NCBI GenBank assembly: GCA_001778055.1
Contig: MFFY01000061.1
Coordinates: forward strand, 515 to 64,514
Length of the DNA stretch: 64,000 nucleotides
Direction of reading: 5' to 3'
Source of the DNA: Candidatus Falkowbacteria bacterium RIFCSPLOWO2_12_FULL_45_13
GTDB taxonomy: Bacteria > Patescibacteriota > Patescibacteriia > Patescibacteriales > GWC2-42-12
Part shown: positions 1-64,000 of the stretch, one piece after another
Layout: every line of letters starts with the position of its first letter
How positions within the stretch are numbered: position 1 is the first letter of the stretch
Program-made: the position numbers and the translations under genes
Notes under the pieces: model-generated
The model's input: the letters and a program-made list of their open reading frames with translations, nothing else
The model's database searches: none
What the model was told of the DNA's origin: nothing

Positions 1-66
1 GTAAAATGCAAAAATCAAAATGTAAAATTAAAAGTTAGTTTCAATTTTTCATTTTTAACTGTCATT

Positions 67-1812
67 TTACATTTTGAGATTTAAATTTAAAACTTTCCTT
101 ATATCCACGATCTTCATCTGTACCGACCGCCGTCCGTTAAATTCGTTAAATTCCAAATAATAAACCGCGTCCACCTGGTCGCCAATCTTAAAGTTTTTGC
201 AGTTTTCCGCCTGGCAAAACCCGACGGCCCATAGATTGCCGAACCTAAATTTTATATGTTGGGCATTGGCGCCCATATTGACCTTATCCATTATTTTGAG
301 ACCGCGGCTTAAAAATTTCGGCCGGTCATTTTCTTCGCCGAAAGGCTCAAACTCTGCCAAAGTTTCTACCAGTTCGCTAGTTATTTCCGCCGTGCTAATT
401 TCCGCTTCAATTAAAATTTTAGGCGCCAATTCCGCGCCGGCCAATTCTTTGGCGGCCATAGCTTTTATTTTTTTAGAAAACTCCCCTAAATCTTCCCGGC
501 TTTTCAAAGTCAAACCGCAAGCCGCGGCGTGGCCGCCGAATTTTTTCAGATGCTGGCTTAATTGTTCAACCGCGCGAATGATATTAAATTCTTCTATGCT
601 CCGACCCGAGCCTTTAATTTCTTTATCAAATTTGGTGATCACCAGAGCCGGACGCGAATAGGCTTCGCAAAGCCTGCCCGCTACCAGCCCCATCACTCCT
701 TCGGGCCAGGGCCGGTTCCCCCGCCCGTCTTTGCCAGGACAAACCACCACTAAAATTTTATCGTCCAGCATTTTTCCCTCTACCATCTTTTGGGCAACGG
801 CGAATATTTCTTCGGTTATTTTTTGCCTGGCCTGATTTTTTTCATTAAGCTTTTGAGCGATTTCTCTAGCCTCGGTTTTGTCCTTGGTAATCAATAATTC
901 ATAGGCCGTATTGGCATGGTCCATCCGGCCGGCGGAATTTAAACGCGGCGCCAGCTGCCAGCCAATATTCCAGGCCTTAATCTCCCTTTCTCCATTTGAA
1001 TTAATTTGCGAAACTTTTATTAATTCATCAAGGCCCGTTCGTTTGCGCTGATTGATTATTTTCAATCCGGCTTTGACTAAAATTCTGTTTTCTCCGACCA
1101 AACTAACCATATCAGCCACCGTGCCGACGGCCACTAAATCTAAAATTTTATCTTCAAGTTTGACTTTTAAATTATCGTCCAATTTAGAGCGCTCAATCAG
1201 GGCTTTGGCGAATTTAAAGGCCACGCCGACTCCGGCTAAAAATTTATCAGGATAATCATCGGCCTTGGGATTGATAATCAAACAATCAGGCCAATCATCT
1301 CGGCTGGCCGGGACCTCGTGATGATCGGTCACGATTATGTCCAAACCCAGGCTGGCCGCGTAGACAACTTCTTTTTTATTGCGAATACCGTTATCGACGG
1401 TAATAATTAATTTAACCGCCTTTTTGGCGAATGCCTCAATCGCTTTTTTATTCAATCCATAACCCTCGCTGATTCTCCCTGGAATATAAACGCTGGCTTT
1501 GGCTTTAAAAGTATTTAGAATTTCAGTTAAAACCGCCGCGGCCGTGACCCCATCGGCGTCATAATCGCCGTAGACGACGATTGGTTCCCGCGCTTTGATG
1601 TGTTTAATCGTCAGGTCCGCGGCCGCCGCCATGTCCTTAAACAAAAATGGATCCGCCAAATCAGCCGAAGAGGAATTAAGAAATAATTTTATGTCTTTTT
1701 TCTGAATCAATCCCCGATTAAAAAAAAGCTGCGCAATAATTTTACCATATTCAATCTGCTGTTTAGCAAATTCAGCCGATAACTTGGGTTTTAGCTGCCA
1801 TTTATTTTGCAT
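67..1812 (-). CDS. recJ: Single-stranded-DNA-specific exonuclease RecJ (DHH/DHHA1 family)
   Basis: 581 aa ORF. The N-terminal half matches RecJ architecture, including VVYGDYDADGVTAAAVL and the DHH-type motif IVTDHHEVP. Domain order is consistent with bacterial RecJ. Confidence 0.85.
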   Translation of the reverse strand: MQNKWQLKPKLSAEFAKQQIEYGKIIAQLFFNRGLIQKKDIKLFLNSSSADLADPFLFKDMAAAADLTIKHIKAREPIVVYGDYDADGVTAAAVLTEILNTFKAKASVYIPGRISEGYGLNKKAIEAFAKKAVKLIITVDNGIRNKKEVVYAASLGLDIIVTDHHEVPASRDDWPDCLIINPKADDYPDKFLAGVGVAFKFAKALIERSKLDDNLKVKLEDKILDLVAVGTVADMVSLVGENRILVKAGLKIINQRKRTGLDELIKVSQINSNGEREIKAWNIGWQLAPRLNSAGRMDHANTAYELLITKDKTEAREIAQKLNEKNQARQKITEEIFAVAQKMVEGKMLDDKILVVVCPGKDGRGNRPWPEGVMGLVAGRLCEAYSRPALVITKFDKEIKGSGRSIEEFNIIRAVEQLSQHLKKFGGHAAACGLTLKSREDLGEFSKKIKAMAAKELAGAELAPKILIEAEISTAEITSELVETLAEFEPFGEENDRPKFLSRGLKIMDKVNMGANAQHIKFRFGNLWAVGFCQAENCKNFKIGDQVDAVYYLEFNEFNGRRSVQMKIVDIRKVLNLNLKM

Positions 1813-1814
1813 AA

Positions 1815-2350
1815 AATAAACTACCTCGCAGCAAGCTGACGAGGTATTAACCCTCGAAAAGTCTTGGCTGATTGGTATGAATTTGTTCGTACTTTAAACC
1901 TTAATTTTGAACATACTGCTTGATAGCCTCTTCGCTTGCTGCTTTACCAACCGTGTTAATGTAATAACCTTTCGTCCAAAATTCACCGCCCCAAAGCAAT
2001 TTTCTGATTTCCGGCTTTACGCGAAATATTTCCCGAGCCGTGATGCTTTTGACTATTTTCGCCAAATTGGTGGGGCTGATCATCGGAACAGACTGAATTA
2101 GAAAATGAACATGGTTTTGGTCAACGCCGATTTCAACAAAATGTATGTCAAACCTTTTTTCAATCTCCAAACAAATCTTCTTAATCTCTTGGTCTGCACC
2201 GGCCACATCCCTAAATACATTTCTGCGATATTTGGCCGGACAAACCAAATGATATAGTAGCAACGACGAATTATGTGATTTTTTTATGTGTTCGGACATG
2301 TTTTCATTCTAACGTACCCGCCCCTCGAGGCAAGCCTCGGGGAAATCTAT
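1815..2350 (-). mobile_element. IS200/IS605-family insertion sequence (tnpA only) with subterminal hairpins
   Basis: A Y1/HUH transposase ORF is flanked by imperfect hairpins: tacctcg...cgaggta at ~1823-1846 and cccctcgagg...cctcgggg at ~2321-2342. This is typical of IS200-like ends. The element abuts the recJ start. Confidence 0.6.
1901..2299 (-). CDS. tnpA: IS200/IS605 family transposase TnpA (Y1 HUH)
   Basis: 132 aa. HUH motif HVHFLIQ, conserved YxxK-type C-terminal region, and a size typical of IS200 TnpA. Confidence 0.85.
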   Translation of the reverse strand: MSEHIKKSHNSSLLLYHLVCPAKYRRNVFRDVAGADQEIKKICLEIEKRFDIHFVEIGVDQNHVHFLIQSVPMISPTNLAKIVKSITAREIFRVKPEIRKLLWGGEFWTKGYYINTVGKAASEEAIKQYVQN

Positions 2351-2582
2351 TCCATTATACCAATAAATCTACGAATCTGCTATAAATATCACGAATAAAT
2401 ATAACGCTAATTCGTGAATACATGATAATGCAGCGAGCAATATTTGTAATATTCGTAGCTGATTTGTAGATTCGTGGGGTTCAAAAAAAGCCGCCCACAG
2501 TCCAGGCCAGCATACTGAAAATCACCATCACGCTGATAATCACCCAAAGAATTTTTTGCAAAGGTTTCTTTTTCATATTTAT

Positions 2583-2742
2583 TGCTGTCATTGCGAGGAG
2601 CAAATGTAGCGAAGCGAAACGAGCGAGCGGCAACCTCACGGATGTCTATATTTCACTAAATCTCGCAAAGTTTTATAATGATTATTTTCATCGTTCGTGA
2701 GATTGCTTCGTCGCCTGATTACAGGCTCCTCGCAATGACAAA
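2583..2742. repeat. MITE-like structured repeat, copy A (terminal inverted repeat GTCATTGCGAG / CTCGCAATGAC, internal inverted repeat GCAATCTCACG / CGTGAGATTGC)
   Basis: Shares its termini and an internal AT-rich core (tcactaaatctcg...ttttat.atgattatt...cgttcgtgagattgc) with the copies at 11733-11925 and 33163-33326. Confidence 0.7.
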
Positions 2743-2790
2743 CGATATTGTACGCCACTCACCATGAAAACTCGCATAATGATATAAATT

Positions 2791-4620
2791 TTACCTCTTT
2801 AATAACTTAATAAACGTATCCGATGGAATTTCCACGCTGCCCTTACCGTGAGCCGTCATTTTCTTTTTGCCCTTTTTCTGCTTTTCCAACAATTTGCGTT
2901 TGCGCGTGACGTCGCCGCCGTAAAGCTTGGCCGTAACGTCTTTTTTCATGGCGGAAATTCTCTCGGCCGCGATAATTTTCCCGCCGATAGCCGCCTGCAA
3001 TTTGACCGCGAACATCTGCTTGGGCAAAGTTTCTTTTAAAGTAACCACGACTTCTTTACCGCGCTTAAAGGCTTCATCGCGATAAATTATCATGGCCAGC
3101 GCCTCGATCGCGTCTTCGGCCACCAGGATATCCATTTTTGCCACGTCGGCTTGCCTATAGGCGATAAAATCATAATTAACCGAAGCATAACCAGAGCTGG
3201 CGCTTTTTATTTTATCATAAAAATCCGTCAAAATCGCGACCAAGGGGATTTCATAATGCAAAATCACCCTGGTCTCGTCAATATACTCGGTATTCTTATA
3301 AATACCGCGCTTCTCCTGCACCAAATTCAAAATTGGCCCGATATATTCTTTGGGCGCGATGATATCCAGACTAACCCATGGCTCTTCAATCCTGTCTGTT
3401 TGCGAAGGGTCAGGCAATTTCTGCGGACTGCGGATGATCAGTCCTTCGCCGTTCTTTTTAAAAACCTTGTAGGCGACGCTGGGAACGGTAACGATTAAAT
3501 TTAAATTATATTCTCTTTTCAGGCGCTCTTGAAAAATTTCCAAATGCAATAACCCCAAAAAACCGCATCTGAAGCCAAAACCCAAAGCTTCGGAATTTTC
3601 CGGCTCATAAATTAAAGCGGCATCGTTAAGCTTTAATTTGGCTAGGGCTTCTCTTAATTCCTCAAATTCATTGCCCTCGCGCGGAAAAATTCCGGCAAAA
3701 ACCATTGGCTTTACTTCATCATAGCCTTTTAGCGCTTTGGTGTCATGGCTAAACTTCGTTAGCGCCACTGTGTCGCCCACTCGGGCATAGCTGACGTCTC
3801 TAAAACCGGTAACAATATAGCCAATCTCGCCTGCCTTTAATTCGCCGGTTGACTTATACTCCGGTTTAAACACCCCGGCGTCCAAAGCTTCGCTTTTGGC
3901 CTGGGTGGCAAGCAATACTATTTTATCGCCCTTTTTCACCATGCCGTCGAAGATTCTGACATAAACCACCACGCCGCGGTATTCGTCATAGGTTGAATCA
4001 AAAATCAACGCCCGCAAAGGCCTTTCGTCATAATCTATCCAATCGCCGTTTGATCGAGATTTCGCCATTTTATTATATTTTTCAGCCGGTGCCGGGACGC
4101 GGTCAATTACCGTTTTTAACACTTCAACCACGCCCTGTCCGGTTTTAGCGGAAGCTAAAATAATCTCTTGAGGCTGACAACCTAATAAATGAATAATTTC
4201 TTTTTTTGTTTTTTCTATATTGGCCGCCGGCAAATCAATTTTGTTTATCACCGGAATAACGGCTAAATTCTGCTCTAAGGCTAAGTATAAATTGGCCATG
4301 GTTTGCGCCTGAATGCCCTGGGTCGCGTCCACGAGCATTATGGCGCCCTCAACCGCGGCCAGGCTGCGAGAAACCTCATAGGTAAAATCCACATGTCCCG
4401 GCGTATCAATCAAATTTAGAATGAAGCCCGAGTATTCCATTCTGACCGGCTGCAGCTTAATGGTAATTCCCCTTTCCCGCTCCAGATCCATTTGGTCAAG
4501 CACCTGATTTCTCATTTTTCTTTTCTCAATCGTGCCGGTTATTTCCAGCATGCGGTCAGCCATGGTGGACTTGCCGTGGTCAATATGGGCAATGATGCAA
4601 AAATTTCTTATCTTGGACAT
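2791..4620 (-). CDS. lepA: Elongation factor 4 (LepA)
   Basis: 609 aa. N-terminal GTPase motif IRNFCIIAHIDHGKSTMADRML, the LepA-specific C-terminal domain, and a typical length. Confidence 0.95.
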   Translation of the reverse strand: MSKIRNFCIIAHIDHGKSTMADRMLEITGTIEKRKMRNQVLDQMDLERERGITIKLQPVRMEYSGFILNLIDTPGHVDFTYEVSRSLAAVEGAIMLVDATQGIQAQTMANLYLALEQNLAVIPVINKIDLPAANIEKTKKEIIHLLGCQPQEIILASAKTGQGVVEVLKTVIDRVPAPAEKYNKMAKSRSNGDWIDYDERPLRALIFDSTYDEYRGVVVYVRIFDGMVKKGDKIVLLATQAKSEALDAGVFKPEYKSTGELKAGEIGYIVTGFRDVSYARVGDTVALTKFSHDTKALKGYDEVKPMVFAGIFPREGNEFEELREALAKLKLNDAALIYEPENSEALGFGFRCGFLGLLHLEIFQERLKREYNLNLIVTVPSVAYKVFKKNGEGLIIRSPQKLPDPSQTDRIEEPWVSLDIIAPKEYIGPILNLVQEKRGIYKNTEYIDETRVILHYEIPLVAILTDFYDKIKSASSGYASVNYDFIAYRQADVAKMDILVAEDAIEALAMIIYRDEAFKRGKEVVVTLKETLPKQMFAVKLQAAIGGKIIAAERISAMKKDVTAKLYGGDVTRKRKLLEKQKKGKKKMTAHGKGSVEIPSDTFIKLLKR

Positions 4621-5004
4621 AATATTCGTAAATTTACAAAATATAACCCGGCAATTCGCGGGCTATCGCTATCATCATCCTACTAATTTTTAAGGGTTAG
4701 GTCAAATTTTATTATATTTTTAATAAAAAACACGGTGCTCGTTTAAAAGCTCCGTGTCGCGGTTTCGGCTTTCACGCCTACGATTGGCCTACAAGGCCAA
4801 AAGGATCCTCCTCTGCGGACAAATCGGAAAAGCCTTGTGGCTCGGGTTTGGGCAGACTTTCCGTACTTACGTGGTCTTTGCAATACGAAACAATTCGCAA
4901 AGAGACCTCGTCCTCGCTAACAGTCAAGTACTCCACACTTTTCCCGTCTTGTCTACACATTGTTATCATAATTTTTTATTTGTTTTTTATTGAAAATTTT
5001 AAGC

Positions 5005-5352
5005 TCATGCCGCCCAGCGTATCCGCCACTCCGGCACATGTTCAGCCTGACATTTTTTAATAAGCCGCCAATGTTCATCAGCCTGCTTATATTCGCAAGT
5101 TCTGTAGGTGCACTTTTTGTGGTCGTGGTACGGAACAAAATCCGTCTCGTAAAGGATTACAAAGCGCGGAGAGCCGATTGAGTGAAGCTCAATTAAGAGC
5201 TCGCGGTGGCATTTGTTAATCGTTATCAGTGCAACCACTGCCTGCACCTTGATTATTAGTTTTCCGATACATATCAGTAGCAGCAGCAATGCCAACAAAG
5301 GCGAGAGTGCTACAATGGCGATGATCAGTCCTGCCAACTTTACTATTTTCAT
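5005..5352 (-). CDS. Hypothetical small membrane protein (N-terminal TM helix, C-terminal Cys/His-rich segment)
   Basis: 115 aa ORF with a plausible Shine-Dalgarno-like AGAGGA about 7 nt upstream of the ATG. Hydrophobic N-terminus, no recognisable family. Confidence 0.35.
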   Translation of the reverse strand: MKIVKLAGLIIAIVALSPLLALLLLLICIGKLIIKVQAVVALITINKCHRELLIELHSIGSPRFVILYETDFVPYHDHKKCTYRTCEYKQADEHWRLIKKCQAEHVPEWRIRWAA

Positions 5353-5558
5353 TATTAATCCTCTGTTTGTTGATGTTGATTGCGTTTATTGCAGGTTGCA
5401 AATATTCTTCCGCAAGTTAAAGGATAGAGTATCTAAAACCTGCAATAATTAGCTAATCTTATTTAATTTTAAGGTACGATGATTAACTTTGATTTATACC
5501 ACAAAAATTAATTAATGTCCAGACCGAAAATTAATCCAAAATCGCAAATCATAAATTC

Positions 5559-7199
5559 TTAGATGCCTCTGGCTTCTCCCTGATCCGGAGAGCCAACTTT
5601 TTTACCCGGCCAACGGCGTTTCAAAGATGACCAAAAGTTAAATAATTCCTCGCTTTTTAAAGTCAAACAAACTAAAACATAAACAAAAATTCCCGCCAAA
5701 CCGGCAACTAGGCCTTGAGTTAAAACGCCCCAAAATCTGGTCATGTCAATATTGGCGCCGATAATTAATTTCACGCCCTGAACCGCCAGCCCGGCCGCCA
5801 AAGCGGCTAATAAAAATTTTATGGTTGAAACAAATATTTTAATTTCATCTAACCAGCCAATCTCCAGATTCAGCCACAGCCAAAGCAAAATCAAGTTCAT
5901 GACGCTGGCCAGAGAAAAGGCCAAAGCCAAACCAGCGACGCCCAGGCGGTCGGACAGCCAAATTGATAAAAAAATGTTGGCTAACGCCGCGATCAGGCCG
6001 ATGATAAAAGGAGTTTTAGCCGTCAAACGGGCATAAAAGACGCGAACCAATAGCGGAATCAAGGCTTGGGCGAAAAGCGACAAGCAAAAAAAGCCCAGAG
6101 TATCAATCGTCAGAACCGTGTCCTGCCAATCAAACTGGCCGGTGCCTAAAATAACCCTGATAATTTGCGCGCGCAAAGCCAGCAGAATAACGGTGGCCGG
6201 TATGATAAAAAACAATATTTGCCGTACCGTTAAAGACAGGTCTTTAACCAAAATTTTTTTATCAAAAGCCGCGGCCGACATGGCCGGAAAGGCGGCGATG
6301 GCGAAGGAAATGCCGAAAATGCCCACCGGAAAAGACTGTAAATTGTTGGCTAGATTGAACACCGCCAGCGACCCGCTGGCCAAGGTTGAGGCGATAATAG
6401 TAATAACCAGTAAATTTAGCTGCGAAATAGCCAGGCTCATGGTCCGCGGTACCATCATCAGCCAAATTTTCATGACTTTCTCGCTTCTAAAATTAAAACT
6501 TAATTTATACTTAAAGCCAAGTTGAATCAGGGCAGGAAGTTGAATCAGCAGATGAGCCAGAGCGCCCAGGCAGACGCCCCAGGCCAAACCGTAAATTCCC
6601 CAGCTTGGCGCTAAAAATAAAGCGCCGATAATAATGCCGATATTATAAAAAATCGGCGATAAGGAATAAACAAAAAATCTTTTAAACGATTGCAAGACGC
6701 CGCCGCAGACGCTGGAAATACCTAAAAAAATCGGCGATAAAAACATTATTCTTGATAAATTTATGGTCAAGGCCATTTTCTCCTGATTAAATCCGGGAGT
6801 AATCAGCTTCATAATTTGCGGAGCGAAAATCACGCCCAAGCCACATAAAATTATGAGCCCGACGGTTAAAATGTTTAAGACGTTGCTGGTTAATTCCCAG
6901 GCCTCTTTATACCGATCGCCAAATAAAGAGCGGACTTTTTGCAGCGGTCCGTTAATCAATGAGGTGAAAATCGGAATAAAGCCGGCCGACAGCGCCCCCA
7001 ATATAAGCAAATTAAAAATTAAATCCGGGACGCGGAAAGCCGCGTAATAAATATCCAAAGTATCGCCGGCGCCAAACTGACCGGCTAAAATCCGATCGCG
7101 AAAAATTCCCAAAAAACGGCTGATTAAAGAAGATCCGCCGACCAGCAAGGCGGCCATGGTGATGCTGTTTATTTCGCCATTGAGCAGACGTTTGATCAT
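5559..7199 (-). CDS. murJ: Lipid II flippase MurJ (MviN family)
   Basis: 546 aa polytopic membrane protein. N-terminal motif LISRFLGIFRDRILAGQFGAGDTLDIYYAAFRVPDLIFNLL is typical of MurJ. Confidence 0.9.
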   Translation of the reverse strand: MIKRLLNGEINSITMAALLVGGSSLISRFLGIFRDRILAGQFGAGDTLDIYYAAFRVPDLIFNLLILGALSAGFIPIFTSLINGPLQKVRSLFGDRYKEAWELTSNVLNILTVGLIILCGLGVIFAPQIMKLITPGFNQEKMALTINLSRIMFLSPIFLGISSVCGGVLQSFKRFFVYSLSPIFYNIGIIIGALFLAPSWGIYGLAWGVCLGALAHLLIQLPALIQLGFKYKLSFNFRSEKVMKIWLMMVPRTMSLAISQLNLLVITIIASTLASGSLAVFNLANNLQSFPVGIFGISFAIAAFPAMSAAAFDKKILVKDLSLTVRQILFFIIPATVILLALRAQIIRVILGTGQFDWQDTVLTIDTLGFFCLSLFAQALIPLLVRVFYARLTAKTPFIIGLIAALANIFLSIWLSDRLGVAGLALAFSLASVMNLILLWLWLNLEIGWLDEIKIFVSTIKFLLAALAAGLAVQGVKLIIGANIDMTRFWGVLTQGLVAGLAGIFVYVLVCLTLKSEELFNFWSSLKRRWPGKKVGSPDQGEARGI

Positions 7200-7284
7200 A
7201 ATTAAAAGATACTATAACCAAGAAACAATAATCAAACAAGTAAAATTGCAAATTCAAAACTAAATTTTATTATTCACCTTTTGG

Positions 7285-8337
7285 TTATTGGTTATTCAAG
7301 ATTTCCTTGACTTCCCTCATAATCATCAGCTCTTCATCGGTTTTAATCGCCAGCACGGGCAGCTCGCCTAAACATTTAATTTTTTTCATAACTTCTAAAC
7401 GTGTCGTCGGGTTGCCCGAGCCAATCGCGCCGGTAAAAATTATCGCGTCCACCCGGCCATTAAGCTCGACCCAATAAGCGCCAATATATTTAGCCAAACG
7501 GTTAATCGCCAAGGCAAAGGCTAATTTTGCCGCCCGGCCGCCCAAAGAGACGTTGGTTAAAAACGTCAGATAATTTTCAGAACCAGACAAACCCTTAATG
7601 CCTGACTGCTTATTTAATATATCATAAAGTTGATCCAGCTTGGCCCGGTTCAATTCTCCCGGCATAATTTCCAGCAGTTTAAAAATTATCCCCGGGTCCA
7701 TGTCCCCCGCTCTGGCCATCATGACTAAGCCCTCCAAGGGAGTAAATCCCATGGAAGTATCGACTGGCAAGCCGTTTTTTATGGCGGTAATGGACCAGCC
7801 GCCGCCCAAATGACAACTGATTAAATTTATTTTATGGACTTTTTTCTGCAGCAGCTTGGCGGCTTCAATCATGACAAATTTATGCGAAATGCCATGAAAA
7901 CCGTAGCGGCGGAGATTATATTTTTCCGTTAACTCCAAGGGCAAAGCGTAAAATTTAGCCGTTTCAGGCAGATCGTGGTAAAAGGCCGTATCAAAAACCC
8001 CCACCTGCTTGGCTTGCGGCAGATAGGCTATGGCCGCCCTGATGCCGGCCAAATTATAAGGATTATGGAGCGGCGCCAAATCATTGAATTGCTCCAATTC
8101 AAAAAGGCGGCTGGCGTCAACTAGCAGCGGTTGAAAAAATTTGTGGCCGCCATGAACCACTCTGTGCCCCACGGCCGCCAAATCCCTCAAATCACCGATT
8201 TCTCTTAAAACTAACTTGACGGCCGTAAAATGGTCTTTAATATTTTCAATGCAACCTTGCTTGATCTCCTTTTCATCATCGGCGAAGAGCTTGTATTTGA
8301 CCGAAGTAGAACCTGAATTTATGGCTAAAATGGACAT
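7285..8337 (-). CDS. ackA: Acetate/propionate kinase family protein (short form)
   Basis: 350 aa. Carries ILAINSGSTSVKYKLF (ATP-binding N-terminal motif), GHRVVHGG, RYGFHGISH, ISCHLGGGWSITAI and the C-terminal EELMIMREV. It is shorter than canonical AckA (~400 aa). Confidence 0.8.
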   Translation of the reverse strand: MSILAINSGSTSVKYKLFADDEKEIKQGCIENIKDHFTAVKLVLREIGDLRDLAAVGHRVVHGGHKFFQPLLVDASRLFELEQFNDLAPLHNPYNLAGIRAAIAYLPQAKQVGVFDTAFYHDLPETAKFYALPLELTEKYNLRRYGFHGISHKFVMIEAAKLLQKKVHKINLISCHLGGGWSITAIKNGLPVDTSMGFTPLEGLVMMARAGDMDPGIIFKLLEIMPGELNRAKLDQLYDILNKQSGIKGLSGSENYLTFLTNVSLGGRAAKLAFALAINRLAKYIGAYWVELNGRVDAIIFTGAIGSGNPTTRLEVMKKIKCLGELPVLAIKTDEELMIMREVKEILNNQ

Positions 8338-8453
8338 AATAAAAATTTAAAATGTAAAAATTAAAATGTAAAATTATTGTAAAAATTACTCCGTAAAAAA
8401 AATTAAAATTTTTTTCACTCCATAATTTTTAATTTTAATTTTTACATTTTAAA

Positions 8454-10049
8454 CTAAATTAGACTCCGGCCCGTCATCTCGGCCGACTTTTCCAAATTCA
8501 TCAGTTTCAAAATTGTCGGCGCCACATCGGATAATATGCCTTGCGGCTGAACCAGGCTCAAATCTCCGCCGGGCGCGTCTCCTAAAGACAGGCTCTTGCC
8601 TTCATAGTCTTGGCCAACAATTATGAACGGCACGGGGTTGGCCGAATGCTCTTTGTCTATCTGGCCGGTTTGCATATTAAACAAAACCTCGGCGTTGCCG
8701 TGATCGGCGGTAATAAATATCAAACCGGATTTGCTTAAGACAGATTTAACAATTCTGCCCAGGCACTTATCAACCGTTTCAACGGCTTTAGCCGTGGCTT
8801 TTAAATTACCGGTATGGCCGACCATATCGGCGTTGGCGTAATTAACCAAAATAAAGTCATAACTGTCTTGTTCAACCGCCTCAACAACTTTGTCGGTTAT
8901 TTTAACGGCCGACATCTCGGGTTGTTCGTCATAACTGGAAACCGCCGGTGATTGAATTAACACATGGTCTTCGTCGATAGACTTGCTTTCTCGGCCGCCG
9001 TTAAAAAAATAAGTCACATGAGCGTATTTTTCGGTTTCCGCGATCCTTAACTGTTTCAGGCCGGCTTTAGCTAAAATTTCACCGAAAGTATGCCTGATAA
9101 TTTCCTTGGGAAAAACCGTTTCCATGGGTAAACTAATTTCATATTCGGAAAAGCCAGCAAAAAATATTTTCAAGTATTTTTCCCGCTTAAATTTTTCAAA
9201 ACCGGGCAAGACAAAAGCCTTAGCCAGCTGGCGCGCCCGGTCCGGCCGGTAATTAAAAAATATTACCACGTCGCCGTCTTCAATCATGGCCACAGGTTTA
9301 TTATTTTTAACAATTACCGTGGGCATAAACTCTTCGTCGTAAATCTTCTTTTTATAGCTGGCTTCAACCGCTTTCCCGGCCGACTCGTGTTTCTCGCCCA
9401 GGCCTTGCGTTATGGCTTGATACGACTTAGCCGTTCTACCCCAATGATTATCGCGGTCCATGGCATAAAATCGGCCGTGGACCGTGGCAATTTTGCCGAC
9501 AGTCCCTTTAAGAGATCTTTCGATTTCTTGAATAAAATTAATTCCGGAATTGAACGGCGTGTCCCGGCCGTCTAAAATCGCGTGAATATAAAAATTTTTC
9601 ACCTTCTTCTCTTTGGCCATTTCAATCAAGGCTTGAAGATGCTCCAGCGAAGAATGAACCGCTCCGGAGGAAACCAAACCGATAAAATGCAACTTTGAAT
9701 TATGATTTTCCGCCTGTTCAATGGCCTTTAACAAAACTTTATTCTTGTAAAAACTGCGGTCGGCGATCATTTTGTTGATTCTGGGCAAGCTCTGATATAA
9801 AATCCTCCCCAGCCCTAAATTAAGATGGCCGACTTCGCTATTGCCCGATTCGCCCCAAGGCAAGCCCACGCCCTCGCCCGAAGCCACTAATGTGGCGGAC
9901 GGGTACTTGGTTATATAGTTATTGATATTCGGGGTATTGGCCTGGCTAATGGCGTTGCCGGAATAAGGAGTGGTAATGCCCCAGCCATCCAAGACGATCA
10001 GCACGACTGGTTTTGGGCGTAAATTTTGTTCTTTATTTACCATAGACAT
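8454..10049 (-). CDS. gpmI: 2,3-bisphosphoglycerate-independent phosphoglycerate mutase (iPGM), paralog 1
   Basis: 531 aa. VVLIVLDGWG, GNSEVGHLNLGLGR and ADMVGHTG motifs place it in the alkaline-phosphatase superfamily iPGM group. Confidence 0.9.
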   Translation of the reverse strand: MSMVNKEQNLRPKPVVLIVLDGWGITTPYSGNAISQANTPNINNYITKYPSATLVASGEGVGLPWGESGNSEVGHLNLGLGRILYQSLPRINKMIADRSFYKNKVLLKAIEQAENHNSKLHFIGLVSSGAVHSSLEHLQALIEMAKEKKVKNFYIHAILDGRDTPFNSGINFIQEIERSLKGTVGKIATVHGRFYAMDRDNHWGRTAKSYQAITQGLGEKHESAGKAVEASYKKKIYDEEFMPTVIVKNNKPVAMIEDGDVVIFFNYRPDRARQLAKAFVLPGFEKFKREKYLKIFFAGFSEYEISLPMETVFPKEIIRHTFGEILAKAGLKQLRIAETEKYAHVTYFFNGGRESKSIDEDHVLIQSPAVSSYDEQPEMSAVKITDKVVEAVEQDSYDFILVNYANADMVGHTGNLKATAKAVETVDKCLGRIVKSVLSKSGLIFITADHGNAEVLFNMQTGQIDKEHSANPVPFIIVGQDYEGKSLSLGDAPGGDLSLVQPQGILSDVAPTILKLMNLEKSAEMTGRSLI

Positions 10050-10073
10050 TAATTTTAAATTTAAAATTTTTGA

Positions 10074-11714
10074 TTATTTTATTAGATTCTTGCCCGTCAT
10101 TTCTTTGGGTTTTTTAATATTTAACAACTCCAGTATGGTCGGCGCGATATCGCCTAAAACTCCGCCATTTCTTAATTTGACTTTATGGCCAAGGTTTTTG
10201 TTGATTAATACAAAGGGTACCAGATTAGTTGAATGCTCGGTATTGATTTCACCGGTTTTTAAATTAATCATCTCCTCGATATTGCCATGATCAGCCGTCG
10301 CTAAAACTGTGCCGCCGACGTTCAAATAAGCCTTAACAATTTCGCCCAGACACTTATCAACCCCATGGCAGCATTTTATCGCGGCGTCCAGATTGCCCGT
10401 GTGGCCGACCATGTCGGGCGCGGCAAAATTCAAAACCGTAAAGTCATATTTCCAGTCTAAACCCTTTTTCTGGCCAATATAACCCCCCTGCTCCCCTTTC
10501 AAAAGGGGGTGAGGGGGGGTTAAATTGTTGACCACTGCCTCGGTCAACTCCGCCGAACTCATCGTCGGCGTCTGATCATACGATCTGACGTTGGGCGAAG
10601 GCACAAGGCGCCGCCCTTCCCTCGCGATCGGATCGGCATAGCCGCCGTTAAAAAAATAAGTCACATGAGCGTATTTTTCCGATTCGGCGATATATAATTG
10701 CGACAAACCTTTTAGCGCCTGCGGCAAAGTCTGTTTTAAATCGACGCTGGGATAAGCGGTTAAAATACCGTCTAAGTCCGGTCCAAAATCAGTCATGGCC
10801 ACGAACAACAAATTTTTTAATACTTTTTTTCTTAAAAAAGAACCGGGATTTAATCTATCAAAATCTTTTTGCACGAAAACCTTGGCGAATTGCCTGGCCC
10901 GATCCGATCTTAAATTAAAAAAGATAACGCCGTCGCCGTTGCCGATCCGGGGTAAGGGCCGGCCATTTCTGGTGATCACATAGGGCTCAATAAATTCGTC
11001 GCTTTCGCCGCGGTTATAACTTTCCATGATCGCGGCTTCCGGGCTGGCGGCTTTCCGGCCCAAGCCGCTCGTTAAAGCATCATAAGCTTTTTCGGTTCTC
11101 GACCAGGTTTTTTTTCTGTCCATGGCGTAATATCGGCCGACGACGGAAGCGATGGCTTCGCCGTTTTTAAAAACTTTTTGGATATCTTCGACCAATTTCA
11201 AAGAGGCATACCTAGGCGAATCCCGGCCGTCGGTGAATAAATGCAAATAAACTTCCTTGACTTTAGTTATTTTAACCAAAGACAGCAGAGCCAGCAAATG
11301 GTCCGGGTCGCTATGCGCGCTCATGCCATTGGAGATCATGCCCATTAGATGAAGCTTGGATTTATTCTTTTTGACCTGGCGGATCGCCTCGATAAAACCG
11401 GCATTTTTAAAAAAAGTCCCGTTATTAACGCTTTTAGAAATTTTAACTACGTCTTGCTCGACAATTCTGCCGGCGCCAATATTCATATGCCCGGCTTCAG
11501 AATTACCCGATTGGCTCGGCGGCAGGCCCACGGCCTTGCCGGAAGCATTGATTAAAGTATTGGGAAATTTTTTAATCAAGCCGTCCATAACCGCGGTATT
11601 GGCCAAGGTGATGGCATTACCCTGGCTCGGTTCAGCCATGCCCCAGCCGTCTAGGATGACCAGAATCATGGGTAAAACATTTTTAGCTGGCTTATTTAAC
11701 TTTTCTGGTTTCAT
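10074..11714 (-). CDS. gpmI: 2,3-bisphosphoglycerate-independent phosphoglycerate mutase (iPGM), paralog 2 (tandem duplicate, carries an in-frame palindromic insertion)
   Basis: 546 aa. ILVILDGWG, GNSEAGHMNIGAGR and PDMVGHTG motifs. The segment NNLTPPHPLLKGEQGGYIGQKKGLDWK has no counterpart in paralog 1 and is encoded by the palindromic element at 10483-10520. Confidence 0.9.
   Translation of the reverse strand: MKPEKLNKPAKNVLPMILVILDGWGMAEPSQGNAITLANTAVMDGLIKKFPNTLINASGKAVGLPPSQSGNSEAGHMNIGAGRIVEQDVVKISKSVNNGTFFKNAGFIEAIRQVKKNKSKLHLMGMISNGMSAHSDPDHLLALLSLVKITKVKEVYLHLFTDGRDSPRYASLKLVEDIQKVFKNGEAIASVVGRYYAMDRKKTWSRTEKAYDALTSGLGRKAASPEAAIMESYNRGESDEFIEPYVITRNGRPLPRIGNGDGVIFFNLRSDRARQFAKVFVQKDFDRLNPGSFLRKKVLKNLLFVAMTDFGPDLDGILTAYPSVDLKQTLPQALKGLSQLYIAESEKYAHVTYFFNGGYADPIAREGRRLVPSPNVRSYDQTPTMSSAELTEAVVNNLTPPHPLLKGEQGGYIGQKKGLDWKYDFTVLNFAAPDMVGHTGNLDAAIKCCHGVDKCLGEIVKAYLNVGGTVLATADHGNIEEMINLKTGEINTEHSTNLVPFVLINKNLGHKVKLRNGGVLGDIAPTILELLNIKKPKEMTGKNLIK
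10483..10520. repeat. In-frame palindromic element (C5-TGACAAGG-AGGG family) inside the gpmI paralog 2 coding sequence
   Basis: cccccctgctcccctttcaaaagggggtgagggggggt is a near-palindrome. Related copies occur in eno, gap and rarA and at two intergenic sites. Confidence 0.7.
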
Positions 11715-11732
11715 ATATTAAATACACAAAAT

Positions 11733-11925
11733 GACAGTCTTCCTGTCATTGCGAGCCCCGACGCTCTGGGTGGGGCGAAGCAATCTCACGTATGACTATA
11801 CCTCACTAAATCTCGTAATAATTTTATTATGATTATTCTTTACCGTTCGAGATTGCCCGCCCGACTGAACGTCGTTCGGGCGGGCTTCGTCGCTGGCGCT
11901 CCTCGCAATGACAGAAACTTTACAT
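11733..11925. repeat. MITE-like structured repeat, copy B (between eno and gpmI)
   Basis: Termini gtcattgcgag...ctcgcaatgac, internal gcaatctcacg...cg.gagattgc, and the perfect hairpin gcccgcccga...cgggcgggc. Confidence 0.7.
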
Positions 11926-11934
11926 TTTTAACTG

Positions 11935-13251
11935 TCATTTTAATTTTTGATTTTTGCATTTTAAATTTTCTTCAATCTCCATCAGCCTGTTATATTTCGC
12001 CAGCCTTTCTCCCCGCGACAGCGACCCGGCCTTAATGTAATCAGCCCCGACCGCCACGGCTAAATCAGCGATAAAGTCATCCGTAGTTTCGCCCGAGCGA
12101 TGCGAAACAATAATTTTATAATTATGCTTCTTGGCCAGTTTTACGCAGTCAACCGTTTCCGACAGGGTCCCGACCTGATTGGGTTTTATTAAAATAGCGT
12201 TAGCGGCGTTTTCTTTCAAGCCTCGCCTCAAGCGCTCCGGATTGGTGACGAACAAATCATCGCCGACCAGCATTACGTCCCGGCCAAGCTCTTTATTTAA
12301 TTTTTGCCAGCCGGCCCAATCGTCTTCAGCTAAACCGTCTTCAAGGTAAATTATCGGATACTTCCTAAACCATTCGTAATATAAGCCGGCTAAAGTAGCC
12401 GCGGTGTAACTGGCGCGATCCAGCTTAAAAACATACCTGCCGTTTCTCTGATTATAAAGTTGAGATGAGCCTACATCAATGCCTAAGGCTAAATCTGCCC
12501 CGGGTTTATAACCAGCTTTAATTGCGGCCGCCATAATTAATTCAATCGCCTGGATGCTGGAACTGATATCCGGCGCGTAGCCGCCTTCATTGCCCACATC
12601 CGTGTCATAGCCAGCTCTTTTTAAAACATCCCCTAAAGCATGAAAAATCTCCGCGCCCATTCTAACTTGTTCGGCAAAACTTCTTCTCCCCCCCCTGACA
12701 AGGAGGGCTGGGGGTGTTAAATAAGCCAGGGGAATTATCATAAATTCCTGAAAATCCAGGTTGGTATCGGCGTGCTTGCCGCCGTTAAAAATATTAAAAC
12801 ATGGAACAGGTAATTGGAAATTGGAAATTGGAAATTGGAAATTATTAGAGATATATTCATATAACTCCAGACCAGAAGCCAAGGCGCCGGCGCGGGCGCA
12901 AGCGAGCGACACGGGCAGGATCGCATTAGCGCCTAATTTACTTTTATTTTTTGTACCATCTAATTTTATCATGATATCATCAATCTCCGCCTGCTTGGTT
13001 ACTCCAGCTCCGATTAGCTTAGGCGCGATTTTGCTTTCAATATTTTTAATGGCATGCAAAACCCCCAAACCGCCGTATCTTTTAGCATCATTGTCCCGCA
13101 GTTCCACGGCTTCATGCGCGCCCGTAGACGCGCCCGCAGGCGCGCTGGCTTTTGCTTTAACGCCATTATCCAATAAAACCGTGGCTTCCACAGTGGGATT
13201 GCCGCGCGAATCTAAAATCTCACGAGTCGTTATTTTTTTTATTTTAGGCAT
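11935..13251 (-). CDS. eno: Enolase (phosphopyruvate hydratase)
   Basis: 438 aa. TTREILDSRGNPTVEA, SAPAGASTGAHEAVELRD, SHRSGETTD and the full enolase domain order. It also contains an in-frame 12-aa insertion and a 7-bp tandem repeat. Confidence 0.95.
   Translation of the reverse strand: MPKIKKITTREILDSRGNPTVEATVLLDNGVKAKASAPAGASTGAHEAVELRDNDAKRYGGLGVLHAIKNIESKIAPKLIGAGVTKQAEIDDIMIKLDGTKNKSKLGANAILPVSLACARAGALASGLELYEYISNNFQFPISNFQLPVPCFNIFNGGKHADTNLDFQEFMIIPLAYLTPPALLVRGGRRSFAEQVRMGAEIFHALGDVLKRAGYDTDVGNEGGYAPDISSSIQAIELIMAAAIKAGYKPGADLALGIDVGSSQLYNQRNGRYVFKLDRASYTAATLAGLYYEWFRKYPIIYLEDGLAEDDWAGWQKLNKELGRDVMLVGDDLFVTNPERLRRGLKENAANAILIKPNQVGTLSETVDCVKLAKKHNYKIIVSHRSGETTDDFIADLAVAVGADYIKAGSLSRGERLAKYNRLMEIEENLKCKNQKLK
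12686..12716. repeat. In-frame palindromic element (same family as 10483-10520) inside eno
   Basis: ctcccccccctgacaaggagggctgggggtg. It encodes the extra YLTPPALLVRGGRR relative to the canonical EFMIQPVGAKT...IRMG loop of enolase. Confidence 0.7.
12808..12844. repeat. Coding microsatellite: about 4.5 copies of a 7-bp unit (GGAAATT / AATTGGA) inside eno
   Basis: ggtaattggaaattggaaattggaaattggaaatta. It encodes NNFQFPISNFQ in the variable loop preceding the conserved LPVP. Confidence 0.85.
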
Positions 13252-13276
13252 AAATTACTTACTTATTATTAAATAA

Positions 13277-13783
13277 TTACCAAGTATTGCAAACTGTTGT
13301 ATTCGCGCTACACAACATCCATGCCCAGGTAGGACGAAATGGATCATAAAACGGTTGACCGGCGGAAGGATAACTTTCCGGACTAACATGTGAAAGAAGT
13401 TTGTAATTTACAGTGTCGGAATAATATAGATAACCATTGCCGTTTGAACAGGGGCTAGGATCAATTGGTAATTTGCCAATATGGGTTGGCGCCAAATTGG
13501 GAATATAACCAGTAGCCCCGCTGGTCGGGTATCCGCCATAACTTGGGCAAGCGCTCCGCCAAGCGCCGCTGCTTGATGGATAAGCGCTATTAGCATCATA
13601 ATACAAATCTAACGCTTTTCTAATCTGGGTTAAATCGGCCTTTCTCCGCGTATCTCTGGCTTTTATCCTTACGCTATTAAAAACAACCATAGAAGCGGTC
13701 GCCAAAAAACCGATAATGCTAATGACAACCAATAGTTCAATTAAAGTAAAACCAAATTGTTTATTGATTTTTTCTTTAAACAT
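13277..13783 (-). CDS. Type IV pilin / pseudopilin (prepilin-type N-terminal cleavage/methylation domain)
   Basis: 168 aa. N-terminal KQFGFTLIELLVVISIIGFLA prepilin signal with invariant Glu+5, followed by a PulG-like region. Confidence 0.8.
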   Translation of the reverse strand: MFKEKINKQFGFTLIELLVVISIIGFLATASMVVFNSVRIKARDTRRKADLTQIRKALDLYYDANSAYPSSSGAWRSACPSYGGYPTSGATGYIPNLAPTHIGKLPIDPSPCSNGNGYLYYSDTVNYKLLSHVSPESYPSAGQPFYDPFRPTWAWMLCSANTTVCNTW

Positions 13784-13788
13784 AAATT

Positions 13789-14544
13789 TTACAAAATTTC
13801 ATACTCCACCGTGGCGATTATGATTATTTCATTACTGCCGGCCTCCACCGTTGGCCCTGCGCCACCGCCCAGGCCAGCAGCGGATTTTTCAAGCGCGTAA
13901 AACGGCTGCGGCGGATTGTCGCTGGACGATTCGCTGAAAGATATGACTTTCCCCAGTTTCACGCCCACTGCCTCTGCCAAGGTTTTGGCTTTTTCCTGGG
14001 CTTGCGCCAAAGCCTTCTCGCGCGCGGCCTGCTTCAACTGCTCCGGATTGTCAATTTCAAAACTTAAATTGCCGACTTGATTTAAGCCGATTACACCGGC
14101 CGCTTCAATAATACTGGAGACTCTGTCCATTTGCCTTAATTTTACGTTTAAGTTTTGGCTGACCAAGTAACCGCGTAAAGTTTGTTTGCCATCATTCCAA
14201 TCATACTGCGGCGAGATATAATAATTAGCCGTTTGAATATCTTTGGGGTCAATTTTAAAATCTTTTTTCAGTTTATCTATCATGGCGTTCATTTTATTGC
14301 TGTTGTCTTTCTGCGCCTCGGCCACAGTTTTTTTCTCAACCGAATAGCCTAATTGTATTTTGGCCACATCCGGCAAGCCGATAATTTTGCCCTCGCCCAT
14401 GATGCTGATAGAATGCGGTGTCTTGGGGCTGATGCCGATATAATCATGCGCCTTATACGCGTTCCAGGAAAGCAGCGCCAGATAAATTGAGCCAATCGTT
14501 AAAAATACGCCGATAAAAATTGTCACGATTTTGTTGGGAATCAT
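13789..14544 (-). CDS. SIMPL-domain (DUF541/BP26-like) secreted or membrane-anchored protein
   Basis: 251 aa. N-terminal TM/signal and C-terminal region NLSFEIDNPEQLKQAAREKALAQAQEKAKTLAEAVGVKLGKV, typical of SIMPL/BP26. Confidence 0.65.
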   Translation of the reverse strand: MIPNKIVTIFIGVFLTIGSIYLALLSWNAYKAHDYIGISPKTPHSISIMGEGKIIGLPDVAKIQLGYSVEKKTVAEAQKDNSNKMNAMIDKLKKDFKIDPKDIQTANYYISPQYDWNDGKQTLRGYLVSQNLNVKLRQMDRVSSIIEAAGVIGLNQVGNLSFEIDNPEQLKQAAREKALAQAQEKAKTLAEAVGVKLGKVISFSESSSDNPPQPFYALEKSAAGLGGGAGPTVEAGSNEIIIIATVEYEIL

Positions 14545-14592
14545 AAAATTAAATTAAAAATTAAAAAATCAAAATGAAAAATTAAGGTAAAA

Positions 14593-15747
14593 TTATTTCA
14601 CCAGACCTCTTAGCCCCGGCATCTCCTCGCCGCCCAAAAAGGCCAACATGGCGCCGCCGCCGGTCGACACCCAGTCAATATAATGACCCATCTTTGTCAT
14701 GTCAAGCGCCTCGACGGTCTCTCCGCCGCCCACGGCGCCGAAAGCCTGGCCGGTGGAGCGGGCGGCAACTAAGCGGGCCACGGATAAAGTGCCATGCTTA
14801 AAATGAATATTCTCAAAATATCCCATCGGGCCGTTCCAGACGATAGTATTGGCCTGTCGTATAAAATGCGCGAATAAATTAACGGTTTTCGGGCCGATAT
14901 CTAAAATTATATCCTTTTGCTGGACCTGATTAACCGCCCTGACCTGGACCTGATTGCTTTTAAAGTCGCCGGCCACCAGGACATCAACCGGCAGAATAAT
15001 ATTCTTATGGCGCTTGATTAGGCTGGCCGCGGCTCTTAAGCTAGCCTTATCGACGAGCGATTCGCCGATTTTAAATCCATGAGCGGCGATAAAATTGTTG
15101 GCCAGAGCGCCGCCGATCAAAACCCGATGTGATTTTTTGGCTAAGCTATTTAATAAAACGATTTTAGTTTCTATTTTGGCCCCGCCAATGATTGAAATTA
15201 GCGGCTGTTTCGGCCTTAAAACCTTTTCCAGATTTAAAATTTCTTTTTCCAGGAGCAGGCCGGCGAAGCTGGATAAATATTTTTTAATGGCGCTGACCGA
15301 AGCATGATTCCGGTGGCTCGAGGCGAAAGCGTCATTTACGTAAAGATTGGCTAAGGCCGCCAAACTTTTAGCAAGCTTATTATTATTTTTTACTTCGCCT
15401 GGCTCAAGACGTAAATTTTCCAAAAGTAAGATATCTTTAGCCGCCATTTTTTTTACCGCTTTTTCAACCTTATCGCCCACGCAACCGTTCACCAATCGCA
15501 CCTTTTTGTCCAATAATTGCGCCAACCTCTTGGCCACCGGTTTGGTTGACGCCCGGCTATCGGATAAATGGGTAGCGATAATCAAGCGGCAATTATGCCT
15601 TAACAAAAAACGAATCGTTGGCAAAATCATGACAATTTTATAATCATCCAGAACCGTCCTGTTTTTAATGGGCACATTCAAATCGGCGCGTAAAAAAACG
15701 ATTTTGCCGGCTAAATTATTGGCTCGCCTAATAGATTTAATTTTCAT
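14593..15747 (-). CDS. pgk: Phosphoglycerate kinase (the ORF is open up to 15903; likely true start is MKIKSIRR at 15747)
   Basis: Motifs KIVFLRADLNVP, ATHLS, and the C-terminal GGGETVEALD and STGGGAMLAFLGGEEMPGL. The 52-aa N-terminal extension has no homology to Pgk. Confidence 0.9.
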   Translation of the reverse strand: MKIKSIRRANNLAGKIVFLRADLNVPIKNRTVLDDYKIVMILPTIRFLLRHNCRLIIATHLSDSRASTKPVAKRLAQLLDKKVRLVNGCVGDKVEKAVKKMAAKDILLLENLRLEPGEVKNNNKLAKSLAALANLYVNDAFASSHRNHASVSAIKKYLSSFAGLLLEKEILNLEKVLRPKQPLISIIGGAKIETKIVLLNSLAKKSHRVLIGGALANNFIAAHGFKIGESLVDKASLRAAASLIKRHKNIILPVDVLVAGDFKSNQVQVRAVNQVQQKDIILDIGPKTVNLFAHFIRQANTIVWNGPMGYFENIHFKHGTLSVARLVAARSTGQAFGAVGGGETVEALDMTKMGHYIDWVSTGGGAMLAFLGGEEMPGLRGLVK

Positions 15748-15940
15748 AAAGCTTGTTAATATTATAACATAAATAAAAATAAAATTAAAACCCGTTGCAC
15801 CCGTCCAACGGTTAATGCCAAACAGGTTCTGATTTAATTTATTTAGGACTGACGCATTTGAAAAACCTCCGTCAAACGCGTAAGTCCTATCGCTATTTAT
15901 CAACCCGGCTTATAGCGATTTGTGAACTAAGCGCCAAGCG

Positions 15941-17095
15941 CTACTTTATGGCCTCCAGCCGCAACCTGACTTCCCGCTCTAAGTCATTGCGTAAAACAAC
16001 CAAATCAATCACTTCTCCGGCCTCGCGATCCTGAATAACATCAGCCAAATCATTGTCTTTATTTAAGAAAACATCGTCAACGGAAATAATGACATCGCCT
16101 TCGCGCAAGCCCGCTTTATCGGCCGGACTATCCTTTCTGACCGCCGGCGCCTTGGAGCTTCTGTGAATAATCACGCCTTTCTGCCAACGGCTATTTTGGC
16201 CGTCAACTTCGGCCAGCTCGTCCAAAACGATATAGTTAATCCCCAAATAAATCCTAGCGCTGGTTTTATTTTTAAATAAACTTTTAACCGCGCCGCCAAA
16301 ATGATTGATCGGCTCAATTTCTCCCCGATCGTCAGCCAGTCCCAAGGCCTCGCCGGCCAAATTAAAGATAATTGAGCCTTGAAATTCCGGCGGCAGCTTG
16401 TCGTTTAATAAGAGCTTCTCCGAAAAACTGTCGCTCGATTTCACCAGGCCGCCGGTCCGGCTAAAACCGGCCACCGCGGAAACGAGGCTTGAGCCCAGCC
16501 AATTAACGGCCACGGCTAATTGTCCGCTTTTTACCCGTTGGTCTTCCGCGAATTTTCTGACCGGTAAATCCCGAGCCTGAACATGGATAAAATTAAACTT
16601 GGTCAGATTATCGACCACGGCTTTGTCAATCTGGTATATTTTTTTATCCTTGGTAATGACCGCGTAATCGTTATAGCTTTTATCCAGGGCTTGGCTCGTA
16701 ACAATCCAGCCATCCGAGGTTATAATAAATCCCTGACCGCTCGGTTCGTTAATTTTATAAAAATTATCTAAAATAAAAAGCTGGTTTGATTTAACGGGTT
16801 TCTGCTTTTTATAAATTCCCACTAAACTGCTCGAAACCGAATTAATGGTCTCGTCTACTTTAGCGTCCTGCTGCACAATCACGTTCTTGGGATTGCTTAT
16901 CACCAGGCCTTGGTCGCCGTATTGGCCGTTGGAAAAATCCAGATTGCCAAAAGACGAAAAACCGTACCAAGAATCAGCCAGATAAGCTTGGGCCGTTATT
17001 TCCCCGACCAAGCCGCCGCCCAGCCCAAAAATCAGAGATATTATAATCAAGACGATTAAATTGTGTTTTTTAAAAAAATCTTTGACTCTTCTCAT
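15941..17095 (-). CDS. PDZ-domain periplasmic protein (HtrA-like architecture, catalytic triad not evident)
   Basis: 384 aa. N-terminal TM, C-terminal PDZ-like GLREGDVIISVDDVFLNKDNDLADVIQDREAGEVIDLVVLRND. No clear GNSGG serine motif. Confidence 0.5.
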   Translation of the reverse strand: MRRVKDFFKKHNLIVLIIISLIFGLGGGLVGEITAQAYLADSWYGFSSFGNLDFSNGQYGDQGLVISNPKNVIVQQDAKVDETINSVSSSLVGIYKKQKPVKSNQLFILDNFYKINEPSGQGFIITSDGWIVTSQALDKSYNDYAVITKDKKIYQIDKAVVDNLTKFNFIHVQARDLPVRKFAEDQRVKSGQLAVAVNWLGSSLVSAVAGFSRTGGLVKSSDSFSEKLLLNDKLPPEFQGSIIFNLAGEALGLADDRGEIEPINHFGGAVKSLFKNKTSARIYLGINYIVLDELAEVDGQNSRWQKGVIIHRSSKAPAVRKDSPADKAGLREGDVIISVDDVFLNKDNDLADVIQDREAGEVIDLVVLRNDLEREVRLRLEAIK

Positions 17096-17281
17096 AAATT
17101 CCTTAATGCCGCCTTGGCTAAATATTTATTCGCGGCCTACGCGCATATAACGCATGGATTATGCTAGAGCCTGTCTCAAAAATAGCTTTTAGTCATTTTT
17201 GAGATAGACTCTAGTTAATGATTTTAATTTTGCATTTTATTGATTCGTAATATTTGCAGCTGATTCGTAGATTTGCGGGGC

Positions 17282-18043
17282 CTACATCCACTTCGCCGTG
17301 GACAAGACTAATAATAAGCTGATTGATCCCAAAATTAAATACATTTTTACCTTGGCCGCGTCCAATTTTAGAAGTAAATGATTTTTAACCAGGCCGATAA
17401 CCACATAATAGCAAATCGCCAAGCTCAAGCCGGAAATATTATAATTAAACGGCAAAAAGGAAATTGACCAAAATAATTCAACCAAAATCAGGCAACTGAT
17501 TAAAATATAAGGCAAACTGGGCATCAGTTCTATCTTGTTGGCCCAAATTATCTGATAAACCAGCAAACTTGTCAAGCTTATCATAATGAGCACCAGCCAA
17601 GAAATCGGCAAGTTCAAAAAGGACGCCAGGCCGTAAACCGTGGCCGCCAGCAAAAAAAAGGTCAGCCAGTTGATATATGAGGAGATATTTTCTATGCTAA
17701 AAACTTCATAGGCCAAAGGGTTAAGCAAATAATAATAAACATACCGTAAATATAAATATAAAAAAACCAAATTAAAAAAATACAGTAGTTGAATAATAAG
17801 CTTAAAACTTAAAAAAACCGAATAGCTCATCACCGCCACGGACATAACGGCCGGCAAGATTAAGTAATTCCACCAGCGCTTATCAATTTCGCTGGTTTGG
17901 CTAAATTGCCAAACCGTGAAAAAAATCAGTAAATTTACCAAAACTGCGGCTACGTAAATCAGTTTCGGAGACAAATAATACATTTCTTCAAGTAAAAAAA
18001 CCAACGCCGGAATTATTAAGGGCAATAAACGATTAAGCTTCAT
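17282..18043 (-). CDS. Hypothetical polytopic membrane protein
   Basis: 253 aa, highly hydrophobic with many predicted TM helices. No recognisable family. Confidence 0.5.
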   Translation of the reverse strand: MKLNRLLPLIIPALVFLLEEMYYLSPKLIYVAAVLVNLLIFFTVWQFSQTSEIDKRWWNYLILPAVMSVAVMSYSVFLSFKLIIQLLYFFNLVFLYLYLRYVYYYLLNPLAYEVFSIENISSYINWLTFFLLAATVYGLASFLNLPISWLVLIMISLTSLLVYQIIWANKIELMPSLPYILISCLILVELFWSISFLPFNYNISGLSLAICYYVVIGLVKNHLLLKLDAAKVKMYLILGSISLLLVLSTAKWM

Positions 18044-18046
18044 ATA

Positions 18047-18463
18047 TTAATTATTCAACCAGCTATAATCAGCTTTCAATTGATTGGCCATTTGTTGGCT
18101 GGCGTTTTTTTCTTGCTCTTTCTTGCCGATCAAATAATTTTCCATCCGATCCAAGGTTAAAACAAAATTCAAATGCATGGTCCGAAATTTTGCCTGAAAA
18201 CCCTTCATCTCCAGCAAGGCATTTCTTAATTCCTCGATTTTTTTGATCGTCAGCTTATTATCCAAAACCAATTTCTCGTAAGAGGAAAGAATTGCTTTTA
18301 CCCCGGCTTTATACTCCTCTTCAGGCATGGCGATTTTCTCTTTTTCCGCCATGCGGACAGACTGCCCAACCTCTTTTAAAGAGCCTGAAGTCAAGATCAA
18401 ATAAAAAAATAACAGCAAAAAAACAGCTAGAAAAAAAATCAAGACTCCGGTTCTTTTTGTCAT
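18047..18463 (-). CDS. Hypothetical membrane-anchored coiled-coil protein
   Basis: 138 aa. N-terminal TM then a charged helical region. It is 4 bp from the downstream ORF, so likely an operon. Confidence 0.5.
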   Translation of the reverse strand: MTKRTGVLIFFLAVFLLLFFYLILTSGSLKEVGQSVRMAEKEKIAMPEEEYKAGVKAILSSYEKLVLDNKLTIKKIEELRNALLEMKGFQAKFRTMHLNFVLTLDRMENYLIGKKEQEKNASQQMANQLKADYSWLNN

Positions 18464-18629
18464 ATAGAATAATTTAATAGTACTTACGCGCTCTCCAATA
18501 TTATCTAAAGTTAATAAAAATTGTTAATTTATGCCAACCAACTGTAATTACCCGCAAATCTACAAATCAGCTACGAATACTACCAATGCTATTCGTGATA
18601 TTCGTAGCTGATTTGTAGATTTGCGGGAG

Positions 18630-18971
18630 CTATATACCAAATTTTTTAGCTTCCATTTCCAGCCAATCGTTTATCGCTTCGTCCCATTTATAGGCTTTTA
18701 ATTTGTGGCTTTTTTCCTTCGGGCTGTAAACATATTCCACCACGGTCTCGGCGCCAAGACGGTTGGAATATTTGGTTTTTTTATCAATGACCGCCGGCTT
18801 GGTGATAAATTCTAATTTCATCCTGCCCAACGGGCCTTTAAAAATAATATATTCAACCTCAACGCCGCCTTGTTCTTCAAGGTATCGTTTTTCGCACTCT
18901 TCCACCTCATAATTATCTTTTATATTGCCGACGATTTGTTGCCATTTTTCTGACGTCATAAAATAAAGCAT
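18630..18971 (-). CDS. Hypothetical protein
   Basis: 113 aa ORF, no recognisable motifs. Confidence 0.45.
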   Translation of the reverse strand: MLYFMTSEKWQQIVGNIKDNYEVEECEKRYLEEQGGVEVEYIIFKGPLGRMKLEFITKPAVIDKKTKYSNRLGAETVVEYVYSPKEKSHKLKAYKWDEAINDWLEMEAKKFGI

Positions 18972-19012
18972 TAATTATGGGACCTACCCGGTTGACTGGC
19001 GGTTGGCTGAAA

Positions 19013-20056
19013 TTAATAATAGGACGCTTGAGTTTCCGGATTTCTTTTATTATTTCGCGCCACATCTTTGCTGATTAAACCGTCCGAGAATAGCTTATCG
19101 ATCGCTTTATTCATCGTCATCATGCCATCTCTTTGTCCGGTCTGAATAACTGAATAAATTTGGCCGATTTGATTGCTTCTGATTAAATTAGCTGTGGCCG
19201 AATTATTAATCATAATCTCTCTGGCTGCCACTCGCCCGCCGCCAATTTTTGGCACTAAGGCTTGAGCGATTACGGCGCGTAAAATCGAGGACAACTGGAT
19301 CAAGATTTGTTTCTGGCGATGGGATGGAAAAACGTCAACAATGCGGTTGATCGTTTCCGGGGCGGTAGAAGTATGCAAAGTGGAAATAACTAAATGGCCA
19401 GTCTCGGCCGCGGTTATGACCGCCGAGATTGTCTCGGCATCCCTCATCTCGCCGAGCATGATAACATTGGGATCTTGCCTCAAGGCATACTTTAAAGCCG
19501 AAGCAAAGCTGATGGTATCATGGCCTAACTCACGTTGTTCAATGATGCTTTGTTCTTCCGCAAATAAATATTCTACCGGATCCTCAATCGTCACGATGTG
19601 GGCGCGCCGTTCATTATTGATTATGTTAATCATGCAAGCCATGGTGGTGGATTTGCCCGAGCCGGACGGACCAGTGACAATAATCAAGCCGTCTCTTAAA
19701 TGAGTCAGCCTGTACAGCACATCATTAAATCTCAACTCTAAAGGCGTTGGTATGGTTTTAGACACCAATCTGGCGGTCAGGCCAATTTTGCCCTCCTGAT
19801 AATGCAAATTAACTCTGAAGCGGCTGCCGAAAAAATCCTGGGAAAAATCCAATTCGCGCTTGCGAGCTAATTTTTCCATGGTTTTTTTACTAATCAAGGA
19901 AGAAATAGCCCGTTCCAAATCATAACCGTTGATAACGCCTTGATTCAATTTAACCAAATCGCCGCCGATGCGTAAAGCCGGAGCGCTGCCGGCTGCTAAA
20001 TGCAAATCAGAAGCATTTTGTTTAATCGCTTGCTTAAAATAATGGCTAATATCCAT
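19013..20056 (-). CDS. pilT: Type IV pilus retraction ATPase PilT (twitching motility protein)
   Basis: 347 aa. Walker A GLIIVTGPSGSGKSTT, then HIVTIEDPVEY, His box and Asp box, and a length typical of PilT. Confidence 0.9.
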   Translation of the reverse strand: MDISHYFKQAIKQNASDLHLAAGSAPALRIGGDLVKLNQGVINGYDLERAISSLISKKTMEKLARKRELDFSQDFFGSRFRVNLHYQEGKIGLTARLVSKTIPTPLELRFNDVLYRLTHLRDGLIIVTGPSGSGKSTTMACMINIINNERRAHIVTIEDPVEYLFAEEQSIIEQRELGHDTISFASALKYALRQDPNVIMLGEMRDAETISAVITAAETGHLVISTLHTSTAPETINRIVDVFPSHRQKQILIQLSSILRAVIAQALVPKIGGGRVAAREIMINNSATANLIRSNQIGQIYSVIQTGQRDGMMTMNKAIDKLFSDGLISKDVARNNKRNPETQASYY

Positions 20057-20194
20057 ATAAGACGAATTATATTTACAACTATACTATAACACAGTTATCC
20101 ATTAAATTACAAACCGGCATTTCTTGCAACCAGAAACTCGCAACTCATAACTCAAAATGTAAAAAACCATAAACTCGGCGACCGTGGACCTGGG

Positions 20195-20785
20195 TTACGT
20201 TTTTTTGGTTAAGAGCTGCGGGTTGTGAGATCTGCTGAATTCGCAGCCGCAATAATTCTGCCGATATAAACCAAGCTGGCGCGATAGCGCGGCGGATTTC
20301 TTAAAGCCGTCTTGTTTTTTTAAATCTTGGGTGAGAAACTTAAGCTGAAAATTCGCCGCCGCGCCTTGGCCGATTTTATTGACGGCCAAAGCGTCCTTAT
20401 GCGGACTAGTAGTCAGGGTGGTAATTAAATACTCGCGGTTTAATTTTTTCGCCACGGCCGCGGCTTTATCCAACCTGAATTTATAGCAGATCAGGCAACG
20501 CTGGCCCCGTTCCGGATCGTTTTCGCGTCCGCGCACCGCTTCAAGCCATCGATTATGATCGTACGCGCCTTCAATTAATTTCAAATTAAATTGTTCAGCA
20601 ATTTTTTCCGCCTCGGCCAGCCGTTTATTATATTCCTCTTCCGGCCAAATATTAGGATTATAAAAAAACAGCATTATATCATAATCCTGTTTGAGAAGCT
20701 GACTGGCGTAAACGCCACAACCGACGCAGCAAATATGGAGCAACAGGCTAGATTTCTGGTTTAGCGGATTTAACGCTTGTCTCAT
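20195..20785 (-). CDS. queH: Epoxyqueuosine reductase QueH (DUF208)
   Basis: 196 aa. LLLHICCVGCG near the N-terminus and YRQNYCGCEFS near the C-terminus are QueH cysteine motifs. Confidence 0.85.
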   Translation of the reverse strand: MRQALNPLNQKSSLLLHICCVGCGVYASQLLKQDYDIMLFFYNPNIWPEEEYNKRLAEAEKIAEQFNLKLIEGAYDHNRWLEAVRGRENDPERGQRCLICYKFRLDKAAAVAKKLNREYLITTLTTSPHKDALAVNKIGQGAAANFQLKFLTQDLKKQDGFKKSAALSRQLGLYRQNYCGCEFSRSHNPQLLTKKT

Positions 20786-21123
20786 TTTATTTTACTTTTA
20801 ATCATAATTAACAGCATTTTAAATCGTGCAATAGCTTTAAGCGAGTGCGGTTGATCGGCCGGCATGATAATCATGTCGCCGGACGCTAATTTTTTTGTCT
20901 GGCCAGAAATTCTGATATCCGCCCGGCCATCAAATAAATATACCAAAGCGTCATAGGGCGCGGTGTGTTCGCTTAAACCCTGGCCTTGGTCGAAGGCGAA
21001 CAAAGTCACCGTGCCTAAGGGCTGATTAATTATGGTCCGGCTGACGATCGTTCCCTTCTGATAATTAATTGATTCTAATAAATTTTCTTTCTTTGACATA
21101 TTACTTTTTATCAGCTTGACCAT
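20782..21123 (-). CDS. Cupin-domain protein
   Basis: 113 aa. G(X)5HXH-like segment GLSEHTAPYDALVYLFDGRA and PADQPHSL. It overlaps both neighbours by a few bp. Confidence 0.55.
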   Translation of the reverse strand: MVKLIKSNMSKKENLLESINYQKGTIVSRTIINQPLGTVTLFAFDQGQGLSEHTAPYDALVYLFDGRADIRISGQTKKLASGDMIIMPADQPHSLKAIARFKMLLIMIKSKIK

Positions 21124-22396
21124 GATTAACCTTAAAGTATTTTCTCCCCCTTAACTTCCCCGGCAGATAGTCCTGCTTTTCTTTATAATCATAATCCGGG
21201 CTGTATTTATAGTCTTGGCCGTAGCCCAGCTCCTTCATCAGCTTGGTGGGCGCGTTCCTGATAGACAAAGGTACCGGCAAATTGCCATATTCATGAACAT
21301 CAGCCGCGGCTTGTTTATAGGCTATGTATAAATCATTAGACTTTTCGCACTTGGCCATATAAACCACGGCCTGGGCTAAAATAACATTGCCTTCCGGCAG
21401 GCCGATAAAATGGCAGGCCTGATAGGCGGCCACGGCCTGCTCCAGGGCGCGCGAATTGGCCAAGCCGATATCCTCCGAGGCAAAGCGCACCAGCCGGCGG
21501 GCGATATAGAGCGGATCTTCGCCCGCCTCGGTCATGCGCGCCAGCCAATACAAGGCCGCGTCCGCGTCAGACCCGCGCATGGCCTTATGCAGAGCGGAAA
21601 TTATATTATAGTGCTCATCTCCGTCCTTATCGTATAACAAATGAGACTTTTGAAAAGCTTCTTTAATAATCTCGGCTGTTATTTCTTTACTCCCCTCTCC
21701 TTGAGTTACACCCTCTCCTTTAGAAGGAGAGGGTTGGGGTGAGGTGGCCGCGTACTCCAAAACATTCAGCGCCGCGCGCGCGTCGCCGTTGGACAGGCGC
21801 GCCAATAAATTTATGGCGGCCGCGTCTATTTTAATTTTAAATACGCCCAGTCCCCTGGCCTTGTCTGCCAACGCTCTTTTAATAATTTCTCCTATCTGCG
21901 TTTCGTCTAATTGCTTTAAAACAAACACGCGGCAGCGCGACAACAAAGCTCCGCGCACTTCAAAGCTGGGGTTTTCCGTGGTGGCGCCAATCAGAATAAT
22001 GACGCCGCGCTCCACCTGCGGCAACAGCGCGTCCTGCTGGGCTTTATTCCAACGGTGGATTTCATCAATGAATAAAATGGTTTTTTTGCCCTCAATGCTG
22101 TTTTCTTTGGCTTTTTTTATAATCAGCCTCAAATCCTTCAAACCGCTGGTAACGGCGCTAATGCGTAAAAATTCCGACTTGGTTTGCCTGGCGATGATAT
22201 GGGCCAAGGTGGTTTTGCCGCTACCCGGCGGGCCCCAAAAAATCATGGAGGGCAACTGGTCACCGGTTATGGCCTGCCTTAATAATTTTCCCGACCCGAC
22301 GATTTCATCCTGTCCTAAAAAATCTGCCAGCGTCTCTGGCCGCAGCCGATCGGCTAGGGGTGAAGTATTTAGTATATTTGGAGCCGTTGTTTCCAT
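21101..22396 (-). CDS. rarA: Replication-associated recombination protein A (RarA/MgsA AAA+ ATPase)
   Basis: 431 aa. Walker A FWGPPGSGKTTLA, Walker B ILFIDEIHRWNKAQQDALL, and the C-terminal RarA helical domain (ISALHKAMRGSDADAALYW). Confidence 0.9.
   Translation of the reverse strand: METTAPNILNTSPLADRLRPETLADFLGQDEIVGSGKLLRQAITGDQLPSMIFWGPPGSGKTTLAHIIARQTKSEFLRISAVTSGLKDLRLIIKKAKENSIEGKKTILFIDEIHRWNKAQQDALLPQVERGVIILIGATTENPSFEVRGALLSRCRVFVLKQLDETQIGEIIKRALADKARGLGVFKIKIDAAAINLLARLSNGDARAALNVLEYAATSPQPSPSKGEGVTQGEGSKEITAEIIKEAFQKSHLLYDKDGDEHYNIISALHKAMRGSDADAALYWLARMTEAGEDPLYIARRLVRFASEDIGLANSRALEQAVAAYQACHFIGLPEGNVILAQAVVYMAKCEKSNDLYIAYKQAAADVHEYGNLPVPLSIRNAPTKLMKELGYGQDYKYSPDYDYKEKQDYLPGKLRGRKYFKVNHGQADKK
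21690..21748. repeat. Palindromic element (C-rich / GGAGAGGG family) inside rarA
   Basis: ctcccctctccttgagttacaccctctcctttagaaggagagggttggggtgagg. It encodes SPQPSPSKGEGVTQGEGSK in the RarA linker. Confidence 0.6.
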
Positions 22397-22445
22397 ATTT
22401 CGTAATATTTACCTGAAAATATATAAAATTGTAGCTTCAAAATTT

Positions 22446-23150
22446 TTACACTCCAAATCGTCTCTTTCTCTCCGCGAATTCTTTAATGATCATATCCGCG
22501 TCCAGCTCCTCAAAATCGGGCCAATATTTTTTAATAAAAAATAATTCGCTGTAAGCCGCCTGCCACATCATAAAGCCGGACAGCCTTTGCTCGCCCGAAG
22601 TGCGCACAATTATATCCGGATCGCTTAAATCCCCGTTATATAAATATTTTTTTATCATGCCTTCATGCACTTGTTCCAATTCAACTTTATTTTTCATCAT
22701 TTTGCGCACGGCGTCAACGATTTCCGCCCGACCACCGTAATTTAAGCAAAAATTTATAATACCGCGTTTGTTGGCTTGAGTTTCGGCGATTATTTCCAGG
22801 CACTTGGCCGGCAAATCTCCGGGCAGTTCTTTCAGCCGACCGCTGATTAAGACTTTATAACCCTCTTTTTTGGCCTGTTCGCGCAAACTGAACTCAACCG
22901 CGTTTAAGAGCAGCTTCATCAAATAGTTTACTTCTTCCGGCTGCCGCTGCCAATTTTCCGTGGAAAAAGCGTAAAATGATAAAATTTTAACCCCGCGGGA
23001 AAAAAACCAGTCCGACGCCAGCTTTAATTTCTCGTAGCCCTTTTGATGGCCTTCAAAAGTCGGCAGGTTTCTTTCCTTGGCCCAGCGCCGGTTGCCATCC
23101 ATAATAATGCCGACATGAACGGGTATGTCTTGTTTCTTTTTTTCAGACAT
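22446..23150 (-). CDS. uppS: Undecaprenyl diphosphate synthase (isoprenyl transferase)
   Basis: 234 aa. HVGIIMDGNRRWA and FSTENWQR motifs. Confidence 0.9.
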   Translation of the reverse strand: MSEKKKQDIPVHVGIIMDGNRRWAKERNLPTFEGHQKGYEKLKLASDWFFSRGVKILSFYAFSTENWQRQPEEVNYLMKLLLNAVEFSLREQAKKEGYKVLISGRLKELPGDLPAKCLEIIAETQANKRGIINFCLNYGGRAEIVDAVRKMMKNKVELEQVHEGMIKKYLYNGDLSDPDIIVRTSGEQRLSGFMMWQAAYSELFFIKKYWPDFEELDADMIIKEFAERKRRFGV

Positions 23151-23342
23151 AAATAAAATTTCTAATTGTTCTAATTTCCCCGACCCGCATCGCGTTAAAT
23201 AGTCTGCTAATAATTATTCGTCTATATCTACTAAACAACTTAAATTGACAAACAAGTAAACGGCGAGCGAGGAAGGTTAATTGACCTAATAAAATTCCAA
23301 TGACCAAATCCCAATGACCAATAAAATTTCAAGCCCCAAGCC

Positions 23343-23909
23343 TTAATTGATTTTTTCCAAAGATTCGGCTACGGCCGGAGAAACGAACCCTCGATAAGCC
23401 TGGCTTCTAATCCTTTTCAAGAGCCTCTCCACTTCCAGCCGAGAATAGGCGTGCATGCCGTAAACCGTACCCATTTTCATTTTATCAGGTAAAATCGGCA
23501 GGCGATAAACCCGGCCTTCGGCCTCGGGCTGACTGTGGAAGATGATGCCCCGGGCGTAACCGGAGGTATTATTCACCGAAACGCTGGCGAAGGAAAGCAC
23601 CACGAGATAATTCAGTTCTAATTCCGGTTTTTCCACCAAGGGAATGGCGGAAATAATATTGGCATTAACGAAAAGCGGATGCTGGATAATCGAATGATGG
23701 TCGGCGGTCGAAATCAAAGGCAACCGGCCAAGCTGTCCGGCCACACCCGACGCCACCTCTTCACCCAATTTGACCGTCAACAGATCCCGGATAATTTTGA
23801 TCAATTGCGGTTTTCTGCTGTCTAAAAGCGGCATTGTATTGACATCGAGAAAATCTTTGGCGTATTCGTAAAGCGCCAGGTCTTTGTGCTGAGCCATGAT
23901 TTTCCCCAA
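23343..23909 (-). CDS. Hypothetical protein
   Basis: 188 aa ORF upstream of uppS. No recognisable family. Confidence 0.45.
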   Translation of the reverse strand: MGKIMAQHKDLALYEYAKDFLDVNTMPLLDSRKPQLIKIIRDLLTVKLGEEVASGVAGQLGRLPLISTADHHSIIQHPLFVNANIISAIPLVEKPELELNYLVVLSFASVSVNNTSGYARGIIFHSQPEAEGRVYRLPILPDKMKMGTVYGMHAYSRLEVERLLKRIRSQAYRGFVSPAVAESLEKIN

Positions 23910-24140
23910 AATCGGGCGACGGCGTCAAATCGCTTCTTTAATTTCCTTAATTAGTAGTGGAACGTCGTCATTACTCATAAAATATGACAATGAACTGATT
24001 ACTATTTAATGTTTTAAAACATTGAAAATTAAGTTATTGGAAACTATTTAAAAATTAAAAATTATAAAATCTAAAAATTTTTTTTAATACGCGAGCGAAG
24101 CGAGCGCGTTCCATGCGCTCAAACTGCTCAATGTTTCACT

Positions 24141-24214
24141 TGGTCGGGCCACTGGGAATTGAACCCAGTCTACACGCACCCGAAGCGTGTGTACTACCGG
24201 TATACGATGGCCCG
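24141..24214 (-). tRNA. tRNA-Pro (anticodon CGG)
   Basis: Hand fold of the reverse complement: acceptor CGGGCCA/TGGCCCG, D arm GTAT-ACCGGTA-GTAC, anticodon stem CACGC/GCGTG with loop TTCGGGT, T arm CTGGG-TTCAATT-CCCAG, then A-CCA. 74 nt. Confidence 0.85.
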
Positions 24215-24285
24215 TAGAAATTTTAGATTTGCGATTTCTGATTTTAGATTTTAAAATTGCTAAATCGTAAATCGAAAATATTTTT

Positions 24286-24359
24286 TGGTGGACTCACCGG
24301 GAATCGGACCCGGACCTCGGCAATGCGAATGCCGCGTAATACCGTTTTACTATGAGCCC
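24286..24359 (-). tRNA. tRNA-Ala (anticodon CGC) with G3:U70 identity pair
   Basis: Reverse complement gives GGGCTCA TA GTAA-AACGGTA-TTAC G CGGCA-TTCGCAT-TGCCG AGGT CCGGG-TCCGATT-CCCGG TGAGTCC A CCA. Acceptor position 3 is a G:T pair. 74 nt. Confidence 0.8.
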
Positions 24360-24401
24360 CTTTTAAATTTACGAATTACGATTTTCGATTTACGATTTAA
24401 A

Positions 24402-25139
24402 TTATTTTACCAACTCAATTCCATTAATCACCACATCCTCTATCGGCCGGTCATTCTCGCTGACTTCAACCTTTTCAACTTTCTCTACTATGTCCAATCC
24501 GGCCGTAACATAGCCGAAATTCGTGTGCTTGCCGTCCAGCCAGGGAGTGGAATCCTTGGTCACGATAAAAAATTGCGAACCGTTGGTGTTGGGGCCTGAA
24601 TTGGCCATGGCCAAACTACCTTTAACTAATTTGTGCCGGTTAATTTCGTCCTGAAATTTATAGCCTGGCCCGCCCTGGCCATCGTTTGACGGATCATCGT
24701 CTTTACTTAAAGGATCGCCGCCCTGGATCATAAAATCTTTTATCACCCGGTGGAATTTCGTCCCGTCGTAAAAGCCGGCTTGAGCTAAATTTAAAAAATT
24801 ATTAACCGTAATCGAGGCTTCCGCGGCGTAAAATTTTACCGTGATATCGCCCAGATTGGTTTTAATTATGGCGCCGCTGAACTCCGTCGCCAGATTTGCC
24901 AGTTGTTTTTGGCTAGCGCCTGCCGACTCGGCCGGTTCGGCCGGCGGTTCGGTTTTACCGGTGGGTTTTACGTTAGGCTTTAAGCCGTTTTTTATCGCGG
25001 TCATTCTATCTACTATATCCGCTTGGCTAAAATTGTCCATAGCCGGAGGCGCGCTGACCTCATCGTAGCTATACGGCTTCTCCTCGACGCAAGCGGTGGT
25101 TAGTAATAAAATAAAAATAATAAATAATAATTTTTTCAT
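24402..25139 (-). CDS. ppiB: Peptidyl-prolyl cis-trans isomerase, cyclophilin type (lipoprotein)
   Basis: 245 aa. Lipoprotein signal LLLTTAC, cyclophilin core FHRVIKDFMIQGGDP, SLAMANSGPNTNGSQFFI, WLDGKHTNFG. Confidence 0.9.
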   Translation of the reverse strand: MKKLLFIIFILLLTTACVEEKPYSYDEVSAPPAMDNFSQADIVDRMTAIKNGLKPNVKPTGKTEPPAEPAESAGASQKQLANLATEFSGAIIKTNLGDITVKFYAAEASITVNNFLNLAQAGFYDGTKFHRVIKDFMIQGGDPLSKDDDPSNDGQGGPGYKFQDEINRHKLVKGSLAMANSGPNTNGSQFFIVTKDSTPWLDGKHTNFGYVTAGLDIVEKVEKVEVSENDRPIEDVVINGIELVK

Positions 25140-25171
25140 AATTTTTATTATCTGGCTTGGCCTGCCAAGCT

Positions 25172-25768
25172 CTATTTTTTAATTACCGCTTTATCCAAAA
25201 TTTTCATCGCTGCCATATAATTGTCCCTGATCAGCTGCCTCCCCGCCGGCATGATTTTTTTCCAGCTGCGCTCAAGTTTACCTTTCAGCCAGATCGCGCC
25301 TTCTCTGGTTTTTAACTTATGAATGCCATATACCAAAAACATCATATCCGCCAGCTCGGTAAAATGCGACATGGCGTCGGCCGAAGCCAAAATTTTTTCC
25401 TCCAGGCTTAGCCGCGGTCTGGACTTGCTGCCGCGATGATTTAAAATGCAGTTTTTTATTTTTACAATTTTTTCTTCAGGTAAAGCCAAACCACTTAAAA
25501 TTTTTCCGGCCATTTTGGCGCCATGACGATGATGATCAGGAATATATTTTTTATCGGTGATGGCCGCCACATCATGCAATAAGGCCGACAGTTCCAGCAC
25601 TTCCAGATCCGCTTTTAATATTTTCCCCAATTTTATGCTGTGTTCAACCACCGGCAGGATATGATACCGCCAGACGGTCTCCTGATAAAAGTTATCCGGC
25701 GAATCGCTGGCTCGTTTAACCAAAGCGGCGACCTGATTTCTTACTTTTTTATAATTATATTTTTTCAT
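25172..25768 (-). CDS. HD-domain phosphohydrolase
   Basis: 198 aa. HD motif region HSIKLGK...ALLHDVA and downstream His residues. Confidence 0.7.
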   Translation of the reverse strand: MKKYNYKKVRNQVAALVKRASDSPDNFYQETVWRYHILPVVEHSIKLGKILKADLEVLELSALLHDVAAITDKKYIPDHHRHGAKMAGKILSGLALPEEKIVKIKNCILNHRGSKSRPRLSLEEKILASADAMSHFTELADMMFLVYGIHKLKTREGAIWLKGKLERSWKKIMPAGRQLIRDNYMAAMKILDKAVIKK

Positions 25769-25771
25769 GAT

Positions 25772-27340
25772 TTATTTCACGTAAAATTCTTTTTTTATTT
25801 CTTCATCATCTTCCATTTTTTTCTCTTCAATTTTTTCTTTGGCTTTTTCCCGTAATTCTTTTAAATCCATTTTATTTAGCTCCAAGCTCCGCGTCTCCAA
25901 ATATTTTTGATCATTCAATTTTTGATCTTCAATCACTTCCGACAGCAAGACGTCCAAAATCGCCCCAATTTTCGGCCCAGGCGCTATACCCAACAGTTTC
26001 ATCAAATCATCGCCATTGATGGCGAGCATTTTTACCGACACCGCATCATGCCTGACCTTTTCCATCATATATTCCAGATGCCTTAACTTATACGGCTTGG
26101 CTTTGGGCACGCCCGAGCCCAGACGATCGGCGACGCGCAGGGCAATCAAATCGGCCAGATTCTCTTCGCCGACTTTTCTAACCAGGCGCCTGACCGAGCT
26201 CTCGGTCACTTCGCCCACATTATAATAAAACATATGGTTTCTGACCAAGCTGGTCACTTTTTCAATATCCTGGCCGGCAAACTTTAACCGGCGCATGATT
26301 TTTTCCGTCACCCTGGCGCCGATGATGTCATGGTTATAAAAAGTCGCCTCCTGCCCCGAACTGATCCGCTTGGTTTGCGGCTTGGCAATGTCATGCAAAA
26401 GCGAGGCCAGTTTAACCTGCCACTTTTTACTGGGAGTATGCTTCAGAGATAGCACACTATGGTTAAAAACCGTATAAATATGATGCCGATTCTGCGCCAC
26501 ACCCACGCCGCGCTCCAGTTCCGGCATCAGATATTGAAGCAATTTAAATTCATGAAGCATCATGATGCCTTCATAGGCTTTATCCGTTTCTAAAATTTTA
26601 ATAAGCTCGTCGCGCAAGCGTTCGCCGGAAATAAATTTAATACTACCGGCCATTTTAACTATGCCTCTCTCGGTTTTCGGCTCAAGCATAAATCCTAATT
26701 GGCAGGCCAGGCGCACCGCGCGCATCATGCGCAAAGCGTCCTCTTTAAACCGGTCTTCCGGCTCGCCCACGGCGCGGATTACTTTCTTTTTCAAATCCTT
26801 CGCGCCGCCAAACAAATCAATAAGCTCGTAACTCGCATCTCGTAACTCATAACTCTTTTTATCCCGCATTTGAGTTACGGGTTGTGAGTTGTGAGTTATG
26901 AGCCGCAACGCCATGGCATTAACCGTAAAATCCCTGCGGCTCAAATCTTTTTCCAGACTGTCCTCAAACCGTACCTGGTCCGGATGCCGGCGGTCGCTAT
27001 AACCTTGTTCAGAACGATAAGTTGTTACCTCGACAACGTCTTCCGCTTCTCCGTTAGCCGGCTTTACCGGCACTAAAACCGTACCAAAGTCATTTTTATA
27101 TTTGCCGTCAGGAAAAATTTCCAAAATTTTTTCCGGCCGCGCGTTGGTGGTTACGTCCCAATCTTTCGGCTGCCGTGCCATTAACAAATCACGCACGCAA
27201 CCGCCCACGATATAGGCTTCAAAACCGGCTTGCTCCAGTTTTTCCACGATATTTTTAATATAGTCGGGAGTTTGCATTATAGCAAAAACGGCACTATCAT
27301 TAGCGCCTAAAATTATTATGATTACAGCTAAAATATACAA
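25772..27340 (-). CDS. cca: CCA-adding tRNA nucleotidyltransferase / poly(A) polymerase family protein with C-terminal HD domain
   Basis: 522 aa. GGCVRDLLM and DWD (NTase motifs), RRDFTVNAMAL, and a C-terminal HD region. It carries an in-frame palindromic insertion. Confidence 0.85.
   Translation of the reverse strand: MYILAVIIIILGANDSAVFAIMQTPDYIKNIVEKLEQAGFEAYIVGGCVRDLLMARQPKDWDVTTNARPEKILEIFPDGKYKNDFGTVLVPVKPANGEAEDVVEVTTYRSEQGYSDRRHPDQVRFEDSLEKDLSRRDFTVNAMALRLITHNSQPVTQMRDKKSYELRDASYELIDLFGGAKDLKKKVIRAVGEPEDRFKEDALRMMRAVRLACQLGFMLEPKTERGIVKMAGSIKFISGERLRDELIKILETDKAYEGIMMLHEFKLLQYLMPELERGVGVAQNRHHIYTVFNHSVLSLKHTPSKKWQVKLASLLHDIAKPQTKRISSGQEATFYNHDIIGARVTEKIMRRLKFAGQDIEKVTSLVRNHMFYYNVGEVTESSVRRLVRKVGEENLADLIALRVADRLGSGVPKAKPYKLRHLEYMMEKVRHDAVSVKMLAINGDDLMKLLGIAPGPKIGAILDVLLSEVIEDQKLNDQKYLETRSLELNKMDLKELREKAKEKIEEKKMEDDEEIKKEFYVK
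26825..26902. repeat. In-frame palindromic element (GAGTTATGAG / CTCATAACTC family) inside cca
   Basis: ctcgtaactcgcatctcgtaactcataactc...gagttacgggttgtgagttgtgagttatgag. It encodes RLITHNSQPVTQMRDKKSYELRDASYEL between the conserved NAMAL and IDLFGG. An intergenic copy lies at 49264-49356. Confidence 0.7.
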
Positions 27341-27365
27341 TAAAATAAATTAAAAGTCAAAAAAA

Positions 27366-27395
27366 ATAACTTCGGATATCCGAAATTATTTTTTG
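27366..27395 (-). terminator. Rho-independent terminator hairpin (ttcggatatccgaa) with flanking U/A runs; likely terminates the hydA transcript
   Basis: aataacttcggatatccgaaattatttttt. The stem plus T-run reads as a terminator on either strand. Confidence 0.6.
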
Positions 27396-27545
27396 TGCTA
27401 AATATCTTAAATTTTTTTAAATTTGGCGAAGAGCAATAATATAGTATAAATTAACGTTTCTCTCGGGAAATTTATATTGACCAGGCAGGTTTTCCATATT
27501 ATTAATTTTATAAAAATATTCTTCTTACTTCTGACTTCTTACTTA

Positions 27546-29501
27546 CTAACTTCTCTTTTTGTAGGTGGTATATAAAACGGTTTTTTCCAATTTCCCCTGC
27601 TTTTTTAGCCAACTTAAAGCCCCGATTGCTTCGTCGTTCTCGTGCGCTCTTCTTATTTTGCTAGCGCCGTCAATTTTATACAAAGCGGCCAATCTTTTTT
27701 TTCTTATTTCGGCCGTGGTGGGAATCGGCTGGCCGCCACCGCCGATACAACCGTCCGGGCAGGCCATAACTTCAATATAATCAAAATCTTTTAATTTATC
27801 TAAGATCGGTTGAATACTGCCAATGCCGTTTACCACCGCCACTCTGACTTTTTTTCCGCCCATCTCCAAATTTGCCGTTTTTACTCCTTCCTGACCGCGG
27901 ACATCTTTAAATTCAACTCTCTGGATCTCGGAATCGCCAAACCTGATTTTAGCTTCTAGGCCCAAATCACGACATACCCGGTCTTGGGCCGTGGCCATCA
28001 AATAAGCGGCGGTCCTCAGGGCTGATTCCATTACGCCTCCCGTGGCGCCGTAGATCGCGCCGGCTCCGCTCGCCGTCCCAAGTGGATTATCCGCCCGTTC
28101 CGCTTTCAAACTTTTAAAATCTATCTTATTTTTCTTGATCAACCAGGCTAATTCGCGGGTAGTTAGGCAATAATCAATCGGCCAATCGCCTCTGATCTTA
28201 AGTTCTTTGCGGCTAGACTCAAACTTCTTGGCCGTACAAGGCATGATTGACACGACCACGATGTTCTTTGGCTTGATTTTTCGGCCCGAGGCCGATCCGC
28301 CTTGGGCGGACATTTTCTCGGCCCAATAAGTTTTAATAATGCCGGCGCTATGCATCTGCGGACTGCGCGCCGTGGTCATGTTAGGAATTAAGTCGGGACG
28401 GAAAAATTCCACATATTTTATCCAGGCCGGGCAACAGGAGGTAAACATGGGCAAATTAGAAATTGGCGTGACCTTACCAAATTTCAAATTTCTAATTTCT
28501 AGTTTCTTGTCTTCATGGTTTAATAACCTCTCTCTTATTTTTAATCTCTCAATTAACTCTTCCGCCTCAACAATGGTGGTAACGTCGGCGCCGAAATTAA
28601 CGTCGAAAACGTAGGCGAAACCCAATTTTTTCAAAGCCGCCACCACCTGGCCGGTCATGACCCTTCCGGTTTCAACGCCAAATTCTTCGCCAATGCTGAC
28701 CCTAATAGAAGGGGCTATCTGAGCGACCAATACCTCGGACTTGTTTTTAAGCGCTTTCTCCACGAGGTGCCAATCGGCCTGCTCCTGCGCCGCCCCGACC
28801 GGACAATGCAAGGCGCACTGGCCGCAATAGATGCAATCGACCTTTCTCCTGTCCGCTTTGGCGAAAGCGAAAACGCCCTTTTCCGTTACCGGTACAATTT
28901 CCTGAGCCACGCCCTTACCCCTTAGTTCCAGATAATTTATTTTCTGCAAATCATTGCAGGCCTCCAGGCAATTCCGGCAATCAATGCATTGGCTAGAGTC
29001 AATTTCCACGGCATTGGCGAATTTATATGTTTGCCTCTTGCCTTTACGATCTTTAAATCTGCAAATTTCAATTTTATACCTTTCGGCCAATTCCAGCAGC
29101 TTGCAGTTAACCCGCCAAATGCAAGTCGGGCATTTTTCAATATGCTCGGCGAATATCAATTCAATATTTAAATTGCGCGAACGTTTGACTCTGGTCGTAT
29201 CGGTTTTTATTTCCATGCCGGCTTTGACTTTTGTATCGCATGCCGTCACCAGCCTGGCCTGCGCCGACTTCGGCGCCTTCATCCCGAAGTCAGGCCGAAG
29301 AGAGCTCGGTTGAACCGAGTCCGCCGAATACGCCACCTCTACCACGCAAATCCGGCAATTGGCTTTAACCGAAAAATCAGGATGATAACAGAGATTAGGC
29401 AACATCATGCCGTTATCTTGAGCCACCCGCATGATAGTCGCGCCTTCATCGCAGATGATTTCTTTGCCGTCTAAATATATTTTAACTTTTTTATCAGTCA
29501 T
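27546..29501 (-). CDS. hydA: [FeFe]-hydrogenase catalytic subunit (HydA/HndD-like) with N-terminal 2Fe-2S and multiple 4Fe-4S domains
   Basis: 651 aa. H-cluster motifs L1 TSCCPAW, L2 MPCTAKKFE, L3 EVMACPDGCIGGGGQP. N-terminal NuoG-like 2Fe-2S domain (CRICVVEV) and ferredoxin-type CxxCxxCxxxCP motifs. Confidence 0.9.
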   Translation of the reverse strand: MTDKKVKIYLDGKEIICDEGATIMRVAQDNGMMLPNLCYHPDFSVKANCRICVVEVAYSADSVQPSSLRPDFGMKAPKSAQARLVTACDTKVKAGMEIKTDTTRVKRSRNLNIELIFAEHIEKCPTCIWRVNCKLLELAERYKIEICRFKDRKGKRQTYKFANAVEIDSSQCIDCRNCLEACNDLQKINYLELRGKGVAQEIVPVTEKGVFAFAKADRRKVDCIYCGQCALHCPVGAAQEQADWHLVEKALKNKSEVLVAQIAPSIRVSIGEEFGVETGRVMTGQVVAALKKLGFAYVFDVNFGADVTTIVEAEELIERLKIRERLLNHEDKKLEIRNLKFGKVTPISNLPMFTSCCPAWIKYVEFFRPDLIPNMTTARSPQMHSAGIIKTYWAEKMSAQGGSASGRKIKPKNIVVVSIMPCTAKKFESSRKELKIRGDWPIDYCLTTRELAWLIKKNKIDFKSLKAERADNPLGTASGAGAIYGATGGVMESALRTAAYLMATAQDRVCRDLGLEAKIRFGDSEIQRVEFKDVRGQEGVKTANLEMGGKKVRVAVVNGIGSIQPILDKLKDFDYIEVMACPDGCIGGGGQPIPTTAEIRKKRLAALYKIDGASKIRRAHENDEAIGALSWLKKQGKLEKTVLYTTYKKRS

Positions 29502-29588
29502 AATCAGTCATGTTTTTGCAAATTCATAATTGCCTAACAAATCAACGAATTAACTACGAATATCACGAATAATATAATTGAAAAATAA

Positions 29589-30668
29589 TTATTTTAGTAT
29601 TTGTATATTCGTTGTAAAATTCGTTGATTCGTTAGCCTGGTTGATTTGTGGGTAGACATTCTTTAAAAAGCTTCTGATCGGCACAGGCACCGAGCAGCCC
29701 AGGGCGCAAACCGAAGTATCGGCCAGATTGTCCAATAAATTATTAAACAAGACCCAGTCGGTTTTTCCCGCCAGAAAAACCTCGCCCAATCTAAAAGTTC
29801 CTTCGCGGCAGGGCGCGCATTGCCCGCAAGATTCGCTCATAAAAAAATTAAGCCAAGACTTAATGATTTTTTTATAATTATTCTTTGTGATGCTGTAAAT
29901 AGTGATGGAACCCGCGCCCTGAACCGATCTTTTTAACTGTCGGCTATTTAAAACTTCGCCGGCCGCGCCGCCGCCACATTGGACAAAAAAAGGAAATTTA
30001 GGATAATTTTTTGTCGCTTTTAATATTTTCTCAATGCTAAAACTTTCCGGCAAATCATAAACTCCCTCCCGCGGGCAATCGCCGGTCAGGCTGTAAAATC
30101 TTTTATTTTCATATCGATTGGCTTCAACCAGGCTGACATTATAAAAAGTTTCAACGTTATTCACTAAGGTGGGGCAGCCCCACAGGCCGGCGGTGGTGGG
30201 AAACGGCGGTTTTAACCTAGGCTCGACCCTTCGACCTTCAATGGCGTTTAAAATCGCGCTTTCCTCGCCGCCGATATAACCGGCGTTCGGCGGCTTAACG
30301 AAGATTTCAATAACAGAAGATTTCAACAGAACGGTTAATTTTTTTTTCAATTTTTTATTATAACCGTAGTTTAAAAATAAATAACCTTTTACAACTCCCT
30401 TGTCCGCCGAGGCTTTAGCGTAGGCGGATAAAAAATCAACGGCGATTTTCATGCCGTTAATCACCTGATCCGCGTGATGCTCTAAAATATAATCATCTTT
30501 GATCACGCCCGGTTCGCCTTCAGCCGCGTTACAGACCACATAGCATTTTTTTTCGCCTGCTTTATCCGCCAGAGCCTGAGCGACGGCAGACCACTTTTTC
30601 GCCACCGGAAAGCAGGCGCCACCGCGCCCGACCAGACCGGCTAGTTTTATTTTTTCCAGGATATCCAT
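29589..30668 (-). CDS. NuoF-like NADH-binding FMN flavoprotein subunit (hydrogenase HydB/HndC-like, short form)
   Basis: 359 aa. GLVGRGGACFPVAKKW, YVVCNAAEGEPG, GYIGGEESAILNAIEGRRVEPRLKPPFP, PTLVNNVETF, ESCGQCAPCREG. It lacks the N-terminal NuoE-like and C-terminal ferredoxin extensions of full HydB. Confidence 0.8.
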   Translation of the reverse strand: MDILEKIKLAGLVGRGGACFPVAKKWSAVAQALADKAGEKKCYVVCNAAEGEPGVIKDDYILEHHADQVINGMKIAVDFLSAYAKASADKGVVKGYLFLNYGYNKKLKKKLTVLLKSSVIEIFVKPPNAGYIGGEESAILNAIEGRRVEPRLKPPFPTTAGLWGCPTLVNNVETFYNVSLVEANRYENKRFYSLTGDCPREGVYDLPESFSIEKILKATKNYPKFPFFVQCGGGAAGEVLNSRQLKRSVQGAGSITIYSITKNNYKKIIKSWLNFFMSESCGQCAPCREGTFRLGEVFLAGKTDWVLFNNLLDNLADTSVCALGCSVPVPIRSFLKNVYPQINQANESTNFTTNIQILK

Positions 30669-30906
30669 GACAAAAAATTTAAAGTTGAAAAATCAAAATG
30701 AAAAATGACCATGTAAAATTTAAAATTATTAATTCAGACATTTTTCATTTTAAATTGTCATTTTACAATTTGCCTGCCTCGCTCGCCGTTTTATTGTTTA
30801 TTAATCATAAATGTTCGTTAGATATTATCAGCGATTATTAACAGACAAATTAACGCGAGGCGGGCCGGGGAGATTTACATTTTGCATTTCTAAACAAAAA
30901 GATAAT

Positions 30907-32034
30907 TTACAACAACTTCTTTTTTCCAATATACTCGCATAAATCCGCCAATCGGCAGGAATAGCCCCACTCGTTATCATACCAAGCGATTATTTTCAAA
31001 AGATCGCCGTCAATAACCTTGGTTAAAGGCAAATCAACGATGGCGCTGTTTGCGTTGCCGATAAAATCGGAAGAAACCAGCGGTTCTTCCGTTACCGCCA
31101 CGTAACCTTTATAATCGCCGGCCGCGGCTTTTTTTATCGCTTGATTAACCGCCTCGGCGGTAACCGATTTTTCCGTAAGATACACGATATCGCACAAGGA
31201 CACCACCGGCGTGGGCAGGCGCAAGGCCAGGCCATCAAATTTTCCGGCCAGCTCCGGAATAGTTTTAGCCGTGGCTTTGGCCGCGCCGGTCGTGGTCGGC
31301 ACGATATTTAGGCCGGCCGCGCGAGCTCGGCGCAAATCCTTATGCGGCCCGTCCACTAAATTTTGACCAGCCGTATAAGAATGCGCGGTAGACATAATGG
31401 CCTTTTTAACGCCGAAATTGTCTCTAACTATTTTCGTTACCGGAGCCAAACAATTGGTGGTGCAGGAAGCCATGGAAATAATTTTGTCATCTTTAGTTAA
31501 ATCTTTTTCATTAACCGACAAAACAATAGTTTTAATAGCCTCTCCCCCTGACAAGAGGGAGCTGGAGGGGGTTTTTTCTTTAGCGGGCTTGCCCGCCGTA
31601 GCTTTTTTATCCGCCAAAGCCTTGGCGTCGGCGGAAGCGGAGGCGGGCGCCGACAAAATCACTTTTGTAGCACCGGCTTCAAGATGCTGTCCGGCGCCAA
31701 GCGCGTCCAGAAATCTGCCGGTGCATTCCAAAACAATATCCACCTTCAGTTTACCCCAGGGCAATCTGGCCGGCTCTTTTTCCTTGAGCACCCGATATTT
31801 TTTACCGCCAACCATCAAATTATCGGCTTCTGCCGCAACTTTTTTTTCATAAGTTCCATAACAGCTATCGTGCTGTAAGAGATGCGCCAGCGTCTTGGTG
31901 TCCGTCAAATCATTTATTGCCGCCACATTTATCCCCTTTTTATTTAACAAGGCTTTAAAAGCGGCCCGGCCGATCCGGCCGAAGCCATTGATGGCGATGT
32001 TCACCCCGTTAGATATTGGCATATATTTTTTCAT
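30907..32034 (-). CDS. gap: Glyceraldehyde-3-phosphate dehydrogenase (type I) with an internal insertion of about 30 aa
   Basis: 375 aa. INGFGRIGR, active site ASCTTNCLAPV, WYDNEWGYS. The Ala/Lys-rich insertion ...ASADAKALADKKATAGKPAKEKTPSSSLLSGGEAI is encoded partly by the palindrome at 31541-31572. Confidence 0.95.
   Translation of the reverse strand: MKKYMPISNGVNIAINGFGRIGRAAFKALLNKKGINVAAINDLTDTKTLAHLLQHDSCYGTYEKKVAAEADNLMVGGKKYRVLKEKEPARLPWGKLKVDIVLECTGRFLDALGAGQHLEAGATKVILSAPASASADAKALADKKATAGKPAKEKTPSSSLLSGGEAIKTIVLSVNEKDLTKDDKIISMASCTTNCLAPVTKIVRDNFGVKKAIMSTAHSYTAGQNLVDGPHKDLRRARAAGLNIVPTTTGAAKATAKTIPELAGKFDGLALRLPTPVVSLCDIVYLTEKSVTAEAVNQAIKKAAAGDYKGYVAVTEEPLVSSDFIGNANSAIVDLPLTKVIDGDLLKIIAWYDNEWGYSCRLADLCEYIGKKKLL
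31541..31572. repeat. In-frame palindromic element (C5-TGACAAG-AGGG family) inside gap
   Basis: tctccccctgacaagagggagctggagggggt. Nearly identical core to the eno copy. Confidence 0.7.
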
Positions 32035-32243
32035 GATCTCCGCCAGACCCTAATATCTAACGGGGTTCATATTTTTTAGGTTAAAAGTTATGAAATTATT
32101 ATATCATATTAAAGCCCACTTTAACAAAGGTGATCGTTTTGTCCCCCTTCCAAAGTCCTTAATTTATGTCCAGCAAATTAAATAATTTTTACTTAAATTA
32201 CAATAAAAAAAACAGCTTCAAGCTGTTTTTTTTTCCGCTCTAA

Positions 32244-33152
32244 CTATCTTATCGGCTTTACTTTCCCCGCCTCCACCTCAACCACACCGCCCGTCTCGCC
32301 GTTGCCAGCTTCAAAGAAAACGCTGACAGTCTGCTTTAAGATATGCTGGGCCACTACCCGGCCCTGCCGGCCTTCAAATTTTACTTCGCTGTCCAGGGGC
32401 GGTAATTTCTCGGCCAGCTTTTTATAGCCCGCCTCTTCAAAAGACAAACAGCACATCAGCCGGCCGCAAACGCCGGAGATTCTTTCCGAGCCGCGGTGCG
32501 CGCATTGCTGCAACTCGGCCATTTCCGAAGTTATGGAATTAAGCTCGCCCAAAAATCGCCCGCAGCATAGCGGCCGACCGCAATGGCCGAAATCGCCGCA
32601 GTGCCTGGCTTCATCGCGAATGCCGATTTGCTGCAATCTTATATTGCGGCCGAAATACTTAGTCAGTTCTTTAACCAGCTCCCTAAAATCTATCCTGGAA
32701 TCGGCAATGAAAGGGAAGGTGATCCTTGAATCGTCAAACGAATAATGCACATCCACCAATTTCATGGGCAATTGATGTTTGGCGATAACCATTTTACAAT
32801 AATCAAAATCTTCTTTTGACTGCTGGGCGCTTGGCAATTTCTCCAAATCGGCCGTGGCCGCTTTACTTATAATTTTTTTTATTTCACCCGGCGCCGGGCT
32901 GGCTGAAGGAGTTCGCTCCGCCTTTGTCCCGATCCCTGGAAAAAGAGCGTCTGCCGTGCCGGCCGGCATTTTGGCCGGCTTCAGCGAATCGGCACCCGCA
33001 ACCGGCCAATCAGTAAAGCCCGTCACCTTGCCCAATTCCAAGCCCAGTTCAGTTTCAACGATCACCTGGTCGCCAACTTCCAAAATTAAATCAGCCGGAT
33101 CAAAATTATACTTCTTGTCCCAAGGGGCGAATTGTACCTGGGCTACCTTCAT
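32244..33152 (-). CDS. PSP1 C-terminal domain protein (RicT/YaaT-like); the ORF is open up to 33230 but the likely start is MKVAQVQF at 33152
   Basis: VVETELGLELGKV N-terminal region and Cys clusters CGDFGHCGRPLCCGRFL and GVCGRLMCCLSFE match PSP1/RicT. The extended N-terminus overlaps MITE-like copy C. Confidence 0.65.
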   Translation of the reverse strand: MKVAQVQFAPWDKKYNFDPADLILEVGDQVIVETELGLELGKVTGFTDWPVAGADSLKPAKMPAGTADALFPGIGTKAERTPSASPAPGEIKKIISKAATADLEKLPSAQQSKEDFDYCKMVIAKHQLPMKLVDVHYSFDDSRITFPFIADSRIDFRELVKELTKYFGRNIRLQQIGIRDEARHCGDFGHCGRPLCCGRFLGELNSITSEMAELQQCAHRGSERISGVCGRLMCCLSFEEAGYKKLAEKLPPLDSEVKFEGRQGRVVAQHILKQTVSVFFEAGNGETGGVVEVEAGKVKPIR

Positions 33153-33162
33153 AGAATAGCAA

Positions 33163-33326
33163 TTGTCATTGCGATGATGCAGCTCCAGTTTCTTAAACTG
33201 GGGCTGGAGACGAAGCAATCTCACGAACATCTAAGCACAAAGTACTAGGCAAAAGGAATTTTTAGTACAAGCAAGATATGCGTGAGATTGCTTCCCCCGG
33301 CTTAAGGCCGGGGTCGCAATGACAAT
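33163..33326. repeat. MITE-like structured repeat, copy C (between tsf and the PSP1-domain gene)
   Basis: Termini gtcattgcga...tcgcaatgaca and internal gaagcaatctcacg...cgtgagattgcttc. The central segment differs from copies A and B. Confidence 0.65.
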
Positions 33327-33341
33327 CAAAAATTTAAAAAT

Positions 33342-34193
33342 TTACAAACTGTACCTAACAAACTTTTCTGCTTTCACCCCGCCCAAAATATCTTCAACGC
33401 TCTTCTTGTCGTCCTTAATATACTCCTGTTTAACCAAGCAAACTTCTTCGTAAAATTTATTCAACTTACCGGCGATAATTTTATCGATCATATTTTCCGG
33501 CTTGCCTTCTTTCAGGAGTTGCGCCCGATAAATTTCTTTTTCTTTGGCGATTTCCCCCGGGCTGACATCTTCGGGTTTGATATATTTTGGATTGGCGGCC
33601 GCGATTTGCATGGCCACATTATAGGCTAAACTGCTTTGTCCGGCTTTATCCAGGGCGGCTAAAACGCCGATTCTTCCGCCGGCATGCGTATAACAGGCCA
33701 CCGTTCCGGCGGACGACAGAATGTCGTACTTTTTAATCTCAAGTTTTTCACCGATGGTCCCGCTTAAAGCAGCCAACCTCTCTCCAACAGTTTCTTCTCT
33801 ATTTAACGGAGTGTTACCAGACAAGCTAACCATATAATCACTTAACTTTATCCGGAGCAATTCTTTTTGGCTTTTTGGCTTTTTTGTTTCTATAATTTTC
33901 AAGACTAAATCAGCGAACCCTTTAAATTGTTCGTTCCGCGCCACAAAATCAGTTTCCGAATTCATCTCTAAAATGTAGCCTTCATTCCCCGCTTTATTTG
34001 TATCAACCAGAATCACGCCTTCGCCGGCCTCGCGATCGCTTCTTTTGGCCGCTTTGGCAATGCCCTTTTTTCTTAAAATTTCAATGGCTTTTTCAATTTC
34101 GCCGCCGGCTTCGTCCAGGGCAATTTTACAATCAGCCATGCCTGCCCCGCTCTTTTCTCTCAGCAATTTTAATAATCGAGATTTATTTTCCAT
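33342..34193 (-). CDS. tsf: Translation elongation factor Ts
   Basis: 283 aa. N-terminal UBA-like LLKLLREKSGAGMADCKIALDEAGGEIEKAIEILRKKG and dimerisation domains. Conserved rpsB-tsf gene order. Confidence 0.95.
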   Translation of the reverse strand: MENKSRLLKLLREKSGAGMADCKIALDEAGGEIEKAIEILRKKGIAKAAKRSDREAGEGVILVDTNKAGNEGYILEMNSETDFVARNEQFKGFADLVLKIIETKKPKSQKELLRIKLSDYMVSLSGNTPLNREETVGERLAALSGTIGEKLEIKKYDILSSAGTVACYTHAGGRIGVLAALDKAGQSSLAYNVAMQIAAANPKYIKPEDVSPGEIAKEKEIYRAQLLKEGKPENMIDKIIAGKLNKFYEEVCLVKQEYIKDDKKSVEDILGGVKAEKFVRYSL

Positions 34194-34459
34194 ATGTTTA
34201 TAAATTTAATTATTATTTTAAAAGTAAAAGAAAAGTTGCGGGGACTGCCCCGGTTCTTTCTCGCAATATTTTTAATTTCTCCATAAAATTCTACAATTAA
34301 ATAAATTTTTAGGACTTACGCGGTTGACTGAACGAAGGTTTTTCAAACGCATAAGTTCTAATTTTTATAAATTTCGGAAGTTTGCTCCCCCGAGTCAAAC
34401 GCGAAATTGCGAAGTTTATAGGAATTGATGGAAGTTTACTATTTTATTCATCAAACAAT

Positions 34460-35164
34460 TTATTTGTCTTCTTTCTTTTGTCCCTCGGCTTTGCCTTCCA
34501 AAATCGCCTCTTTGATCAAGTCCATCACCAGTTTAATGCCCTTGGTCGCGTCATCGTTGGCCGGGATTACGAATTTCACCCCCTCCGGGTTAACGTTGGT
34601 GTCGCAGACCGCCACCACCGGAATTTTTTTCTGAATGGCTTCGGTAAAAGCGGTTTTTTCCTTTTTTATGTCCCAAATAAAAATTACATCCGGCGCCTTG
34701 ATTAAGCTAACCAGGCCGCCAACGTTGGTTTCCAGTTTGGCGATTAAGCGATCAAAATCCAGCCTTTCTTTTTTAGTGTATTTATCCAATTTCCCGCTCT
34801 GTCTTTTTTCCACCAAGTCTTTAAATTTTCTGACCAGATTTCTGATCACGGCGAAGTTGGTTAACAGCCCGCCCAGCCATCTTTCCGACACATAAGGCAT
34901 GCCTGCTTCCTCGGCGATTTTTTTCAGCGTGTTTTTGACTTGCATCTTTGTTCCCACCAATAAAATCGCCTTGCCTTCTTGGGCTTGTTTTTTTAAATAA
35001 TCTAAAGCGGCGCCCAGCAGATTTTGAGTTTTTCTAAGATCAATGATATGAATGCCCTTTCTTGAACCAAAAATAAAAGGCTCCATTTTCGGATGCCATT
35101 TTGAAGTGCGATGCCCAAAATGCATTCCAGCTTTAAGCATCTCTTCGATTGAAGGTAAGGTCAT
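34460..35164 (-). CDS. rpsB: 30S ribosomal protein S2
   Basis: 234 aa. MLKAGMHFGHRTSKWHPKM, GIHIIDL, LLVGTK and VVAVCDTNVNP motifs. Confidence 0.95.
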   Translation of the reverse strand: MTLPSIEEMLKAGMHFGHRTSKWHPKMEPFIFGSRKGIHIIDLRKTQNLLGAALDYLKKQAQEGKAILLVGTKMQVKNTLKKIAEEAGMPYVSERWLGGLLTNFAVIRNLVRKFKDLVEKRQSGKLDKYTKKERLDFDRLIAKLETNVGGLVSLIKAPDVIFIWDIKKEKTAFTEAIQKKIPVVAVCDTNVNPEGVKFVIPANDDATKGIKLVMDLIKEAILEGKAEGQKKEDK

Positions 35165-35182
35165 AATTGTTTTCCTTTTCTC

Positions 35183-35397
35183 CAGCCCCAGTTTTTATGG
35201 ATAAACGAAAAGCTTAAAACTAATCAACGACGACTCAAACTCAAAATATGGTCAATTTTTCCACGAAAACTGGAGCTGGGTTAGCCTCTACTCCGAATCG
35301 TCCAGACCCAGTTTCCGCGAATAATAATCGAGAACTGTCTGATCGGCAGTTTCCATATATTCAATAATAGCAAATTATTTTTGGAAACTGGGGCTGG
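35183..35397 (-). promoter_or_regulatory. Candidate rpsB 5' leader: five copies of a 13-15 bp motif (GGAAACTGGRGCTGG) in alternating orientation, predicted to form long hairpins
   Basis: Motif copies at about 35183-97 (rc), 35265-80 (+), 35303-17 (rc), 35345-57 (rc, partial) and 35383-97 (+), immediately upstream of the rpsB start. Confidence 0.4.
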
Positions 35398-35709
35398 ACA
35401 AGGAAATTTAATGGAGTATGAGAGATTAATTTAATAAAAATTTATTCCCACCTGCTGGCAAACAAATACCTTTAGCAGGTTATTTTAACCACAAAAATAG
35501 ACTATAATATTATTTAGGGTTTGTCAACCTCAAAAACGAAAATTCCTTAGCCGCTTTGTCTGACGACAGCACCTCAAATTTTCATCCTGTTAACAGGAGT
35601 TTAATTCTCCTAAAAGCCCATCTTGGTATTTTTCGTTACGGGATTTAAAAAAGCCCGACAAACTCCGAATAATCGGCTGTCGAGCTTAGACGGAAAGGGA
35701 GGATTCCTC

Positions 35710-35961
35710 TTATTCTCCCTCTCCTTGCAGGTATTCGTAGGTGTACCCGACAATGGTACTCACTTTCCACCCGTGCCGGGGAGCAAAACGTTTCGGAATA
35801 GGTCTCCCGATGCGTACCGCGATTTGCCCAAAGAGCTGGTCAGCCTCCCCCTTTTTAAGCTCCGTGCTGTCATTGACATTTGTAATGAGCCACCCTCTGG
35901 ACTCTGCCACCATGCTCTGCACGAGCATCCGAATACGTCCTTTCGTAATGGCGTTATTCAT
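35710..35961 (-). CDS. Hypothetical small protein (83 aa)
   Basis: ORF with an AGGAAAG-like ribosome-binding site. Locally elevated GC. No recognisable family. Confidence 0.25.
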   Translation of the reverse strand: MNNAITKGRIRMLVQSMVAESRGWLITNVNDSTELKKGEADQLFGQIAVRIGRPIPKRFAPRHGWKVSTIVGYTYEYLQGEGE

Positions 35962-36096
35962 TTCTTTCCTTTCTCGTTTGTTCTTCGCGCCATTGCGGAG
36001 AAACCTTGATTTAAATGATATGTTTTATTCGTCTTTTTGTCAACATCTTTTTGTCAACTCTTGCCAAAAATAATTTTATATGTTAAGGTAAAATCT

Positions 36097-36624
36097 GACA
36101 AATAAAACAAGGCTTGTGAATTTCATCAAGGAAAATTCGCTTACCGGGCGGTACTGGCGCGAAGCCATGTCATTAAAAGACTATACCTCGTTCAAATTAT
36201 TTTAAGGGAGGTAGACATGCTCCCCATGCTTTCCGGTAAGCGTCGATCTTTTTAAGCTTGGGTCTGGTTTTGGCGGAACGGTAGACGCACGGACATAGTC
36301 CGGTATGCCACAAGTTGGATTTAACGACATGTCAAGCCCGCATAGCTTGTGCCATTGTGGGTTCAACTCCCATAAGCTAGACCAATTTGGGCCAACGGAT
36401 GACTTTCGAATTTACTGCTAGGGGGTAGCGACCATCCCCGGACAAAACGCATAGTCAGATCCGATCTGACTCCCAAGGGTTCATACCCCAAGGGATATGC
36501 GCGGGTAAATCCGATTGTCTATCCGCTGGCCCCTAATTTGTGAGCATTGATTGCCGATCCTCCCGTCCACGCCCTGACAAAGTGGCCGACAGAAAAGGAC
36601 ATGGCAGGCTGACTCAATGCTCAC
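36097..36624 (+). ncRNA. Candidate structured ncRNA region (about 540 bp, no ORFs, GC-rich): an internal tRNA-like T-arm/acceptor ending ...GTGGGTTCAACTCCCATAAGCTAGACCA at 36384, a preceding tRNA-Leu-like D-arm GGCGGAACGGTAGACGC, and a closed 85-nt hairpin domain at 36540-36624. Identity unresolved (tmRNA, RNase P RNA or other)
   Basis: A putative promoter (TTGCCA, 17 nt spacer, TATATG) lies at about 36060-36095. T-loop TTCAACT with 3' ...ACCA. Terminal 11-bp inverted repeat gtgagcattga / tcaatgctcac. I could not pair a canonical 5' acceptor strand by eye. Confidence 0.3.
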
Positions 36625-36761
36625 TTCCTTAATTAAGCTCACAAGCCGTAAAAAAAATTCACCAAAAATTATTTCGCAGTTTCGCGTATTTAATCGTTAC
36701 ATTATTCGCATATTCACGGCATTCGCTGTATTCGCTTTAAATTCGTTATTTATTCGTATTT

Positions 36762-37052
36762 ATGAAAAAAGATATTCATCCAAAATATTACCCCCAGGCT
36801 AAAGTAACCTGCGCCTGCGGCAACGCTTTTATTACCGGCTCAACCCTGCCGGAACTTAAAGTGGAAATCTGTTCCGCTTGCCATCCTTTTTATACCGGCA
36901 AACAAAAACTGATCGACAGCGCCCGCAGGGTAGAAAAATTTCAGGCCAAAGTTGAAGCCAAAAACAAAAATCTGGCCGTGCATAAGAATAAAAAGGCTAA
37001 ACGGGTGGCCAAAACCAAAGCCAAGGCGGCCAAAAAAACCGAAAAAAAGTAA
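36762..37052 (+). CDS. rpmE: 50S ribosomal protein L31 (with Lys-rich C-terminal extension)
   Basis: 96 aa. MKKDIHPKY, CxCG...[10 protein letters not shown] zinc-ribbon pattern. Confidence 0.9.
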
Positions 37053-37156
37053 CCATCTTAAACGGTTATTCTTTTGATTATGCTATAATATGATTATGGC
37101 GTAATTAAGAGAATAACCGTTTTATTATAACGTAAAATTTCAATTTTAATTTTTTT

Positions 37157-38191
37157 ATGTACGAAGATATTAAAAAAAAATTCAGCGACTTAGAAACCGA
37201 GCTTCAAAATCCAGCCGTCATTTCCGACCCCAAAAAGCTGAAAACAATTTCAAAGCAGCATAGCGAACTCAAGTCTGCCATTGAGCTGATTTTAGAGTTA
37301 GAAAAGAACCAGACTCAACTGGAGCAAAATGAGGCGCTGGTGGAGAATGAATCCGACCGGGAATTGGTAAAAATCGCCAAAGACGAACTCCCGGAGTTAA
37401 AACGGCAAATCGATGAAGTAAAAAACAAGATAGAAGCTGAATTGCATCCGGCCGATCCCAATGATAAAAAAAATGTCATCATGGAAATCAGGGCGGGCGC
37501 GGGCGGCGACGAATCGTCTCTATTTACCGCCGAGCTGTTCCGTCTTTACGCGCGCTACGCCGAAAGGCGCGGCGCCAAAGTGGAAATTCTAAACTCCAAC
37601 CGCATCGGCATTGGCGGTTATAAAGAAATTATCTTCTCGGTGAGCGGAAAAAACGTTTACGGCGATTTAAAATACGAAGCGGGAACTCATCGGGTGCAGA
37701 GAGTGCCGGAAACCGAAAAAACCGGGCGCGTGCATACCAGCACCGTGACCGTGGCGGTCATGCCCGAAGCCGAAGAGATCGATCTGGCGATAAAGCCTCA
37801 AGACATAAAAGTTGACGCTTACTGCTCTTCCGGGCCGGGCGGCCAAAGCGTCAATACCACTTACTCGGCCATCAGGATAACCCATCTGCCGACCGGCCTG
37901 GTGGTAACCTGCCAAAACGAAAAATCCCAGCACCAAAACAAAGAACAGGCCATGCAAATCCTGCGTTCCCGGCTTTTGGCCAGGCTGGAAGACGAAAAAC
38001 GCGCCAAAGAATCGGCCGAAAGAAAACAGCAAATCGGCTCCGGCGACAGAAGCGAAAAAATCCGGACTTATAATTTCTCCCAAGACCGAGTAACCGACCA
38101 CCGCATTAAACGGAATTGGCATGGCATCTCAAGAATTATGGATGGCGATATCGGGGAAATAATCGCGGCGCTTAAAAATACGACGAAATAA
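37157..38191 (+). CDS. prfA: Peptide chain release factor 1
   Basis: 344 aa. GGQ motif [14 protein letters not shown]1-type PxT tripeptide context [17 protein letters not shown]. Confidence 0.95.
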
Positions 38192-38195
38192 GCTT

Positions 38196-39248
38196 ATGAC
38201 CATCAGCCAGACTCTTAAATTTGCCACGGACAAATTAAGCGCCAAGAAAATAAAACTTCCGCTCCTTGAGGCGGAAATCTTATTATCCAGCATTTTAAAA
38301 AAACCGCGCGAGTTCCTTTTGACGCACCCCGAATATAATCTGACAGCCGAGCAAGTTTCCCGGTCTAAGTTTCAAATTTCCTGCCGTCTTAAAGGCGCGC
38401 CCATAGCCTATCTGACCGGCCATAAGGAATTCTACGGGCTGAATTTTAAGGTCAATAAAAACGTCTTAATCCCCCGCCCGGAAACGGAATTAATGGTTAA
38501 TGAAGCGCTCAAACTAATAATGCGCGACCCGCTACCCATGACACTCCTTGACATAGGCACTGGCTCGGGGTGCATTATTATTAGTTTAGTTAAAAATATA
38601 ATTTCCAAATTTCCTTCGCCAGCCGACGTATCAAATTTTGAATTTTTAGCCACAGACATCTCAAAATCAACTTTATCCATCGCCAAACAAAATGCCAAAC
38701 TACATGGTCTCAACAAAATAAAATTCATCCACGCTGATCTATTAAGTCCGTCGGTTAAATCGAAAATCGAAAATCTTCGCCAGAGGCGCCCTGCCCGCCG
38801 GCAGGCAGGGATCTCCGCCCAAGGCGGACCAGCCTCTGGCTGGCGCGACAAACTCTGGCGGAGAAAATCGAAAATCTTTTTGGCTAATCTGCCCTACGGC
38901 TGGAAAGCCTGGAAAAATAATTGCTCCCTGGACACGATTGGCCTGAAATTTGAGCCCGAGCAGGCGCTTTTTACCGGCGAAAACGGCTTGGAGCTCTATA
39001 AAAAATTGTTTAGACAAATAAAAAATTTAGCCATCCAACCTGCCGCCTGTCATATATTATGCGAATTTGACCCGCGGCAAACCGCGAAGATCAAACAGCT
39101 CATCAAACAAGAACTGCCTTGGGCCGAATGCCAAATAAAAAAAGACCTGGCCGGCCTTAATCGCTTGGCAATTGTAAGATACTGCCGCCGAATGCCGCAT
39201 TCGGCGGCAGTCCCATCACCACTTCCGCTTAACAATCACAACCAATAA
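38196..39248 (+). CDS. prmC: Release factor glutamine N5-methyltransferase PrmC (HemK) with an in-frame insertion of about 45 aa
   Basis: 350 aa. SAM-binding LLDIGTGSGCI and catalytic NLPY (NPPY variant). Conserved prfA-prmC order. The extra segment SVKSKIENLRQRRPARRQAGISAQGGPASGWRDKLWRRKSKIF is encoded by a palindromic element. Confidence 0.85.
   Translation: MTISQTLKFATDKLSAKKIKLPLLEAEILLSSILKKPREFLLTHPEYNLTAEQVSRSKFQISCRLKGAPIAYLTGHKEFYGLNFKVNKNVLIPRPETELMVNEALKLIMRDPLPMTLLDIGTGSGCIIISLVKNIISKFPSPADVSNFEFLATDISKSTLSIAKQNAKLHGLNKIKFIHADLLSPSVKSKIENLRQRRPARRQAGISAQGGPASGWRDKLWRRKSKIFLANLPYGWKAWKNNCSLDTIGLKFEPEQALFTGENGLELYKKLFRQIKNLAIQPAACHILCEFDPRQTAKIKQLIKQELPWAECQIKKDLAGLNRLAIVRYCRRMPHSAAVPSPLPLNNHNQ
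38757..38876. repeat. In-frame palindromic insertion element inside prmC (AT-rich arms aaatcgaaaatc..., GC-rich palindromic core)
   Basis: Arms cgaaaatcttcgccagag / ctctggcggagaaaatcg flank the core ccctgcccgccggcaggcaggg. The arm motif resembles the tRNA-Ala flanks at 24262-24395. Confidence 0.65.
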
Positions 39249-39325
39249 TAAAACAGCCTCAACTATTATAAGGCTGTTTTATTTAGCGGAGGTTATGCGC
39301 TCTGGCAAACGCTTCCGCGGCGGAA

Positions 39326-40030
39326 TTACTTTTTCTTCTCTGGCGTTTTGGTTTCGCCGCCCGCCTGGTCTTTGGTGTCCTTAGCGGGCGCGCCGGCATC
39401 TTTCCCGGAGCTTAGCGCGCCGGTCTCGCCTTCGACGGGCGCGGCCTCGGCCGGCTTGGGAGCTTCCGTCTCGATCTTGGTCTCGATCACGCCGACCACG
39501 GCTTCATCGGTGGAGCTGCCCAACTCCAAGCCCTGGGGCAAAACTAAATCATGCAGTCTGATAAATTGATTAAAATTATCTAATTTGGAAATATCAACTT
39601 CAATCTGGCTGGCTAAATCTCCGGGCAAGCAGGTAATCTTAACCGTGTCCATGTTTTTCACCAATGTCCCGCCTAAATCTTTAACCGCTTTGGATTCGCC
39701 GACAAAATGCAAAGGAATTTCAGTGGAAATTTTTTTGGCCATGTCCACCCGATAAAAATCAATATGAATAATATTGTTAGTCAGGCCGTCCCGCTCTATA
39801 TCCTTAATGATAACTTTGGCCGCCTTATCCTGACCAATAATCAAATCAATTAAATTAAACTCGCCAGCTATCTGAAAAGCTTTTTCAAAATCATGTTTTT
39901 TTACTTTTACGCTAATATTTGGCGCTTTGGAGCCGTATATCACCGCCGGAATAAAACCGGTCTTTCTAATGGCTTTGGCTTTGCCGTCAACATCGGCTTT
40001 AGGCTGAGCCTGCAATTGGACTTTAGTCAT
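39326..40030 (-). CDS. rplY: 50S ribosomal protein L25 / general stress protein Ctc
   Basis: 234 aa. N-terminal L25 fold KTGFIPAVIYG, second beta-barrel domain, and acidic/Ala-Pro-rich tail, typical of the Ctc form. Confidence 0.85.
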   Translation of the reverse strand: MTKVQLQAQPKADVDGKAKAIRKTGFIPAVIYGSKAPNISVKVKKHDFEKAFQIAGEFNLIDLIIGQDKAAKVIIKDIERDGLTNNIIHIDFYRVDMAKKISTEIPLHFVGESKAVKDLGGTLVKNMDTVKITCLPGDLASQIEVDISKLDNFNQFIRLHDLVLPQGLELGSSTDEAVVGVIETKIETEAPKPAEAAPVEGETGALSSGKDAGAPAKDTKDQAGGETKTPEKKK

Positions 40031-40183
40031 AAATTTAATGCGAATCCGCGAATAAATGCGAATGCTGCGAATATTATTAGCGGCATTCGCATACTAAATT
40101 CGCGACACTAGCATTATATTGTAAATATTTTTATAAAATTAAATTAATCTTAGCTAAAATTATTAACCGAGCAAGCCTGTACT

Positions 40184-41311
40184 TTAGTAATTTATTTTAG
40201 ATTTTATGATAATATTCTCCATCACGCCCACCAGCATCAGGCTGGAAATCAGGCCGCTGCCGCCATAACTCAAAAAAGGCAGGGAAATGCCGATTACCGG
40301 CAGGATGCCAAGATTCATACCTATATTAATAAACATTTCGGTAAAAATCAAGCTGACCGAGCCTAAAATGAAAAAAATGCCGAAATCATTATTGATTCTT
40401 TTTAAATAATAAAGGGCCCGATAAAAGAATATACCAAAAAATAACAGAACCAGCAAGACTCCGGTAAAACCCAATTCTTCGGCCACCACGGCAAAAATAA
40501 AATCGGTTTGGGCTTCGGGCAAGAACTTCAACTGCGATTGCGAGCCGAAGCCAATGCCGCGTCCTACCCAACGGCCGGCGCCGACGGCGATAATCGCCTG
40601 CGAAATATTATAACCCTGGGCCAAAGCGTTAAATGACGGATTTAAAAAAGTATTGATTCTTTGCTTTTGGTAATCGCGAAAAATAAAATACCAGGAACCG
40701 GCGAAAGTAACCGCAATGGCCAGAAAAATGATAATAAAATATTTTTTATCAAAGCCGACCAGCGCGACCATCGTCAGCCAAAGCAAAAATAAAACAAAGG
40801 CTGAACCGAAATCCGGCTGCGCCAGAACTAGCAAAATAAATATGGCCGCTCCGCCGCCGGAAATTACCAGATGCTTCAGTTCTTTAGCTTTCAACGAAAC
40901 GGAAGAAAAGTATTTAGCTAAAAATAAAATTAATATAAATTTTACAAATTCAACCGGCTGAAGGTTGAGGCCGGCCAGAGCATACCAGGCTTTCGCCCCT
41001 CTGACGGTCTGGCCAAAAATCAAAACTCCAACCAATAAAATCAAGCCAAGCATATAAAAATATTTGCTGTAGCTCCTTAGGCTGTGATAATCAAAGGCGG
41101 CCAATAAAAAAAGCAAAATAATCCCTAAAATAATAAAAACAATTTGTTTTTTAAAATTTAACAGATCCAGTTGGGAGCGGCCGAGCGCCACGCTGTAAAT
41201 TTCCGCCAAACCAAAACAGACCAATAAAACCACCGGCGTAAAAAGAATCCAATCAAAATTTTTTAGATATATTATCAGCCTATTAAACATCGATTTTATA
41301 TCAAATCTCAA
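40184..41311 (-). CDS. SEDS-family peptidoglycan glycosyltransferase (FtsW/RodA)
   Basis: 375 aa, 10-TM topology, with conserved SEDS segments (QPDFGSA, GFTGV, LPFLSYGGS). Confidence 0.85.
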   Translation of the reverse strand: MRFDIKSMFNRLIIYLKNFDWILFTPVVLLVCFGLAEIYSVALGRSQLDLLNFKKQIVFIILGIILLFLLAAFDYHSLRSYSKYFYMLGLILLVGVLIFGQTVRGAKAWYALAGLNLQPVEFVKFILILFLAKYFSSVSLKAKELKHLVISGGGAAIFILLVLAQPDFGSAFVLFLLWLTMVALVGFDKKYFIIIFLAIAVTFAGSWYFIFRDYQKQRINTFLNPSFNALAQGYNISQAIIAVGAGRWVGRGIGFGSQSQLKFLPEAQTDFIFAVVAEELGFTGVLLVLLFFGIFFYRALYYLKRINNDFGIFFILGSVSLIFTEMFINIGMNLGILPVIGISLPFLSYGGSGLISSLMLVGVMENIIIKSKINY

Positions 41312-41390
41312 AACGCAAATCTCAAATCTATAATTTAAAACTCAAAACTATTATCAAATTTAATGATTTGAACTACAGTTTTGAGTTTTT

Positions 41391-41418
41391 CCGCCGGAGG
41401 CGGATCCGCCTCCGGCGG
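41391..41418. repeat. Perfect 28-bp palindrome (ccgccggaggcggatccgcctccggcgg) nested in a longer AT-rich inverted repeat (aaaactcaaaact / agttttgagtttt)
   Basis: Intercistronic, between a hypothetical gene and the ftsW/rodA-family gene. Contains a BamHI-like ggatcc core. Confidence 0.8.
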
Positions 41419-41479
41419 AGACATTTGAGTTTTGAGATACTAAAACGAGATATTGAAATAGCTTTTCTATAACACTATA

Positions 41480-42445
41480 TTATTTTTCTTGTCCTATACC
41501 ACCTTCATACTTAATGTAAATATCATCTCTCATGATATCAATCTCCGGAATTATTTCAAATTTGTCAACCCGGCCGATATTCCCCGGCCAGCTTAAGGAA
41601 ATGGGCCTTTCCTCCCCTGACATAAAATCATTCAAAGTATAATAGTTAATGTTGGCCAGATTATCGCCGTTATAAAGCAAGATAGAAAAACCCGCCTCCC
41701 AATAATTAAAAGCCGTATGATTAATTACCTTAAAATCCAGCCGATTTAAATTTAATTTTTCAGACAACTGGCTGGCGTTCGGCGGCGTAAAATTAATCTC
41801 CGCGCTTTCAATGTCTAAATGGCTCCTATAATAGGCATTCCAATCTGGAAATTTATGCCGGTCAATCCTCTGCCATTGGATATTTTCTATGACCAGGCTG
41901 GCGGCGGCCGGCTCGACGGTAAAGTCTCGGGCTAAAGCCATAAGATACTTAGCCTCCATGGGCAGTATAAAGCCGCTGGCATTCGGCAACGCCTGCCCGT
42001 CGGCCATAAAATAATAATCAAACTTCGCCCACCATTTCGGATTAAAATTTCTTAATTGGACGTAAAAATCATATTTCTTATCGGCTGACTTTAGTATGCC
42101 AACCGGAGTCACGGCTAACGGCTTGGCGCCGACCTGCAAAACATAGTCATGGCCAAGGCTGCCGGCTTCAACTAATTGTTTAACCAGCAGCCGATCTTCG
42201 TCCAGACCGCGGACCAGATAATCGGCGAAACCATAAATAGAGTAAGCCAGGGAAACCGCGCCGACCAAAATCAATAAGCCATTTAAAATGTTTCTTAAAA
42301 ACTGTTTATGCTCAACATACCAGAGGCCGGCCTCCAACTGTTTGGTGGTCAGGCCTTCGGGCCCGGCATAATTTTTCACTCTGGCTTCTATAATTTGATC
42401 TTTGGCTGGGCTGTTCTCTTGATTAAGTTGTTGGCTGTTTTCCAT
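41480..42445 (-). CDS. Hypothetical membrane-anchored protein
   Basis: 321 aa. Single N-terminal TM (ILNGLLILVGAVSLAYSIYGF), large extracytoplasmic domain, no known motifs. Confidence 0.5.
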   Translation of the reverse strand: MENSQQLNQENSPAKDQIIEARVKNYAGPEGLTTKQLEAGLWYVEHKQFLRNILNGLLILVGAVSLAYSIYGFADYLVRGLDEDRLLVKQLVEAGSLGHDYVLQVGAKPLAVTPVGILKSADKKYDFYVQLRNFNPKWWAKFDYYFMADGQALPNASGFILPMEAKYLMALARDFTVEPAAASLVIENIQWQRIDRHKFPDWNAYYRSHLDIESAEINFTPPNASQLSEKLNLNRLDFKVINHTAFNYWEAGFSILLYNGDNLANINYYTLNDFMSGEERPISLSWPGNIGRVDKFEIIPEIDIMRDDIYIKYEGGIGQEK

Positions 42446-42737
42446 GCTATTATTTTAACATAATTTGCCCCCTTGATAAAGGGGGCCGGGGGCAAAAATA
42501 CGAGCGCCCAGGCAACCCCTTGAATAACTGTTGAGATTTAACCTCCACATGTAGGTTAAATCTCTTATTTTTTTCACCCATCTCCCTTGCCGTTTCCGCT
42601 TTTTTTTGCTAAAATTTAAGTATAAAAATGAGCTAATTTAGATGTTTTTATTTTAAAATATTTAGGCTAAAATTAAATAAAAAAATACACAAATTATACA
42701 CGCCAATCAATTCGTCGTATTCGCACATAATTTGTAG

Positions 42738-44804
<2,067 letters not shown>

Positions 44805-44898
44805 AAACACAAATTAAACACCAATAAAATATCGAAAATTAACACAAATTATGAAGGCGAGGAAACGTTTCCTCGCCTTCATTTTGTTTTCTTGTTTT

Positions 44899-46677
44899 TT
44901 ACATTCTATTTTTTATCTTTTTATTCACCTCTTTAATAAACTCCTGTTTGCCAATCTCGCGCGTGGTCTTCTCTCCCCTGTCCCGCACCGTCAATTTTAG
45001 AGACGCCATTTCCCGGTCACCCACCACCAGCATATACGGCACTTTCTCGCCTACGGCCTTTCTGATTTTATTGCCCACGGTTTCGTCCGAGTCGTCCGCT
45101 TCCGCTCTGACGCCGTTTTCCCTAAATTCAGCCGCCAATTTTTGGCAGAATTCCCCGTGAGCTTGGCCCACTGACGCTATTTTTACCTGCGTCGGCGAAA
45201 GCCAAACCGGAAAAGCGCCGGCGTAATGCTCGATTAAAAAAGCCATGGTTCTTTCGAAACAACCGATAGAGGAACGATGGATAACAATCGGCTCGTTTTC
45301 TTTGCCGTCTCTATCAATATATTTCATGGCAAATCTTTTGGGCATGACAAAGTCGTATTGGACGGTAAAAGCAGTCTCCTCCTGGCCGTTGATCTTCTTC
45401 ATCTGCACGTCAATCTTCGGCCCGTAAAAAGCGGCCTCGCCCTTGGCCTCAAAATAAGGCACGCCGATTTTTTCCAGAGTTTTTCTCAAAATACCTTCAG
45501 CTTTATCCCAGGCCGCGTCATCTTTATAAAACTTTTTATTATCGCCTCTGTCTCCCAAGGACAACCGATAGCGATAATCCTTGCCCTTGGCTAAACCAAA
45601 GATATTATAAGAGTAGTCTATTAAATCCAAAACATTCTTTATTTCATCCTCGGCCTGTTCTTTGGCGCAAATGATATGAGCGTCCGCCAGGCAGAACATT
45701 CTGACTCGCGTCAACCCCGACAGTTCTCCGCTTTTTTCATACCTGTATTGGTGCGCGATTTCGGCTAGTCTTAGCGGCAACTCTTTGTAGCTTCTGGGTC
45801 TGGAATTATAAAGCTCAAAATGATGCGGGCAGGTCATGGGCCGTAAAATCAATTCTTCTTCGTCAACTTTCATCATCGGATACATGGTGTCTTTATAATA
45901 CGGGTAATGGCCGGACTTTTTATATAGCTCCACCCTGGCCAAATTAGGAGTAACTACATGCTGATAGCCTCTTTTAGTCTCTTCTTCCAAAACAAATTTT
46001 TCCAGCTCCTTCCTGATGACCGTACCCTTTGGAGTAAGCAGGGGTAAGCCCTTGCCCACAATTTCAGAAAAGACGAATAAATCCAGCTCTTTGCCCAATT
46101 TTCGATGGTCCCGCTTCTCCGCTTCGGCCATCATCTTCAGGTGGTTTTCCAGCTCTTGCTTAGTGGCAAAGGCCAATCCATAAATCCGGGTCAGCATTTT
46201 ATTTTTTTCGCTCCCGCGCCAGTAAGCGCCGGCCAGTTTCGTCAACATAAAAGCTTCCGGATTTATCTCTTTAGTGGATTCAACGTGAGGTCCGGCGCAA
46301 AGATTATCAAAATTTTCCGACTTATAAAAACTGACGTTTTTCTCTCCGGCCGCCTTCAAATCTTTAATCAGCTCGGTTTTATATGGGTCGTGCTTGTATT
46401 GCTTAAGCGCCTGGGCAAAGCTCATCTGATGCTGCTTGAATTCTATGTTTTCACCAATCATTTCTCTCATGCGTTTTTCCAATTTGGGCAAGATGTCCGG
46501 ATTTAAGGCTTCGGGCAGATCATAATCCTGATAAAAGCCGTTTTCAATTACCGGCCCCACGCCCAGTCCGACCCGGGGATACAATTCACTAATTGCCATG
46601 CTCATCAGATGAGACAAGGAATGGCGAATTTTTTCCAACTTGCCTGCCGAAGCGGGCTTTTCATTTTTGTCTGACAT
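44899..46677 (-). CDS. thrS: Threonyl-tRNA synthetase
   Basis: 592 aa. Class II motifs (RDHRKLG, FRYEKSGELSGLTRVR, GAFYGPKID) and a C-terminal anticodon-binding domain. Confidence 0.95.
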   Translation of the reverse strand: MSDKNEKPASAGKLEKIRHSLSHLMSMAISELYPRVGLGVGPVIENGFYQDYDLPEALNPDILPKLEKRMREMIGENIEFKQHQMSFAQALKQYKHDPYKTELIKDLKAAGEKNVSFYKSENFDNLCAGPHVESTKEINPEAFMLTKLAGAYWRGSEKNKMLTRIYGLAFATKQELENHLKMMAEAEKRDHRKLGKELDLFVFSEIVGKGLPLLTPKGTVIRKELEKFVLEEETKRGYQHVVTPNLARVELYKKSGHYPYYKDTMYPMMKVDEEELILRPMTCPHHFELYNSRPRSYKELPLRLAEIAHQYRYEKSGELSGLTRVRMFCLADAHIICAKEQAEDEIKNVLDLIDYSYNIFGLAKGKDYRYRLSLGDRGDNKKFYKDDAAWDKAEGILRKTLEKIGVPYFEAKGEAAFYGPKIDVQMKKINGQEETAFTVQYDFVMPKRFAMKYIDRDGKENEPIVIHRSSIGCFERTMAFLIEHYAGAFPVWLSPTQVKIASVGQAHGEFCQKLAAEFRENGVRAEADDSDETVGNKIRKAVGEKVPYMLVVGDREMASLKLTVRDRGEKTTREIGKQEFIKEVNKKIKNRM

Positions 46678-47227
46678 ATTTTTTATTTAGTTTATTATAA
46701 TCATCCTTGGTTATGCCCATTATTATCTCGTCAACAAATTTACCATTTTTTCTTACCGACTGTTTTTTTATACCCTCAATTTTAAAACCGCACTTTTTGT
46801 AGCATCTTATGCCTCTGGGATTGAACTTAAAAACGCCCAATTCAACTCTATTCAATTTAAGCTTGCCAAAACAATATTTTAAAACTGTTTTTAAAACATC
46901 TGTCCCCAAGCCTTGACCCCAGTAACTTTTTTCGCCGATCATTACGCCCCAACTAGCTTTCAAATTTTTCTTTCTGTCAATTTCATGTAAGCCCGTATTA
47001 CCTATATGCGCGCCAGTCTTAGTATAAATTGCCCATCTAAGGTTGGTCTTGTTTCTATTGGATTTTTTTATAAACTCTTTTTCCCTCTTTAAATTTAAAC
47101 TGCTAAAATCGTTGCTTAAAAATTTTGTTACCTCGGAATCCTTAAGCCAGCGCATATAATTTTCCGCCTGTCTGATTACCAGCGGTTTTAAAATTATTTT
47201 TTTGCCTTTTAATGTTGGCCCCTTCAT
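46661..47227 (-). CDS. GNAT-family N-acetyltransferase (RimJ/RimL-like)
   Basis: 188 aa. Acetyl-CoA-binding region IGEKSYWGQGLGTDVLKTVLKYCF... and a C-terminal GFK.EG motif. Overlaps the thrS start by 17 bp. Confidence 0.7.
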   Translation of the reverse strand: MKGPTLKGKKIILKPLVIRQAENYMRWLKDSEVTKFLSNDFSSLNLKREKEFIKKSNRNKTNLRWAIYTKTGAHIGNTGLHEIDRKKNLKASWGVMIGEKSYWGQGLGTDVLKTVLKYCFGKLKLNRVELGVFKFNPRGIRCYKKCGFKIEGIKKQSVRKNGKFVDEIIMGITKDDYNKLNKKYVRQK

Positions 47228-47236
47228 ATGTTAAAA

Positions 47237-47290
47237 AGGCTCGTCCCGAACACCTAAAAAAATAAATGTTCGGGACGAGCCTTTAATAGG
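47237..47290 (-). terminator. Rho-independent terminator (aggctcgtcccgaacac ... gttcgggacgagcct plus T-run), likely for the 47411-47878 gene
   Basis: 15-bp perfect stem, and the minus-strand RNA is followed by UUUUUAAC. Confidence 0.65.
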
Positions 47291-47410
47291 TCCGTGGTTC
47301 CACCCGATTTCCCCCATTTTTGGGAGCGCTCTTCAGTCTGGCTTAGTCCCACGACGGGATCCCGCTATTTGCGGGACTATACTTGGTAATATAGCAATCG
47401 CCTTTAGAAT

Positions 47411-47878
47411 TTACTTTAACAAATTTATTAATATCTCCAATTCTTGTGGATTGGCAATTTTCTCTCTCTTGAATATATTGATCACTTTCATCTTCCAATT
47501 CTTATCGCGTTCCTGATCGCCTTTCATGTAAGAAATTATGTCTCCTTTATTTTCAGCGAGCTTAACGTCAATATAATTTTTCATCTCATGGCGATGTCTG
47601 CCGATTTCACCGCTTACTATTCTGCTGACCGCCGGCAGAATAACTTCCTCGGCAAACTTACCTAATTTAACATCAAGAGATTTATCAATCTCCCCAAATT
47701 TTTTATCAAAAAATAGATTAACTTCGCCAAATTTTTTATCAAATTTAGCGTCAAAAGATTTATCTAATTTATTATATAAATTATCTAAATCAACTCTGGT
47801 TATCGGTTTGTTTTTATCTTTTTTTATCATGGTTTTATTATATTTTAACCAAACAAAAATGTCAATCTGCGCGGACAA
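47411..47878 (-). CDS. Hypothetical protein with internal FDKKFGE-type tandem repeats
   Basis: 155 aa. The DKSFDAKFDKKFGEVNLFFDKKFGEIDKSLDVKLGKF repeat region is visible at both DNA and protein level. Confidence 0.45.
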   Translation of the reverse strand: MSAQIDIFVWLKYNKTMIKKDKNKPITRVDLDNLYNKLDKSFDAKFDKKFGEVNLFFDKKFGEIDKSLDVKLGKFAEEVILPAVSRIVSGEIGRHRHEMKNYIDVKLAENKGDIISYMKGDQERDKNWKMKVINIFKREKIANPQELEILINLLK

Positions 47879-47893
47879 TCAGCGAATCGCCCC

Positions 47894-49243
47894 CTACTTC
47901 TTTATCACCACCTCAATCCGGTCAACCAGGTTCGGCATCTTTTTCAAAAAGGCGGGGAAAAACTTTACTTCATAACCCGCCACTTCAGGCAGACTATTTA
48001 AATAGGCTTTTAGCTGCTCATTATTCAAACCAGCCAAATTATTTTTCTTGATTATTTTCGCGTTGTCTTTAAGCGTCACTTTAGCGACAAAATCAACGTC
48101 AACCGTGGCCGTGCCTTGGCTTAAATTTATGCCGCCTAAATGATACGCTGTATCCGCGCGTCTTAATTCAACAATTTCTTTGTCATCAGCCAAGGCATTA
48201 ATTAGCTTGGCCCGGACCTGACTATAAATATCATTATCCTTAAAAGCCGCTACTGTAATCTTGGTTTTTATTTTAATGGTAAATTTATCTTTTTCCTCTC
48301 CGACCTTGCCTTGCACTTCCTGGCTAATCGAATTGTTGTCAACTTCAATAATCGACTGTTCATATTCCTGATAAGCTTGGCTAATTTCTTTTTTAGCGTT
48401 GGTTAATAAACTTAACTTTAAACCGCTAACAGCCTTATCAATATCGCTTTGCGTGATTATATATTTAACCTTTTCCTGATAGGCCATTGGCGACTGACTC
48501 TGAGCGTAAATTTTATCTTGTAACCCGGCCCAAAGTCCGGGAATGGTAAATTTGCTCGGACCGATGGCCATATCAGGCTTGGCTTCATCAGCGTAAACTT
48601 CGGCCACTACCCGGCCCCCGGCCGGCACATTAACGGTATTTTTTAATCTAAACAATTTATTGTCCTGCGACAGTAGCCTAGTGGTGGCCACTAGGGGCTG
48701 ATTCTTCAGATAATCATTTATAATCGTCACCTGGCCCGTAACTTCTTCGCCCAAAATTTTTTTGCCGGTAGCGGTGAAGGTTTGCGATTGCTCCAGCGGC
48801 ACCTGCCTGACGATGCCCAGAATTTCTCCTTGAGCCATGCCGGCCGTACTATCCATATCAACTATGGTGACGTTTAAACTATCAGTAACTTTCTCTTGAG
48901 TCGGAATAATAATCAAAGTCGCCTTGGCAAAGCCTAAATATAACACGGCTAAAACCAAAATAACGGTTAAGGCGATGAAACTGCCGGCAATCTTAAAATA
49001 AATATTTTTCGCCTCGCTCTTTTTCGCGGCCGTTAAATTTTCTTTAATTTTATATCCAGCTCTTGGCATCGACTGAATAGTATTAAAATTTTCATTTATT
49101 TTAAAAGGCGGTTTGTCCGCTTTTCTGACGCCGATGGCGACTCCTGCTTTGGTTGATTTTCTAGATGTTCTTTGCTTGGATTTTTTTACGGCTGCTTGTG
49201 GCGGAACTAAAAAATTTGTTTCTGGCATATAAATTTCGCGCAA
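47894..49243 (-). CDS. Hypothetical membrane-anchored extracytoplasmic protein
   Basis: 449 aa. Basic N-terminus, a single TM helix (IAGSFIALTVILVLAVLYLGF), and a large domain with no recognisable family. Confidence 0.5.
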   Translation of the reverse strand: MREIYMPETNFLVPPQAAVKKSKQRTSRKSTKAGVAIGVRKADKPPFKINENFNTIQSMPRAGYKIKENLTAAKKSEAKNIYFKIAGSFIALTVILVLAVLYLGFAKATLIIIPTQEKVTDSLNVTIVDMDSTAGMAQGEILGIVRQVPLEQSQTFTATGKKILGEEVTGQVTIINDYLKNQPLVATTRLLSQDNKLFRLKNTVNVPAGGRVVAEVYADEAKPDMAIGPSKFTIPGLWAGLQDKIYAQSQSPMAYQEKVKYIITQSDIDKAVSGLKLSLLTNAKKEISQAYQEYEQSIIEVDNNSISQEVQGKVGEEKDKFTIKIKTKITVAAFKDNDIYSQVRAKLINALADDKEIVELRRADTAYHLGGINLSQGTATVDVDFVAKVTLKDNAKIIKKNNLAGLNNEQLKAYLNSLPEVAGYEVKFFPAFLKKMPNLVDRIEVVIKK

Positions 49244-49263
49244 CCTGCCTGCCGATAGGCAGG

Positions 49264-49356
49264 CTCATAACTCGTAGCTCGCAACTCTTTTACCTAATAT
49301 TTTGAGTTATGAGCTATGGGTTATGGGTTATGAGTTACGAGTTGTGAGTTATGAGA
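49264..49356. repeat. Intergenic copy of the GAGTTATGAG / CTCATAACTC palindromic element (same family as the cca insert)
   Basis: ctcataactcgtagctcgcaactc...gagttatgagctatgggttatgggttatgagttacgagttgtgagttatgag, between the hypothetical gene and the dnaE stop. Confidence 0.75.
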
Positions 49357-49390
49357 TTAATATTATTTTACCAGCTTTCAGCCATTCTGT

Positions 49391-52300
49391 CTAATCTAAA
49401 ATCTTGTTTATTGCTTCAACCATATCCCGGCTGTAATTTACCTTAAAATCGGTTTTCACCAGGTTAGTCTTAGCGCCGGAAATTAATTTAAAAAAGACTT
49501 TTTTGTCGCCGCTATTTTTTATTAAAATTTGCTTTAATTTAGCTAATATTAACTCATTGATGTTGCCATTTAAAGTTATGAAGAGCTTGTCATTTTTAAG
49601 AACTAGGTTCTTGGCGGCCGGTAAGGCGCCAGCCCACGCCGGCTGGCTGGCTGACGAAACGGCTTGGAGCGAGGGATAGCCGTAAGACACGGCGCCATTA
49701 GACGCCTTGGGGTAAAATCTTTTTATTCCACCATTGCTTTTATTATTACCGCTGGCCGTAAATTTATTTATGGCCTCGGCCGCGGTTTCGGAGGTTAGCT
49801 CCATGACTTTATTACAAAGCAATTTCAACTCCTGATCTTTGTCCGATAATTTTCCCTGGCAAAGCACGACTTTGCCTTCCTGCCAAATTAAATTGTTTTC
49901 TTTAAGAAGGCTGGGGAAAACTAAAATTTCCAGGCTGCCGGTCATATCTTCAATCTTGACAAACAGCATGGGTTCGGCAGAGCGGGTGATGATCTTCTTT
50001 ATTTTAGTTATCACTCCGCCCAAGCTAACCTGATAATCAGACTGATGCTCGGCTAAAGCGGCTACGGGCAGCACGGCTGAATTCAGTATTTTTTTGCAGC
50101 CGGAAAAGGGATGATCGCTGATATAGAGCCCGAGCAATTCTTTTTCCCAGGCTAATTTTTCCCGCGCCGTGGCCGCCGGCGCCGGTCCTAACTTAATCCG
50201 GCGGTTAAAATTTATGCTGGGAGCGTCCATAAATAAACTGGCCTGGCAATTGGATTTTGATTTGGCGATGTCGCGGTTAAATCCCAAAATATTTTCCATA
50301 TTGCCCAAGAGCTGACCGCGTTCGCCGAAATTATCCAAGCTACCGCTTTTGACCAGGCTCTCCAGCGATTTTTTATTTAAATCTTTATCGCAGACTCTTT
50401 CCAATAAGTCAGTGATATCTTTATACGGGCCATGCTGTTTGCGCTCCTTGATGATCTCCTCGGCAATATGGCCGCCGATATTTTTTATGGCTTTAAGCCC
50501 GAAACGGATTGTTTTGGACTCTTCATTCTGGCCAACCGCCTGATTTCTCTCCGTGCCGCTGGTTACCACGGTAAAGGATTCGTATGATTGATTAATGTCC
50601 GGCGCCATCACTTTTATGCCCATGTGGCGGCATTCCTCAATTTCAATGGCAATGCGGTCGATATTCTCCTGATCGGCGGTCAAAAGCGCGGCCATGAATT
50701 CTGCCGGCCAGCGCGCTTTTAAATAGGCGGTTTGATAACCGATCAAAGCGTAGCAGGCGGCATGGCTCCTATTAAAGCCGTAGCCGGCGAATGGCTCGAT
50801 AAAGGAAAAGATGTTTTCCGCTTGCTGGCTGGAGATGCCGTTTTTAACGCAGCCGTCGATAAACTTTTCTTTTTGTTCAGCCAGCAATTTCACTATTTTT
50901 TTGCCCATGGCTTTTCTTAAAACATCGGCTTCGGCCATGGTAAAGCCGGCCAAATCCCTGGCCATCCGCATCACCTGCTCCTGATAAATGGCCACGCCAT
51001 AGGTTTTTTTTAGGATCGGCTCCAGCTTGGCGTGAAGTAGCCGCGGTTTTTTTAGGGCCTTCTTGCCGTTGATATAATCGGGAATCCATTCCATCGGCCC
51101 GGGGCGATAGAGCGCTACCATGGCGATGATATCTTCAAACTCAGTGGGTTTAAGCTCGCGCAAATACCTTTTCATGCCGCTGGATTCAAATTGAAAGACG
51201 CCGGTGGTTTCTCCGGCCTGGAATAGTTTATAGGTCAAAGCGTCATTTTGCGGAATTTTATCTATATCAATCGCCAGGTCGCGGGTATTTTTAATAATCT
51301 TAATGGCCGACTCGATAATGGTCAGATTTTTTAAACCCAGAAAATCCATTTTTAAAAGACCCAAATCTTCCACCGGGTGCAAAGAATATTGCGAGATCAC
51401 GCTGCGATCAGAAGAGGAGGCGTATTGCAAAGGCAGATATTCGGTTAAAGGATCCTTGGTGATGACTACGCCGCAGGCGTGGGTGGAGGCGTGCCGCGCC
51501 ACGCCCTCCAGCCGCCGGGCGTAATCAATGATCCGCCGGGCCGATTCATCGTTTCTGTAAAGCTCTTTTAATTCGCCGACTTCCTCGACCGCTTGCTTGA
51601 TTTTAGAAAACATCGGGATCATCTTAGCCAGTTTATCGCAAAATTCGTAAGGATAATTAAGCGCCCGGCCGACGTCGCGGATGGCGGCCCGGGCGGCCAT
51701 GGTGCCGAAAGTGATAATTTGCGCCACATGGTCTTTGCCATATTTCTCTTCCACGTAACGGAGCACTTCATCGCGCCTGGCGTCGGCAAAATCCATGTCA
51801 ATATCCGGCATGGAAATCCGGTCGGGATTTAAAAACCTCTCAAACAGCAAATCGTACTTAAGCGGGTCAATATTAGTGATATTCAATAAATACGAAACCA
51901 GCGAACCGGCGGCCGAACCGCGGCCCGGTCCGACCACGATGTTATTTGATTTGGCCCAGTTGACGAAATCCGCCACAATTAAAAAATAAGACGGCCAGCC
52001 CATTTTTTTAATGACGGTCAGTTCGTAATCCATTCTGGCTTTAATTGTCGGGTCAATTTGCTCATAATTTTTGCCGTAACGAATCATTAAGCCCTGATGG
52101 CATAAATTATCCAGATAAGCTTCAATCTCCTGCCCGCCCGGCGTGAGGAAAAACGGCAACTGAATTTTTCCCAGCTCTAATTCCAGATTGCATAAAGCGG
52201 CGATTTTTTCCGTGTTCAAGATGGCTTCGGGCGTCTCCTTAAAAGCTTCGATCATCTCTTTGGTCGGCCGGAAAGAATAATCGCCTCCCAGCATCATCAT

Positions 52301-53005
52301 GCGATCGCGGTCTTCTTTTTTCTTCTTGGTCTGCAAGCATAATAAAACATCCTGCGGCTCGTCATCATCTTTATTCAAATAGTGGATATCGTTAGTCGCC
52401 ACCAGCGGGAGATTAAGTTCCCGGGAGATGGCGATAAGCGCCTGATTAACCGGCCCCTGCTCCGCCAGATTGGGATGGCTTTGCAGTTCCAGGTAAAAAT
52501 TACCCGGACCGAACAGCTGGCTGTATTCCAACACTCTTTTTTTGGCCTTGTCTAACTTCCCCGCCGTAACGAGGCGCGGGATTTCCCCGGCCAAACAAGC
52601 GGTTAAAGCGATCAAGCCTTCGCAGTGCTTGGACAAAACTTCCCAATCAATTCTGGGCTTATAATAAAAGCCTTCCAGGTGGGCGATGGAAGTCAGTTTG
52701 ATTAAATTTTGGTAGCCAACCCTATTTTTCGCCAACAGCACCAGGTGGTAATTCCTTCCGTCGGATTTAACATTTTTATCCAGCCGCGACCCGGGCGCCA
52801 GATAAGTTTCCACGCCGATGATTGGTTTAAGGCCGGCCTGTTTGCATTTCTGATAAAATTCAATTACGCCGTACATGACGCCATGGTCGGTCAAGGCCAG
52901 GCTGGTCGAACCCTCGTCCTTGGCTTTTTTTACCAGCTCGTCAATTTTGGTTAAGCCGTCCAGCAAAGAATAATGGCTATGGACATGGAGATGTGTAAAT
53001 TGCAT
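49391..53005 (-). CDS. dnaE: DNA polymerase III alpha subunit
   Basis: 1204 aa. N-terminal PHP domain FTHLHVHSHYSLLDG, polymerase core (PDIDMDF, GLLKMDFLGLKNL) and OB-fold region. Confidence 0.95.
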   Translation of the reverse strand: MQFTHLHVHSHYSLLDGLTKIDELVKKAKDEGSTSLALTDHGVMYGVIEFYQKCKQAGLKPIIGVETYLAPGSRLDKNVKSDGRNYHLVLLAKNRVGYQNLIKLTSIAHLEGFYYKPRIDWEVLSKHCEGLIALTACLAGEIPRLVTAGKLDKAKKRVLEYSQLFGPGNFYLELQSHPNLAEQGPVNQALIAISRELNLPLVATNDIHYLNKDDDEPQDVLLCLQTKKKKEDRDRMMMLGGDYSFRPTKEMIEAFKETPEAILNTEKIAALCNLELELGKIQLPFFLTPGGQEIEAYLDNLCHQGLMIRYGKNYEQIDPTIKARMDYELTVIKKMGWPSYFLIVADFVNWAKSNNIVVGPGRGSAAGSLVSYLLNITNIDPLKYDLLFERFLNPDRISMPDIDMDFADARRDEVLRYVEEKYGKDHVAQIITFGTMAARAAIRDVGRALNYPYEFCDKLAKMIPMFSKIKQAVEEVGELKELYRNDESARRIIDYARRLEGVARHASTHACGVVITKDPLTEYLPLQYASSSDRSVISQYSLHPVEDLGLLKMDFLGLKNLTIIESAIKIIKNTRDLAIDIDKIPQNDALTYKLFQAGETTGVFQFESSGMKRYLRELKPTEFEDIIAMVALYRPGPMEWIPDYINGKKALKKPRLLHAKLEPILKKTYGVAIYQEQVMRMARDLAGFTMAEADVLRKAMGKKIVKLLAEQKEKFIDGCVKNGISSQQAENIFSFIEPFAGYGFNRSHAACYALIGYQTAYLKARWPAEFMAALLTADQENIDRIAIEIEECRHMGIKVMAPDINQSYESFTVVTSGTERNQAVGQNEESKTIRFGLKAIKNIGGHIAEEIIKERKQHGPYKDITDLLERVCDKDLNKKSLESLVKSGSLDNFGERGQLLGNMENILGFNRDIAKSKSNCQASLFMDAPSINFNRRIKLGPAPAATAREKLAWEKELLGLYISDHPFSGCKKILNSAVLPVAALAEHQSDYQVSLGGVITKIKKIITRSAEPMLFVKIEDMTGSLEILVFPSLLKENNLIWQEGKVVLCQGKLSDKDQELKLLCNKVMELTSETAAEAINKFTASGNNKSNGGIKRFYPKASNGAVSYGYPSLQAVSSASQPAWAGALPAAKNLVLKNDKLFITLNGNINELILAKLKQILIKNSGDKKVFFKLISGAKTNLVKTDFKVNYSRDMVEAINKILD

Positions 53006-53278
53006 ACCTGCTGACTTATTATGCGCGTTGTTCTTAATTCATTGGCCCTACAAATCTACGAATCCACTAAAAATATACAAATATTTGTAAATTCGTTATT
53101 TTATTCGTTGATTCGTTAGGGTTTTGATTATTATAATATAACATTTTTTCCGGTAATGGCAAACTTTTAATTTAAACGGTCTTTTTTTATTTTAAAAATT
53201 TCGTCGCCAAGCAAAAAACAGGCTTTAAAATTTTAAACCTGTCTTTTACTTCTTACTTCCTACTTCTTACTTCTAACT

Positions 53279-54157
53279 TCACTTCTTAATTTTATTAGTC
53301 AGCTCGCCCAGCTCTTCGTCCGAGAAAAAATAAATAATGACTTCCCCGCCCTTGCCTTTCCTTTTAATTTCCGCTTTGGTGCCGAAAAACTGGCGGAAAG
53401 CAAATTCCTTGTCTTTATCGGCGTAGTTAATTTTTATTCTGGCCTGTTTGGTCCCGCCCATAACCCTGGTCTCTTTGACAGCGTCACTGACCGTCATTTG
53501 ACCGCGCAATATTTTTTTAAATAAAGCCATCTGCTTGACCTCGTTTTCCAGACCGGCGATTGTTTTGGCATGGCCCTCGTTAATCCGGCCTTCAATCAGG
53601 GCGGTTTGAATTTCTTCGGGCAAATTCAAAAGTCTGATGGCGTTGGCTATAACCGGCCGCGATTTGGAGAGCCTCAAAGCCAGTTCGTCCTGGCTTAAAT
53701 TAAATTCATCTATCAATTTGCGGTAAGCCACCGCGGCCTCAATCGGGTTTAAGTCTTCCCGCTGCAGGTTTTCCACCAGCGCCACTTCCAGTTTTTGCTG
53801 TTCGCTGGCCTGGCGGATAATCACCGGTATCAGCGGCAGGCCTAAAACTTTGGCCGCTCTTAAGCGGCGTTCGCCCGCGATTAATTCGTACTGGCCGTTT
53901 TTTTGCGTTACTATCAATGGCTGAATGACGCCGTATTGCTTAATTGACGTCGCCAGCTCGCTTTGCTGGAGCTCGCTAAAATTCCGGCGGGGCTGCAGGG
54001 GATTAAACCGTATTTGTTCCGGACTGATCTGATGTATCCGGTTCTTATCCGTTTCGCTAGCCACCTCAACCACGGCTTCGCCGCTTGAAGCCGTGGTAAC
54101 TTTTTTAACTTTTTGCGGAATCAGGGAACTAAGTCCCCTGCCTAAGCTATTGGACAT
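53279..54157 (-). CDS. parB: Chromosome partitioning protein ParB (Spo0J)
   Basis: 292 aa. ParB box [27 protein letters not shown], and an HTH region. Confidence 0.9.
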
Positions 54158-54234
54158 ATTTTAATAAAATTTTAAATTTGAAATTTGAATTGAATTTAAA
54201 ATTACAAAATTTAAAATTGATTTAAATTATAAAT

Positions 54235-55008
54235 TTAAAATTTAGACCTTTCCAAATCCATCACTTCCCTGGCCAGCTTTTCGTAAGCCCGGCCGCCTTT
54301 TGATTTAGGGTCGTAATATAAAATCGAACGGCCATAGCTCGGCGCCTCGGCCAGCTTGACGCTTCTGGGGATAATGCTCCTAAAAACTTTGTTGGGAAAA
54401 TATTGGTAGAGCTCGTTCATGACCGATCCGGATAGGCGGTTCCTTTTATCAAACATGGTTATGACCGCGCCCATAATGCCCAGCCCCGCCTTTAAATTGC
54501 TTTGCACCAGGCTGATGGTGTCCAATAACTGGCCTAAGCCTTCCAGGGCGAAATATTCGCTCTGGATGGGAATTAAGACTTCGTCAGCCGCCACCAGGCT
54601 GTTGACGGTTAACAGCCCCAGCGAGGGCGGCCCGTCAATAATGATATAATCATATTCGTCTTTAATCTGGTCCAAAATTTGCGCCAACCTAAATTCCCGG
54701 TTTTCCAAATTAACCAGTTCAATGCCGGCGCCGGCCAAAGCAATCGTGGCCGGAGCGATCTTATAGCCGTCCTGCAAAGTATATTTGATGACTTCAAAGA
54801 TCGGCTTATGCCCGATCAGGGCTTCGTAAATGCCGTGTTCCAAATTTTTATGGTCAATCCCTAAGCCGGACGTGGCGTTGGCCTGCGGATCAATGTCAAC
54901 CAACAGCACCTGTTTGCCCAAATAGGCCAGATAAGCGCCCAAATTCAAGGCGGTAGTGGTTTTGCCCACCCCGCCCTTTTGATTGACAATGGAGATTATT
55001 TTACCCAT
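54235..55008 (-). CDS. parA: Chromosome partitioning ATPase ParA (Soj)
   Basis: 257 aa. Deviant Walker A KGGVGKTTTALNLGAYLA, then VLLVDIDPQANAT. Confidence 0.9.
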   Translation of the reverse strand: MGKIISIVNQKGGVGKTTTALNLGAYLAYLGKQVLLVDIDPQANATSGLGIDHKNLEHGIYEALIGHKPIFEVIKYTLQDGYKIAPATIALAGAGIELVNLENREFRLAQILDQIKDEYDYIIIDGPPSLGLLTVNSLVAADEVLIPIQSEYFALEGLGQLLDTISLVQSNLKAGLGIMGAVITMFDKRNRLSGSVMNELYQYFPNKVFRSIIPRSVKLAEAPSYGRSILYYDPKSKGGRAYEKLAREVMDLERSKF

Positions 55009-55210
55009 TTAGAATAAGAAACAATAATCAAGAAACAATAACCGAAACCAAGCAAAACATCCAAATTTCAAATTATTATTGTTTGTTGCTTGTATCTTGG
55101 TTATTGGTTATTTTTCACATTTATATTATACCCCATTTCCGCCCTCTTTGACAAATTTATAAAAAAAATTTATTATTATATCAGAATAAAACTAGCTTGA
55201 GCTGGTTTTT

Positions 55211-55397
55211 ATATAGAGATGGTTACAAAACTATTTCGTAGCGAAATTTAGATATTTTTCGGCCAGGCGAGGAAAACCAGCGAAATGATTTGAACCGTAA
55301 TAGTATTACGGTGAAAATCATTTCGCGCCAGTTTGACGAAGCCTGGCCGAAAAATAGCAAATTGCAGCAAAAATAGTTTTGTAACCATCTCATATAA
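55211..55397. repeat. Long (about 185 bp) near-perfect hairpin palindrome immediately upstream of tRNA-Leu
   Basis: Nested arms gagatggttacaaaactattt / aaatagttttgtaaccatctc (21 bp, perfect), atttttcggccaggc / gcctggccgaaaaat, cagcgaaatgattt / aaatcatttcgcgc, and the central palindrome ccgtaatagtattacgg. Confidence 0.8.
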
Positions 55398-55425
55398 AGG
55401 TAAGCTCAAAAAATCGAAAATTTTG

Positions 55426-55512
55426 GGGGATGTGTTGGAACTGGTAGACGAGAAGGTCTCAAAAACCTTTGGAAGCAATTCCGTGTGGGTTCGACTCCCA
55501 CCATCCCCACCA
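55426..55512 (+). tRNA. tRNA-Leu (anticodon CAA), class II with long variable arm
   Basis: Acceptor GGGGATG/CATCCCC, D arm TTG-GAACTGGTAGA-CGA, anticodon stem AAGGT/ACCTT with loop CTCAAAA, variable arm TGGAAGCAATTCCG, T arm GTGGG-TTCGACT-CCCAC, then A-CCA. 87 nt. Confidence 0.85.
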
Positions 55513-55636
55513 GCGATTTTTATATCACACTGTGTGTGTATGCTCTGAACGAGCAGGGCGGGCTGGCTTTCTTGGTCTGGTTTCGTTCAGGAGTTTCGGA
55601 TAAAATGAGTTCGAGCCAAACTGTAAAAACACACCA

Positions 55637-55680
55637 AGGAGGACCAAGCCCGGAAGAAGTTTGGTCTTTTTGGACCTTAA
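55637..55680 (+). promoter_or_regulatory. Conserved 45-nt leader element upstream of purD (AAGGAGGACCAAGCCCGGAAGAAGTTTGGTCTTTTTGGACCTTAA); terminator/antiterminator-like alternative hairpins
   Basis: Near-identical copy at 57201-57247 upstream of purB. GGACCAA/TTGGTCT stem followed by a T5 run, and a competing GGTC/GACC pairing. Confidence 0.5.
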
Positions 55681-55736
55681 AAAGATTTTAAAAAACGGTA
55701 AACTTAACCTAACAACAGACAAGAAAGGAACCAGCC

Positions 55737-57080
55737 ATGAACGAAAACGTACTATTGGTCGGCAACAGCGCCCGAGGGCACGCTATCGCGGAAGCGATAA
55801 TCAGGTCAAAGCCAACTCCGGTCTTGTTCGCCTACATGAAAGCCAACAACCCTGGAATAGCGGCCCTGGCGGATAAAGTCCAAATTGGCGGCTACGACGA
55901 TCTGAAAAAAATCACCGGTTTCGCCCGGAGTCAGGGCGCCAGTCTGGCCGTAATTGATTCGGAAGAGCCATTAAAAAACGGCGTGGCTGATGCCCTGGAA
56001 ATAGCCCGGATCCCGGTGGTCGGGCCCGGACAGCTAGAGACCCAACTGGAAACCTCAAAAGCTTTCACCAGGGAACTGATGAAGCAATATAACGTAGCCG
56101 GCAGTCCAAAATCAAAAACCTTTAGGACTATGGACGGCATCGAAGAATACCTGAAGGAAAATATGCCATGCGTTTTAAAGCCGGACGGACTGACCGGCGG
56201 CAAAGGCGTTATGGTCCAGGGCGAACACTTCAATACCGTGGATGAAGCATTGGGAATCTGCCTTGACATTCTGACGCATCGCCCGACGGTGGTGATTGAA
56301 GAAAAACTTGAAGGCGAGGAATTTTCTCTCCAATGTTTCTGCTCCGGCCTGATTGTTGTGCCCATGCCGCCGGTTCAAGATCACAAACGCCGACTGATTG
56401 GCGATCAGGGATTGAACACCGGTAGTATGGGTTCGTATTCCTGCCCTGACCATCTGTTGCCGTTCCTAACGCAGGATGATTTGAACCAGGCCGTGGACAT
56501 TCTGGAGCAGATCGTCCTGGTATTGTACTTAGAAACCGGCGGTTATTACAGGGGCATAATCTACGGCGGTTTCATGCTGACTGCCCCGGGGCTTAAACTA
56601 TTGGAGATCAACGCCCGCTTCGGCGATCCGGAAGCCATCAACGTCTTGTCGCTCCTGGAAACCGATTTCCTAGACATCTGCCGATCTATCACCTGCCCCA
56701 GAAACTATGGCAAGCTCAACCAACTGGACATTAGGTTCAAACCCCTGGCCACGGTGGTAAAATACGTGGTGCCGGTCAATTACGGCCTGCCCAAAAACCA
56801 GTATGTCCAAACAGCCTCTGATGTTATCCAACTCGACAACCCGGGAGAGGCCCGCCTTTATTATTCATCCGTTGCGAGCAAGCGGACCGTCATTCGCCTG
56901 ACCTCTTCCCGCGCCGTGGCGGTCCTGGGAACCGGTTCCGACCTGGCTGAAGCGGAAAGGATCGCCGAACAAGGGACTCGCGCCGTTATCGGAGCGGTGG
57001 ATCACCGTTCGGACATCGGCACGGCCGCGCTTATCGCCAAACGAGTGCGGCACATGGAGAAGTTAAAAAAAACAAAATAA
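55737..57080 (+). CDS. purD: Phosphoribosylamine--glycine ligase (GAR synthetase, ATP-grasp)
   Basis: 447 aa. N-terminal VLLVGNSARGHAIAEA, ATP-grasp core PCVLKPDGLTGGKGVMV, EEKLEGEEFSLQCF, and ARFGDPE. Confidence 0.8.
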   Translation: MNENVLLVGNSARGHAIAEAIIRSKPTPVLFAYMKANNPGIAALADKVQIGGYDDLKKITGFARSQGASLAVIDSEEPLKNGVADALEIARIPVVGPGQLETQLETSKAFTRELMKQYNVAGSPKSKTFRTMDGIEEYLKENMPCVLKPDGLTGGKGVMVQGEHFNTVDEALGICLDILTHRPTVVIEEKLEGEEFSLQCFCSGLIVVPMPPVQDHKRRLIGDQGLNTGSMGSYSCPDHLLPFLTQDDLNQAVDILEQIVLVLYLETGGYYRGIIYGGFMLTAPGLKLLEINARFGDPEAINVLSLLETDFLDICRSITCPRNYGKLNQLDIRFKPLATVVKYVVPVNYGLPKNQYVQTASDVIQLDNPGEARLYYSSVASKRTVIRLTSSRAVAVLGTGSDLAEAERIAEQGTRAVIGAVDHRSDIGTAALIAKRVRHMEKLKKTK

Positions 57081-57104
57081 TATCCCGTTTAAGGGATATA
57101 ATAG

Positions 57105-57157
57105 GGTTTCGATTTAGAACGTATTGCAATGCGTCCTACTGCCGAAACCCTTTTTTT
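57105..57157 (+). terminator. Rho-independent terminator after purD (gggtttcg ... cgaaaccc plus T7)
   Basis: 8-bp GC-rich stem followed by ttttttt. A second small hairpin, atcccgtttaagggat, lies just upstream. Confidence 0.7.
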
Positions 57158-57200
57158 GCTTGCCTTTTCCCAACCTTTGTACTAACATTTAATCAAACAT

Positions 57201-57247
57201 AAGGAGGACCAAGCCCGGAGTAGGTTTGGTCTTTTTGGACCTTAACA
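57201..57247 (+). promoter_or_regulatory. Second copy of the conserved pur leader element (AAGGAGGACCAAGCCCGGAGTAGGTTTGGTCTTTTTGGACCTTAA), upstream of purB
   Basis: Differs from copy 1 at only 3-4 loop positions. Located about 100-150 nt upstream of the purB start. Confidence 0.5.
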
Positions 57248-57350
57248 ATCCTACCAAAGGTTTTCGGGAGAAAAAACAAACCCCATACCAGGCTTGGTGT
57301 GGAGACAAACCAGACAACAACTATAACAAAAAAGAGAAAGCGAGAAAGTC

Positions 57351-58826
57351 ATGCATAAATTACTGGAAACAGTCATTAGCCAAAATCTGCCGACGGTGTC
57401 AAAACTGCCTGGCAGAAACCTGCAGATGCCGGGCGACCCCCGCTATCAGCCCGAGGCGCTTAAACCGTTCTTGGGCTACGACATGTGGGCTTCGTTCCTG
57501 ATAATCGTGGAATGGTTCTGGCTCATGACACTAGCGGAAATTGGCTTCATGCCGCGTAAAGAAACGGCCGGGTTAACCCGTGAGCGGCTGTTGAATCTGC
57601 TCGAGAACATTTCTACCACTGTTCAAGACGCCCGAGAATACGGCCGGGATGGACGAGCAGGAACTAACCACGACATCCTGGCCCTGTTGGAACTGATGAA
57701 ACGGTATTTGCCTAAGGCGCTGCATAAATACTTGCACCTGGGCGCGACCTCATACAACATCATCAATACGGCCTACGCCTTGATTTTAGCGCAAGTATTT
57801 CAACGGGTCTTTAAGCCGAAACTGCTGGTCGTGGATCAGGTTTGGCGGGACAAAATCAGCCAGTACGCCGAGGTTGTACAAGCAGGCCGGACTCATCTGC
57901 AAACTGCTCTGCCCGTAACCGTTGGCTTCTGGCTGGCCTGCCTGCATTATCAGTTTAGAAACTGCGTCCAAAACGCTTACTTTCTGTCCATGATTGTTCC
58001 GGGAAGTTTCAACGGCGCCGTGGGCACTTCAGCCGCGCTCCTGGCCATGCTCGGAAGAGACAAAGCCATAATGGCGCAAGAGACGCTGATGAAATACCTA
58101 GACTTGGAGAGAGCGGAGTATACTACACAAATTTCCCCGCCCCAGGATGCGGCCCGCTTCTACTTTGAGCTGTTGCTGCTGTCGGGGGTGCTGGGTAATT
58201 TGGGCGAGGATGTCCGCATCCTGCAGTCATCGGAGTTCGGCGAAATTGTCAGCGCCACCGAGGTTAATTCTTCTTCATCCACTATGGCTCATAAAAAGGC
58301 CAATCCGATCAAGGCGGAAAATAACTGCGGCATGCACGTCAATGTCATCGCCGAGGTCATGAAAGTAGCGCTGACGCTGACGAGCGACCTGCAAAGAGAT
58401 TTAAGGTGGTCCTGCGTTATGCGCAGTTTCAGCTCGGCCATGGTCTACGCTTACCAGCAGATCAGCACCACCGAGAGGCTGATTAAGTCGCTGGCCGTTG
58501 ACCCGCGTCGGGTCAAAACCAACTTCAGGAGAGAAGCCAAGCTGGTCGTGGCTGAACTCTTGCACTTGTGCTTGCAACGGCAGGGATATGCCGGTACGCA
58601 CGAACTGGTCAACAAAACCATCGTGCCGGCGGCTGCTGCTAAAGGTATCAGCCTGCCCTTAGCCATGCGGTATCACCTGCAATCTCATCCGGACAAAAAA
58701 CTCGAACAAGCCTGGCGGTTAACACCGGCAAGCTCGCTTGAGTTGCTCAAGCGCCCGGAAAAATACATCGGCCGGGCAATTGAATTGGCCAAAGCCGAAG
58801 CCAAAAACAAACTGGAAATGGAATAG
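57351..58826 (+). CDS. purB: Adenylosuccinate lyase (fumarate-lyase superfamily); the true start may be the internal MPGDPRYQ
   Basis: 491 aa. Fumarate-lyase signature SSSTMAHKKANP, N-terminal RYQPEAL pattern, GATSYNI motif. Confidence 0.8.
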   Translation: MHKLLETVISQNLPTVSKLPGRNLQMPGDPRYQPEALKPFLGYDMWASFLIIVEWFWLMTLAEIGFMPRKETAGLTRERLLNLLENISTTVQDAREYGRDGRAGTNHDILALLELMKRYLPKALHKYLHLGATSYNIINTAYALILAQVFQRVFKPKLLVVDQVWRDKISQYAEVVQAGRTHLQTALPVTVGFWLACLHYQFRNCVQNAYFLSMIVPGSFNGAVGTSAALLAMLGRDKAIMAQETLMKYLDLERAEYTTQISPPQDAARFYFELLLLSGVLGNLGEDVRILQSSEFGEIVSATEVNSSSSTMAHKKANPIKAENNCGMHVNVIAEVMKVALTLTSDLQRDLRWSCVMRSFSSAMVYAYQQISTTERLIKSLAVDPRRVKTNFRREAKLVVAELLHLCLQRQGYAGTHELVNKTIVPAAAAKGISLPLAMRYHLQSHPDKKLEQAWRLTPASSLELLKRPEKYIGRAIELAKAEAKNKLEME

Positions 58827-59118
58827 ATAACCTAAAACCGAACAACCCCGAACCGCCCCGCCGGGAATTAAAACCCCGGCGGGGTAAACCACAAACCAGG
58901 AAAGAAATAGGAGAAAACACAAAATGAACCAAAAAATGCTCCGCGCCCGAACTGCCAGCAGAGATCGTTCAAAAAACCAGCGAAAAATACCTGGAAGCGC
59001 TTAGACGCTTAAGCAAGGTACTGGCGAAATAGGCGGGGCTTACGCCAAGGCTAGATTTTAGAGAGTAAACAACACGCGGCCTCTCCATGATGGAGAAACT
59101 GCGGCGAGGAGGATTAAA

Positions 59119-59346
59119 ATGAGAGCGATATCAGGATTATGCAAATGCCAAGCCTGCCAGTCACAGTTTCCGCTAATCTGGGTTGCTCAAAGCAAGAACG
59201 GAGCTTGCCAGATTGGCGCCTTTAAGTTCTGCTGTCAGAAATGCGCGGAGCATTTTTTGGCAAACAATCTCTTGCCCAAACGGATGGGTAGAGATATTCA
59301 ATTTACCCTGGAGTTAAAAAAACTCCAGAACGGACCGCGACCGTAA
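59119..59346 (+). CDS. Hypothetical Cys-rich small protein (possible zinc-ribbon)
   Basis: 75 aa. Strong ribosome-binding site GAGGAGGA 7 nt upstream of the ATG. Cysteines arranged CKCQAC ... C ... CCQKC. Followed by a terminator. Confidence 0.4.
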   Translation: MRAISGLCKCQACQSQFPLIWVAQSKNGACQIGAFKFCCQKCAEHFLANNLLPKRMGRDIQFTLELKKLQNGPRP

Positions 59347-59379
59347 CTTAAGCTGAACTTTTAAAGGAGGACAACGCGA

Positions 59380-59415
59380 AAGGACACTTGTCTAGGCAAG
59401 TGTCCTTCTTTTTAT
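59380..59415 (+). terminator. Rho-independent terminator (aaggacacttg-tctaggc-caagtgtcctt plus T-run), bidirectional between convergent genes
   Basis: 11-bp perfect stem followed by cttttta. Confidence 0.7.
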
Positions 59416-61742
59416 TTACCTAAGGCCTTTATTTTGTTATTCACTTCTTCATTCCCCGGATTCAGTTCCAAAACTTTCTCTAAATATCTTAGCGCCTCCT
59501 TAATCTTTCCTTGAGCCTCATACGCTATGCCTAAGCTGTACAGGCTGTTAGAGTGCCGGGGTGAAACGGTTAGGGCCAGTTTGAACCGCTCGATAGCTTT
59601 GTCAATTTCACCGCGGTTATAATAATATCTGCCCAGTTCATAATAGACATCCGCCGTCGGGACCTGGCGCGCCAGCTCATTTAATAAACCTAGAGCCTGA
59701 TTGTCTTTTTTATTGTTTAGGTAGGTTTTGGCCAGCCAAAATTTAGCCTCATAATAATCGCTCTTCAGCGCCAAAGCGGTTTTAAAATATTCTTCCGCGT
59801 TAGCCGTCTCATTATGGTTAAAATACGCTTTGCCCAGCTCGGTGGCCAGGACCGGATTGGTCGGTTCAAGCTCAAAAGCTCGCGCGAAAGACCTGACCGC
59901 CCAAGGCTCGCTGCCGCTGGTTAACGGCCGGCTGTCGCGGTAGATCATGCCCATGGTTTCCTGGGCCAAAACCGAATGGGGCGCTAAAATTTGAGCTTGT
60001 TTGGCCATTTCTACGGCCTCCGTGATATTGGCTTTGATATTTAGATTATTTCTTTGCTCAATCGGCTTTAAAGCTTCGGCTCGGGCCTGATTTAAATAAA
60101 TTTCGGCTAAACTGATCCGATAATTATAACGGTAAGGGTTTAATTTAACCGCCGTCAGCAAATTGATTTCATCCTTGGGCTTGAGCGCGGCCATGATATC
60201 CGCGGCTAAAAATTTAACCTCAAAAGTCAAAAGAATCATCCAGCCAACGGTTAGCATAAGCAGGCCGGAAAAAAACGACCAATAAGATATCTTGCTGTTG
60301 CTTAAATCAATGATTTTTTCCTTAAACAAAGCCGGGTGGCGATTTTGCCAAAAAGCCATAACCAGGCTTAGGCCCAGCCAAAAAATAAAATTTAAAACCG
60401 TATTGGCGAGAAAAAAAAACTGGAAAAAAAATACTAAAATAAATATAGTAAAGAGAGCGGCGATTAAATTATAATCATCGCCGGCCAAAAAGTAGTTTTG
60501 GCTGGTAAAATGCTTTCTGATTAAAACGACAGTCAGATAGATTAGCAGACTAACCACCAAAAGATAGCTTAAAACCGTCAACAGCCCGCCGGTCGCCAGC
60601 ATTTCCAGAAGATGAGAACCGCTTTTATCAAACCTGATCTGCCAAAAAGGGCCATTATTTAATTCGGCCGGGCGATACCGTGAAAAGTCCGCCGCGTAAG
60701 TTCCCGGACCGCTACCCAGGGCCGGATTTTTAAAAACCGCCTCTTGGCTGACGTCCAAAGCCTGGCTGTAATCCAGCATGGCTTCTTGGGGAAATTCTCG
60801 GCCTAAAATTTTTTTAGCTAAATTTATGCCGTTAGGCTGCTCCGCCCGGCTGGAAACTGATTTCACGGGATGCGCGTTGGGCAGAGCCAGCATTAAAACG
60901 GCCAGCAGCATGAGCGCCAGCGGAAGCGATAAATAGTAATTCAATGTTTTTTTAAAATTATACCTTTGAGCCGGCTTACCAGCCGCGGCTTCGGCCTGGG
61001 CGGGCCGGCGGAATAAAATAATCAAACCAGCGCCGAGAAACAGCGAAATCCAGCTTAAAGAAAAATTAACCAGCGTTAAAACCATCAGGCAGATTATCAG
61101 GCCGGCGCGAAAAATAAAGCGGTCAAATTTATTCAAATAACCGCTAAGCAAAAAATCGGCCAGCGCCACTGCCACGACCGCCAGCAGAACCGCCAACGCC
61201 AAGAGCGAACTGCCGGCTAAATTAAGCGGCGGCCATGAAAAAGCCGAGCCTGCCTCGCCTAGGCTCGGACCGCCCAAGGCGGTGAATAAAAAAACGGCCG
61301 CTACCATGATTGAGGAATAAAGAAACAGTTTCCAAAGATCAATGATTTTTCTGGTACTGTCGGCCAGCTCGGCATTAACCATTAAAAAATAAAACAGCGC
61401 CAAACTAAATAGGCCGAACCAGGCGTCGGAAAATCTGCCGAAATAACCGAAAAATGACGAGAAGCGATCCAGGCTGAACCAGGATGAAACGGCGGTTAGC
61501 GATAAAAAAATCAATATCGGTAAATTTAAAGGGTTATTTTTAATCTTAATCTGTTTCCGCGCCGCCATTTTATAAAGCCCGATCATGGCGGCCGCGGGCA
61601 TCAAGAGCCATAGCAAAAACTGCTTAGCCAGCTCAAAGCCTTCGCTGGTCCAGGGTAAAAAAAATAAAGGCAGGAGGAAAATCACGCCCTTGATCAATAT
61701 TAAAATTGTTTTATCAAATTTGCCGGCAAAATTATCTGACAT
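59412..61742 (-). CDS. Polytopic membrane protein with C-terminal TPR repeats (O-antigen-ligase/Wzy_C-like membrane domain plus TPR)
   Basis: 776 aa. At least 10 predicted TM helices in the N-terminal 470 aa. The C-terminal ~250 aa contains several TPR-like 34-aa repeats (ALRYLEKVLELNPGN, AIERFKLALTVSP, AEEYFKTALALKSDY). Confidence 0.5.
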   Translation of the reverse strand: MSDNFAGKFDKTILILIKGVIFLLPLFFLPWTSEGFELAKQFLLWLLMPAAAMIGLYKMAARKQIKIKNNPLNLPILIFLSLTAVSSWFSLDRFSSFFGYFGRFSDAWFGLFSLALFYFLMVNAELADSTRKIIDLWKLFLYSSIMVAAVFLFTALGGPSLGEAGSAFSWPPLNLAGSSLLALAVLLAVVAVALADFLLSGYLNKFDRFIFRAGLIICLMVLTLVNFSLSWISLFLGAGLIILFRRPAQAEAAAGKPAQRYNFKKTLNYYLSLPLALMLLAVLMLALPNAHPVKSVSSRAEQPNGINLAKKILGREFPQEAMLDYSQALDVSQEAVFKNPALGSGPGTYAADFSRYRPAELNNGPFWQIRFDKSGSHLLEMLATGGLLTVLSYLLVVSLLIYLTVVLIRKHFTSQNYFLAGDDYNLIAALFTIFILVFFFQFFFLANTVLNFIFWLGLSLVMAFWQNRHPALFKEKIIDLSNSKISYWSFFSGLLMLTVGWMILLTFEVKFLAADIMAALKPKDEINLLTAVKLNPYRYNYRISLAEIYLNQARAEALKPIEQRNNLNIKANITEAVEMAKQAQILAPHSVLAQETMGMIYRDSRPLTSGSEPWAVRSFARAFELEPTNPVLATELGKAYFNHNETANAEEYFKTALALKSDYYEAKFWLAKTYLNNKKDNQALGLLNELARQVPTADVYYELGRYYYNRGEIDKAIERFKLALTVSPRHSNSLYSLGIAYEAQGKIKEALRYLEKVLELNPGNEEVNNKIKALGK

Positions 61743-61846
61743 TGATTTATGTCAAAACTCAAATGTTAAATGTTAAAACTAAATCTCAAATATAAAAACT
61801 ATCAACTTAATATTAGTTTTGACATTTAAGTTATAGTTTTGAGTTT

Positions 61847-62944
61847 TTAATTTTGAAACTTGAGATGATTAAAATTATCTTCCTGCCCTTCATTCACCAT
61901 TGCTTTTTTCCCGTTTTCGCGGCTGTTAAAAATATCCTTAATAAAAATAGCCGCCACCGTGGTGACGGGTATGGAAAGAATGGCGCCGACGACCCCGGCC
62001 AGCTTAAAGCCGGCCAGCATGGCTAAAATGCTGATAATCGGATTTAAGCCCACGGCCTTTTCCATGATTTTCGGGTAGAGAAAATTACCCTCAATAAACT
62101 GTATTATATAAAATAAAATAATCACAAAAATGGCTAAGAGCGGCGTTTGCGTGAAAGCGATAAACACCGCCGGCAATGAGCCTAAAATTGCCCCCATGTA
62201 GGGTATAAAAGAAAACAGGCCGACTAAAATCGCCAATAGCAAGGCGTAATTAACGTCTAAAATTAACAGTCCGATGTAGGTCATGATGGTTAAGGCCAAA
62301 CCCAATATCAGCTGGCCGCGGAGCCAATAGCCCATTTTTATTTGCGCGCGGCGGACTAATTGCATGATATAGGGCTGATGCCTGGCCGGCGCGATTGACC
62401 AGACTAGTTTTTTCAGGCAGTTTTCCTCCACCGCCAGATAAAAAGTCAAAACCAAAATCAAAATAAAAGAAAAAATTCCGCCGAAAATATTGGTGACCGT
62501 GAAAAAAATTCCTGAAGCCGTGCTGGAGAGATAGCTGGAAAGCAGATCCAATGACCCTTGAAATTTATCATAGACGCCGTATTTTGACGAATAATCTCTT
62601 AAATCGCTGAATTTTGAATAAATAGATTCAAAGTAGCGCGGGAAATTGTTTGACAAGTCGTTAATTTCTTTTATAATTATCGGGATAATCAGATACAAAA
62701 CCAGCCCCAGAACGGCCAAGATAACCAGATATAAAAATAATACGCTGACCGACCGCGGAATCTTCTTTTTCTTCAGCCAGTCCACCCAAGGGTCCAGGCC
62801 GCTGGCGATCACCAGGGCCACAAAAAAAAGTATCAAGATGTCGCTGACTAAAGACAGAAAATAAAACAAAATAAAAATCGCGATAACTTTAAAAATCGCG
62901 GCGCTAGAAATATTAATACTGATGGGCCGTTGATTAAGTTCCAT
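61847..62944 (-). CDS. AI-2E family transporter (UPF0118/PerM-like)
   Basis: 365 aa, 8-TM topology. Characteristic N-terminal IFKVIAIFILFYFL...FFVALVIASGLDPWVDWL and C-terminal Gly-rich TM segments. Confidence 0.8.
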   Translation of the reverse strand: MELNQRPISINISSAAIFKVIAIFILFYFLSLVSDILILFFVALVIASGLDPWVDWLKKKKIPRSVSVLFLYLVILAVLGLVLYLIIPIIIKEINDLSNNFPRYFESIYSKFSDLRDYSSKYGVYDKFQGSLDLLSSYLSSTASGIFFTVTNIFGGIFSFILILVLTFYLAVEENCLKKLVWSIAPARHQPYIMQLVRRAQIKMGYWLRGQLILGLALTIMTYIGLLILDVNYALLLAILVGLFSFIPYMGAILGSLPAVFIAFTQTPLLAIFVIILFYIIQFIEGNFLYPKIMEKAVGLNPIISILAMLAGFKLAGVVGAILSIPVTTVAAIFIKDIFNSRENGKKAMVNEGQEDNFNHLKFQN

Positions 62945-63040
62945 ATGTTTTTATTTTACCATATTTTACCCCCTTGATAAAGGGGCAAACCCTGGCCTTA
63001 ATCAAGCGCCAGGGCTAGAGCCGTCAGAGCCAACCAATCA

Positions 63041-63673
63041 TTAGGGTTTTTCTTCCATCAACTCCCCGATTACCACCAGCCGATTTTTTTTTGAAAAAAT
63101 CGGGTCGCAGGTATAGAGGGTTAAAGTCGGCTGGGCAGTCGGCTCTAAAATTGAAACTTCGCTGGCCGGCACGATTTTTGTCTCTTTGATCCGGTAATTA
63201 TAAATCTTATTTTTCCAGCTAAGCGAGACCAGGTCTCCGGTTATTAATTTATCAAGTAAATAAAAAGTTAAATTGTTGGGCGGCAGGTATTTAAAGCGGT
63301 GTCCGGTGATAACCGTATTGCCGCCATGATCCGGCGTGGAGCTTTCCGGTATTCTCCAGGCGCCTCGGCTTAAGCCAATTTCAGAATTTTTCGCCTCAAC
63401 AATCGGCGCGTTAACGCCGATTTTCGCGATCAGTAAACGGTTTAAGGAAATATTTTCTTCGGCCGCGGGCAAAGGGTTGGTAGGCGGTTCAGTTTGGCTG
63501 GCGGTTTTTTTTGGATCTGGCGCTTCGGCCGCGCCAGCCTGATTTAGCTGAAAATATTTATACTTCAGGGCCGGCCAAACAGGCATTATAATTAAATAAG
63601 CAGCCAGGCCAATAGCTAAAAGCTCCAGTATAAACACCAGAGCTTTTAAAATTTTATTATTATCTTTTAACAT
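63041..63673 (-). CDS. Sortase family transpeptidase (class E-like)
   Basis: 210 aa. N-terminal TM anchor, catalytic His (ITGHRF), and TLYTCDP (the TLxTC active-site Cys motif). Confidence 0.8.
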   Translation of the reverse strand: MLKDNNKILKALVFILELLAIGLAAYLIIMPVWPALKYKYFQLNQAGAAEAPDPKKTASQTEPPTNPLPAAEENISLNRLLIAKIGVNAPIVEAKNSEIGLSRGAWRIPESSTPDHGGNTVITGHRFKYLPPNNLTFYLLDKLITGDLVSLSWKNKIYNYRIKETKIVPASEVSILEPTAQPTLTLYTCDPIFSKKNRLVVIGELMEEKP

Positions 63674-63684
63674 CTTAAGCAGAT

Positions 63685-64000
63685 TTAGCGGTTTTTAAAA
63701 TAAATGTCCGCCCGCTGGTAAATAAATAAATCCTGGTTAAAAATTAAAGTTTTTTTCAGCCAGCAGCGATGTCGGCCATCGACTTTAAGGTATTTTATTT
63801 TTATAAAAGCGATTAAGCTTAATAAAATTAATAAAATTAAGATCAGGGCCATAAATTCTGAAGGTTTAAAGCCAGTATCAGCTAAAACTTTTCCGTTTGG
63901 CTTAGCGGCAACTTTTTGACCCAAAATCAGGCCGGTCGCGGGCTTGGTTATCTTATCGCCCAATACTTGCTCAACCGGCGTAATAGCAACCGCGCTGCCA
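63685..64000 (-). CDS. C-terminal fragment of a surface protein with LAXTG-type sorting signal (LADTG, then hydrophobic helix, then basic tail); the 5' end lies beyond the window
   Basis: ...KVLADTGFKPSEFMALILILLILLSLIAFIKIKYLK... immediately upstream of the sortase gene. The reading frame remains open to the window edge. Confidence 0.5.
   Translation of the reverse strand, partial: GSAVAITPVEQVLGDKITKPATGLILGQKVAAKPNGKVLADTGFKPSEFMALILILLILLSLIAFIKIKYLKVDGRHRCWLKKTLIFNQDLFIYQRADIYFKNR

Follow-up and report, generated by a model that had tools for sequence, protein, structure and literature searches.

A 64,000-nucleotide stretch of a Candidatus Falkowbacteria genome (Patescibacteria/CPR), here called the window, contains three similar sequences lying between genes. 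They raise the question of whether such sequences are mobile elements or structured RNAs and, if they are mobile, what could move them. The initial annotation had described a three-copy, MITE-like family with nested inverted repeats. Three elements of 155-170 nt were recovered, with limits slightly narrower than those first drawn, most of all for copy 2 (Table 1). Each consists of two inverted copies of one module separated by a spacer of about 65 nt, and the module runs from a YGTC tag and ATTGCGAG through a small variable hairpin to GAAGCAAT and a tail. The tag is TGTC and the tail CTC in all window copies.

The repeats were accepted as real because their counts lie far above chance expectation. 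With up to one mismatch, GTCATTGCGAG has six matches in the window, which form three inverted pairs (0.70 expected; none of 100 shuffles reached six), and GCAATCTCACG occurs five times, each within one of the three elements (0.68 expected). Terminal inverted repeats of 11 bp had been claimed; these termini are exact in copies 1 and 2 and carry one mismatch each in copy 3 (GTCATTGCGAT / GTCGCAATGAC). The conserved ends are Y + GTCATTGCGAG ... CTCGCAATGAC + R, one base beyond the earlier limits, which gives the exact bounds in Table 1, and all three copies have terminal inverted repeats of 12 nt. The outermost Y...R pair covaries (71% Watson-Crick, against 45% in shuffles), no complementarity was found outside it, and the element ends are sharp. 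The internal 11-bp inverted repeat was upheld by the count of GCAATCTCACG and needed correction in two places, since the left inner repeat of copy 1 is the variant GCAACCTCACG and the right inner repeat of copy 2 is 2 nt short (CGAGATTGC). GC-rich hairpins were confirmed at five positions within the three elements, as was the AT-rich core common to copies 1 and 2 (82% identity across 56 nt). The spacer of copy 3 is unrelated to the other two. No fourth copy was found within the window. A GTCATT...AATGAC pair at 15983-16093 was rejected as a chance match without inner boxes, and the GC-rich hairpin of copy 2 was rejected as a separate mobile mini-repeat, with no other copies in the window.

Table 1. 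Positions of the three elements, their parts and the adjoining genes in the window.
Feature	Position	Strand	Description
Copy 1	2586-2740	minus	ORF-less, 155 nt; fold z = -7.4
Copy 1, upstream arm (minus-strand reading)	2696-2740	minus	TGTCATTGCGAG, hairpin GCCTG-taatc-CAGGC, then GACGAAGCAATCTCACG
Copy 1, GC-rich hairpin	2713-2726		
Copy 1, spacer core	2641-2688	minus	GCGAGATTTAGTGAAATATAG on minus strand
Copy 1, downstream arm	2586-2640	minus	Inner box degenerate (GCAACC for GCAATC); long degenerate insert
31-aa membrane ORF	2481-2577	minus	Adjoins copy 1
lepA	2791-4620	minus	Adjoins copy 1
Copy 2	11744-11913	minus	ORF-less, 170 nt; fold z = -6.1
Copy 2, arm hairpin	11756-11775		CCCCGACGCTCTGGGTGGGG
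Copy 2, spacer core	11791-11840	minus	Homologous to copy 1 core
Copy 2, GC-rich hairpin	11856-11884		9-bp perfect stem (CCCGCCCGA / TCGGGCGGG), inserted within the inner box of one arm
gpmI	10074-11714	minus	Adjoins copy 2
eno	11935-13251	minus	Adjoins copy 2
Copy 3	33164-33324		161 nt; same arms, variable hairpins
Copy 3, hairpin	33180-33206		
Copy 3, spacer	33226-33280		
Copy 3, hairpin	33295-33313		7-bp stem
PSP1-domain gene	32244-33152	minus	Adjoins copy 3
tsf	33342-34193	minus	Adjoins copy 3

Genes were annotated with Pfam. All three elements are intercistronic, with co-directional flanking genes on the minus strand, in agreement with the operon positions first proposed for copies 2 (eno to gpmI) and 3 (tsf to the PSP1-domain gene). 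Copy 1 ends 8 nt upstream of the ATG of the membrane ORF, and copy 3 lies 11 nt upstream of that of the PSP1-domain gene. The same placement was found at 13 of 14 junctions, with 2-15 nt between the element end and the start codon that follows, the exception being copy 2 (29 nt). Copy 2 was invariant across five strain-level contigs.

The family is not limited to three copies, as the initial annotation had it; the module is pan-bacterial. Its pattern was found at no fewer than 120 loci in each of the viral, genome and metagenome collections and, among the matches listed, in more than ten phyla, with isolate genomes of Bradyrhizobium, Sphingomonas, Pedobacter, Helicobacter and Sporomusa. One Novosphingobium replicon holds the module in at least 40 places. 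Among curated phage genomes it was carried only by Helicobacter canis prophage-like records, so that the many IMG/VR matches should not be read as proof of phage spread. Full-text literature matches to the terminal and module sequences were unrelated primers or nothing.

The tag is Y-G-T-C in at least 95% of modules. Across 506 modules, G occupies position -1 in 96%, position -2 is split between C (50%) and T (45%), and conservation goes no further. Tails in 440 modules were mostly CCA (162), CTC (139) or CCC (45). The module body starts with ATT and ends with AAT, with an ATTGC/GCAAT pair for which a covarying variant, ATTCT/AGAAT, exists; the next three positions (GAG/GAA) are unpaired, and either a GC-GNA-GC mini-hairpin or a larger hairpin forms the loop. 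Dimers carry their tags outside, with spacers mostly of 15-70 nt, the full range being about 5 to more than 200 nt, and their total length is mostly 60-120 nt, some reaching 150-200 nt as in the window copies. Most head-to-head dimers elsewhere have spacers of 20-30 nt that are untraceable to an ORF. Inserts differ between the two arms in 137 of 149 dimers.

This anatomy was compared with that of CGTC-tagged REPs, which in their 2013 survey are described as units with a terminal CGTC tag that is unpaired and may also read TGTC or CCTC, an 8-9-bp stem starting with A-T and T-A pairs, a 4-5-nt loop and a short 3' tail, mostly CCA (or CTC), with no known transposase (Di Nocera, De Gregorio and Rocco, 2013, BMC Genomics 14:522; PMC3733652). 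According to the same text they occur mostly as head-to-head dimers, tags outside each pair, with 20-100-nt spacers and often unlike partners. The window family shows the tag, a CCA/CTC-type tail and head-to-head dimers, and has no associated transposase gene. In both groups the outer CGTC/TGTC tag is unpaired, the body begins and ends with AT, the 3-nt tail is mostly CCA, the dimer partners often differ, and the units are intergenic and spread over many phyla. The window arms fit the published description in tag, tail and dimer arrangement, and would be one family of this pan-bacterial superfamily, arranged as head-to-head dimers. The present body differs from the clean published stem and loop in that its stem has 5 bp (ATTGC/GCAAT), with a conserved internal loop (GAG/GAA) and a GC-GNA-GC mini-hairpin or a larger hairpin that is replaceable, and the module is present also in Patescibacteria and several phyla not listed in 2013. 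Classical CGTC units turned up at the module loci as by-catch. Neisseria dRS3 and Rickettsia RPE-4 and RPE-6, listed in the survey as CGTC-1 and CGTC-4 members (PMC3733652), share the tag and tail logic and differ in stem sequence; an NCBIfam scan of 10 translated frames of the present elements gave no RPE domain match.

In nine independent loci the same arms enclose a gene for a GIY-YIG nuclease of 95-100 aa, at the position of the spacer in the window copies. Most loci were ascertained through their arms, and both arms enclose the ORF in five of these (L339, L341, L295, L183 and L256, where an internal deletion in L256 removes part of the ORF); of five loci retrieved protein-first, four were enclosed (L375, L378, L388, which is from a Falkowbacteria genome, and L389). 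The gene is present in only about 10 of about 360 module-containing loci, and none was found within the 64-kb window. The arm hairpin of copy 2, CCCCGACGCTCTGGGTGGGG, has a near-identical counterpart, CCCCGACGCTTTGGTCGGGG, in an arm of the gene-bearing element at L389. Translated arm was also present in five of seven database homologues with N-terminally over-extended gene calls. Four of these contain the canonical words SLRG or EAIS, and the fifth (..AWQS..) was read as a putative GTGGCAATC arm variant. The CGTC units flanking alphaproteobacterial-type GIY-YIG genes (L376 and L377) belong to another family and are arranged differently. Three elements sit at pheS or pheT start regions. A link between these REPs and a GIY-YIG gene is not reported in the 2013 survey (PMC3733652).

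The enclosed protein matched Pfam GIY-YIG (PF01541, 8.9e-15), and Y10, Y21, R31, H35, E57 and E69 were invariant among 50 homologues. A sequence search against the PDB gave no match, and a fold search was needed. The AF2 model (pLDDT 91.9) had 1ZG2 (UPF0213) as its best fold, followed by Slx1 and UvrC-N. The protein is described here as a putative GIY-YIG nuclease with a predicted UPF0213/Slx1-like fold.

The spacers of the gene-less copies were aligned with this ORF. On the minus strand, the last 55 nt or so of the ORF align with the AT-rich core that copies 1 and 2 share (alignment A8). In copy 1 the core matches the last 50 nt or so (...WRDLSE..stop) with z = 3.8 (2 of 500 shuffles), and scores against ORF 3' ends were z = 5.6 for the spacer of locus L304 (0 of 500 shuffles) and z = 3.1 for that of L299 (1 of 500). 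Scores taken alone were not significant for L247 and copy 3 (z = 1.3 each) or for copy 2 (z = 1.5), so that the ORF homology of copy 2 rests on its relatives. A plus-strand alignment of spacers with the ORF 5' end was discarded, being unsupported by an unbiased local-alignment test. By these alignments copies 1 and 2 were shown to keep an apparent relic of the ORF 3' end. Five type-A copies from at least four organisms share one deletion architecture, which implies spread after gene loss. Since part of the GIY-YIG ORF survives in the type-A ORF-less spacers, at least these would derive from ORF-bearing elements, and not the reverse.

Orthologous short intergenic sites in related genomes were patchily filled or empty. 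Between eno and gpmI, four lineages each carry a different element and five others carry none; one of the genomes lacking an element there bears the family elsewhere (L248 and L163), and in L248 eno and gpmI are just 9 nt apart, the element being absent. The lepA and ackA-murJ sites are likewise patchy. These data bear on the structured-RNA reading of the initial annotation, taken here to cover functional RNAs acting in cis on processing, stability or translation, as well as protein-binding DNA sites, kept by selection and not by mobility. Each window copy has co-directional genes on both sides and is probably transcribed, the family's side hairpins stay hairpins while their sequence changes, the junctions lie close to start codons, and the same sites are filled in several lineages. 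Folds are also very stable (z -6 to -12), which follows from the elements being DNA palindromes. Against selection for such a function, filled sites hold unrelated versions and close relatives have no element, the spacer occurs in opposite orientations at one orthologous site, and single modules show no bias relative to transcription (54 same-strand, 49 opposite). The distribution over intergenic classes equals background, there is no tie to any gene family, and the copies have no terminator-like T-run, a scan for terminators inside the three copies being negative. Rfam 15 matched only three tRNAs in the window at the gathering threshold, and permissive scans gave chance-level matches only. 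A sigma-70-like promoter in the copy 1 spacer, antisense strand, was a single match not above shuffle expectation. We consider a selected function of this kind quite unlikely; co-transcription and some effect on operon mRNA may nevertheless occur.

Classical MITEs arise by deletion from an insertion sequence that has matching terminal inverted repeats and a DDE transposase, and they move by cut-and-paste. Such elements would share the terminal inverted repeats, small size and intergenic sites seen here, and one Patescibacteria contig (L168) has an IS256/Mutator-like transposase between two such dimers. That transposase is a single case with its own inverted repeats, and L168 was rejected as an autonomous parent, being one IS256-like insertion. 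Direct repeats abutting 168 dimers averaged 0.37 nt, against 0.33 nt in the control, so no target-site duplication was detected. No transposase family recurred among neighbouring genes; clustering of neighbour ORFs at 240 loci yielded nothing but groups of phage structural genes from related contigs. Within a dimer the two arms mostly bear unlike inserts, as counted above, their ends are CGTC-tagged REP-type modules, and no insertion sequence with YGTCATTGCGAG-module ends was found, the parent that was found encoding the GIY-YIG nuclease. Long-range inverted module pairs (0.3-3 kb) were also considered as autonomous elements, and those in L091, L005 and L217 were judged coincidental. The classical MITE reading is thus very improbable.

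The absence of a target-site duplication is expected of Y1-type insertion, as in REPIN-RAYT systems, which reportedly combine doublets of GTAG-tagged REPs with a single-copy Y1 transposase. The elements could accordingly be orphan CGTC REP dimers of the REPIN kind, mobilised as ssDNA by a trans-acting HUH/Y1 enzyme (RAYT or IS200-like TnpA) or immobile, with the GIY-YIG genes as secondary invaders of the spacers. Their head-to-head architecture agrees with this, most dimers have no ORF, and copy 1 has an IS200-type Y1 transposase gene 290 nt away. Both systems have inverted doublets of a tagged hairpin module, able to form a long hairpin, together with non-autonomous spread and persistence in intergenic DNA. 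The tag here is YGTC rather than GTAG, however, and the module sequence is common across phyla, whereas REPIN modules are lineage-specific. No RAYT/Y1 gene is associated: 2.6 Mb of sequence around modules yielded no Y1 homologue, and Y1_Tnp was not among the families matched by at least two of 142 nearest neighbour genes. The 2013 survey likewise reports no Y1 gene flanked by CGTC units (PMC3733652). The Y1 gene in the window has its own, unrelated hairpins, is of IS200/IS605 type rather than RAYT-like by its PDB matches, and is missing from the orthologous site in relatives. The candidate partner found here, a GIY-YIG nuclease, is encoded within the doublet and is not REP-flanked. The GIY-YIG gene could instead invade pre-existing REP dimers, but the ORF pieces retained in type-A spacers speak against a secondary role for it in at least these copies, and the REPIN-kind account was judged unlikely.

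The explanation that we favour, and regard as probable, is that the three window elements are ORF-less, non-autonomous derivatives of a mobile GIY-YIG mini-element of about 400 nt. The non-autonomous mobile nature first proposed is in keeping with the gene-bearing form with the same ends, the 3' gene relic in copies 1 and 2 and the shared deletion architecture. In the full element, two inverted arms flank the gene for the 95-100 aa UPF0213/Slx1-like nuclease, the tail of each arm pairing with that of the opposite arm. Single-stranded or as an extruded cruciform, the arms may fold into a four-way branched structure, and Slx1-type enzymes act on substrates of this class. The nuclease would act on arms in trans, and in this way the window copies may have been mobilised. 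The element would then be copied by repair or recombination to new sites, mostly short intergenic spacers just upstream of start codons, and the window copies would be passively co-transcribed inside their operons.

Free-standing GIY-YIG homing endonuclease genes (I-TevI, Seg) and UPF0213/Slx1 proteins have a likewise small catalytic domain with the same Y, Y, R, H and E residues, and the homing genes resemble the present element in selfish intergenic insertion and a possible preference for conserved targets. Unlike the I-TevI and Seg types, the protein here has about 100 aa and lacks a separate DNA-binding domain, and its gene is bounded by structured inverted arms and yields ORF-less copies that spread. 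The nearest folds, in contrast to I-TevI, are structure-specific nucleases (1ZG2, Slx1).

For the window the message is modest: the three elements would be selfish insertions in operons, rather than genes or known regulatory RNAs. More generally, CGTC-tagged REPs are described as widespread and as having no dedicated mobilising enzyme (PMC3733652). A nuclease gene exactly within dimers, decay intermediates and spread ORF-less copies together provide a concrete, testable candidate, a GIY-YIG protein of about 100 aa that would act on a structured arm of about 50 nt. We propose tentatively, at somewhat less than even confidence, that orphan CGTC-tagged REPs are the ends and ORF-less progeny of unrecognised minimal autonomous elements, each a gene for a Slx1-like nuclease of about 100 aa in a palindromic, cruciform-forming REP dimer, that home into short spacers upstream of start codons, sometimes those of pheS or pheT; the window copies would be non-autonomous members in a CPR genome. 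If this is true, it would account for many spurious small ORFs (..SLRGAKRRSN.., ..LAMT) and for breaks in metagenome assemblies. It would also explain why a 26-nt module is nearly identical from Bradyrhizobium to Patescibacteria, and a nuclease-based mini-element would join the short list of prokaryotic transposition and homing systems.

Allowing at most one mismatch, the word GTCATTGCGAG was found six times in the 64-kb window, as three inverted pairs (chance expectation 0.70; six attained in none of 100 shuffles), and all five occurrences of GCAATCTCACG fell within the same three elements (copies 1 to 3). The whole window was searched and contained no further copy; a look-alike pair at 15983-16093 was attributed to chance. 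In each element, one module is present twice, in inverted orientation, with a spacer of ~65 nt in between. Read inward, a module consists of Y, GTC, ATTGCGAG, a variable insert, GAAGCAAT, and C plus a tail, the tails of paired modules being complementary (TCTCACG/CGTGAGA in the window copies). The cores of copies 1 and 2 were 82% identical. All three copies folded more stably than shuffled sequence (z of -7.4, -6.1 and -11.9, respectively), as is expected of any DNA palindrome. A sigma-70-like TTCACT-16-TATAAT match lies in the copy 1 spacer; the number of such matches around this spacer was not above shuffle expectation. A weak terminator-like hairpin immediately precedes gpmI: flanking CTGTCATT, which is followed by TTGTGTATTT, pairs with the final 8 nt of copy 2. 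A similar word lies on the upstream side of copy 2.

Positions of the repeat elements and of features near them (window coordinates unless a retrieved locus, L plus number, is named)
Feature	Position	Strand	Remarks
Copy 1	2586-2740		Flanked by lepA and the 31-aa membrane ORF, both minus strand
Copy 2	11744-11913		Flanked by eno and gpmI, both minus strand
Copy 3	33164-33324		Flanked by tsf and a PSP1-domain gene, both minus strand
Sigma-70-like match	2652-2679	plus	Antisense to operon
Terminator-like hairpin	11730-11750	minus	
AATGACAG word	11932-11940 region		
Y1 transposase gene	1901-2299	minus	IS200/IS605-type, 132 aa; between mini-ORF and recJ
Hairpins of Y1 gene	about 1815-1900 and 2300-2345		CCTCG/CGAGG
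Mini-ORF	2481-2577	minus	31 aa, hydrophobic, MKKKPLQKILWVIISVMVIFSMLAWTVGGFF; directly downstream of lepA
Phosphoglycerate mutase paralogues	8454-10049, 10074-11714	minus	Tandem, cofactor-independent
Second palindrome family	2365-2478, 17229-17287, 18551-18627, 29533-29633, 53082-53120		
Third hairpin family	26821-26902, 49310-49359		GAGTTAYGAGTTGTGAGTT-type heptamer-like words and complements
IS256/Mutator-like transposase gene, L168	556-1838		Patescibacteria
GIY-YIG mini-element, L183	about 2240-2920	reverse	At pheT; uncultured Planctomycetota
GIY-YIG mini-element, L378	1427-1845		8 nt upstream of pheT; CPR contig
GIY-YIG mini-element, L256	about 1157-1460		2 nt upstream of pheS; different CPR contig from L378

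The mini-ORF is too short for ordinary ORF lists and is conserved, with orthologues in L249, L371 and L372. The tandem phosphoglycerate mutase pair was kept in all relatives examined. Palindromes of the second family are long, near-perfect and intergenic, carry ATTCGTAG/ATTTGTAG-like words (e.g. CCCGCAAATCTACAAATCAGCTACGAATA...TATTCGTAGCTGATTTGTAGATTTGCGGG) and are unrelated to the three copies.

Across 506 modules from other sequences, conservation started sharply at Y-G. A set of 152 non-redundant dimers was used to evaluate pairing. Covariation was seen in the outermost Y...R pair (T-A in 55, C-G in 53), which was paired in 71% against 45% in shuffles, and tail positions 2-3 were paired in 83-86% against 45-48%; no complementarity was found at the next two flanking positions outside the Y...R pair, and variants of the GAA triplet (GTG, GCG) showed no compensation in the opposite arm. 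The most frequent insert, CGNAGC, forms a GC-GNA-GC mini-hairpin with the preceding G. Most of the longer inserts were hairpins, unrelated to one another in sequence (mean folding energy -6.8 against -4.0 kcal/mol shuffled; median z -1.5), and the arms of one dimer differed in insert in 137 of 149 dimers. The GC-rich hairpins described in the initial annotation are present and are such replaceable inserts.

The elements had been taken for a family of three copies, which is far too narrow: the pattern GTCATTGCGAG-N5-35-GAAGCAATC matched at least 120 loci in IMG/VR contigs and at least 120 in one-genome-per-species contigs, its narrower TCTCACG form matched at least 120 loci in metagenomes, and many phyla were represented. 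Hosts among the matches listed were Alpha-, Gamma- and Deltaproteobacteria, Chloroflexi, Bacteroidota, Cyanobacteria, Planctomycetota, Patescibacteria, Zixibacteria, Latescibacterota, Melainabacteria, Helicobacter and Sporomusa, several of them isolate genomes. A 1.76-Mb Novosphingobium replicon carried at least 40 module places, none annotated. Among curated phage genomes the module was found only in Helicobacter canis prophage-like records, so matches in viral contigs are to be read with caution. One phage-like IMG/VR contig of 6.6 kb (L036) has 13 module ends, between nearly all of its genes, and related contigs (L004, L040, L058, L061, L116) likewise have many modules between genes.

CGTC-tagged REPs, with four named families, are defined in Di Nocera et al., 2013 (PMC3733652) by a CGTC or TGTC tag that is unpaired, a stem beginning AT, a short loop and a tail that is mostly CCA; they are described as mostly forming head-to-head dimers, in which the tags are external, spacers measure 20-100 nt and the partners are often unlike, and as occurring in five phyla with no dedicated transposase. 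Compared with this definition, the present module agrees in tag, tail and dimer arrangement, but its body is interrupted: a stem of 5 bp is followed by an internal loop with conserved GAG/GAA and then by a mini-hairpin. Classical CGTC units (e.g. TGTC-ATTCCCGC-GAAG-GCGGGAAT-CCAG) and a covarying module variant (ATTCTGAG...GAAGAAT) were by-catch in module loci. The window elements belong to a REP-type repeat family of pan-bacterial distribution. The NCBIfam RPE models gave no match to them. A structured-RNA reading, also put forward in the initial annotation, was unsupported: the Rfam scan suggested there returned nothing for the elements, and single modules showed no preference for either orientation with respect to transcription (54 same-strand, 49 opposite).

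The enolase of the window was 100% identical to a partial enolase of a Candidatus Falkowbacteria MAG, which places the window in a CPR/Patescibacteria genome. Site occupancy was compared in nine related genomes with synteny kept and enolase about 77-81% identical. The eno-gpmI site was occupied in the window, L247, L249 and L371 and empty in L248 (9 nt from stop to ATG), L370, L372, L373 and L374. The lepA to mini-ORF site was occupied in the window and L249 and empty in L371 and L372; the ackA-murJ site was occupied in L247 and L374 and empty in the window, L248 and L370. Different elements were found in the four lineages occupied at eno-gpmI: the window has the AT-rich type-A spacer, L247 the same type in reversed orientation, L249 an unrelated spacer, and L371 a different CGTC family (textbook dimer TGTC-ATTGCGGC-loop-GCCGCAAT-CCAG). 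The MAG that contains L248 also contains L163, which carries two dimers elsewhere. Copy 2 was unchanged in all strain-level contigs. At dimers, neither the target-site duplication looked for at the suggestion of the initial annotation (0.37 against 0.33 nt in the control) nor flank palindromy (0.43 against 0.45) was detected. Dimers were in co-directional, divergent and convergent spacers in 66/19/15% against a background of 68/18/14%.

Clustering of neighbouring ORFs for a partner gene yielded only phage structural genes, from related contigs, and a Pfam scan of the 142 nearest neighbour genes yielded 218 families, none in more than three genes. The Y1 transposase of the window was rejected as partner: the hairpins on both sides of its gene are its own and are unrelated to the modules. 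No homologue of it was found in 2.6 Mb around modules, and its gene is missing at the same junction in L371 and L372 and is therefore a lineage-specific insertion. The IS256/Mutator-like transposase of L168, a single case with its own inverted repeats, was also rejected; its gene sits between two dimers, fused to their inner ends, and the element may be an IS targeting these palindromes. GIY-YIG was seen twice in the Pfam scan and was therefore pursued by motif search and then HMM search.

At four loci (L339, L341, L295, L183) a 95-105-aa GIY-YIG ORF occupies exactly the spacer position of the window copies. Its ATG follows the left arm after 4-16 nt, its stop precedes the right arm, and the TGA of CGTGAGATTGC frequently serves as that stop. 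L256, in which the two arms enclose an ORF that has lost an internal part, is a decay intermediate, and L261 and L343 are partial cases. Five loci were retrieved by protein similarity alone, independent of arms, and four had the same arms: a viral contig (L375), L378-387 (protein P0230, between pheS and pheT), L388 (P0159, a Candidatus Falkowbacteria genome) and L389-398 (P0209). The fifth (L376/377) has an alphaproteobacterial-type protein with flanking CGTC-1-type units. N-termini were over-extended in 7 of 120 database homologues, and in five we read the extension as translated arm; four contain the canonical words SLRG or EAIS, and the fifth (..AWQS..) we interpret as the arm variant GTGGCAATC. 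The nuclease family comprises >8000 proteins at E ≤1e-5, most on contigs <2 kb, as repeats are. Most module loci were ascertained via arms, and the gene was present in only about 10 of ~360; most dimers elsewhere have short spacers without a traceable ORF relic. The gene was absent from the 64-kb window. A literature search of partial coverage returned no report of a connection between GIY-YIG genes and bacterial REPs or MITEs.

L389 and copy 2 have nearly equal arm hairpins (CCCCGACGCTTTGGTCGGGG and CCCCGACGCTCTGGGTGGGG, respectively). Read on the minus strand, the type-A cores of copies 1 and 2, like those of L247, L304 and L299, are colinear with the last ~55 nt and stop of the GIY-YIG ORF and directly abut the right arm; AGTGGCGAGATTTAATGAG of L304 aligns with AAGTGGCGAGATTTAAGTGAAG of the ORF, encoding ..KWRDLSE... 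Spacers were scored against the last 60 nt of six GIY-YIG ORFs, with 500 shuffles each. The z values (shuffles attaining the score) were 5.6 for L304 (0), 3.8 for copy 1 (2), 3.1 for L299 (1), 1.5 for copy 2 (45), 1.3 for L247 (56) and 1.3 for copy 3 (70). Homology among the five type-A spacers is clear, so the assignment as ORF relic extends to copy 2. A match of the cores to the 5' end of the ORF, on the opposite strand, found no support. All five type-A copies, from different organisms and different loci, have a common deletion architecture; most likely, therefore, the deletion occurred once and the ORF-less form spread afterwards, which is the signature of a non-autonomous element. The GIY-YIG gene might instead be a secondary invader of REP dimers; for this subfamily, this is countered by the ORF relic that the type-A copies retain. 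In this lineage the window elements are, on balance, probably ORF-less derivatives of the GIY-YIG mini-element. The earlier idea of MITE-like elements therefore holds as to non-autonomy, given the ORF-less spread and the type-A relic, and fails as to kind, since the elements are not MITEs of the DDE type.

The protein matches Pfam GIY-YIG, with Tyr, Tyr, Arg, His and Glu invariant in 50 homologues. Its AlphaFold model (pLDDT 91.9) was closest to UPF0213 protein BH0048 (1ZG2), then Slx1, then the UvrC N-domain; PDB entry titles describe Slx1 as a nuclease acting on branched DNA. In extruded or single-stranded form, a palindromic dimer carrying two side hairpins would be a four-way junction. Judging from fold and dimer shape, the putative nuclease may recognise this structure or the adjoining tag, and the element would be copied by break-induced repair, with no fixed target duplication.

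The downstream end of the element was 2-15 nt before the next start codon at 13 of 14 junctions read (copy 1, 8 nt; copy 3, 11; L249, 8 and 15; L247, 11; L374, 9; L372, 10; L370, 9; L378, 8; L388, 2; L389, 4; L341, 9; L256, 2), the exception being copy 2 with 29 nt; this is a hint of targeting, from small numbers and with the short intergenic spacers in these genomes as a possible part of the explanation. Three ORF-bearing elements (L183, L378, L256) are at pheS or pheT starts on unrelated contigs, a possible preference for the pheST operon in a small sample. Direct copies of the pheT 5' end, start codon included, lie on both sides of the L183 element as a perfect 112-nt duplication, and the element looks like a recent insertion that preserved pheT. 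The part that deserves follow-up is the candidate link between the orphan CGTC REPs and a small Slx1-like nuclease.

Follow-up and report, generated by a model that had tools for sequence, protein, structure and literature searches.

Small palindromic dispersed repeats in frame within conserved enzymes of a patescibacterium, and a possible DUF559 partner

Four conserved enzyme genes in one Patescibacteria locus contain short Pro- and Gly-rich in-frame segments, and related hairpins stand before two further start codons. Are these segments protein loops, or copies of a DNA repeat, and if the latter, how would the repeat spread? We analyzed the window, the whole 64-kb stretch of DNA, together with related and unrelated loci. 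At a probability of roughly 0.8, the six sequences belong, part intact and part decayed, to a superfamily of tiny palindromes dispersed as repeats.

Six copies in the window

The first-pass annotation had listed six elements, and their sequences are as it described:

10461..10527, minus strand: in-frame copy in iPGM paralog 2 (gpmI2 copy)
12679..12729, minus strand: decayed in-frame copy in enolase (eno copy), residues 175-191, LAYLTPPALLVRGGRRS, net +12 aa
21695..21742, minus strand: copy of a second type in rarA (rarA copy), 48-nt in-frame insert, residues 219-234, SPQPSPSKGEGVTQGE
31537..31575, minus strand: in-frame copy in GAPDH (gap copy), residues 154-166, KTPSSSLLSGGEA
42452..42494, minus strand: intergenic copy 1, C5-GG-C5-TTTATCAA-G5, then TATGTTAAAAT
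62953..62986, minus strand: intergenic copy 2, CCCC-TTTATCAA-GGGGG-TAAAAT, then TATGGTAAAAT

These comprise at least two sequence types as well as decayed copies. The gpmI2 copy and the two promoter-proximal copies are of the C5 type, the eno and gap copies form a decayed subtype, and the rarA copy is of the CTCACCCC/CCCTCTCC type. The repeat units are 27-60 nt long and consist of an unpaired C-rich tag (ATCCCCC or CTCACCCC), a linker of 2-3 nt (TAA, TCA, AA or AG) and a hairpin with a pyrimidine-only 5' arm and a purine-only 3' arm. Five of the six are mutually best non-self Smith-Waterman matches within the window, and tag searches of the 64 kb returned no copies beyond the six; the gap copy was missed by a mismatch-only motif search because of indels. 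The copies do not make up a single homogeneous family; the set is mixed, with rarA as a separate subtype and eno and gap decayed.

All copies are found in six independent assemblies (99.3-99.9% identity) and are therefore not an assembly artifact. Near-identical strains that differ by the presence of an element did not turn up among these assemblies, and the element junctions are ambiguous because the sole insert-free gpmI2 allele is a recombinant at 76% identity. Direct TAAAT...TAAAT-like flanks surround some CPR copies only and are at most suggestive of target duplication.

The host ORFs match the Pfam families for iPGM (two paralogs), enolase, GAPDH and RarA/MgsA, and full-length matches are kept in the four ORFs with inserts. 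The peptides PLLKGEQGG, ALLVRGGRR, SLLSGGEAI and PSPSKGEG had been placed in frame inside these intact ORFs, and the translations agree; all four copies read Pro-rich first and Gly-rich after. The segments were also said to have no counterpart in the adjacent paralog or in homologs. Alignments with close orthologs and solved homologs bear this out, with in-frame insertions of 20 (gpmI2), 12 (eno), 35 (gap) and 16 residues (rarA).

The gpmI2 insert (60 nt, residues 399-418, TPPHPLLKGEQGGYIGQKKG) is longer than its palindrome, an imperfect full palindrome of 53 nt (TTTAA-C7-TCA-C5-TTTTGAAA-G4-AGCA-G6-TTATA) that is the only one in the window, the other five copies being singlets. The arms of its inverted repeat (I9) are 25 nt long and 80% complementary, and the DNA folds at -15.3 kcal/mol. 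The 20 residues are additional with respect to the adjacent paralog, strain allele L004, nine of 15 orthologs and PDB 1EJJ; L009, L133 and other orthologs likewise lack the segment. The rarA copy (CTCACCCC-AA-CCCTCTCCTT-CTA-AAGGAGAGGG, then a partial second G-arm) adds exactly 16 residues relative to orthologs L130 and L144 (75% identity), forms an 11-bp stem, and shares 31 of 36 positions with the copies that L130 and L134 have in gpmI2.

The eno copy (C5-AG-CCCT-CCTTGTC-AGGG-G5) lies at enolase hot spot 2, right after EFMIIP, where most homologs have 5 residues; its 12 extra residues are counted relative to about 80 of 120 close homologs. Its best non-self match within the window is the gap copy, which forms the distal part of a 35-residue composite insert (31537-31641) that is longer than its palindrome and is added to a baseline of about 334 residues. 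This insert occupies a GAPDH hot spot after VIISAPA, where 25 of 120 homologs have inserts (KETPHPNPLLSKER, KETIPPTPFIKG and similar). The gap copy is identical at 30 of 32 nt to an intact copy with an 8-bp stem within the L132 enolase, from another genome. A near-palindrome had been ascribed to all four intragenic copies, which holds for gpmI2 and rarA (z -4.2 and -3.3 against composition-matched shuffles) but not for eno and gap, both of which fold no better than shuffles (z about 0); it is sequence similarity, and not structure, that places these two in the family. A location in loops, which the first-pass annotation had suggested checking, is consistent with the AF2 models, where the inserts coincide with low-confidence loop segments (pLDDT below 50 over enolase residues 179-188 and GAPDH residues 135-164).

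A cross-phylum family and its DUF559 neighbors

Because a MAFFT alignment of the units was ungapped, with the 3' arm misaligned, an anchored alignment and nhmmer were used instead of a covariance model. The C5 tag-hairpin family was defined as (A)ATC-C5-YMA-C5/6-TT..AA-G5/6 with a conserved 5' flank, and the nhmmer profile holds 139 copies. The gpmI2 copy matches this cross-phylum profile with E 1.2e-4, intergenic copy 1 with E 0.024 and intergenic copy 2 with E 0.13 (borderline). The eno, gap and rarA copies do not match the C5 profile and are tied in through pairwise similarity only.

The family crosses phyla. The canonical motif (26-28 nt, with the conserved flank ATC) occurs in more than 15 of them, often as inverted doublets, of which cyanobacteria, among other phyla, have many; one doublet is in frame in the L008 enolase. 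The elements are not peculiar to small-genome or CPR-like bacteria: the motif is also present in cyanobacteria, where copies are many, and in Nitrospirota, Proteobacteria, Bacteroidota, Omnitrophota and others. Control DNA has no canonical copies, and the best profile match in its 628 kb has E 18. In 262 kb of related loci there are 16 perfect pyrimidine/purine hairpins with stems of 6 bp or more, as opposed to 5 across the 628 kb of unrelated enolase loci, a count biased by the choice of loci through enolase; 14 of the 16 lie inside long ORFs. The supposition that such elements had not been described in CPR/Patescibacteria agrees with our literature search, which found no such paper, and nothing on the motif string or on DUF559 with palindromic repeats.

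Our best guess at the means of spread is inferred from a DUF559 gene that is bracketed by inverted units in many phyla. When loci were chosen by the motif alone, DUF559 genes adjoined hairpins in three phyla. When 12 loci were chosen by the DUF559 protein alone, they contained 24 hairpins in 6.7 kb versus 0.05 expected from the background density of other genomes, and a hairpin was present at 11 of the 12, or at all 12 counting 5-bp stems. Further hairpin-flanked cases come from the CPR lineages Peribacteria and Gracilibacteria. The arrangement of tags around the gene differs by locus (inward, outward, doublets). No DUF559 homolog was detected by tblastn (E < 1e-4) in the window or in related Falkowbacteria-like loci, and a homolog search returned Peribacteria/Gracilibacteria-like and Bacteroidota proteins, none named Falkowbacteria. 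The window copies, with no DUF559 gene nearby, would be orphans.

A DUF559 gene of E. coli, presumably ycjD, has a repeat directly downstream that is identical to the rarA copy at 29 of 34 nt, including the 19-nt run CCTCACCCCAACCCTCTCC. An inverted neighbor copy of this repeat occurs at a median of 18 and a maximum of 31 places per genome across all 5,426 E. coli genomes. In view of the BoxC consensus and of the copy number, the repeat is probably BoxC. The copy number fits, since 18-31 places per genome compare with 22-32 published copies of BoxC, which measure 50-56 bp (PMC2267715). Descriptions of BoxC place it outside genes and assign it no function, whereas the rarA copy is intragenic and in frame. 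To our knowledge, BoxC has never been tied to DUF559 or to in-frame insertion.

On these analyses, a small DUF559 (Vsr-like) endonuclease may be the partner enzyme of the hairpin repeats. Tentatively, and at a little short of even odds, we propose a pan-bacterial system in which genes for small DUF559 (Vsr-like PD-(D/E)XK) endonucleases are the autonomous partners of tag-plus-hairpin repeats, the E. coli BoxC-like repeats and cyanobacterial C5 doublets included. The system would be REP/RAYT-like on a different enzyme fold, and orphan repeats in Patescibacteria would have colonized loop hot spots of core enzymes, where they now shape protein sequences. Copies would move to new sites as DNA, mobilized or targeted by the endonuclease in analogy to REPs and the RAYT transposase. 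Within genes, the survivors would be stop-free insertions of a multiple of three in tolerant surface loops. Since C-runs encode Pro and G-runs Gly, each copy is translated into a flexible Pro...Gly loop, which is why iPGM, enolase, GAPDH and RarA could carry one. The hairpin would then decay over time, and the eno and gap copies are examples of this. We know of no transposition chemistry for DUF559.

The elements might instead be non-autonomous derivatives of a conventional transposon, either an IS200/IS605 Y1 element or RAYT (REP/REPIN, PATE-type), or MITEs of a DDE transposon, with DUF559 only a frequent neighbor, for example cargo or a homing endonuclease directed at the repeats. Hairpins with an unpaired guide or tag are what Y1 enzymes act on, REPIN-like inverted doublets exist, and the window has an IS200-type TnpA gene (1901-2299), next to which lies a GC hairpin. 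This sole Y1 gene was considered as a RAYT and rejected (122.8 bits on NF033573 versus 21.6 on the RAYT model, cutoff 80), and its hairpin (CCCCTCGAGGCAAGCCTCGGGG) is unrelated to the family. Furthermore, the GTAG and CGTC tags are absent, the REP flanking the Nostoc punctiforme RAYT differs from the family in sequence, and 120 motif loci gave DUF559 neighbors but no Y1 gene cluster. We regard a conventional transposon as unlikely.

Regulatory motifs, local origin and protein loops

The two intergenic copies bring regulation into consideration. Hairpins about 20 bp before two start codons had been reported; as measured, copy 1 precedes the ATG of ORF 41480-42445 by 22 nt, and copy 2 precedes that of an AI-2E transporter gene (61847-62944) by 24 nt. 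Both copies contain the 17-mer CCCCCTTGATAAAGGGG, which occurs twice exactly in the window and has 5 matches at up to 3 mismatches versus 0.33 expected. They constitute hairpin-plus-promoter units, because their common 41-nt block includes an extended -10 box. The hairpin loop TTATCA stands at -35, 16 nt from the TG-extended -10 box with identical spacing in both copies, and one of the two also matches a terminator-like stem scan. These features would suit elements that are primarily functional DNA or RNA motifs (promoter modules, terminators, mRNA stabilizers, translational pause sites) under selection and not selfish. Against this, most related hairpins are within ORFs at unrelated positions, the intragenic copies decay, presence is patchy among close relatives, and an Rfam gathering-threshold scan of the window and nine element-bearing loci returned tRNAs only. 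A primarily regulatory nature is improbable, and we favor dispersed repeats of which the intergenic copies would have been co-opted, the loop TTATCA taking the -35 position of two promoters.

Hairpins could also arise locally and repeatedly, through template-switching or quasi-palindrome correction in C-/G-rich or AT-rich loop-coding DNA, with no mobile element involved. The hot spots do lie in repetitive, slippage-prone DNA, enolase hot spot 1 for instance in a heptamer array (AATTGGA x4.6), and neither target duplication nor a transposase has been demonstrated. Yet the identities of 30/32 and 31/36 nt given above connect unrelated loci and include the unpaired tag and linker, and the 26-28 nt motif retains its flank ATC across phyla. 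A purely local origin is very unlikely.

By comparison of sequences, the intragenic segments are DNA repeats rather than conserved protein loops. The homolog alignments that had been called for establish the inserts as lineage-specific: orthologs at 72-81% identity are empty at the site or have a different subtype. A peptide spread through the lineage without the DNA palindrome is not what the homologs show; the loop hot spots of enolase, GAPDH and iPGM in related Patescibacteria are empty or hold other variants. Element codons avoid those preferred by the genome (CCG 51%, GGC 61%), with CCC in 6 of 9 Pro and GGG in 6 of 12 Gly codons (Fisher p = 0.010 and 0.0013, respectively). In related genomes, one DNA unit is translated in two frames within one gene, as PPNPLYQGG and IPLTPFSKGG. 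Identical hairpins are found in intergenic and coding DNA, in unrelated genes and genomes; that of intergenic copy 2, CCCCCTTTATCAAGGGGG, encodes PLYQGG in frame within the enolase of L007/L136. Although PP...GG peptides in CCC/GGG codons are bound to be self-complementary, the folding of the eno and gap copies does not exceed that of shuffles, and many homologs have inserts at the same loops, the idea of ancient, selected loops (Pro/Gly linkers, interaction motifs) whose palindromy simply follows from Pro = CCN and Gly = GGN is largely refuted by these observations and is hardly credible.

As dispersed repeats, the inserts imply that part of the protein oddity of CPR/Patescibacteria, namely unexplained insertions in highly conserved enzymes, comes from selfish DNA and not from adaptation, which bears on annotation, alignment-based phylogeny and structure prediction in this group. 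They also provide a natural catalog of the loops at which enolase, GAPDH and iPGM tolerate insertions. Should the DUF559 link prove true, a widespread domain whose function is unknown, and to which E. coli YcjD and Neisseria NGO0050 (structure solved) belong, would gain a role. The link would also account for an orphan repeat family in E. coli and establish a new class of enzymes tied to miniature palindromic repeats. The link is directly testable in E. coli.

Comparison with known repeat systems

MITEs were considered and set aside; lengths of 70-300 bp, terminal inverted repeats and target-site duplication are expected of them, and the units here are only 27-60 nt. The small dispersed repeats (SDR) of Nostoc are reportedly hairpin-forming mobile repeats of 21-27 nt, some of them in heptamer arrays and in genes. 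Going by this description, the cyanobacterial C5 copies and the heptamer array at enolase hot spot 1 may be comparable.

Rickettsia RPEs are likewise dispersed palindromes in frame in intact conserved genes, to which they add short, apparently loop-tolerated peptides. RPE-1 is roughly 100-150 bp long. RPE-1, RPE-4 and RPE-6 are intragenic, and RPE-4 and RPE-6 have a CGTC tag (Di Nocera 2013, PMC3733652). Read directly, the ends of the six window copies have neither CGTC nor GTAG. The RPE-like character proposed in the first-pass annotation therefore holds for dispersed, in-frame palindromes in intact conserved enzymes, but not for the tag or for the length, which is far below that of RPE-1. 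Going by the RPE descriptions, the C-run/G-run composition and the occurrence in many phyla, as opposed to one genus, also set the present units apart.

REPs and REPINs similarly combine a short hairpin with an unpaired tag and bracket a small nuclease-type gene. They commonly form inverted doublets; in the present family doublets are frequent in cyanobacteria and other phyla, and in the window only the gpmI2 copy is a full palindrome. Their tags are GTAG/CGTC, in contrast to ATCCCCC-YMA or CTCACCCC-AA here, and the bracketed gene encodes a Y1 HUH transposase in REP/RAYT systems and DUF559 (PF04480, Vsr-like PD-(D/E)XK) in the present one. REPs are extragenic, whereas copies in CPR loci are mostly intragenic (14/16); REPs inside genes have been described for Opitutus, Thauera and Rickettsia (PMC3733652). 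By analogy the elements stand close to Rickettsia RPEs and REPs; judged by their tags, they do not belong to either family.

Palindromic elements and their host genes

The first-pass annotation described six palindromic sequences, all of which are present in the window at the positions it reported, and the peptides it quoted are translated in frame within the host ORFs. These ORFs encode two iPGM paralogues, enolase, GAPDH and RarA/MgsA, on the minus strand throughout. The enolase shares 100% identity with a protein whose name refers to Falkowbacteria RIFCSPLOWO2_02_FULL_45. No copies beyond the six were found within the window.

Palindromic elements, with fold z-score and profile E-value
10461..10527 (-), within gpmI2, the second of two adjacent iPGM paralogues: full 53-nt palindrome of canonical type; z -4.2; E 1.2e-4
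12679..12729 (-), within eno: decayed subtype C5-AG/TCCAG-CYCCCT-CTTGTC-AGGGGG; z about 0; no profile detection
21695..21742 (-), within rarA: second type, CTCACCCC-AA-CCCTCTCCTT-loop-AAGGAGAGGG, 11-bp stem; z -3.3; no profile detection
31537..31575 (-), within gap: decayed subtype, layout as in eno; z about 0; no profile detection
42452..42494, intergenic copy 1: canonical hairpin; z about -2; E 0.024
62953..62986, intergenic copy 2: canonical hairpin; z about -2; E 0.13

The canonical unit consists of (A)AT-C5, a linker of 2-3 nt (TAA, TCA or CAA) and a hairpin, C5/6 - TT..AA - G5/6, to which CPR copies add a trailing TAAA. Judged copy by copy from fold z and profile E, against a best match of E 18 in 628 kb of control DNA, the family proposed in the first pass is real, but it is composite rather than single, comprising canonical copies, decayed copies in eno and gap, and a second type in rarA. 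An assembly artefact is excluded, because six independent metagenome assemblies carry the same loci at 99.3-99.9% identity to the window, elements included.

The intergenic hairpins, placed about 20 bp upstream of two start codons in the first pass, lie 22-24 nt upstream. They share a 41-nt block (36/41 identical) in which 16 nt separate the hairpin loop TTATCA from a TG-extended TAAAAT box, with a further 7-8 nt between the end of the box and the ATG. Near-leaderless promoters may have co-opted the hairpin as their -35 region.

In-frame insertion of DNA repeats

Alignment to homologues, as had been proposed, identifies the gpmI2, eno, rarA and gap segments as extra residues. The gpmI2 insert comprises 20 residues (aa 399-418, window 10461-10520) that are additional relative to the adjacent paralogue, as claimed, and to 9 of 15 orthologues; alignment with the solved Geobacillus enzyme 1EJJ breaks at query 398-421/chain 387-390. 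A recombinant strain allele (locus L004) lacks exactly 60 nt relative to the window. The region concerned is L004 12710-13262, which corresponds to window ~10043-10542. As far as ~10542 this strain assembly and the window share 99.6% identity, and from there the gpmI2 3' half is a divergent allele of roughly 75% identity; the sequences provide evidence of recent recombination within gpmI2, and the incoming allele lacks the insert. RarA carries exactly 16 additional residues relative to two 75%-identity orthologues. The enolase insert adds 12 residues immediately C-terminal to the conserved EFMIIP strand, where a five-residue segment is found in most of the 120 closest homologues, and GAPDH carries a composite 35-residue insert after VILSAPA. 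In AlphaFold models, enolase residues 179-188 and GAPDH residues 135-164 have pLDDT values under 50, with well-predicted elements on both sides, a pattern as expected for floppy surface loops.

The six elements are DNA repeats rather than protein motifs. Within them, proline is encoded by CCC in 6/9 cases and never by CCG, whereas window genes use CCG for 51% (Fisher p = 0.010); GGG accounts for 6/12 glycine codons, against 61% GGC in window genes (Fisher p = 0.0013). A related genome (L007) has an enolase gene in which one DNA unit is read two ways, as PPNPLYQGGK and IPLTPFSKGGK, and the translated hairpin CCCCCTTTATCAAGGGGG is the same sequence as both intergenic copies of the window. The gap copy matches an intact 8-bp-stem copy in another enolase (L132) at 30/32 positions, and the rarA copy matches copies within the gpmI2 genes of L130 and L134 at 31/36. 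Five of the six copies are mutual best non-self local alignments in the window on either strand.

In relatives, enolase, GAPDH and gpmI2 have hot spots for insertion. Of 120 enolase homologues (68-100% identity), ~30 carry an insert in a loop before P(T)PCFN and ~35 after EFMIIP, with variants including PPNPPLLKG, PSNSPLSGG, SPQPPLSRG and PTPNPSPARSSRERG; tandem and inverted doublets and unrelated NTRIATN-type inserts also occur there. In the closest relative (protein P0002, locus L009; 81% identity) an insert occupies the first site and none the second, opposite to the pattern in the window. GAPDH has one hot spot, filled in 25/120 homologues. The gpmI2 site holds the C5 type in the window and a CTCACCC type in L130, L134 and L135, and is empty in L009 and L133. 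Related CPR loci, a biased sample chosen via enolase, contain 16 perfect pyrimidine/purine hairpins (6 bp or longer) in 262 kb (14/16 within long ORFs), against 5 in 628 kb of unrelated enolase loci. We put the probability that repeat insertion explains the elements at roughly 80%.

Other repeats are present in the window. At enolase hot spot 1 exactly, the C5-element site in relatives, 12812-12843 is a perfect heptamer tandem array, AATTGGA x4.6, read as NNFQFPISNFQ; other homologues have GAGTTAY-type heptamers there (LRVASYEL). A second, unrelated palindromic family built on ACGAAT/ATTCGT words occurs at 18551-18627, 2380-2480 and 40056-40092 (one example has 37-nt arms, 92% complementary), and in enolase homologues in-frame inserts of matching type (NTRIATNPACGGTNGHEL, NGARIKTNERES) occupy a hot spot also used by the C-run/G-run elements. 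Within the proximal part of the GAPDH insert (31579-31641) lie further short palindromes, GCGGGCAAGCCCGC (translated as ATAGKPA) and GCCAAGGCTTTGGC; this is probably a third in-frame repeat family, because SAKATAGKP-type inserts recur in GAPDH homologues P0127, P0130, P0185, P0198, P0214 and P0224. An IS200/IS605-type TnpA gene (1901-2299 (-), 132 aa, 122.8 bits on NF033573) has just upstream a GC hairpin, CCCCTCGAGGCAAGCCTCGGGG (2321-2342), unrelated in sequence to the studied family. Also upstream, another repeat, cattgcgaggagc...gacgaagcaatctc plus partner, is present in two copies at 2620-2760, and similar words form the N-terminal extension of enolase homologue P0023 (LRGALATKQSL...EIASLP).

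Distribution and association with DUF559 genes

A scan for CCCCCYMACCCCC-N0-1-TT-N2-6-AAGGGGG, with one genome per species, matched at least 120 loci. The matches listed include Cyanobacteriota (many), Nitrospirota, Nitrospinota, Bacteroidota, Omnitrophota, Desantisbacteria, Delta-, Beta- and Gammaproteobacteria, Chloroflexota, Poribacteria, Planctomycetota, Patescibacteria and other phyla; among them the 5' flanking ATC is conserved, and many lie at contig ends. The cyanobacterial form is usually an inverted doublet, GATC-C5-TAA-hairpin ... hairpin-TTA-G5-GATC, and the Nitrospirota form is, as in gpmI2, a full palindrome. No Rfam family covers the C5 tag-hairpin unit.

ORFs adjoining the 120 loci were clustered. 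A small DUF559 gene (PF04480, Vsr-like) emerged directly between units in one Omnitrophota, one Cyclobacteriaceae and one cyanobacterial genome; the window contains none. From the protein side, tblastn of one DUF559 protein against a plasmid collection gave 23 records, some of them mislabelled chromosomes, of which 12 were examined (Pseudanabaena x2, Picosynechococcus, Synechocystis x2, Sinorhizobium, Photobacterium, Neisseria, Azospirillum, Sphingomonas, E. coli and Methylobacterium). Up to 250 nt from the gene (6.7 kb altogether), 24 pyrimidine/purine hairpins were found, with 0.05 expected from control density; a hairpin is present at 11/12 loci under the strict rule and at 12/12 with 5-bp stems allowed. 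The same arrangement occurs in loci L068, L073, L169, L026 (a Peribacteria contig), L222 (a Gracilibacteria contig) and L223.

The E. coli DUF559 gene, in a record without annotation, is presumably ycjD. After it come three repeat copies, of which one matches the window rarA copy at 29/34 positions. This repeat is probably BoxC, judging by copy number and the consensus. A neighbouring inverted copy occurs at a median of 18 and a maximum of 31 places per genome across all 5,426 complete E. coli genomes, a count compared with the published BoxC copy number (PMC2267715).

Individual loci show further features. In a Pseudanabaena galeata plasmid (L214; NZ_CP112876.1, 152516-153934), hairpin doublets flank a DUF559 module on either side within an annotated 1,621-aa CDS; either the whole cassette was inserted in frame or the annotation reads through. 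In a Sphingomonas plasmid (L219; NZ_CP155753.1, 112589-112999), sufB and sufC are separated by a DUF559 gene flanked by CCCCTCCCC hairpins, which looks like an insertion into an operon. The Peribacteria-like DUF559 ORF (L026, 2104-2430 (-)) has an in-frame TGA; P0241, a 124-aa protein in the database with 98% identity to a query that had Gly at this position, reads through it, which suggests an alternative genetic code for this contig.

The link between DUF559 and the hairpins is an association rather than a demonstrated mechanism, and we consider a functional partnership possible, though somewhat less than an even bet. Our literature search found no paper tying DUF559 to palindromic repeats.

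Comparison with known systems

Known homing endonucleases include Vsr-like nucleases (PMC3424549, Table 1). The DUF559 loci resemble REP/RAYT in layout, a gene flanked by repeats, but differ in enzyme fold. The likeness to Rickettsia palindromic elements (RPEs) drawn in the first pass holds for behaviour, in which the elements are also like intragenic REPs (PMC3733652). It does not hold for the defining sequence features of either RPEs or REPs: there is no CGTC or GTAG tag and no RAYT, and most copies are intragenic. Compared with MITEs the elements are far shorter.

Follow-up and report, generated by a model that had tools for sequence, protein, structure and literature searches.

A Probable Truncated Copy of a Small Dispersed GC-Rich Repeat in Frame in the Enolase Gene of a Candidatus Falkowbacteria Bacterium

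Introduction

In-frame "selfish DNA" in housekeeping genes has so far been regarded as a peculiarity of Rickettsia. The Rickettsia palindromic elements (RPEs) measure about 100–150 bp and form ten Rickettsia-specific families, each with a conserved peptide (Ogata et al. 2000 Science 290:347; 2002 Genome Res 12:808, as summarised in PMC10969869). Another class of small bacterial palindromes, the REPs, is extragenic by definition and carries a GTAG or CGTC head (PMC3733652).

The present analysis concerns a window of 64,000 nt, meaning the whole stretch of DNA that was analysed, from the metagenome-assembled genome of Candidatus Falkowbacteria bacterium RIFCSPLOWO2_12_FULL_45_13 (CPR). The same phenomenon as in Rickettsia was encountered here in a CPR bacterium, with three glycolytic enzymes affected within 22 kb. 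The repeat concerned is referred to below as the C/G element.

By analogy, RPEs would be the closest described counterpart of this element. As far as RPEs are characterised in the summary of PMC10969869, both kinds of repeat are dispersed, occupying intergenic positions and, unusually, in-frame positions within unrelated housekeeping genes. Each adds a peptide where the fold of the host protein permits, and each occurs in a lineage with reduced genomes. RPEs are palindromic, as is the consensus of the C/G family, though hardly its enolase copy. For the C/G element, in-frame placement was seen in enolase, iPGM and GAPDH within the window and, on metagenome contigs, in genes for MetRS and CysRS. 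The likeness is drawn from architecture and location. In composition the two differ, the C/G element having GC-rich runs and Rickettsia genomes being AT-rich.

Results

The insertion in the enolase gene is defined by the following features:

11935–13251, minus strand: enolase gene, 438 aa, ORF intact, host of the insert (ORF listing)
12688–12723, minus strand: in-frame insertion of 36 nt, TATTTAACACCCCCAGCCCTCCTTGTCAGGGGGGGG, translated as YLTPPALLVRGG (residues 177–188)
12686–12716, strand unassigned: GC-rich core as flagged in the preliminary description, read on the coding strand as C-run / AG / CCCTCC-TTGTCA-GGGGGG, a weak hairpin

The ORF matched the Pfam models Enolase_N (E = 1.9e-55) and Enolase_C (E = 8.9e-97), and PDB enolases were matched with E about 1e-128. 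HMMER comparison with each of 4a3r (B. subtilis), 4rop (Synechococcus) and 3tqp (Coxiella) left one 12-residue gap, at EFMIIPL | GRRSFAEQVRMG. In a MAFFT alignment of the enolase and 119 close homologs, the extra residues were 177–188, falling into low-occupancy columns 285–315. They sit between EFMIIP and FAEQVRMG in the peptide stretch IIPLAYLTPPALLVR. The immediate flanks of the inserted DNA are ...CCCCTGGCT and AGAAGAAGT, and a direct junction of both would represent an empty allele. At the codon level, an empty site was present at this position in the closest relative for which DNA was fetched (L001).

The insert of 12 residues, in frame and coinciding with the flagged GC-rich sequence, was thereby confirmed as real, in agreement with the preliminary description. 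That description had also held that a palindromic element encodes the insert. A GC-rich hairpin element is indeed concerned, and 29 of the 36 inserted bases fall within 12686–12716. As a palindrome, however, the enolase copy is weak: its folding energy is -6.8 kcal/mol, which compared with dinucleotide shuffles corresponds to z = -0.2. Since it folds no better than the shuffles, the "palindrome" is a property of the family and not of this copy.

The AF2 model of the enolase showed an intact fold (pTM 0.88), and Foldseek returned TM values of 0.88–0.90 to 4a3r, 3tqp and 6bfy. Modelling had been suggested beforehand as a check, and it placed the segment in a low-confidence loop (pLDDT below 50 at residues 178–187) outside the modelled barrel strands and helices. 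The insert comes after barrel strand 2 (residues 169–174) and is shortly preceded in sequence by the lid (L2) and the catalytic residue Glu169. In published structures, barrel strand 2 of enolase runs antiparallel to the remaining strands (PMC4667285), which would put the insert loop on the non-catalytic end of the barrel. Judging from this topology, the loop is expected to be remote from the active site and not near the lid, the position initially proposed. With the insert at the turn after this strand, the catalytic machinery is predicted to be unaffected, and enzyme function is most likely preserved.

The same loop was then compared across related enolases. The 25 closest, 82–87.5% identical outside the hotspots described below, all lack the insert and have the canonical loop of 5–6 residues. 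This check, like the modelling, could have refuted the preliminary description and instead came out in support of it. Among 65 loci of distant bacterial enolases, the P-to-G spacing was 11–13 residues in 42 of the 43 that matched the pattern, the remaining one being a pattern artefact. Inserts of at least four unrelated kinds were found in this loop (H1) in about 36 of the 120 nearest enolases. Tolerance of an insert, initially considered notable, is therefore not exceptional, about 30% of these enolases having one in the same loop. A second position (H2) carried inserts in 34 of the 120 homologs. In the window, it is occupied by a tandem repeat:

12812–12843, minus strand: heptamer AATTGGA × 4.6 (TRF score 64, 100% matches), encoding NFQFPISNFQ at H2, before barrel strand 1

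H1 and H2, probably adjacent in space, are hotspots in this lineage, at which repeat families have been inserted or have replaced each other. Outside the hotspots, enolases P0072 and P0120 share 96.2% identity, yet their DNA at H1 is unrelated: one has C/G hairpins there and the other has ACGAAT repeats. The presence of different repeat families at the same loops indicates strong selective filtering. It may also be, speculatively, that palindromes attract further insertions. One enolase loop is a recurrent landing or retention site in dozens of related genomes and offers a natural map of insertion tolerance in an essential TIM-barrel enzyme. With one site, several families and near-identical hosts with differing inserts, it is a tractable case for distinguishing targeting to palindromes from filtering by selection.

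The hotspots also bear on a different reading, according to which the loop is a lineage-specific functional extension under selection (a binding or moonlighting surface, or a determinant of oligomeric state) and its likeness to repeat DNA is secondary. Helix alpha5, which follows the insert loop, contributes to the monomer–monomer interface of enolase, and the H2 position falls on the centre of the dimer–dimer interface in octameric enolases (PMC4667285). Inserts could therefore alter assembly, and the enolase ORF has been kept intact. Such an extension is nevertheless unlikely, given that the loop inserts are unrelated in sequence and length even between enolases 96% identical elsewhere, that none of the nearest 25 enolases has any insert, and that AF2 confidence falls below 50 at the insert. 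The same DNA, moreover, is present in other genes, where its reading frame differs, and also outside long ORFs.

These further copies within the window, together with the iPGM gene, are as follows:

10074–11714, minus strand: iPGM gene
10481–10521, minus strand: nested palindrome in iPGM, AACCCCCCC-TCA-[CCCCCTTTTGAAAGGGG]-AGCA-GGGGGGTT, in frame, peptide LTPPHPLLKGEQGG
31531–31638, minus strand: composite insert of ~32 aa with three hairpins in the GAPDH gene (30907–32034)
42465–42495, plus strand: copy outside long ORFs, GCCCCC TTGATAAA GGGGGCC GGGGGC
62966–62990, plus strand: copy outside long ORFs, CCCC(C)TTGATAAAGGGG hairpin

The exact 31-mer of the enolase copy had no second occurrence in the window at up to three mismatches, and the C/G family surfaced there only through patterns based on runs or loops. 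The enolase core CYYCTTGTCAGGGGG recurs at 31544–31558 in the GAPDH gene, with 0.00 matches expected from 100 shuffles. Looser C-run/loop/G-run relatives were found at 10481–10521, 42465–42495 and 62966–62990, giving only five copies of C/G type in 64 kb, three inside ORFs and two outside long ORFs.

The iPGM copy is a clear nested palindrome (-16.3 kcal/mol, z = -3.7), and residues 398–421, which comprise this insert, match just 4 residues of PDB 1ejj. In GAPDH, residues 133–168 match 4 residues of 1gd1, so that both inserts were confirmed by PDB homologs. Two of the three hairpins of the GAPDH insert are TCCGCC...GGCGGA and GCGGGCAAGCCCGC; the third, at 31541–31575, is the sister copy of the flagged element. 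The core is read as TTG TCA GGG GGA in GAPDH and as CTT GTC AGG GGG in enolase. Copies read in different frames point to a DNA element and not a protein motif.

Beyond the window, at least 120 stretches of the family were collected in a metagenome scan. The consensus, AACCCCC-linker-[CCCCCC TTGTCA GGGGGG], is a clear nested palindrome. Full copies have an additional second hairpin and GGGGGTT, for a total of about 40 or 75–90 nt, and many metagenome copies run on into the second hairpin and then GGGGTT. The AA prefix, although not demanded by the search pattern, opens 86 of the 89 copies in the examined loci. The ends of full-length copies read AACCCC...GGGGTT. The enolase copy is truncated: it retains the outer half on the 5' side together with hairpin one, whereas the 3' half, including the 3' end, is missing.

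On metagenome contigs, in-frame copies were present in the MetRS genes of two organisms, where they occupy an identical site. A CysRS gene of proteobacterial type also has an in-frame copy, seen as a 19-aa gap against 1li5. Copies were also located between annotated genes on plasmids of Moraxella osloensis and Pseudanabaena. Of 86 copies, 73–81 (85–94%) were stop-free per frame in the sense orientation, compared with 24–64 in antisense. GlmS (locus L145) was considered as a further host and rejected, as E. coli GlmS has HPLHGG at that place and the net difference is about 5 residues.

Apart from tRNAs and a single SAH riboswitch, an Rfam scan of the window and 15 element-bearing loci returned nothing; the element therefore does not belong to a curated RNA family. 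No match to it was obtained in the phage collection. The literature search yielded no paper on such elements in CPR and none with the core sequence.

No target-site duplication was found. The flanks are instead reverse-complementary (NAA...TTN'), extending the stem and forming no direct repeat. Likewise, no parent element or dedicated transposase for the C/G element was found by Pfam among the 56 long ORFs of the window, and a tblastn search with the TnpA of the window against about 200 loci placed no TnpA near any of them.

The missing duplication and transposase would be in keeping with a hairpin of local origin, generated by slippage, by template switching at a hairpin or by convergent GC-rich drift. 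Composition alone lets C/G runs fold, and tandem expansion does occur at the hotspot in relatives, where L008 carries TTTGTCAAGGGGGCAGAA in tandem × 4 and L207 has a duplicated ACGAAT unit. Local origin is nonetheless quite improbable. The 15-nt core pattern is the same in the GAPDH copy and in the metagenome stretches, whose flanking architecture was not required by the search, and independent emergence of AAC-C5-linker-CCYYCTTGTCA-G5 is very unlikely.

An artefact of assembly or sequencing, for instance a repeat at which reads were joined chimerically, was also weighed, as assemblers can be misled by short repeats and the source of the window is a metagenome-assembled genome. It is very improbable, because the insert has a length of exactly 36 nt, keeps the frame and contains no stop, because the identical enolase including the insert is present in two Rifle MAGs (OGF23753.1, OGF29860.1) and on 7 contigs, and because dozens of independent assemblies have analogous inserts at the same codon position of enolase.

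Given the reduced genomes of CPR bacteria and the many repeats throughout the window, the insert might be one symptom of a decaying or inactivated enolase gene. This is hardly credible either. The ORF is full length, and in an alignment of 69 sequences, with 70–85% identity to relatives, the catalytic and metal-binding residues are all invariant (H160, E169, E222, D259, E304, D331, K356, H384-R385-S386 and K407). E169, E222, K356, H384, K407, D259, E304 and D331 are taken here to correspond to yeast Glu168, Glu211, Lys345, His373, Lys396, Asp246, Glu295 and Asp320, respectively. The gene is also the sole enolase seen and belongs to a conserved PGK-enolase-iPGM cluster. An intein, intron or translational bypass was dropped, the insert being 12 codons long, in frame and stop-free and the required motifs being absent.

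Discussion

The 12 residues are thus probably encoded by a truncated copy of a small dispersed DNA repeat, inserted in frame in the enolase gene. The nearest enolase relatives lack the insert, the same genome has sister copies outside long ORFs and, read in other frames, in other genes, and the repeat family is widespread elsewhere. Counting against this reading are the weak folding and missing 3' half of the enolase copy, the low number of C/G-type copies in the window, and the searches above that yielded no target-site duplication, parent element or dedicated transposase. The enolase insertion would be recent. In the protein collection, no enolase cluster above 90% identity was present besides the source population. 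Relatives of no more than 87.5% identity are the basis for inferring the insertion event, since the records contain no nearly identical strain in which the site is empty.

A full copy consists of an outer stem, AACCCCC...GGGGGTT, around one or two hairpins of C-run, loop and G-run, and in the proposed mechanism copies would be spread by a copy-and-paste or recombination process. Genic copies would survive only if their length is a multiple of three, their frame is free of stops and the peptide falls into a permissive surface loop. The C-first orientation, mostly stop-free, encodes Pro/Gly-rich, loop-prone peptides. In enolase, the site of such a peptide is the turn after antiparallel barrel strand 2.

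Compared with RPEs, certain differences were noted. The C/G element spans 33–90 nt (36 in the enolase insert), below the length of RPEs, and is built of nested C5-8/G5-8 hairpins. It is read in different frames by its hosts and so has no single conserved peptide. It occurs in Patescibacteria and other bacteria, whereas the RPE families are Rickettsia-specific in the summary of PMC10969869. The C/G element shares with REPs and BIMEs the form of imperfect GC-rich palindromes of 20–40 nt that occur in multiple copies, in some cases grouped as composites. Unlike the extragenic REPs, however, it lies inside ORFs in three of the five window copies, begins with AAC-C5 (86 of 89 copies) and has no GTAG or CGTC in its consensus. 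No cognate RAYT flanked by C/G repeats, as expected of REP/RAYT systems, was found in the window or in the other loci examined.

MITEs, such as the QMITEs of Coxiella (PMC5896051) and the enterobacterial RU/ERIC (PMC2759123), are likewise small non-autonomous repeats for which in-frame ORF fusions are possible. They exceed 100 bp and have defined terminal inverted repeats and usually a target-site duplication. For the C/G element neither a duplication nor a parent IS was detected; its full-length copies end in AACCCC...GGGGTT, and the enolase copy lacks one end. The coding palindromes of Nematomorpha mitochondria are also short hairpin elements in frame in conserved protein genes, but they are organellar, unrelated in sequence and formed of long perfect inverted repeats (PMC6649704).

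The one-or-two-hairpin architecture of the C/G element further resembles that of double-hairpin elements. Mitochondrial GC-rich hairpin elements include the double-hairpin elements of fungi and the GC clusters of yeast. For RPEs, several families overwriting a single loop again and again have, to our knowledge, not been described. For annotators and phylogeneticists, these observations call for caution, as "insertions" in CPR proteins can be repeat DNA.

A broader reading, put forward tentatively and only as a whole, is that the C/G element represents an undescribed cross-phylum family of nested C5/G5 hairpin elements of 40–90 nt, RPE-like but far broader. One orientation would be stop-free in nearly all copies and in all three frames, and surface loops of enolase, iPGM, GAPDH, MetRS and CysRS would have been colonised. 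C/G and other REP-like families in Patescibacteria would overwrite each other at one codon, and at least one other family would adjoin an IS200/IS605 single-strand transposase. If this were true, insertion would be targeted to existing hairpins and would not reflect selective filtering alone.

With regard to the last component, one transposase was present among the 56 long ORFs of the window, an IS200/IS605 TnpA (Y1) identified by Pfam at 1901–2308. It scored 122.7 bits with NF033573 (IS200-type) and 21.6 bits with the RAYT model, for which the cut-off is 80. The repeats flanking this gene belong to the ACGAAT family and are not C/G elements. The window is rich in repeats overall.

Enolase insert and related copies in the window

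The enolase gene (11935-13251, minus strand) was intact in the ORF listing and encodes 438 aa. Both Pfam enolase domains were present, solved enolases were matched with E ~1e-128, and all catalytic and metal-binding residues were invariant. In all three alignments printed by HMMER (B. subtilis 4a3r, Synechococcus 4rop, Coxiella 3tqp), a lone 12-residue gap was located between EFMIIPL and GRRSFAEQVRMG, and residues 177-188, YLTPPALLVRGG, were extra in a MAFFT alignment with 119 close homologs. The GC-rich sequence 12686-12716 forms the core of the corresponding 36-nt insert. These alignments and the codon reading confirmed the 12-aa in-frame insertion claimed in the preliminary description in place, size and frame. 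The identical protein was found in two MAGs of Candidatus Falkowbacteria recovered from the Rifle aquifer, OGF23753.1 (partial) and OGF29860.1 (RIFCSPLOWO2_12_FULL_45_13), and on seven contigs, which argues against an assembly artefact.

The enolase 31-mer had no second occurrence within the window. Its core CYYCTTGTCAGGGGG was found again at 31544-31558, inside the GAPDH gene (30907-32034), with 0.00 chance matches expected. This recurrence, together with related copies elsewhere in the window, shows the insert to be derived from a repeat element, here termed the C/G element (AACCCCC-linker-[CCCCCC TTGTCA GGGGGG]).

Enolase insert and related repeat copies
12688-12723 (plus-strand coordinates), enolase insert, 36 nt: TAT TTA ACA CCC CCA GCC CTC CTT GTC AGG GGG GGG
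10481-10521, nested palindrome, in frame in the iPGM gene 10074-11714 (minus strand): AACCCCCCC-TCA-[CCCCCTTTTGAAAGGGG]-AGCA-GGGGGGTT
31531-31638, composite in-frame insert of ~32 aa in the GAPDH gene (minus strand): three consecutive hairpins of different repeat families
~42465-42495, CCCCCTTGATAAAGGGGG-hairpin copy, outside long ORFs
62966-62990, CCCCCTTGATAAAGGGGG-hairpin copy, outside long ORFs

In alignment, GAPDH residues 133-168 (~36) matched just 4 residues of G. stearothermophilus GAPDH. The in-frame iPGM insert (~20 aa, 10452-10523, LTPPHPLLKGEQGGYIGQKKGLDW) likewise stands against 4 residues of PDB 1ejj, with which residues 398-421 (24) were paired; the tandem paralogous iPGM (8454-10049) was without it. 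On folding, the iPGM palindrome (-16.3 kcal/mol, z = -3.7) was better formed than the enolase copy, by itself a poor palindrome (z = -0.2). The C/G hairpin in GAPDH is followed by a T-run on the antisense strand, giving it a terminator-like look.

The enolase copy is read as CTT GTC AGG GGG (LVRG), unlike the GAPDH copy, read as TTG TCA GGG GGA (LSGG), and a related copy in the enolase of another genome (L017) yields TPSNSPLSGGG. The conserved entity is therefore the DNA and not the peptide.

Insertion hotspots in enolase

Enolases were compared with identities computed without the variable loops. All 25 nearest enolases (82-87.5% identical), which are without the element, had a canonical 5-6-residue loop (P-xxxx-S) at the insert site, H1, the loop after barrel strand 2, as expected if the element accounts for the extra length. 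Among more distant bacterial enolases, 43 of 65 loci matched the loop pattern, 42 of them with a constant spacing of 11-13 residues; the 43rd match was a pattern artefact.

Of the 120 nearest homologs, about 36 had an insert at precisely this loop, so that tolerance of the insertion, earlier regarded as notable, is widespread in the lineage. The inserts fall into at least four kinds that are unrelated to each other.

Kinds of insert at H1
C/G hairpin type: PPLxKGG-like peptides
ACGAAT-repeat type, a different repeat family, in several relatives (L003, L207): TNxARIxTN...ESN
CCCTCTCC...GGAGAGGG type: PSPSPA...SQERG
SRPRGSASSQTLGVC type

Homolog P0003 has the flanks of the window enolase (PLA...RR-S/E-FAEQ) with an ACGAAT-type insert between them. 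Outside the hotspots, homologs P0072 and P0120 share 96.2% identity, yet their H1 DNA is unrelated: one has two C/G hairpins, the other an ACGAAT unit in duplicate.

A second loop, H2, just before barrel strand 1, carried inserts in 34 of the MAFFT-aligned homologs, and no other internal position in that alignment had inserts in more than 10 sequences. In the closest relative (P0002, locus L001), H2 contained LLNPPHPPLLKG and H1 was empty. In the window, H2 is taken up by the heptamer AATTGGA (12812-12843), repeated 4.6 times without mismatch and translated inside enolase. Similar arrays give LQITNYKL-type peptides at H2 of related enolases, and the L011 enolase has a palindrome there similar to TCCGCC...GGCGGA.

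Structural position of the insert

The AlphaFold2 model (69-sequence alignment) reached a pTM of 0.88 and a TM of 0.88-0.90 against solved enolases. It comprised a strand at 169-174, a loop at 175-191 and a helix from 192, with pLDDT below 50 at insert residues 178-187. The enolase barrel is ββαα(βα)6 with strand 2 antiparallel to the rest; catalytic lid L2 immediately precedes this strand, and helix α5, which follows it, lies in the monomer-monomer interface (PMC4667285). Because strand 2 is antiparallel, we infer from the published topology and the model that the insert lies at the barrel end opposite the catalytic face. The preliminary description thus holds in part: the insert exists and derives from a repeat, but its placement near the active-site lid is not supported.

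On this topology, H1 and H2 would be neighbours at the non-catalytic barrel end. The dimer-dimer interface of octameric enolases is centred on Tyr135-Asn140 in S. aureus (PMC4667285), and H2 falls on this centre; such octamer formation is therefore unlikely in CPR enolases with H2 inserts.

Architecture and distribution of the C/G element

Metagenome contigs were scanned with the pattern CCCCCN{2,8}CCYYCTTGTCAGGGGG, and at least 120 stretches were matched on contigs of 31-66% GC. AA, which was not part of the search pattern, preceded 86 of 89 copies in the examined loci. In many copies a 10-15 nt spacer was followed by an inverted second hairpin, CCTCCCC TGAYAA GGGGAGG, and then by YTGG-GAGGGGTT, both conserved though not demanded by the pattern. 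From these features the full element reads as an outer stem AACCCCC/GGGGGTT around one hairpin (~40 nt) or two (~75-90 nt). The enolase copy would correspond to its 5' outer half and hairpin 1, and the two-hairpin form was in frame at H1 in another genome (L002, LNPPTPLLKGGAMNTPLRKGGGGGS). Full copies were also located on plasmids, in the narG-narH spacer of one from Moraxella osloensis and in the spacer separating two annotated genes of one from Pseudanabaena. In the GC-rich metagenome contigs L098, L106, L107 and L111, the two-hairpin element centres a ~170-nt palindrome with conserved outer arms AGTACCTTGTAAC...GGTACT, and could be the core part of a longer, MITE-like unit.

Read C-first, each of three frames was free of stops in 73-81 of 86 copies, against 24-64 in reverse, and the encoded peptides were Pro- and Gly-rich; both features would help to explain how copies persist in frame within genes. 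Longest-ORF calls on the metagenome contigs, unreliable where these are GC-rich, placed 24 copies in sense, 9 in antisense and 56 outside called ORFs. A clear case outside enolase is MetRS, where two organisms have an in-frame copy at one and the same site (~10-aa gap against 2csx), which suggests that this protein, too, has an insertion hotspot. The element is antisense there, within GWDG[TTPLTRGAGGLD]FWP in L135 (GC 0.44) and GWNG[ESESPPDKGGEGG]FWP in L159 (GC 0.35). Equally clear, a CysRS very near that of E. coli (E = 5e-160) showed a 19-aa gap over a full two-hairpin copy. In-frame cases in PheS, a TsaC-like protein and a methyltransferase were judged by eye only, and one in GlmS was dropped as ambiguous.

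Relation to known systems and mobilisation

In behaviour the C/G element matches Rickettsia palindromic elements (RPE), dispersed palindromes that enter unrelated metabolic genes in frame where the protein structure tolerates them (PMC10969869), but its length and the one-peptide-per-family property of RPE do not fit. Unlike REP/RAYT systems, it has no extragenic restriction and no GTAG/CGTC head (PMC3733652), and no RAYT was found in the window or the examined loci; unlike for MITEs, neither a TSD nor a parent IS was found there. No direct-repeat target duplication was visible at the copies, where flanks only extend the stem. C/G elements matched no curated Rfam family, and the literature search returned neither the core sequence nor an account of such elements in CPR. 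The element is therefore filed as a new family within the known class of "protein-coding palindromic selfish repeats", occurring in a new lineage. The enolase finding is more than a single oddity, since the two-site hotspot recurs with turnover of families, three glycolytic genes are hit in one window, and the element is widely distributed.

Pfam scans of the 56 long window ORFs returned one transposase (1901-2308, minus strand, ~132 aa), an IS200/IS605-family Y1 (HUH) TnpA (NF033573, 122.7 bits) with ISDra2 TnpA as best PDB match; assignment as RAYT was rejected, the score being 21.6 bits where the cut-off is 80. Upstream of tnpA, 2340-2490 holds a GC hairpin, CCCCGAGGCTTGCCTCGAGGGG, and a long ACGAAT-family inverted repeat; a right-end hairpin was not visible because the recJ ORF starts 8 nt past the tnpA stop. 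The ACGAAT family occupies four other places in the window. Its hairpins contain GTAG motifs, and one, CCCGCAAATCTACAAATCAGCTACGAAT / ATTCGTAGCTGATTTGTAGATTTGCGGG, has 37-nt arms, 92% complementary, with a 3-nt loop. Given these hairpins beside TnpA and the ACGAAT inserts in H1, a single-strand transposase that recognises hairpins plausibly mobilises at least one of the competing families. The C/G family showed no link of this kind, as tblastn found no TnpA in any examined locus; its copies would spread by a copy-and-paste or recombination process.

Other repeats in the window
ACGAAT-type hairpins: 2362-2486, 17229-17287, 18551-18635, 29533-29633, 53082-53120
TCCGCC...GGCGGA palindromes: 30403-30428, 31610-31635, 41390-41419 (3 copies, 0.13 expected)
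Period-7 arrays, starts: 8342, 8423, 12812, 14551, 24048, 24220, 24367, 26825, 27521, 28480, 41301, 49303, 53246, 54165
TCGCAATGAC inverted pairs: 2587-2739, 11745-11912, 33165-33323 (6 matches, 0.11 expected)

Two of the three TCCGCC palindromes are in frame in genes (SAYAKASAD and SADAKALAD). The palindrome at 30403-30428 sits in a NuoF-like ORF (29589-30668), whose Complex1_51K match spans 173 residues over a 150-position profile, suggesting an insert in this domain also. The period-7 arrays number at least 14, each with a different unit sequence in 4-11 copies, and several of those inspected are intergenic or sit at the end of a gene. Each TCGCAATGAC pair bounds a MITE-like unit of ~150-170 nt, one of which takes up most of the spacer between the iPGM and enolase genes. 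The iPGM genes are tandem paralogues (8454-10049 and 10074-11714), and the order PGK-(SIMPL/pilin)-enolase-iPGM-iPGM is kept in related CPR contigs L001-L004, followed by acetate kinase where the contig reaches.
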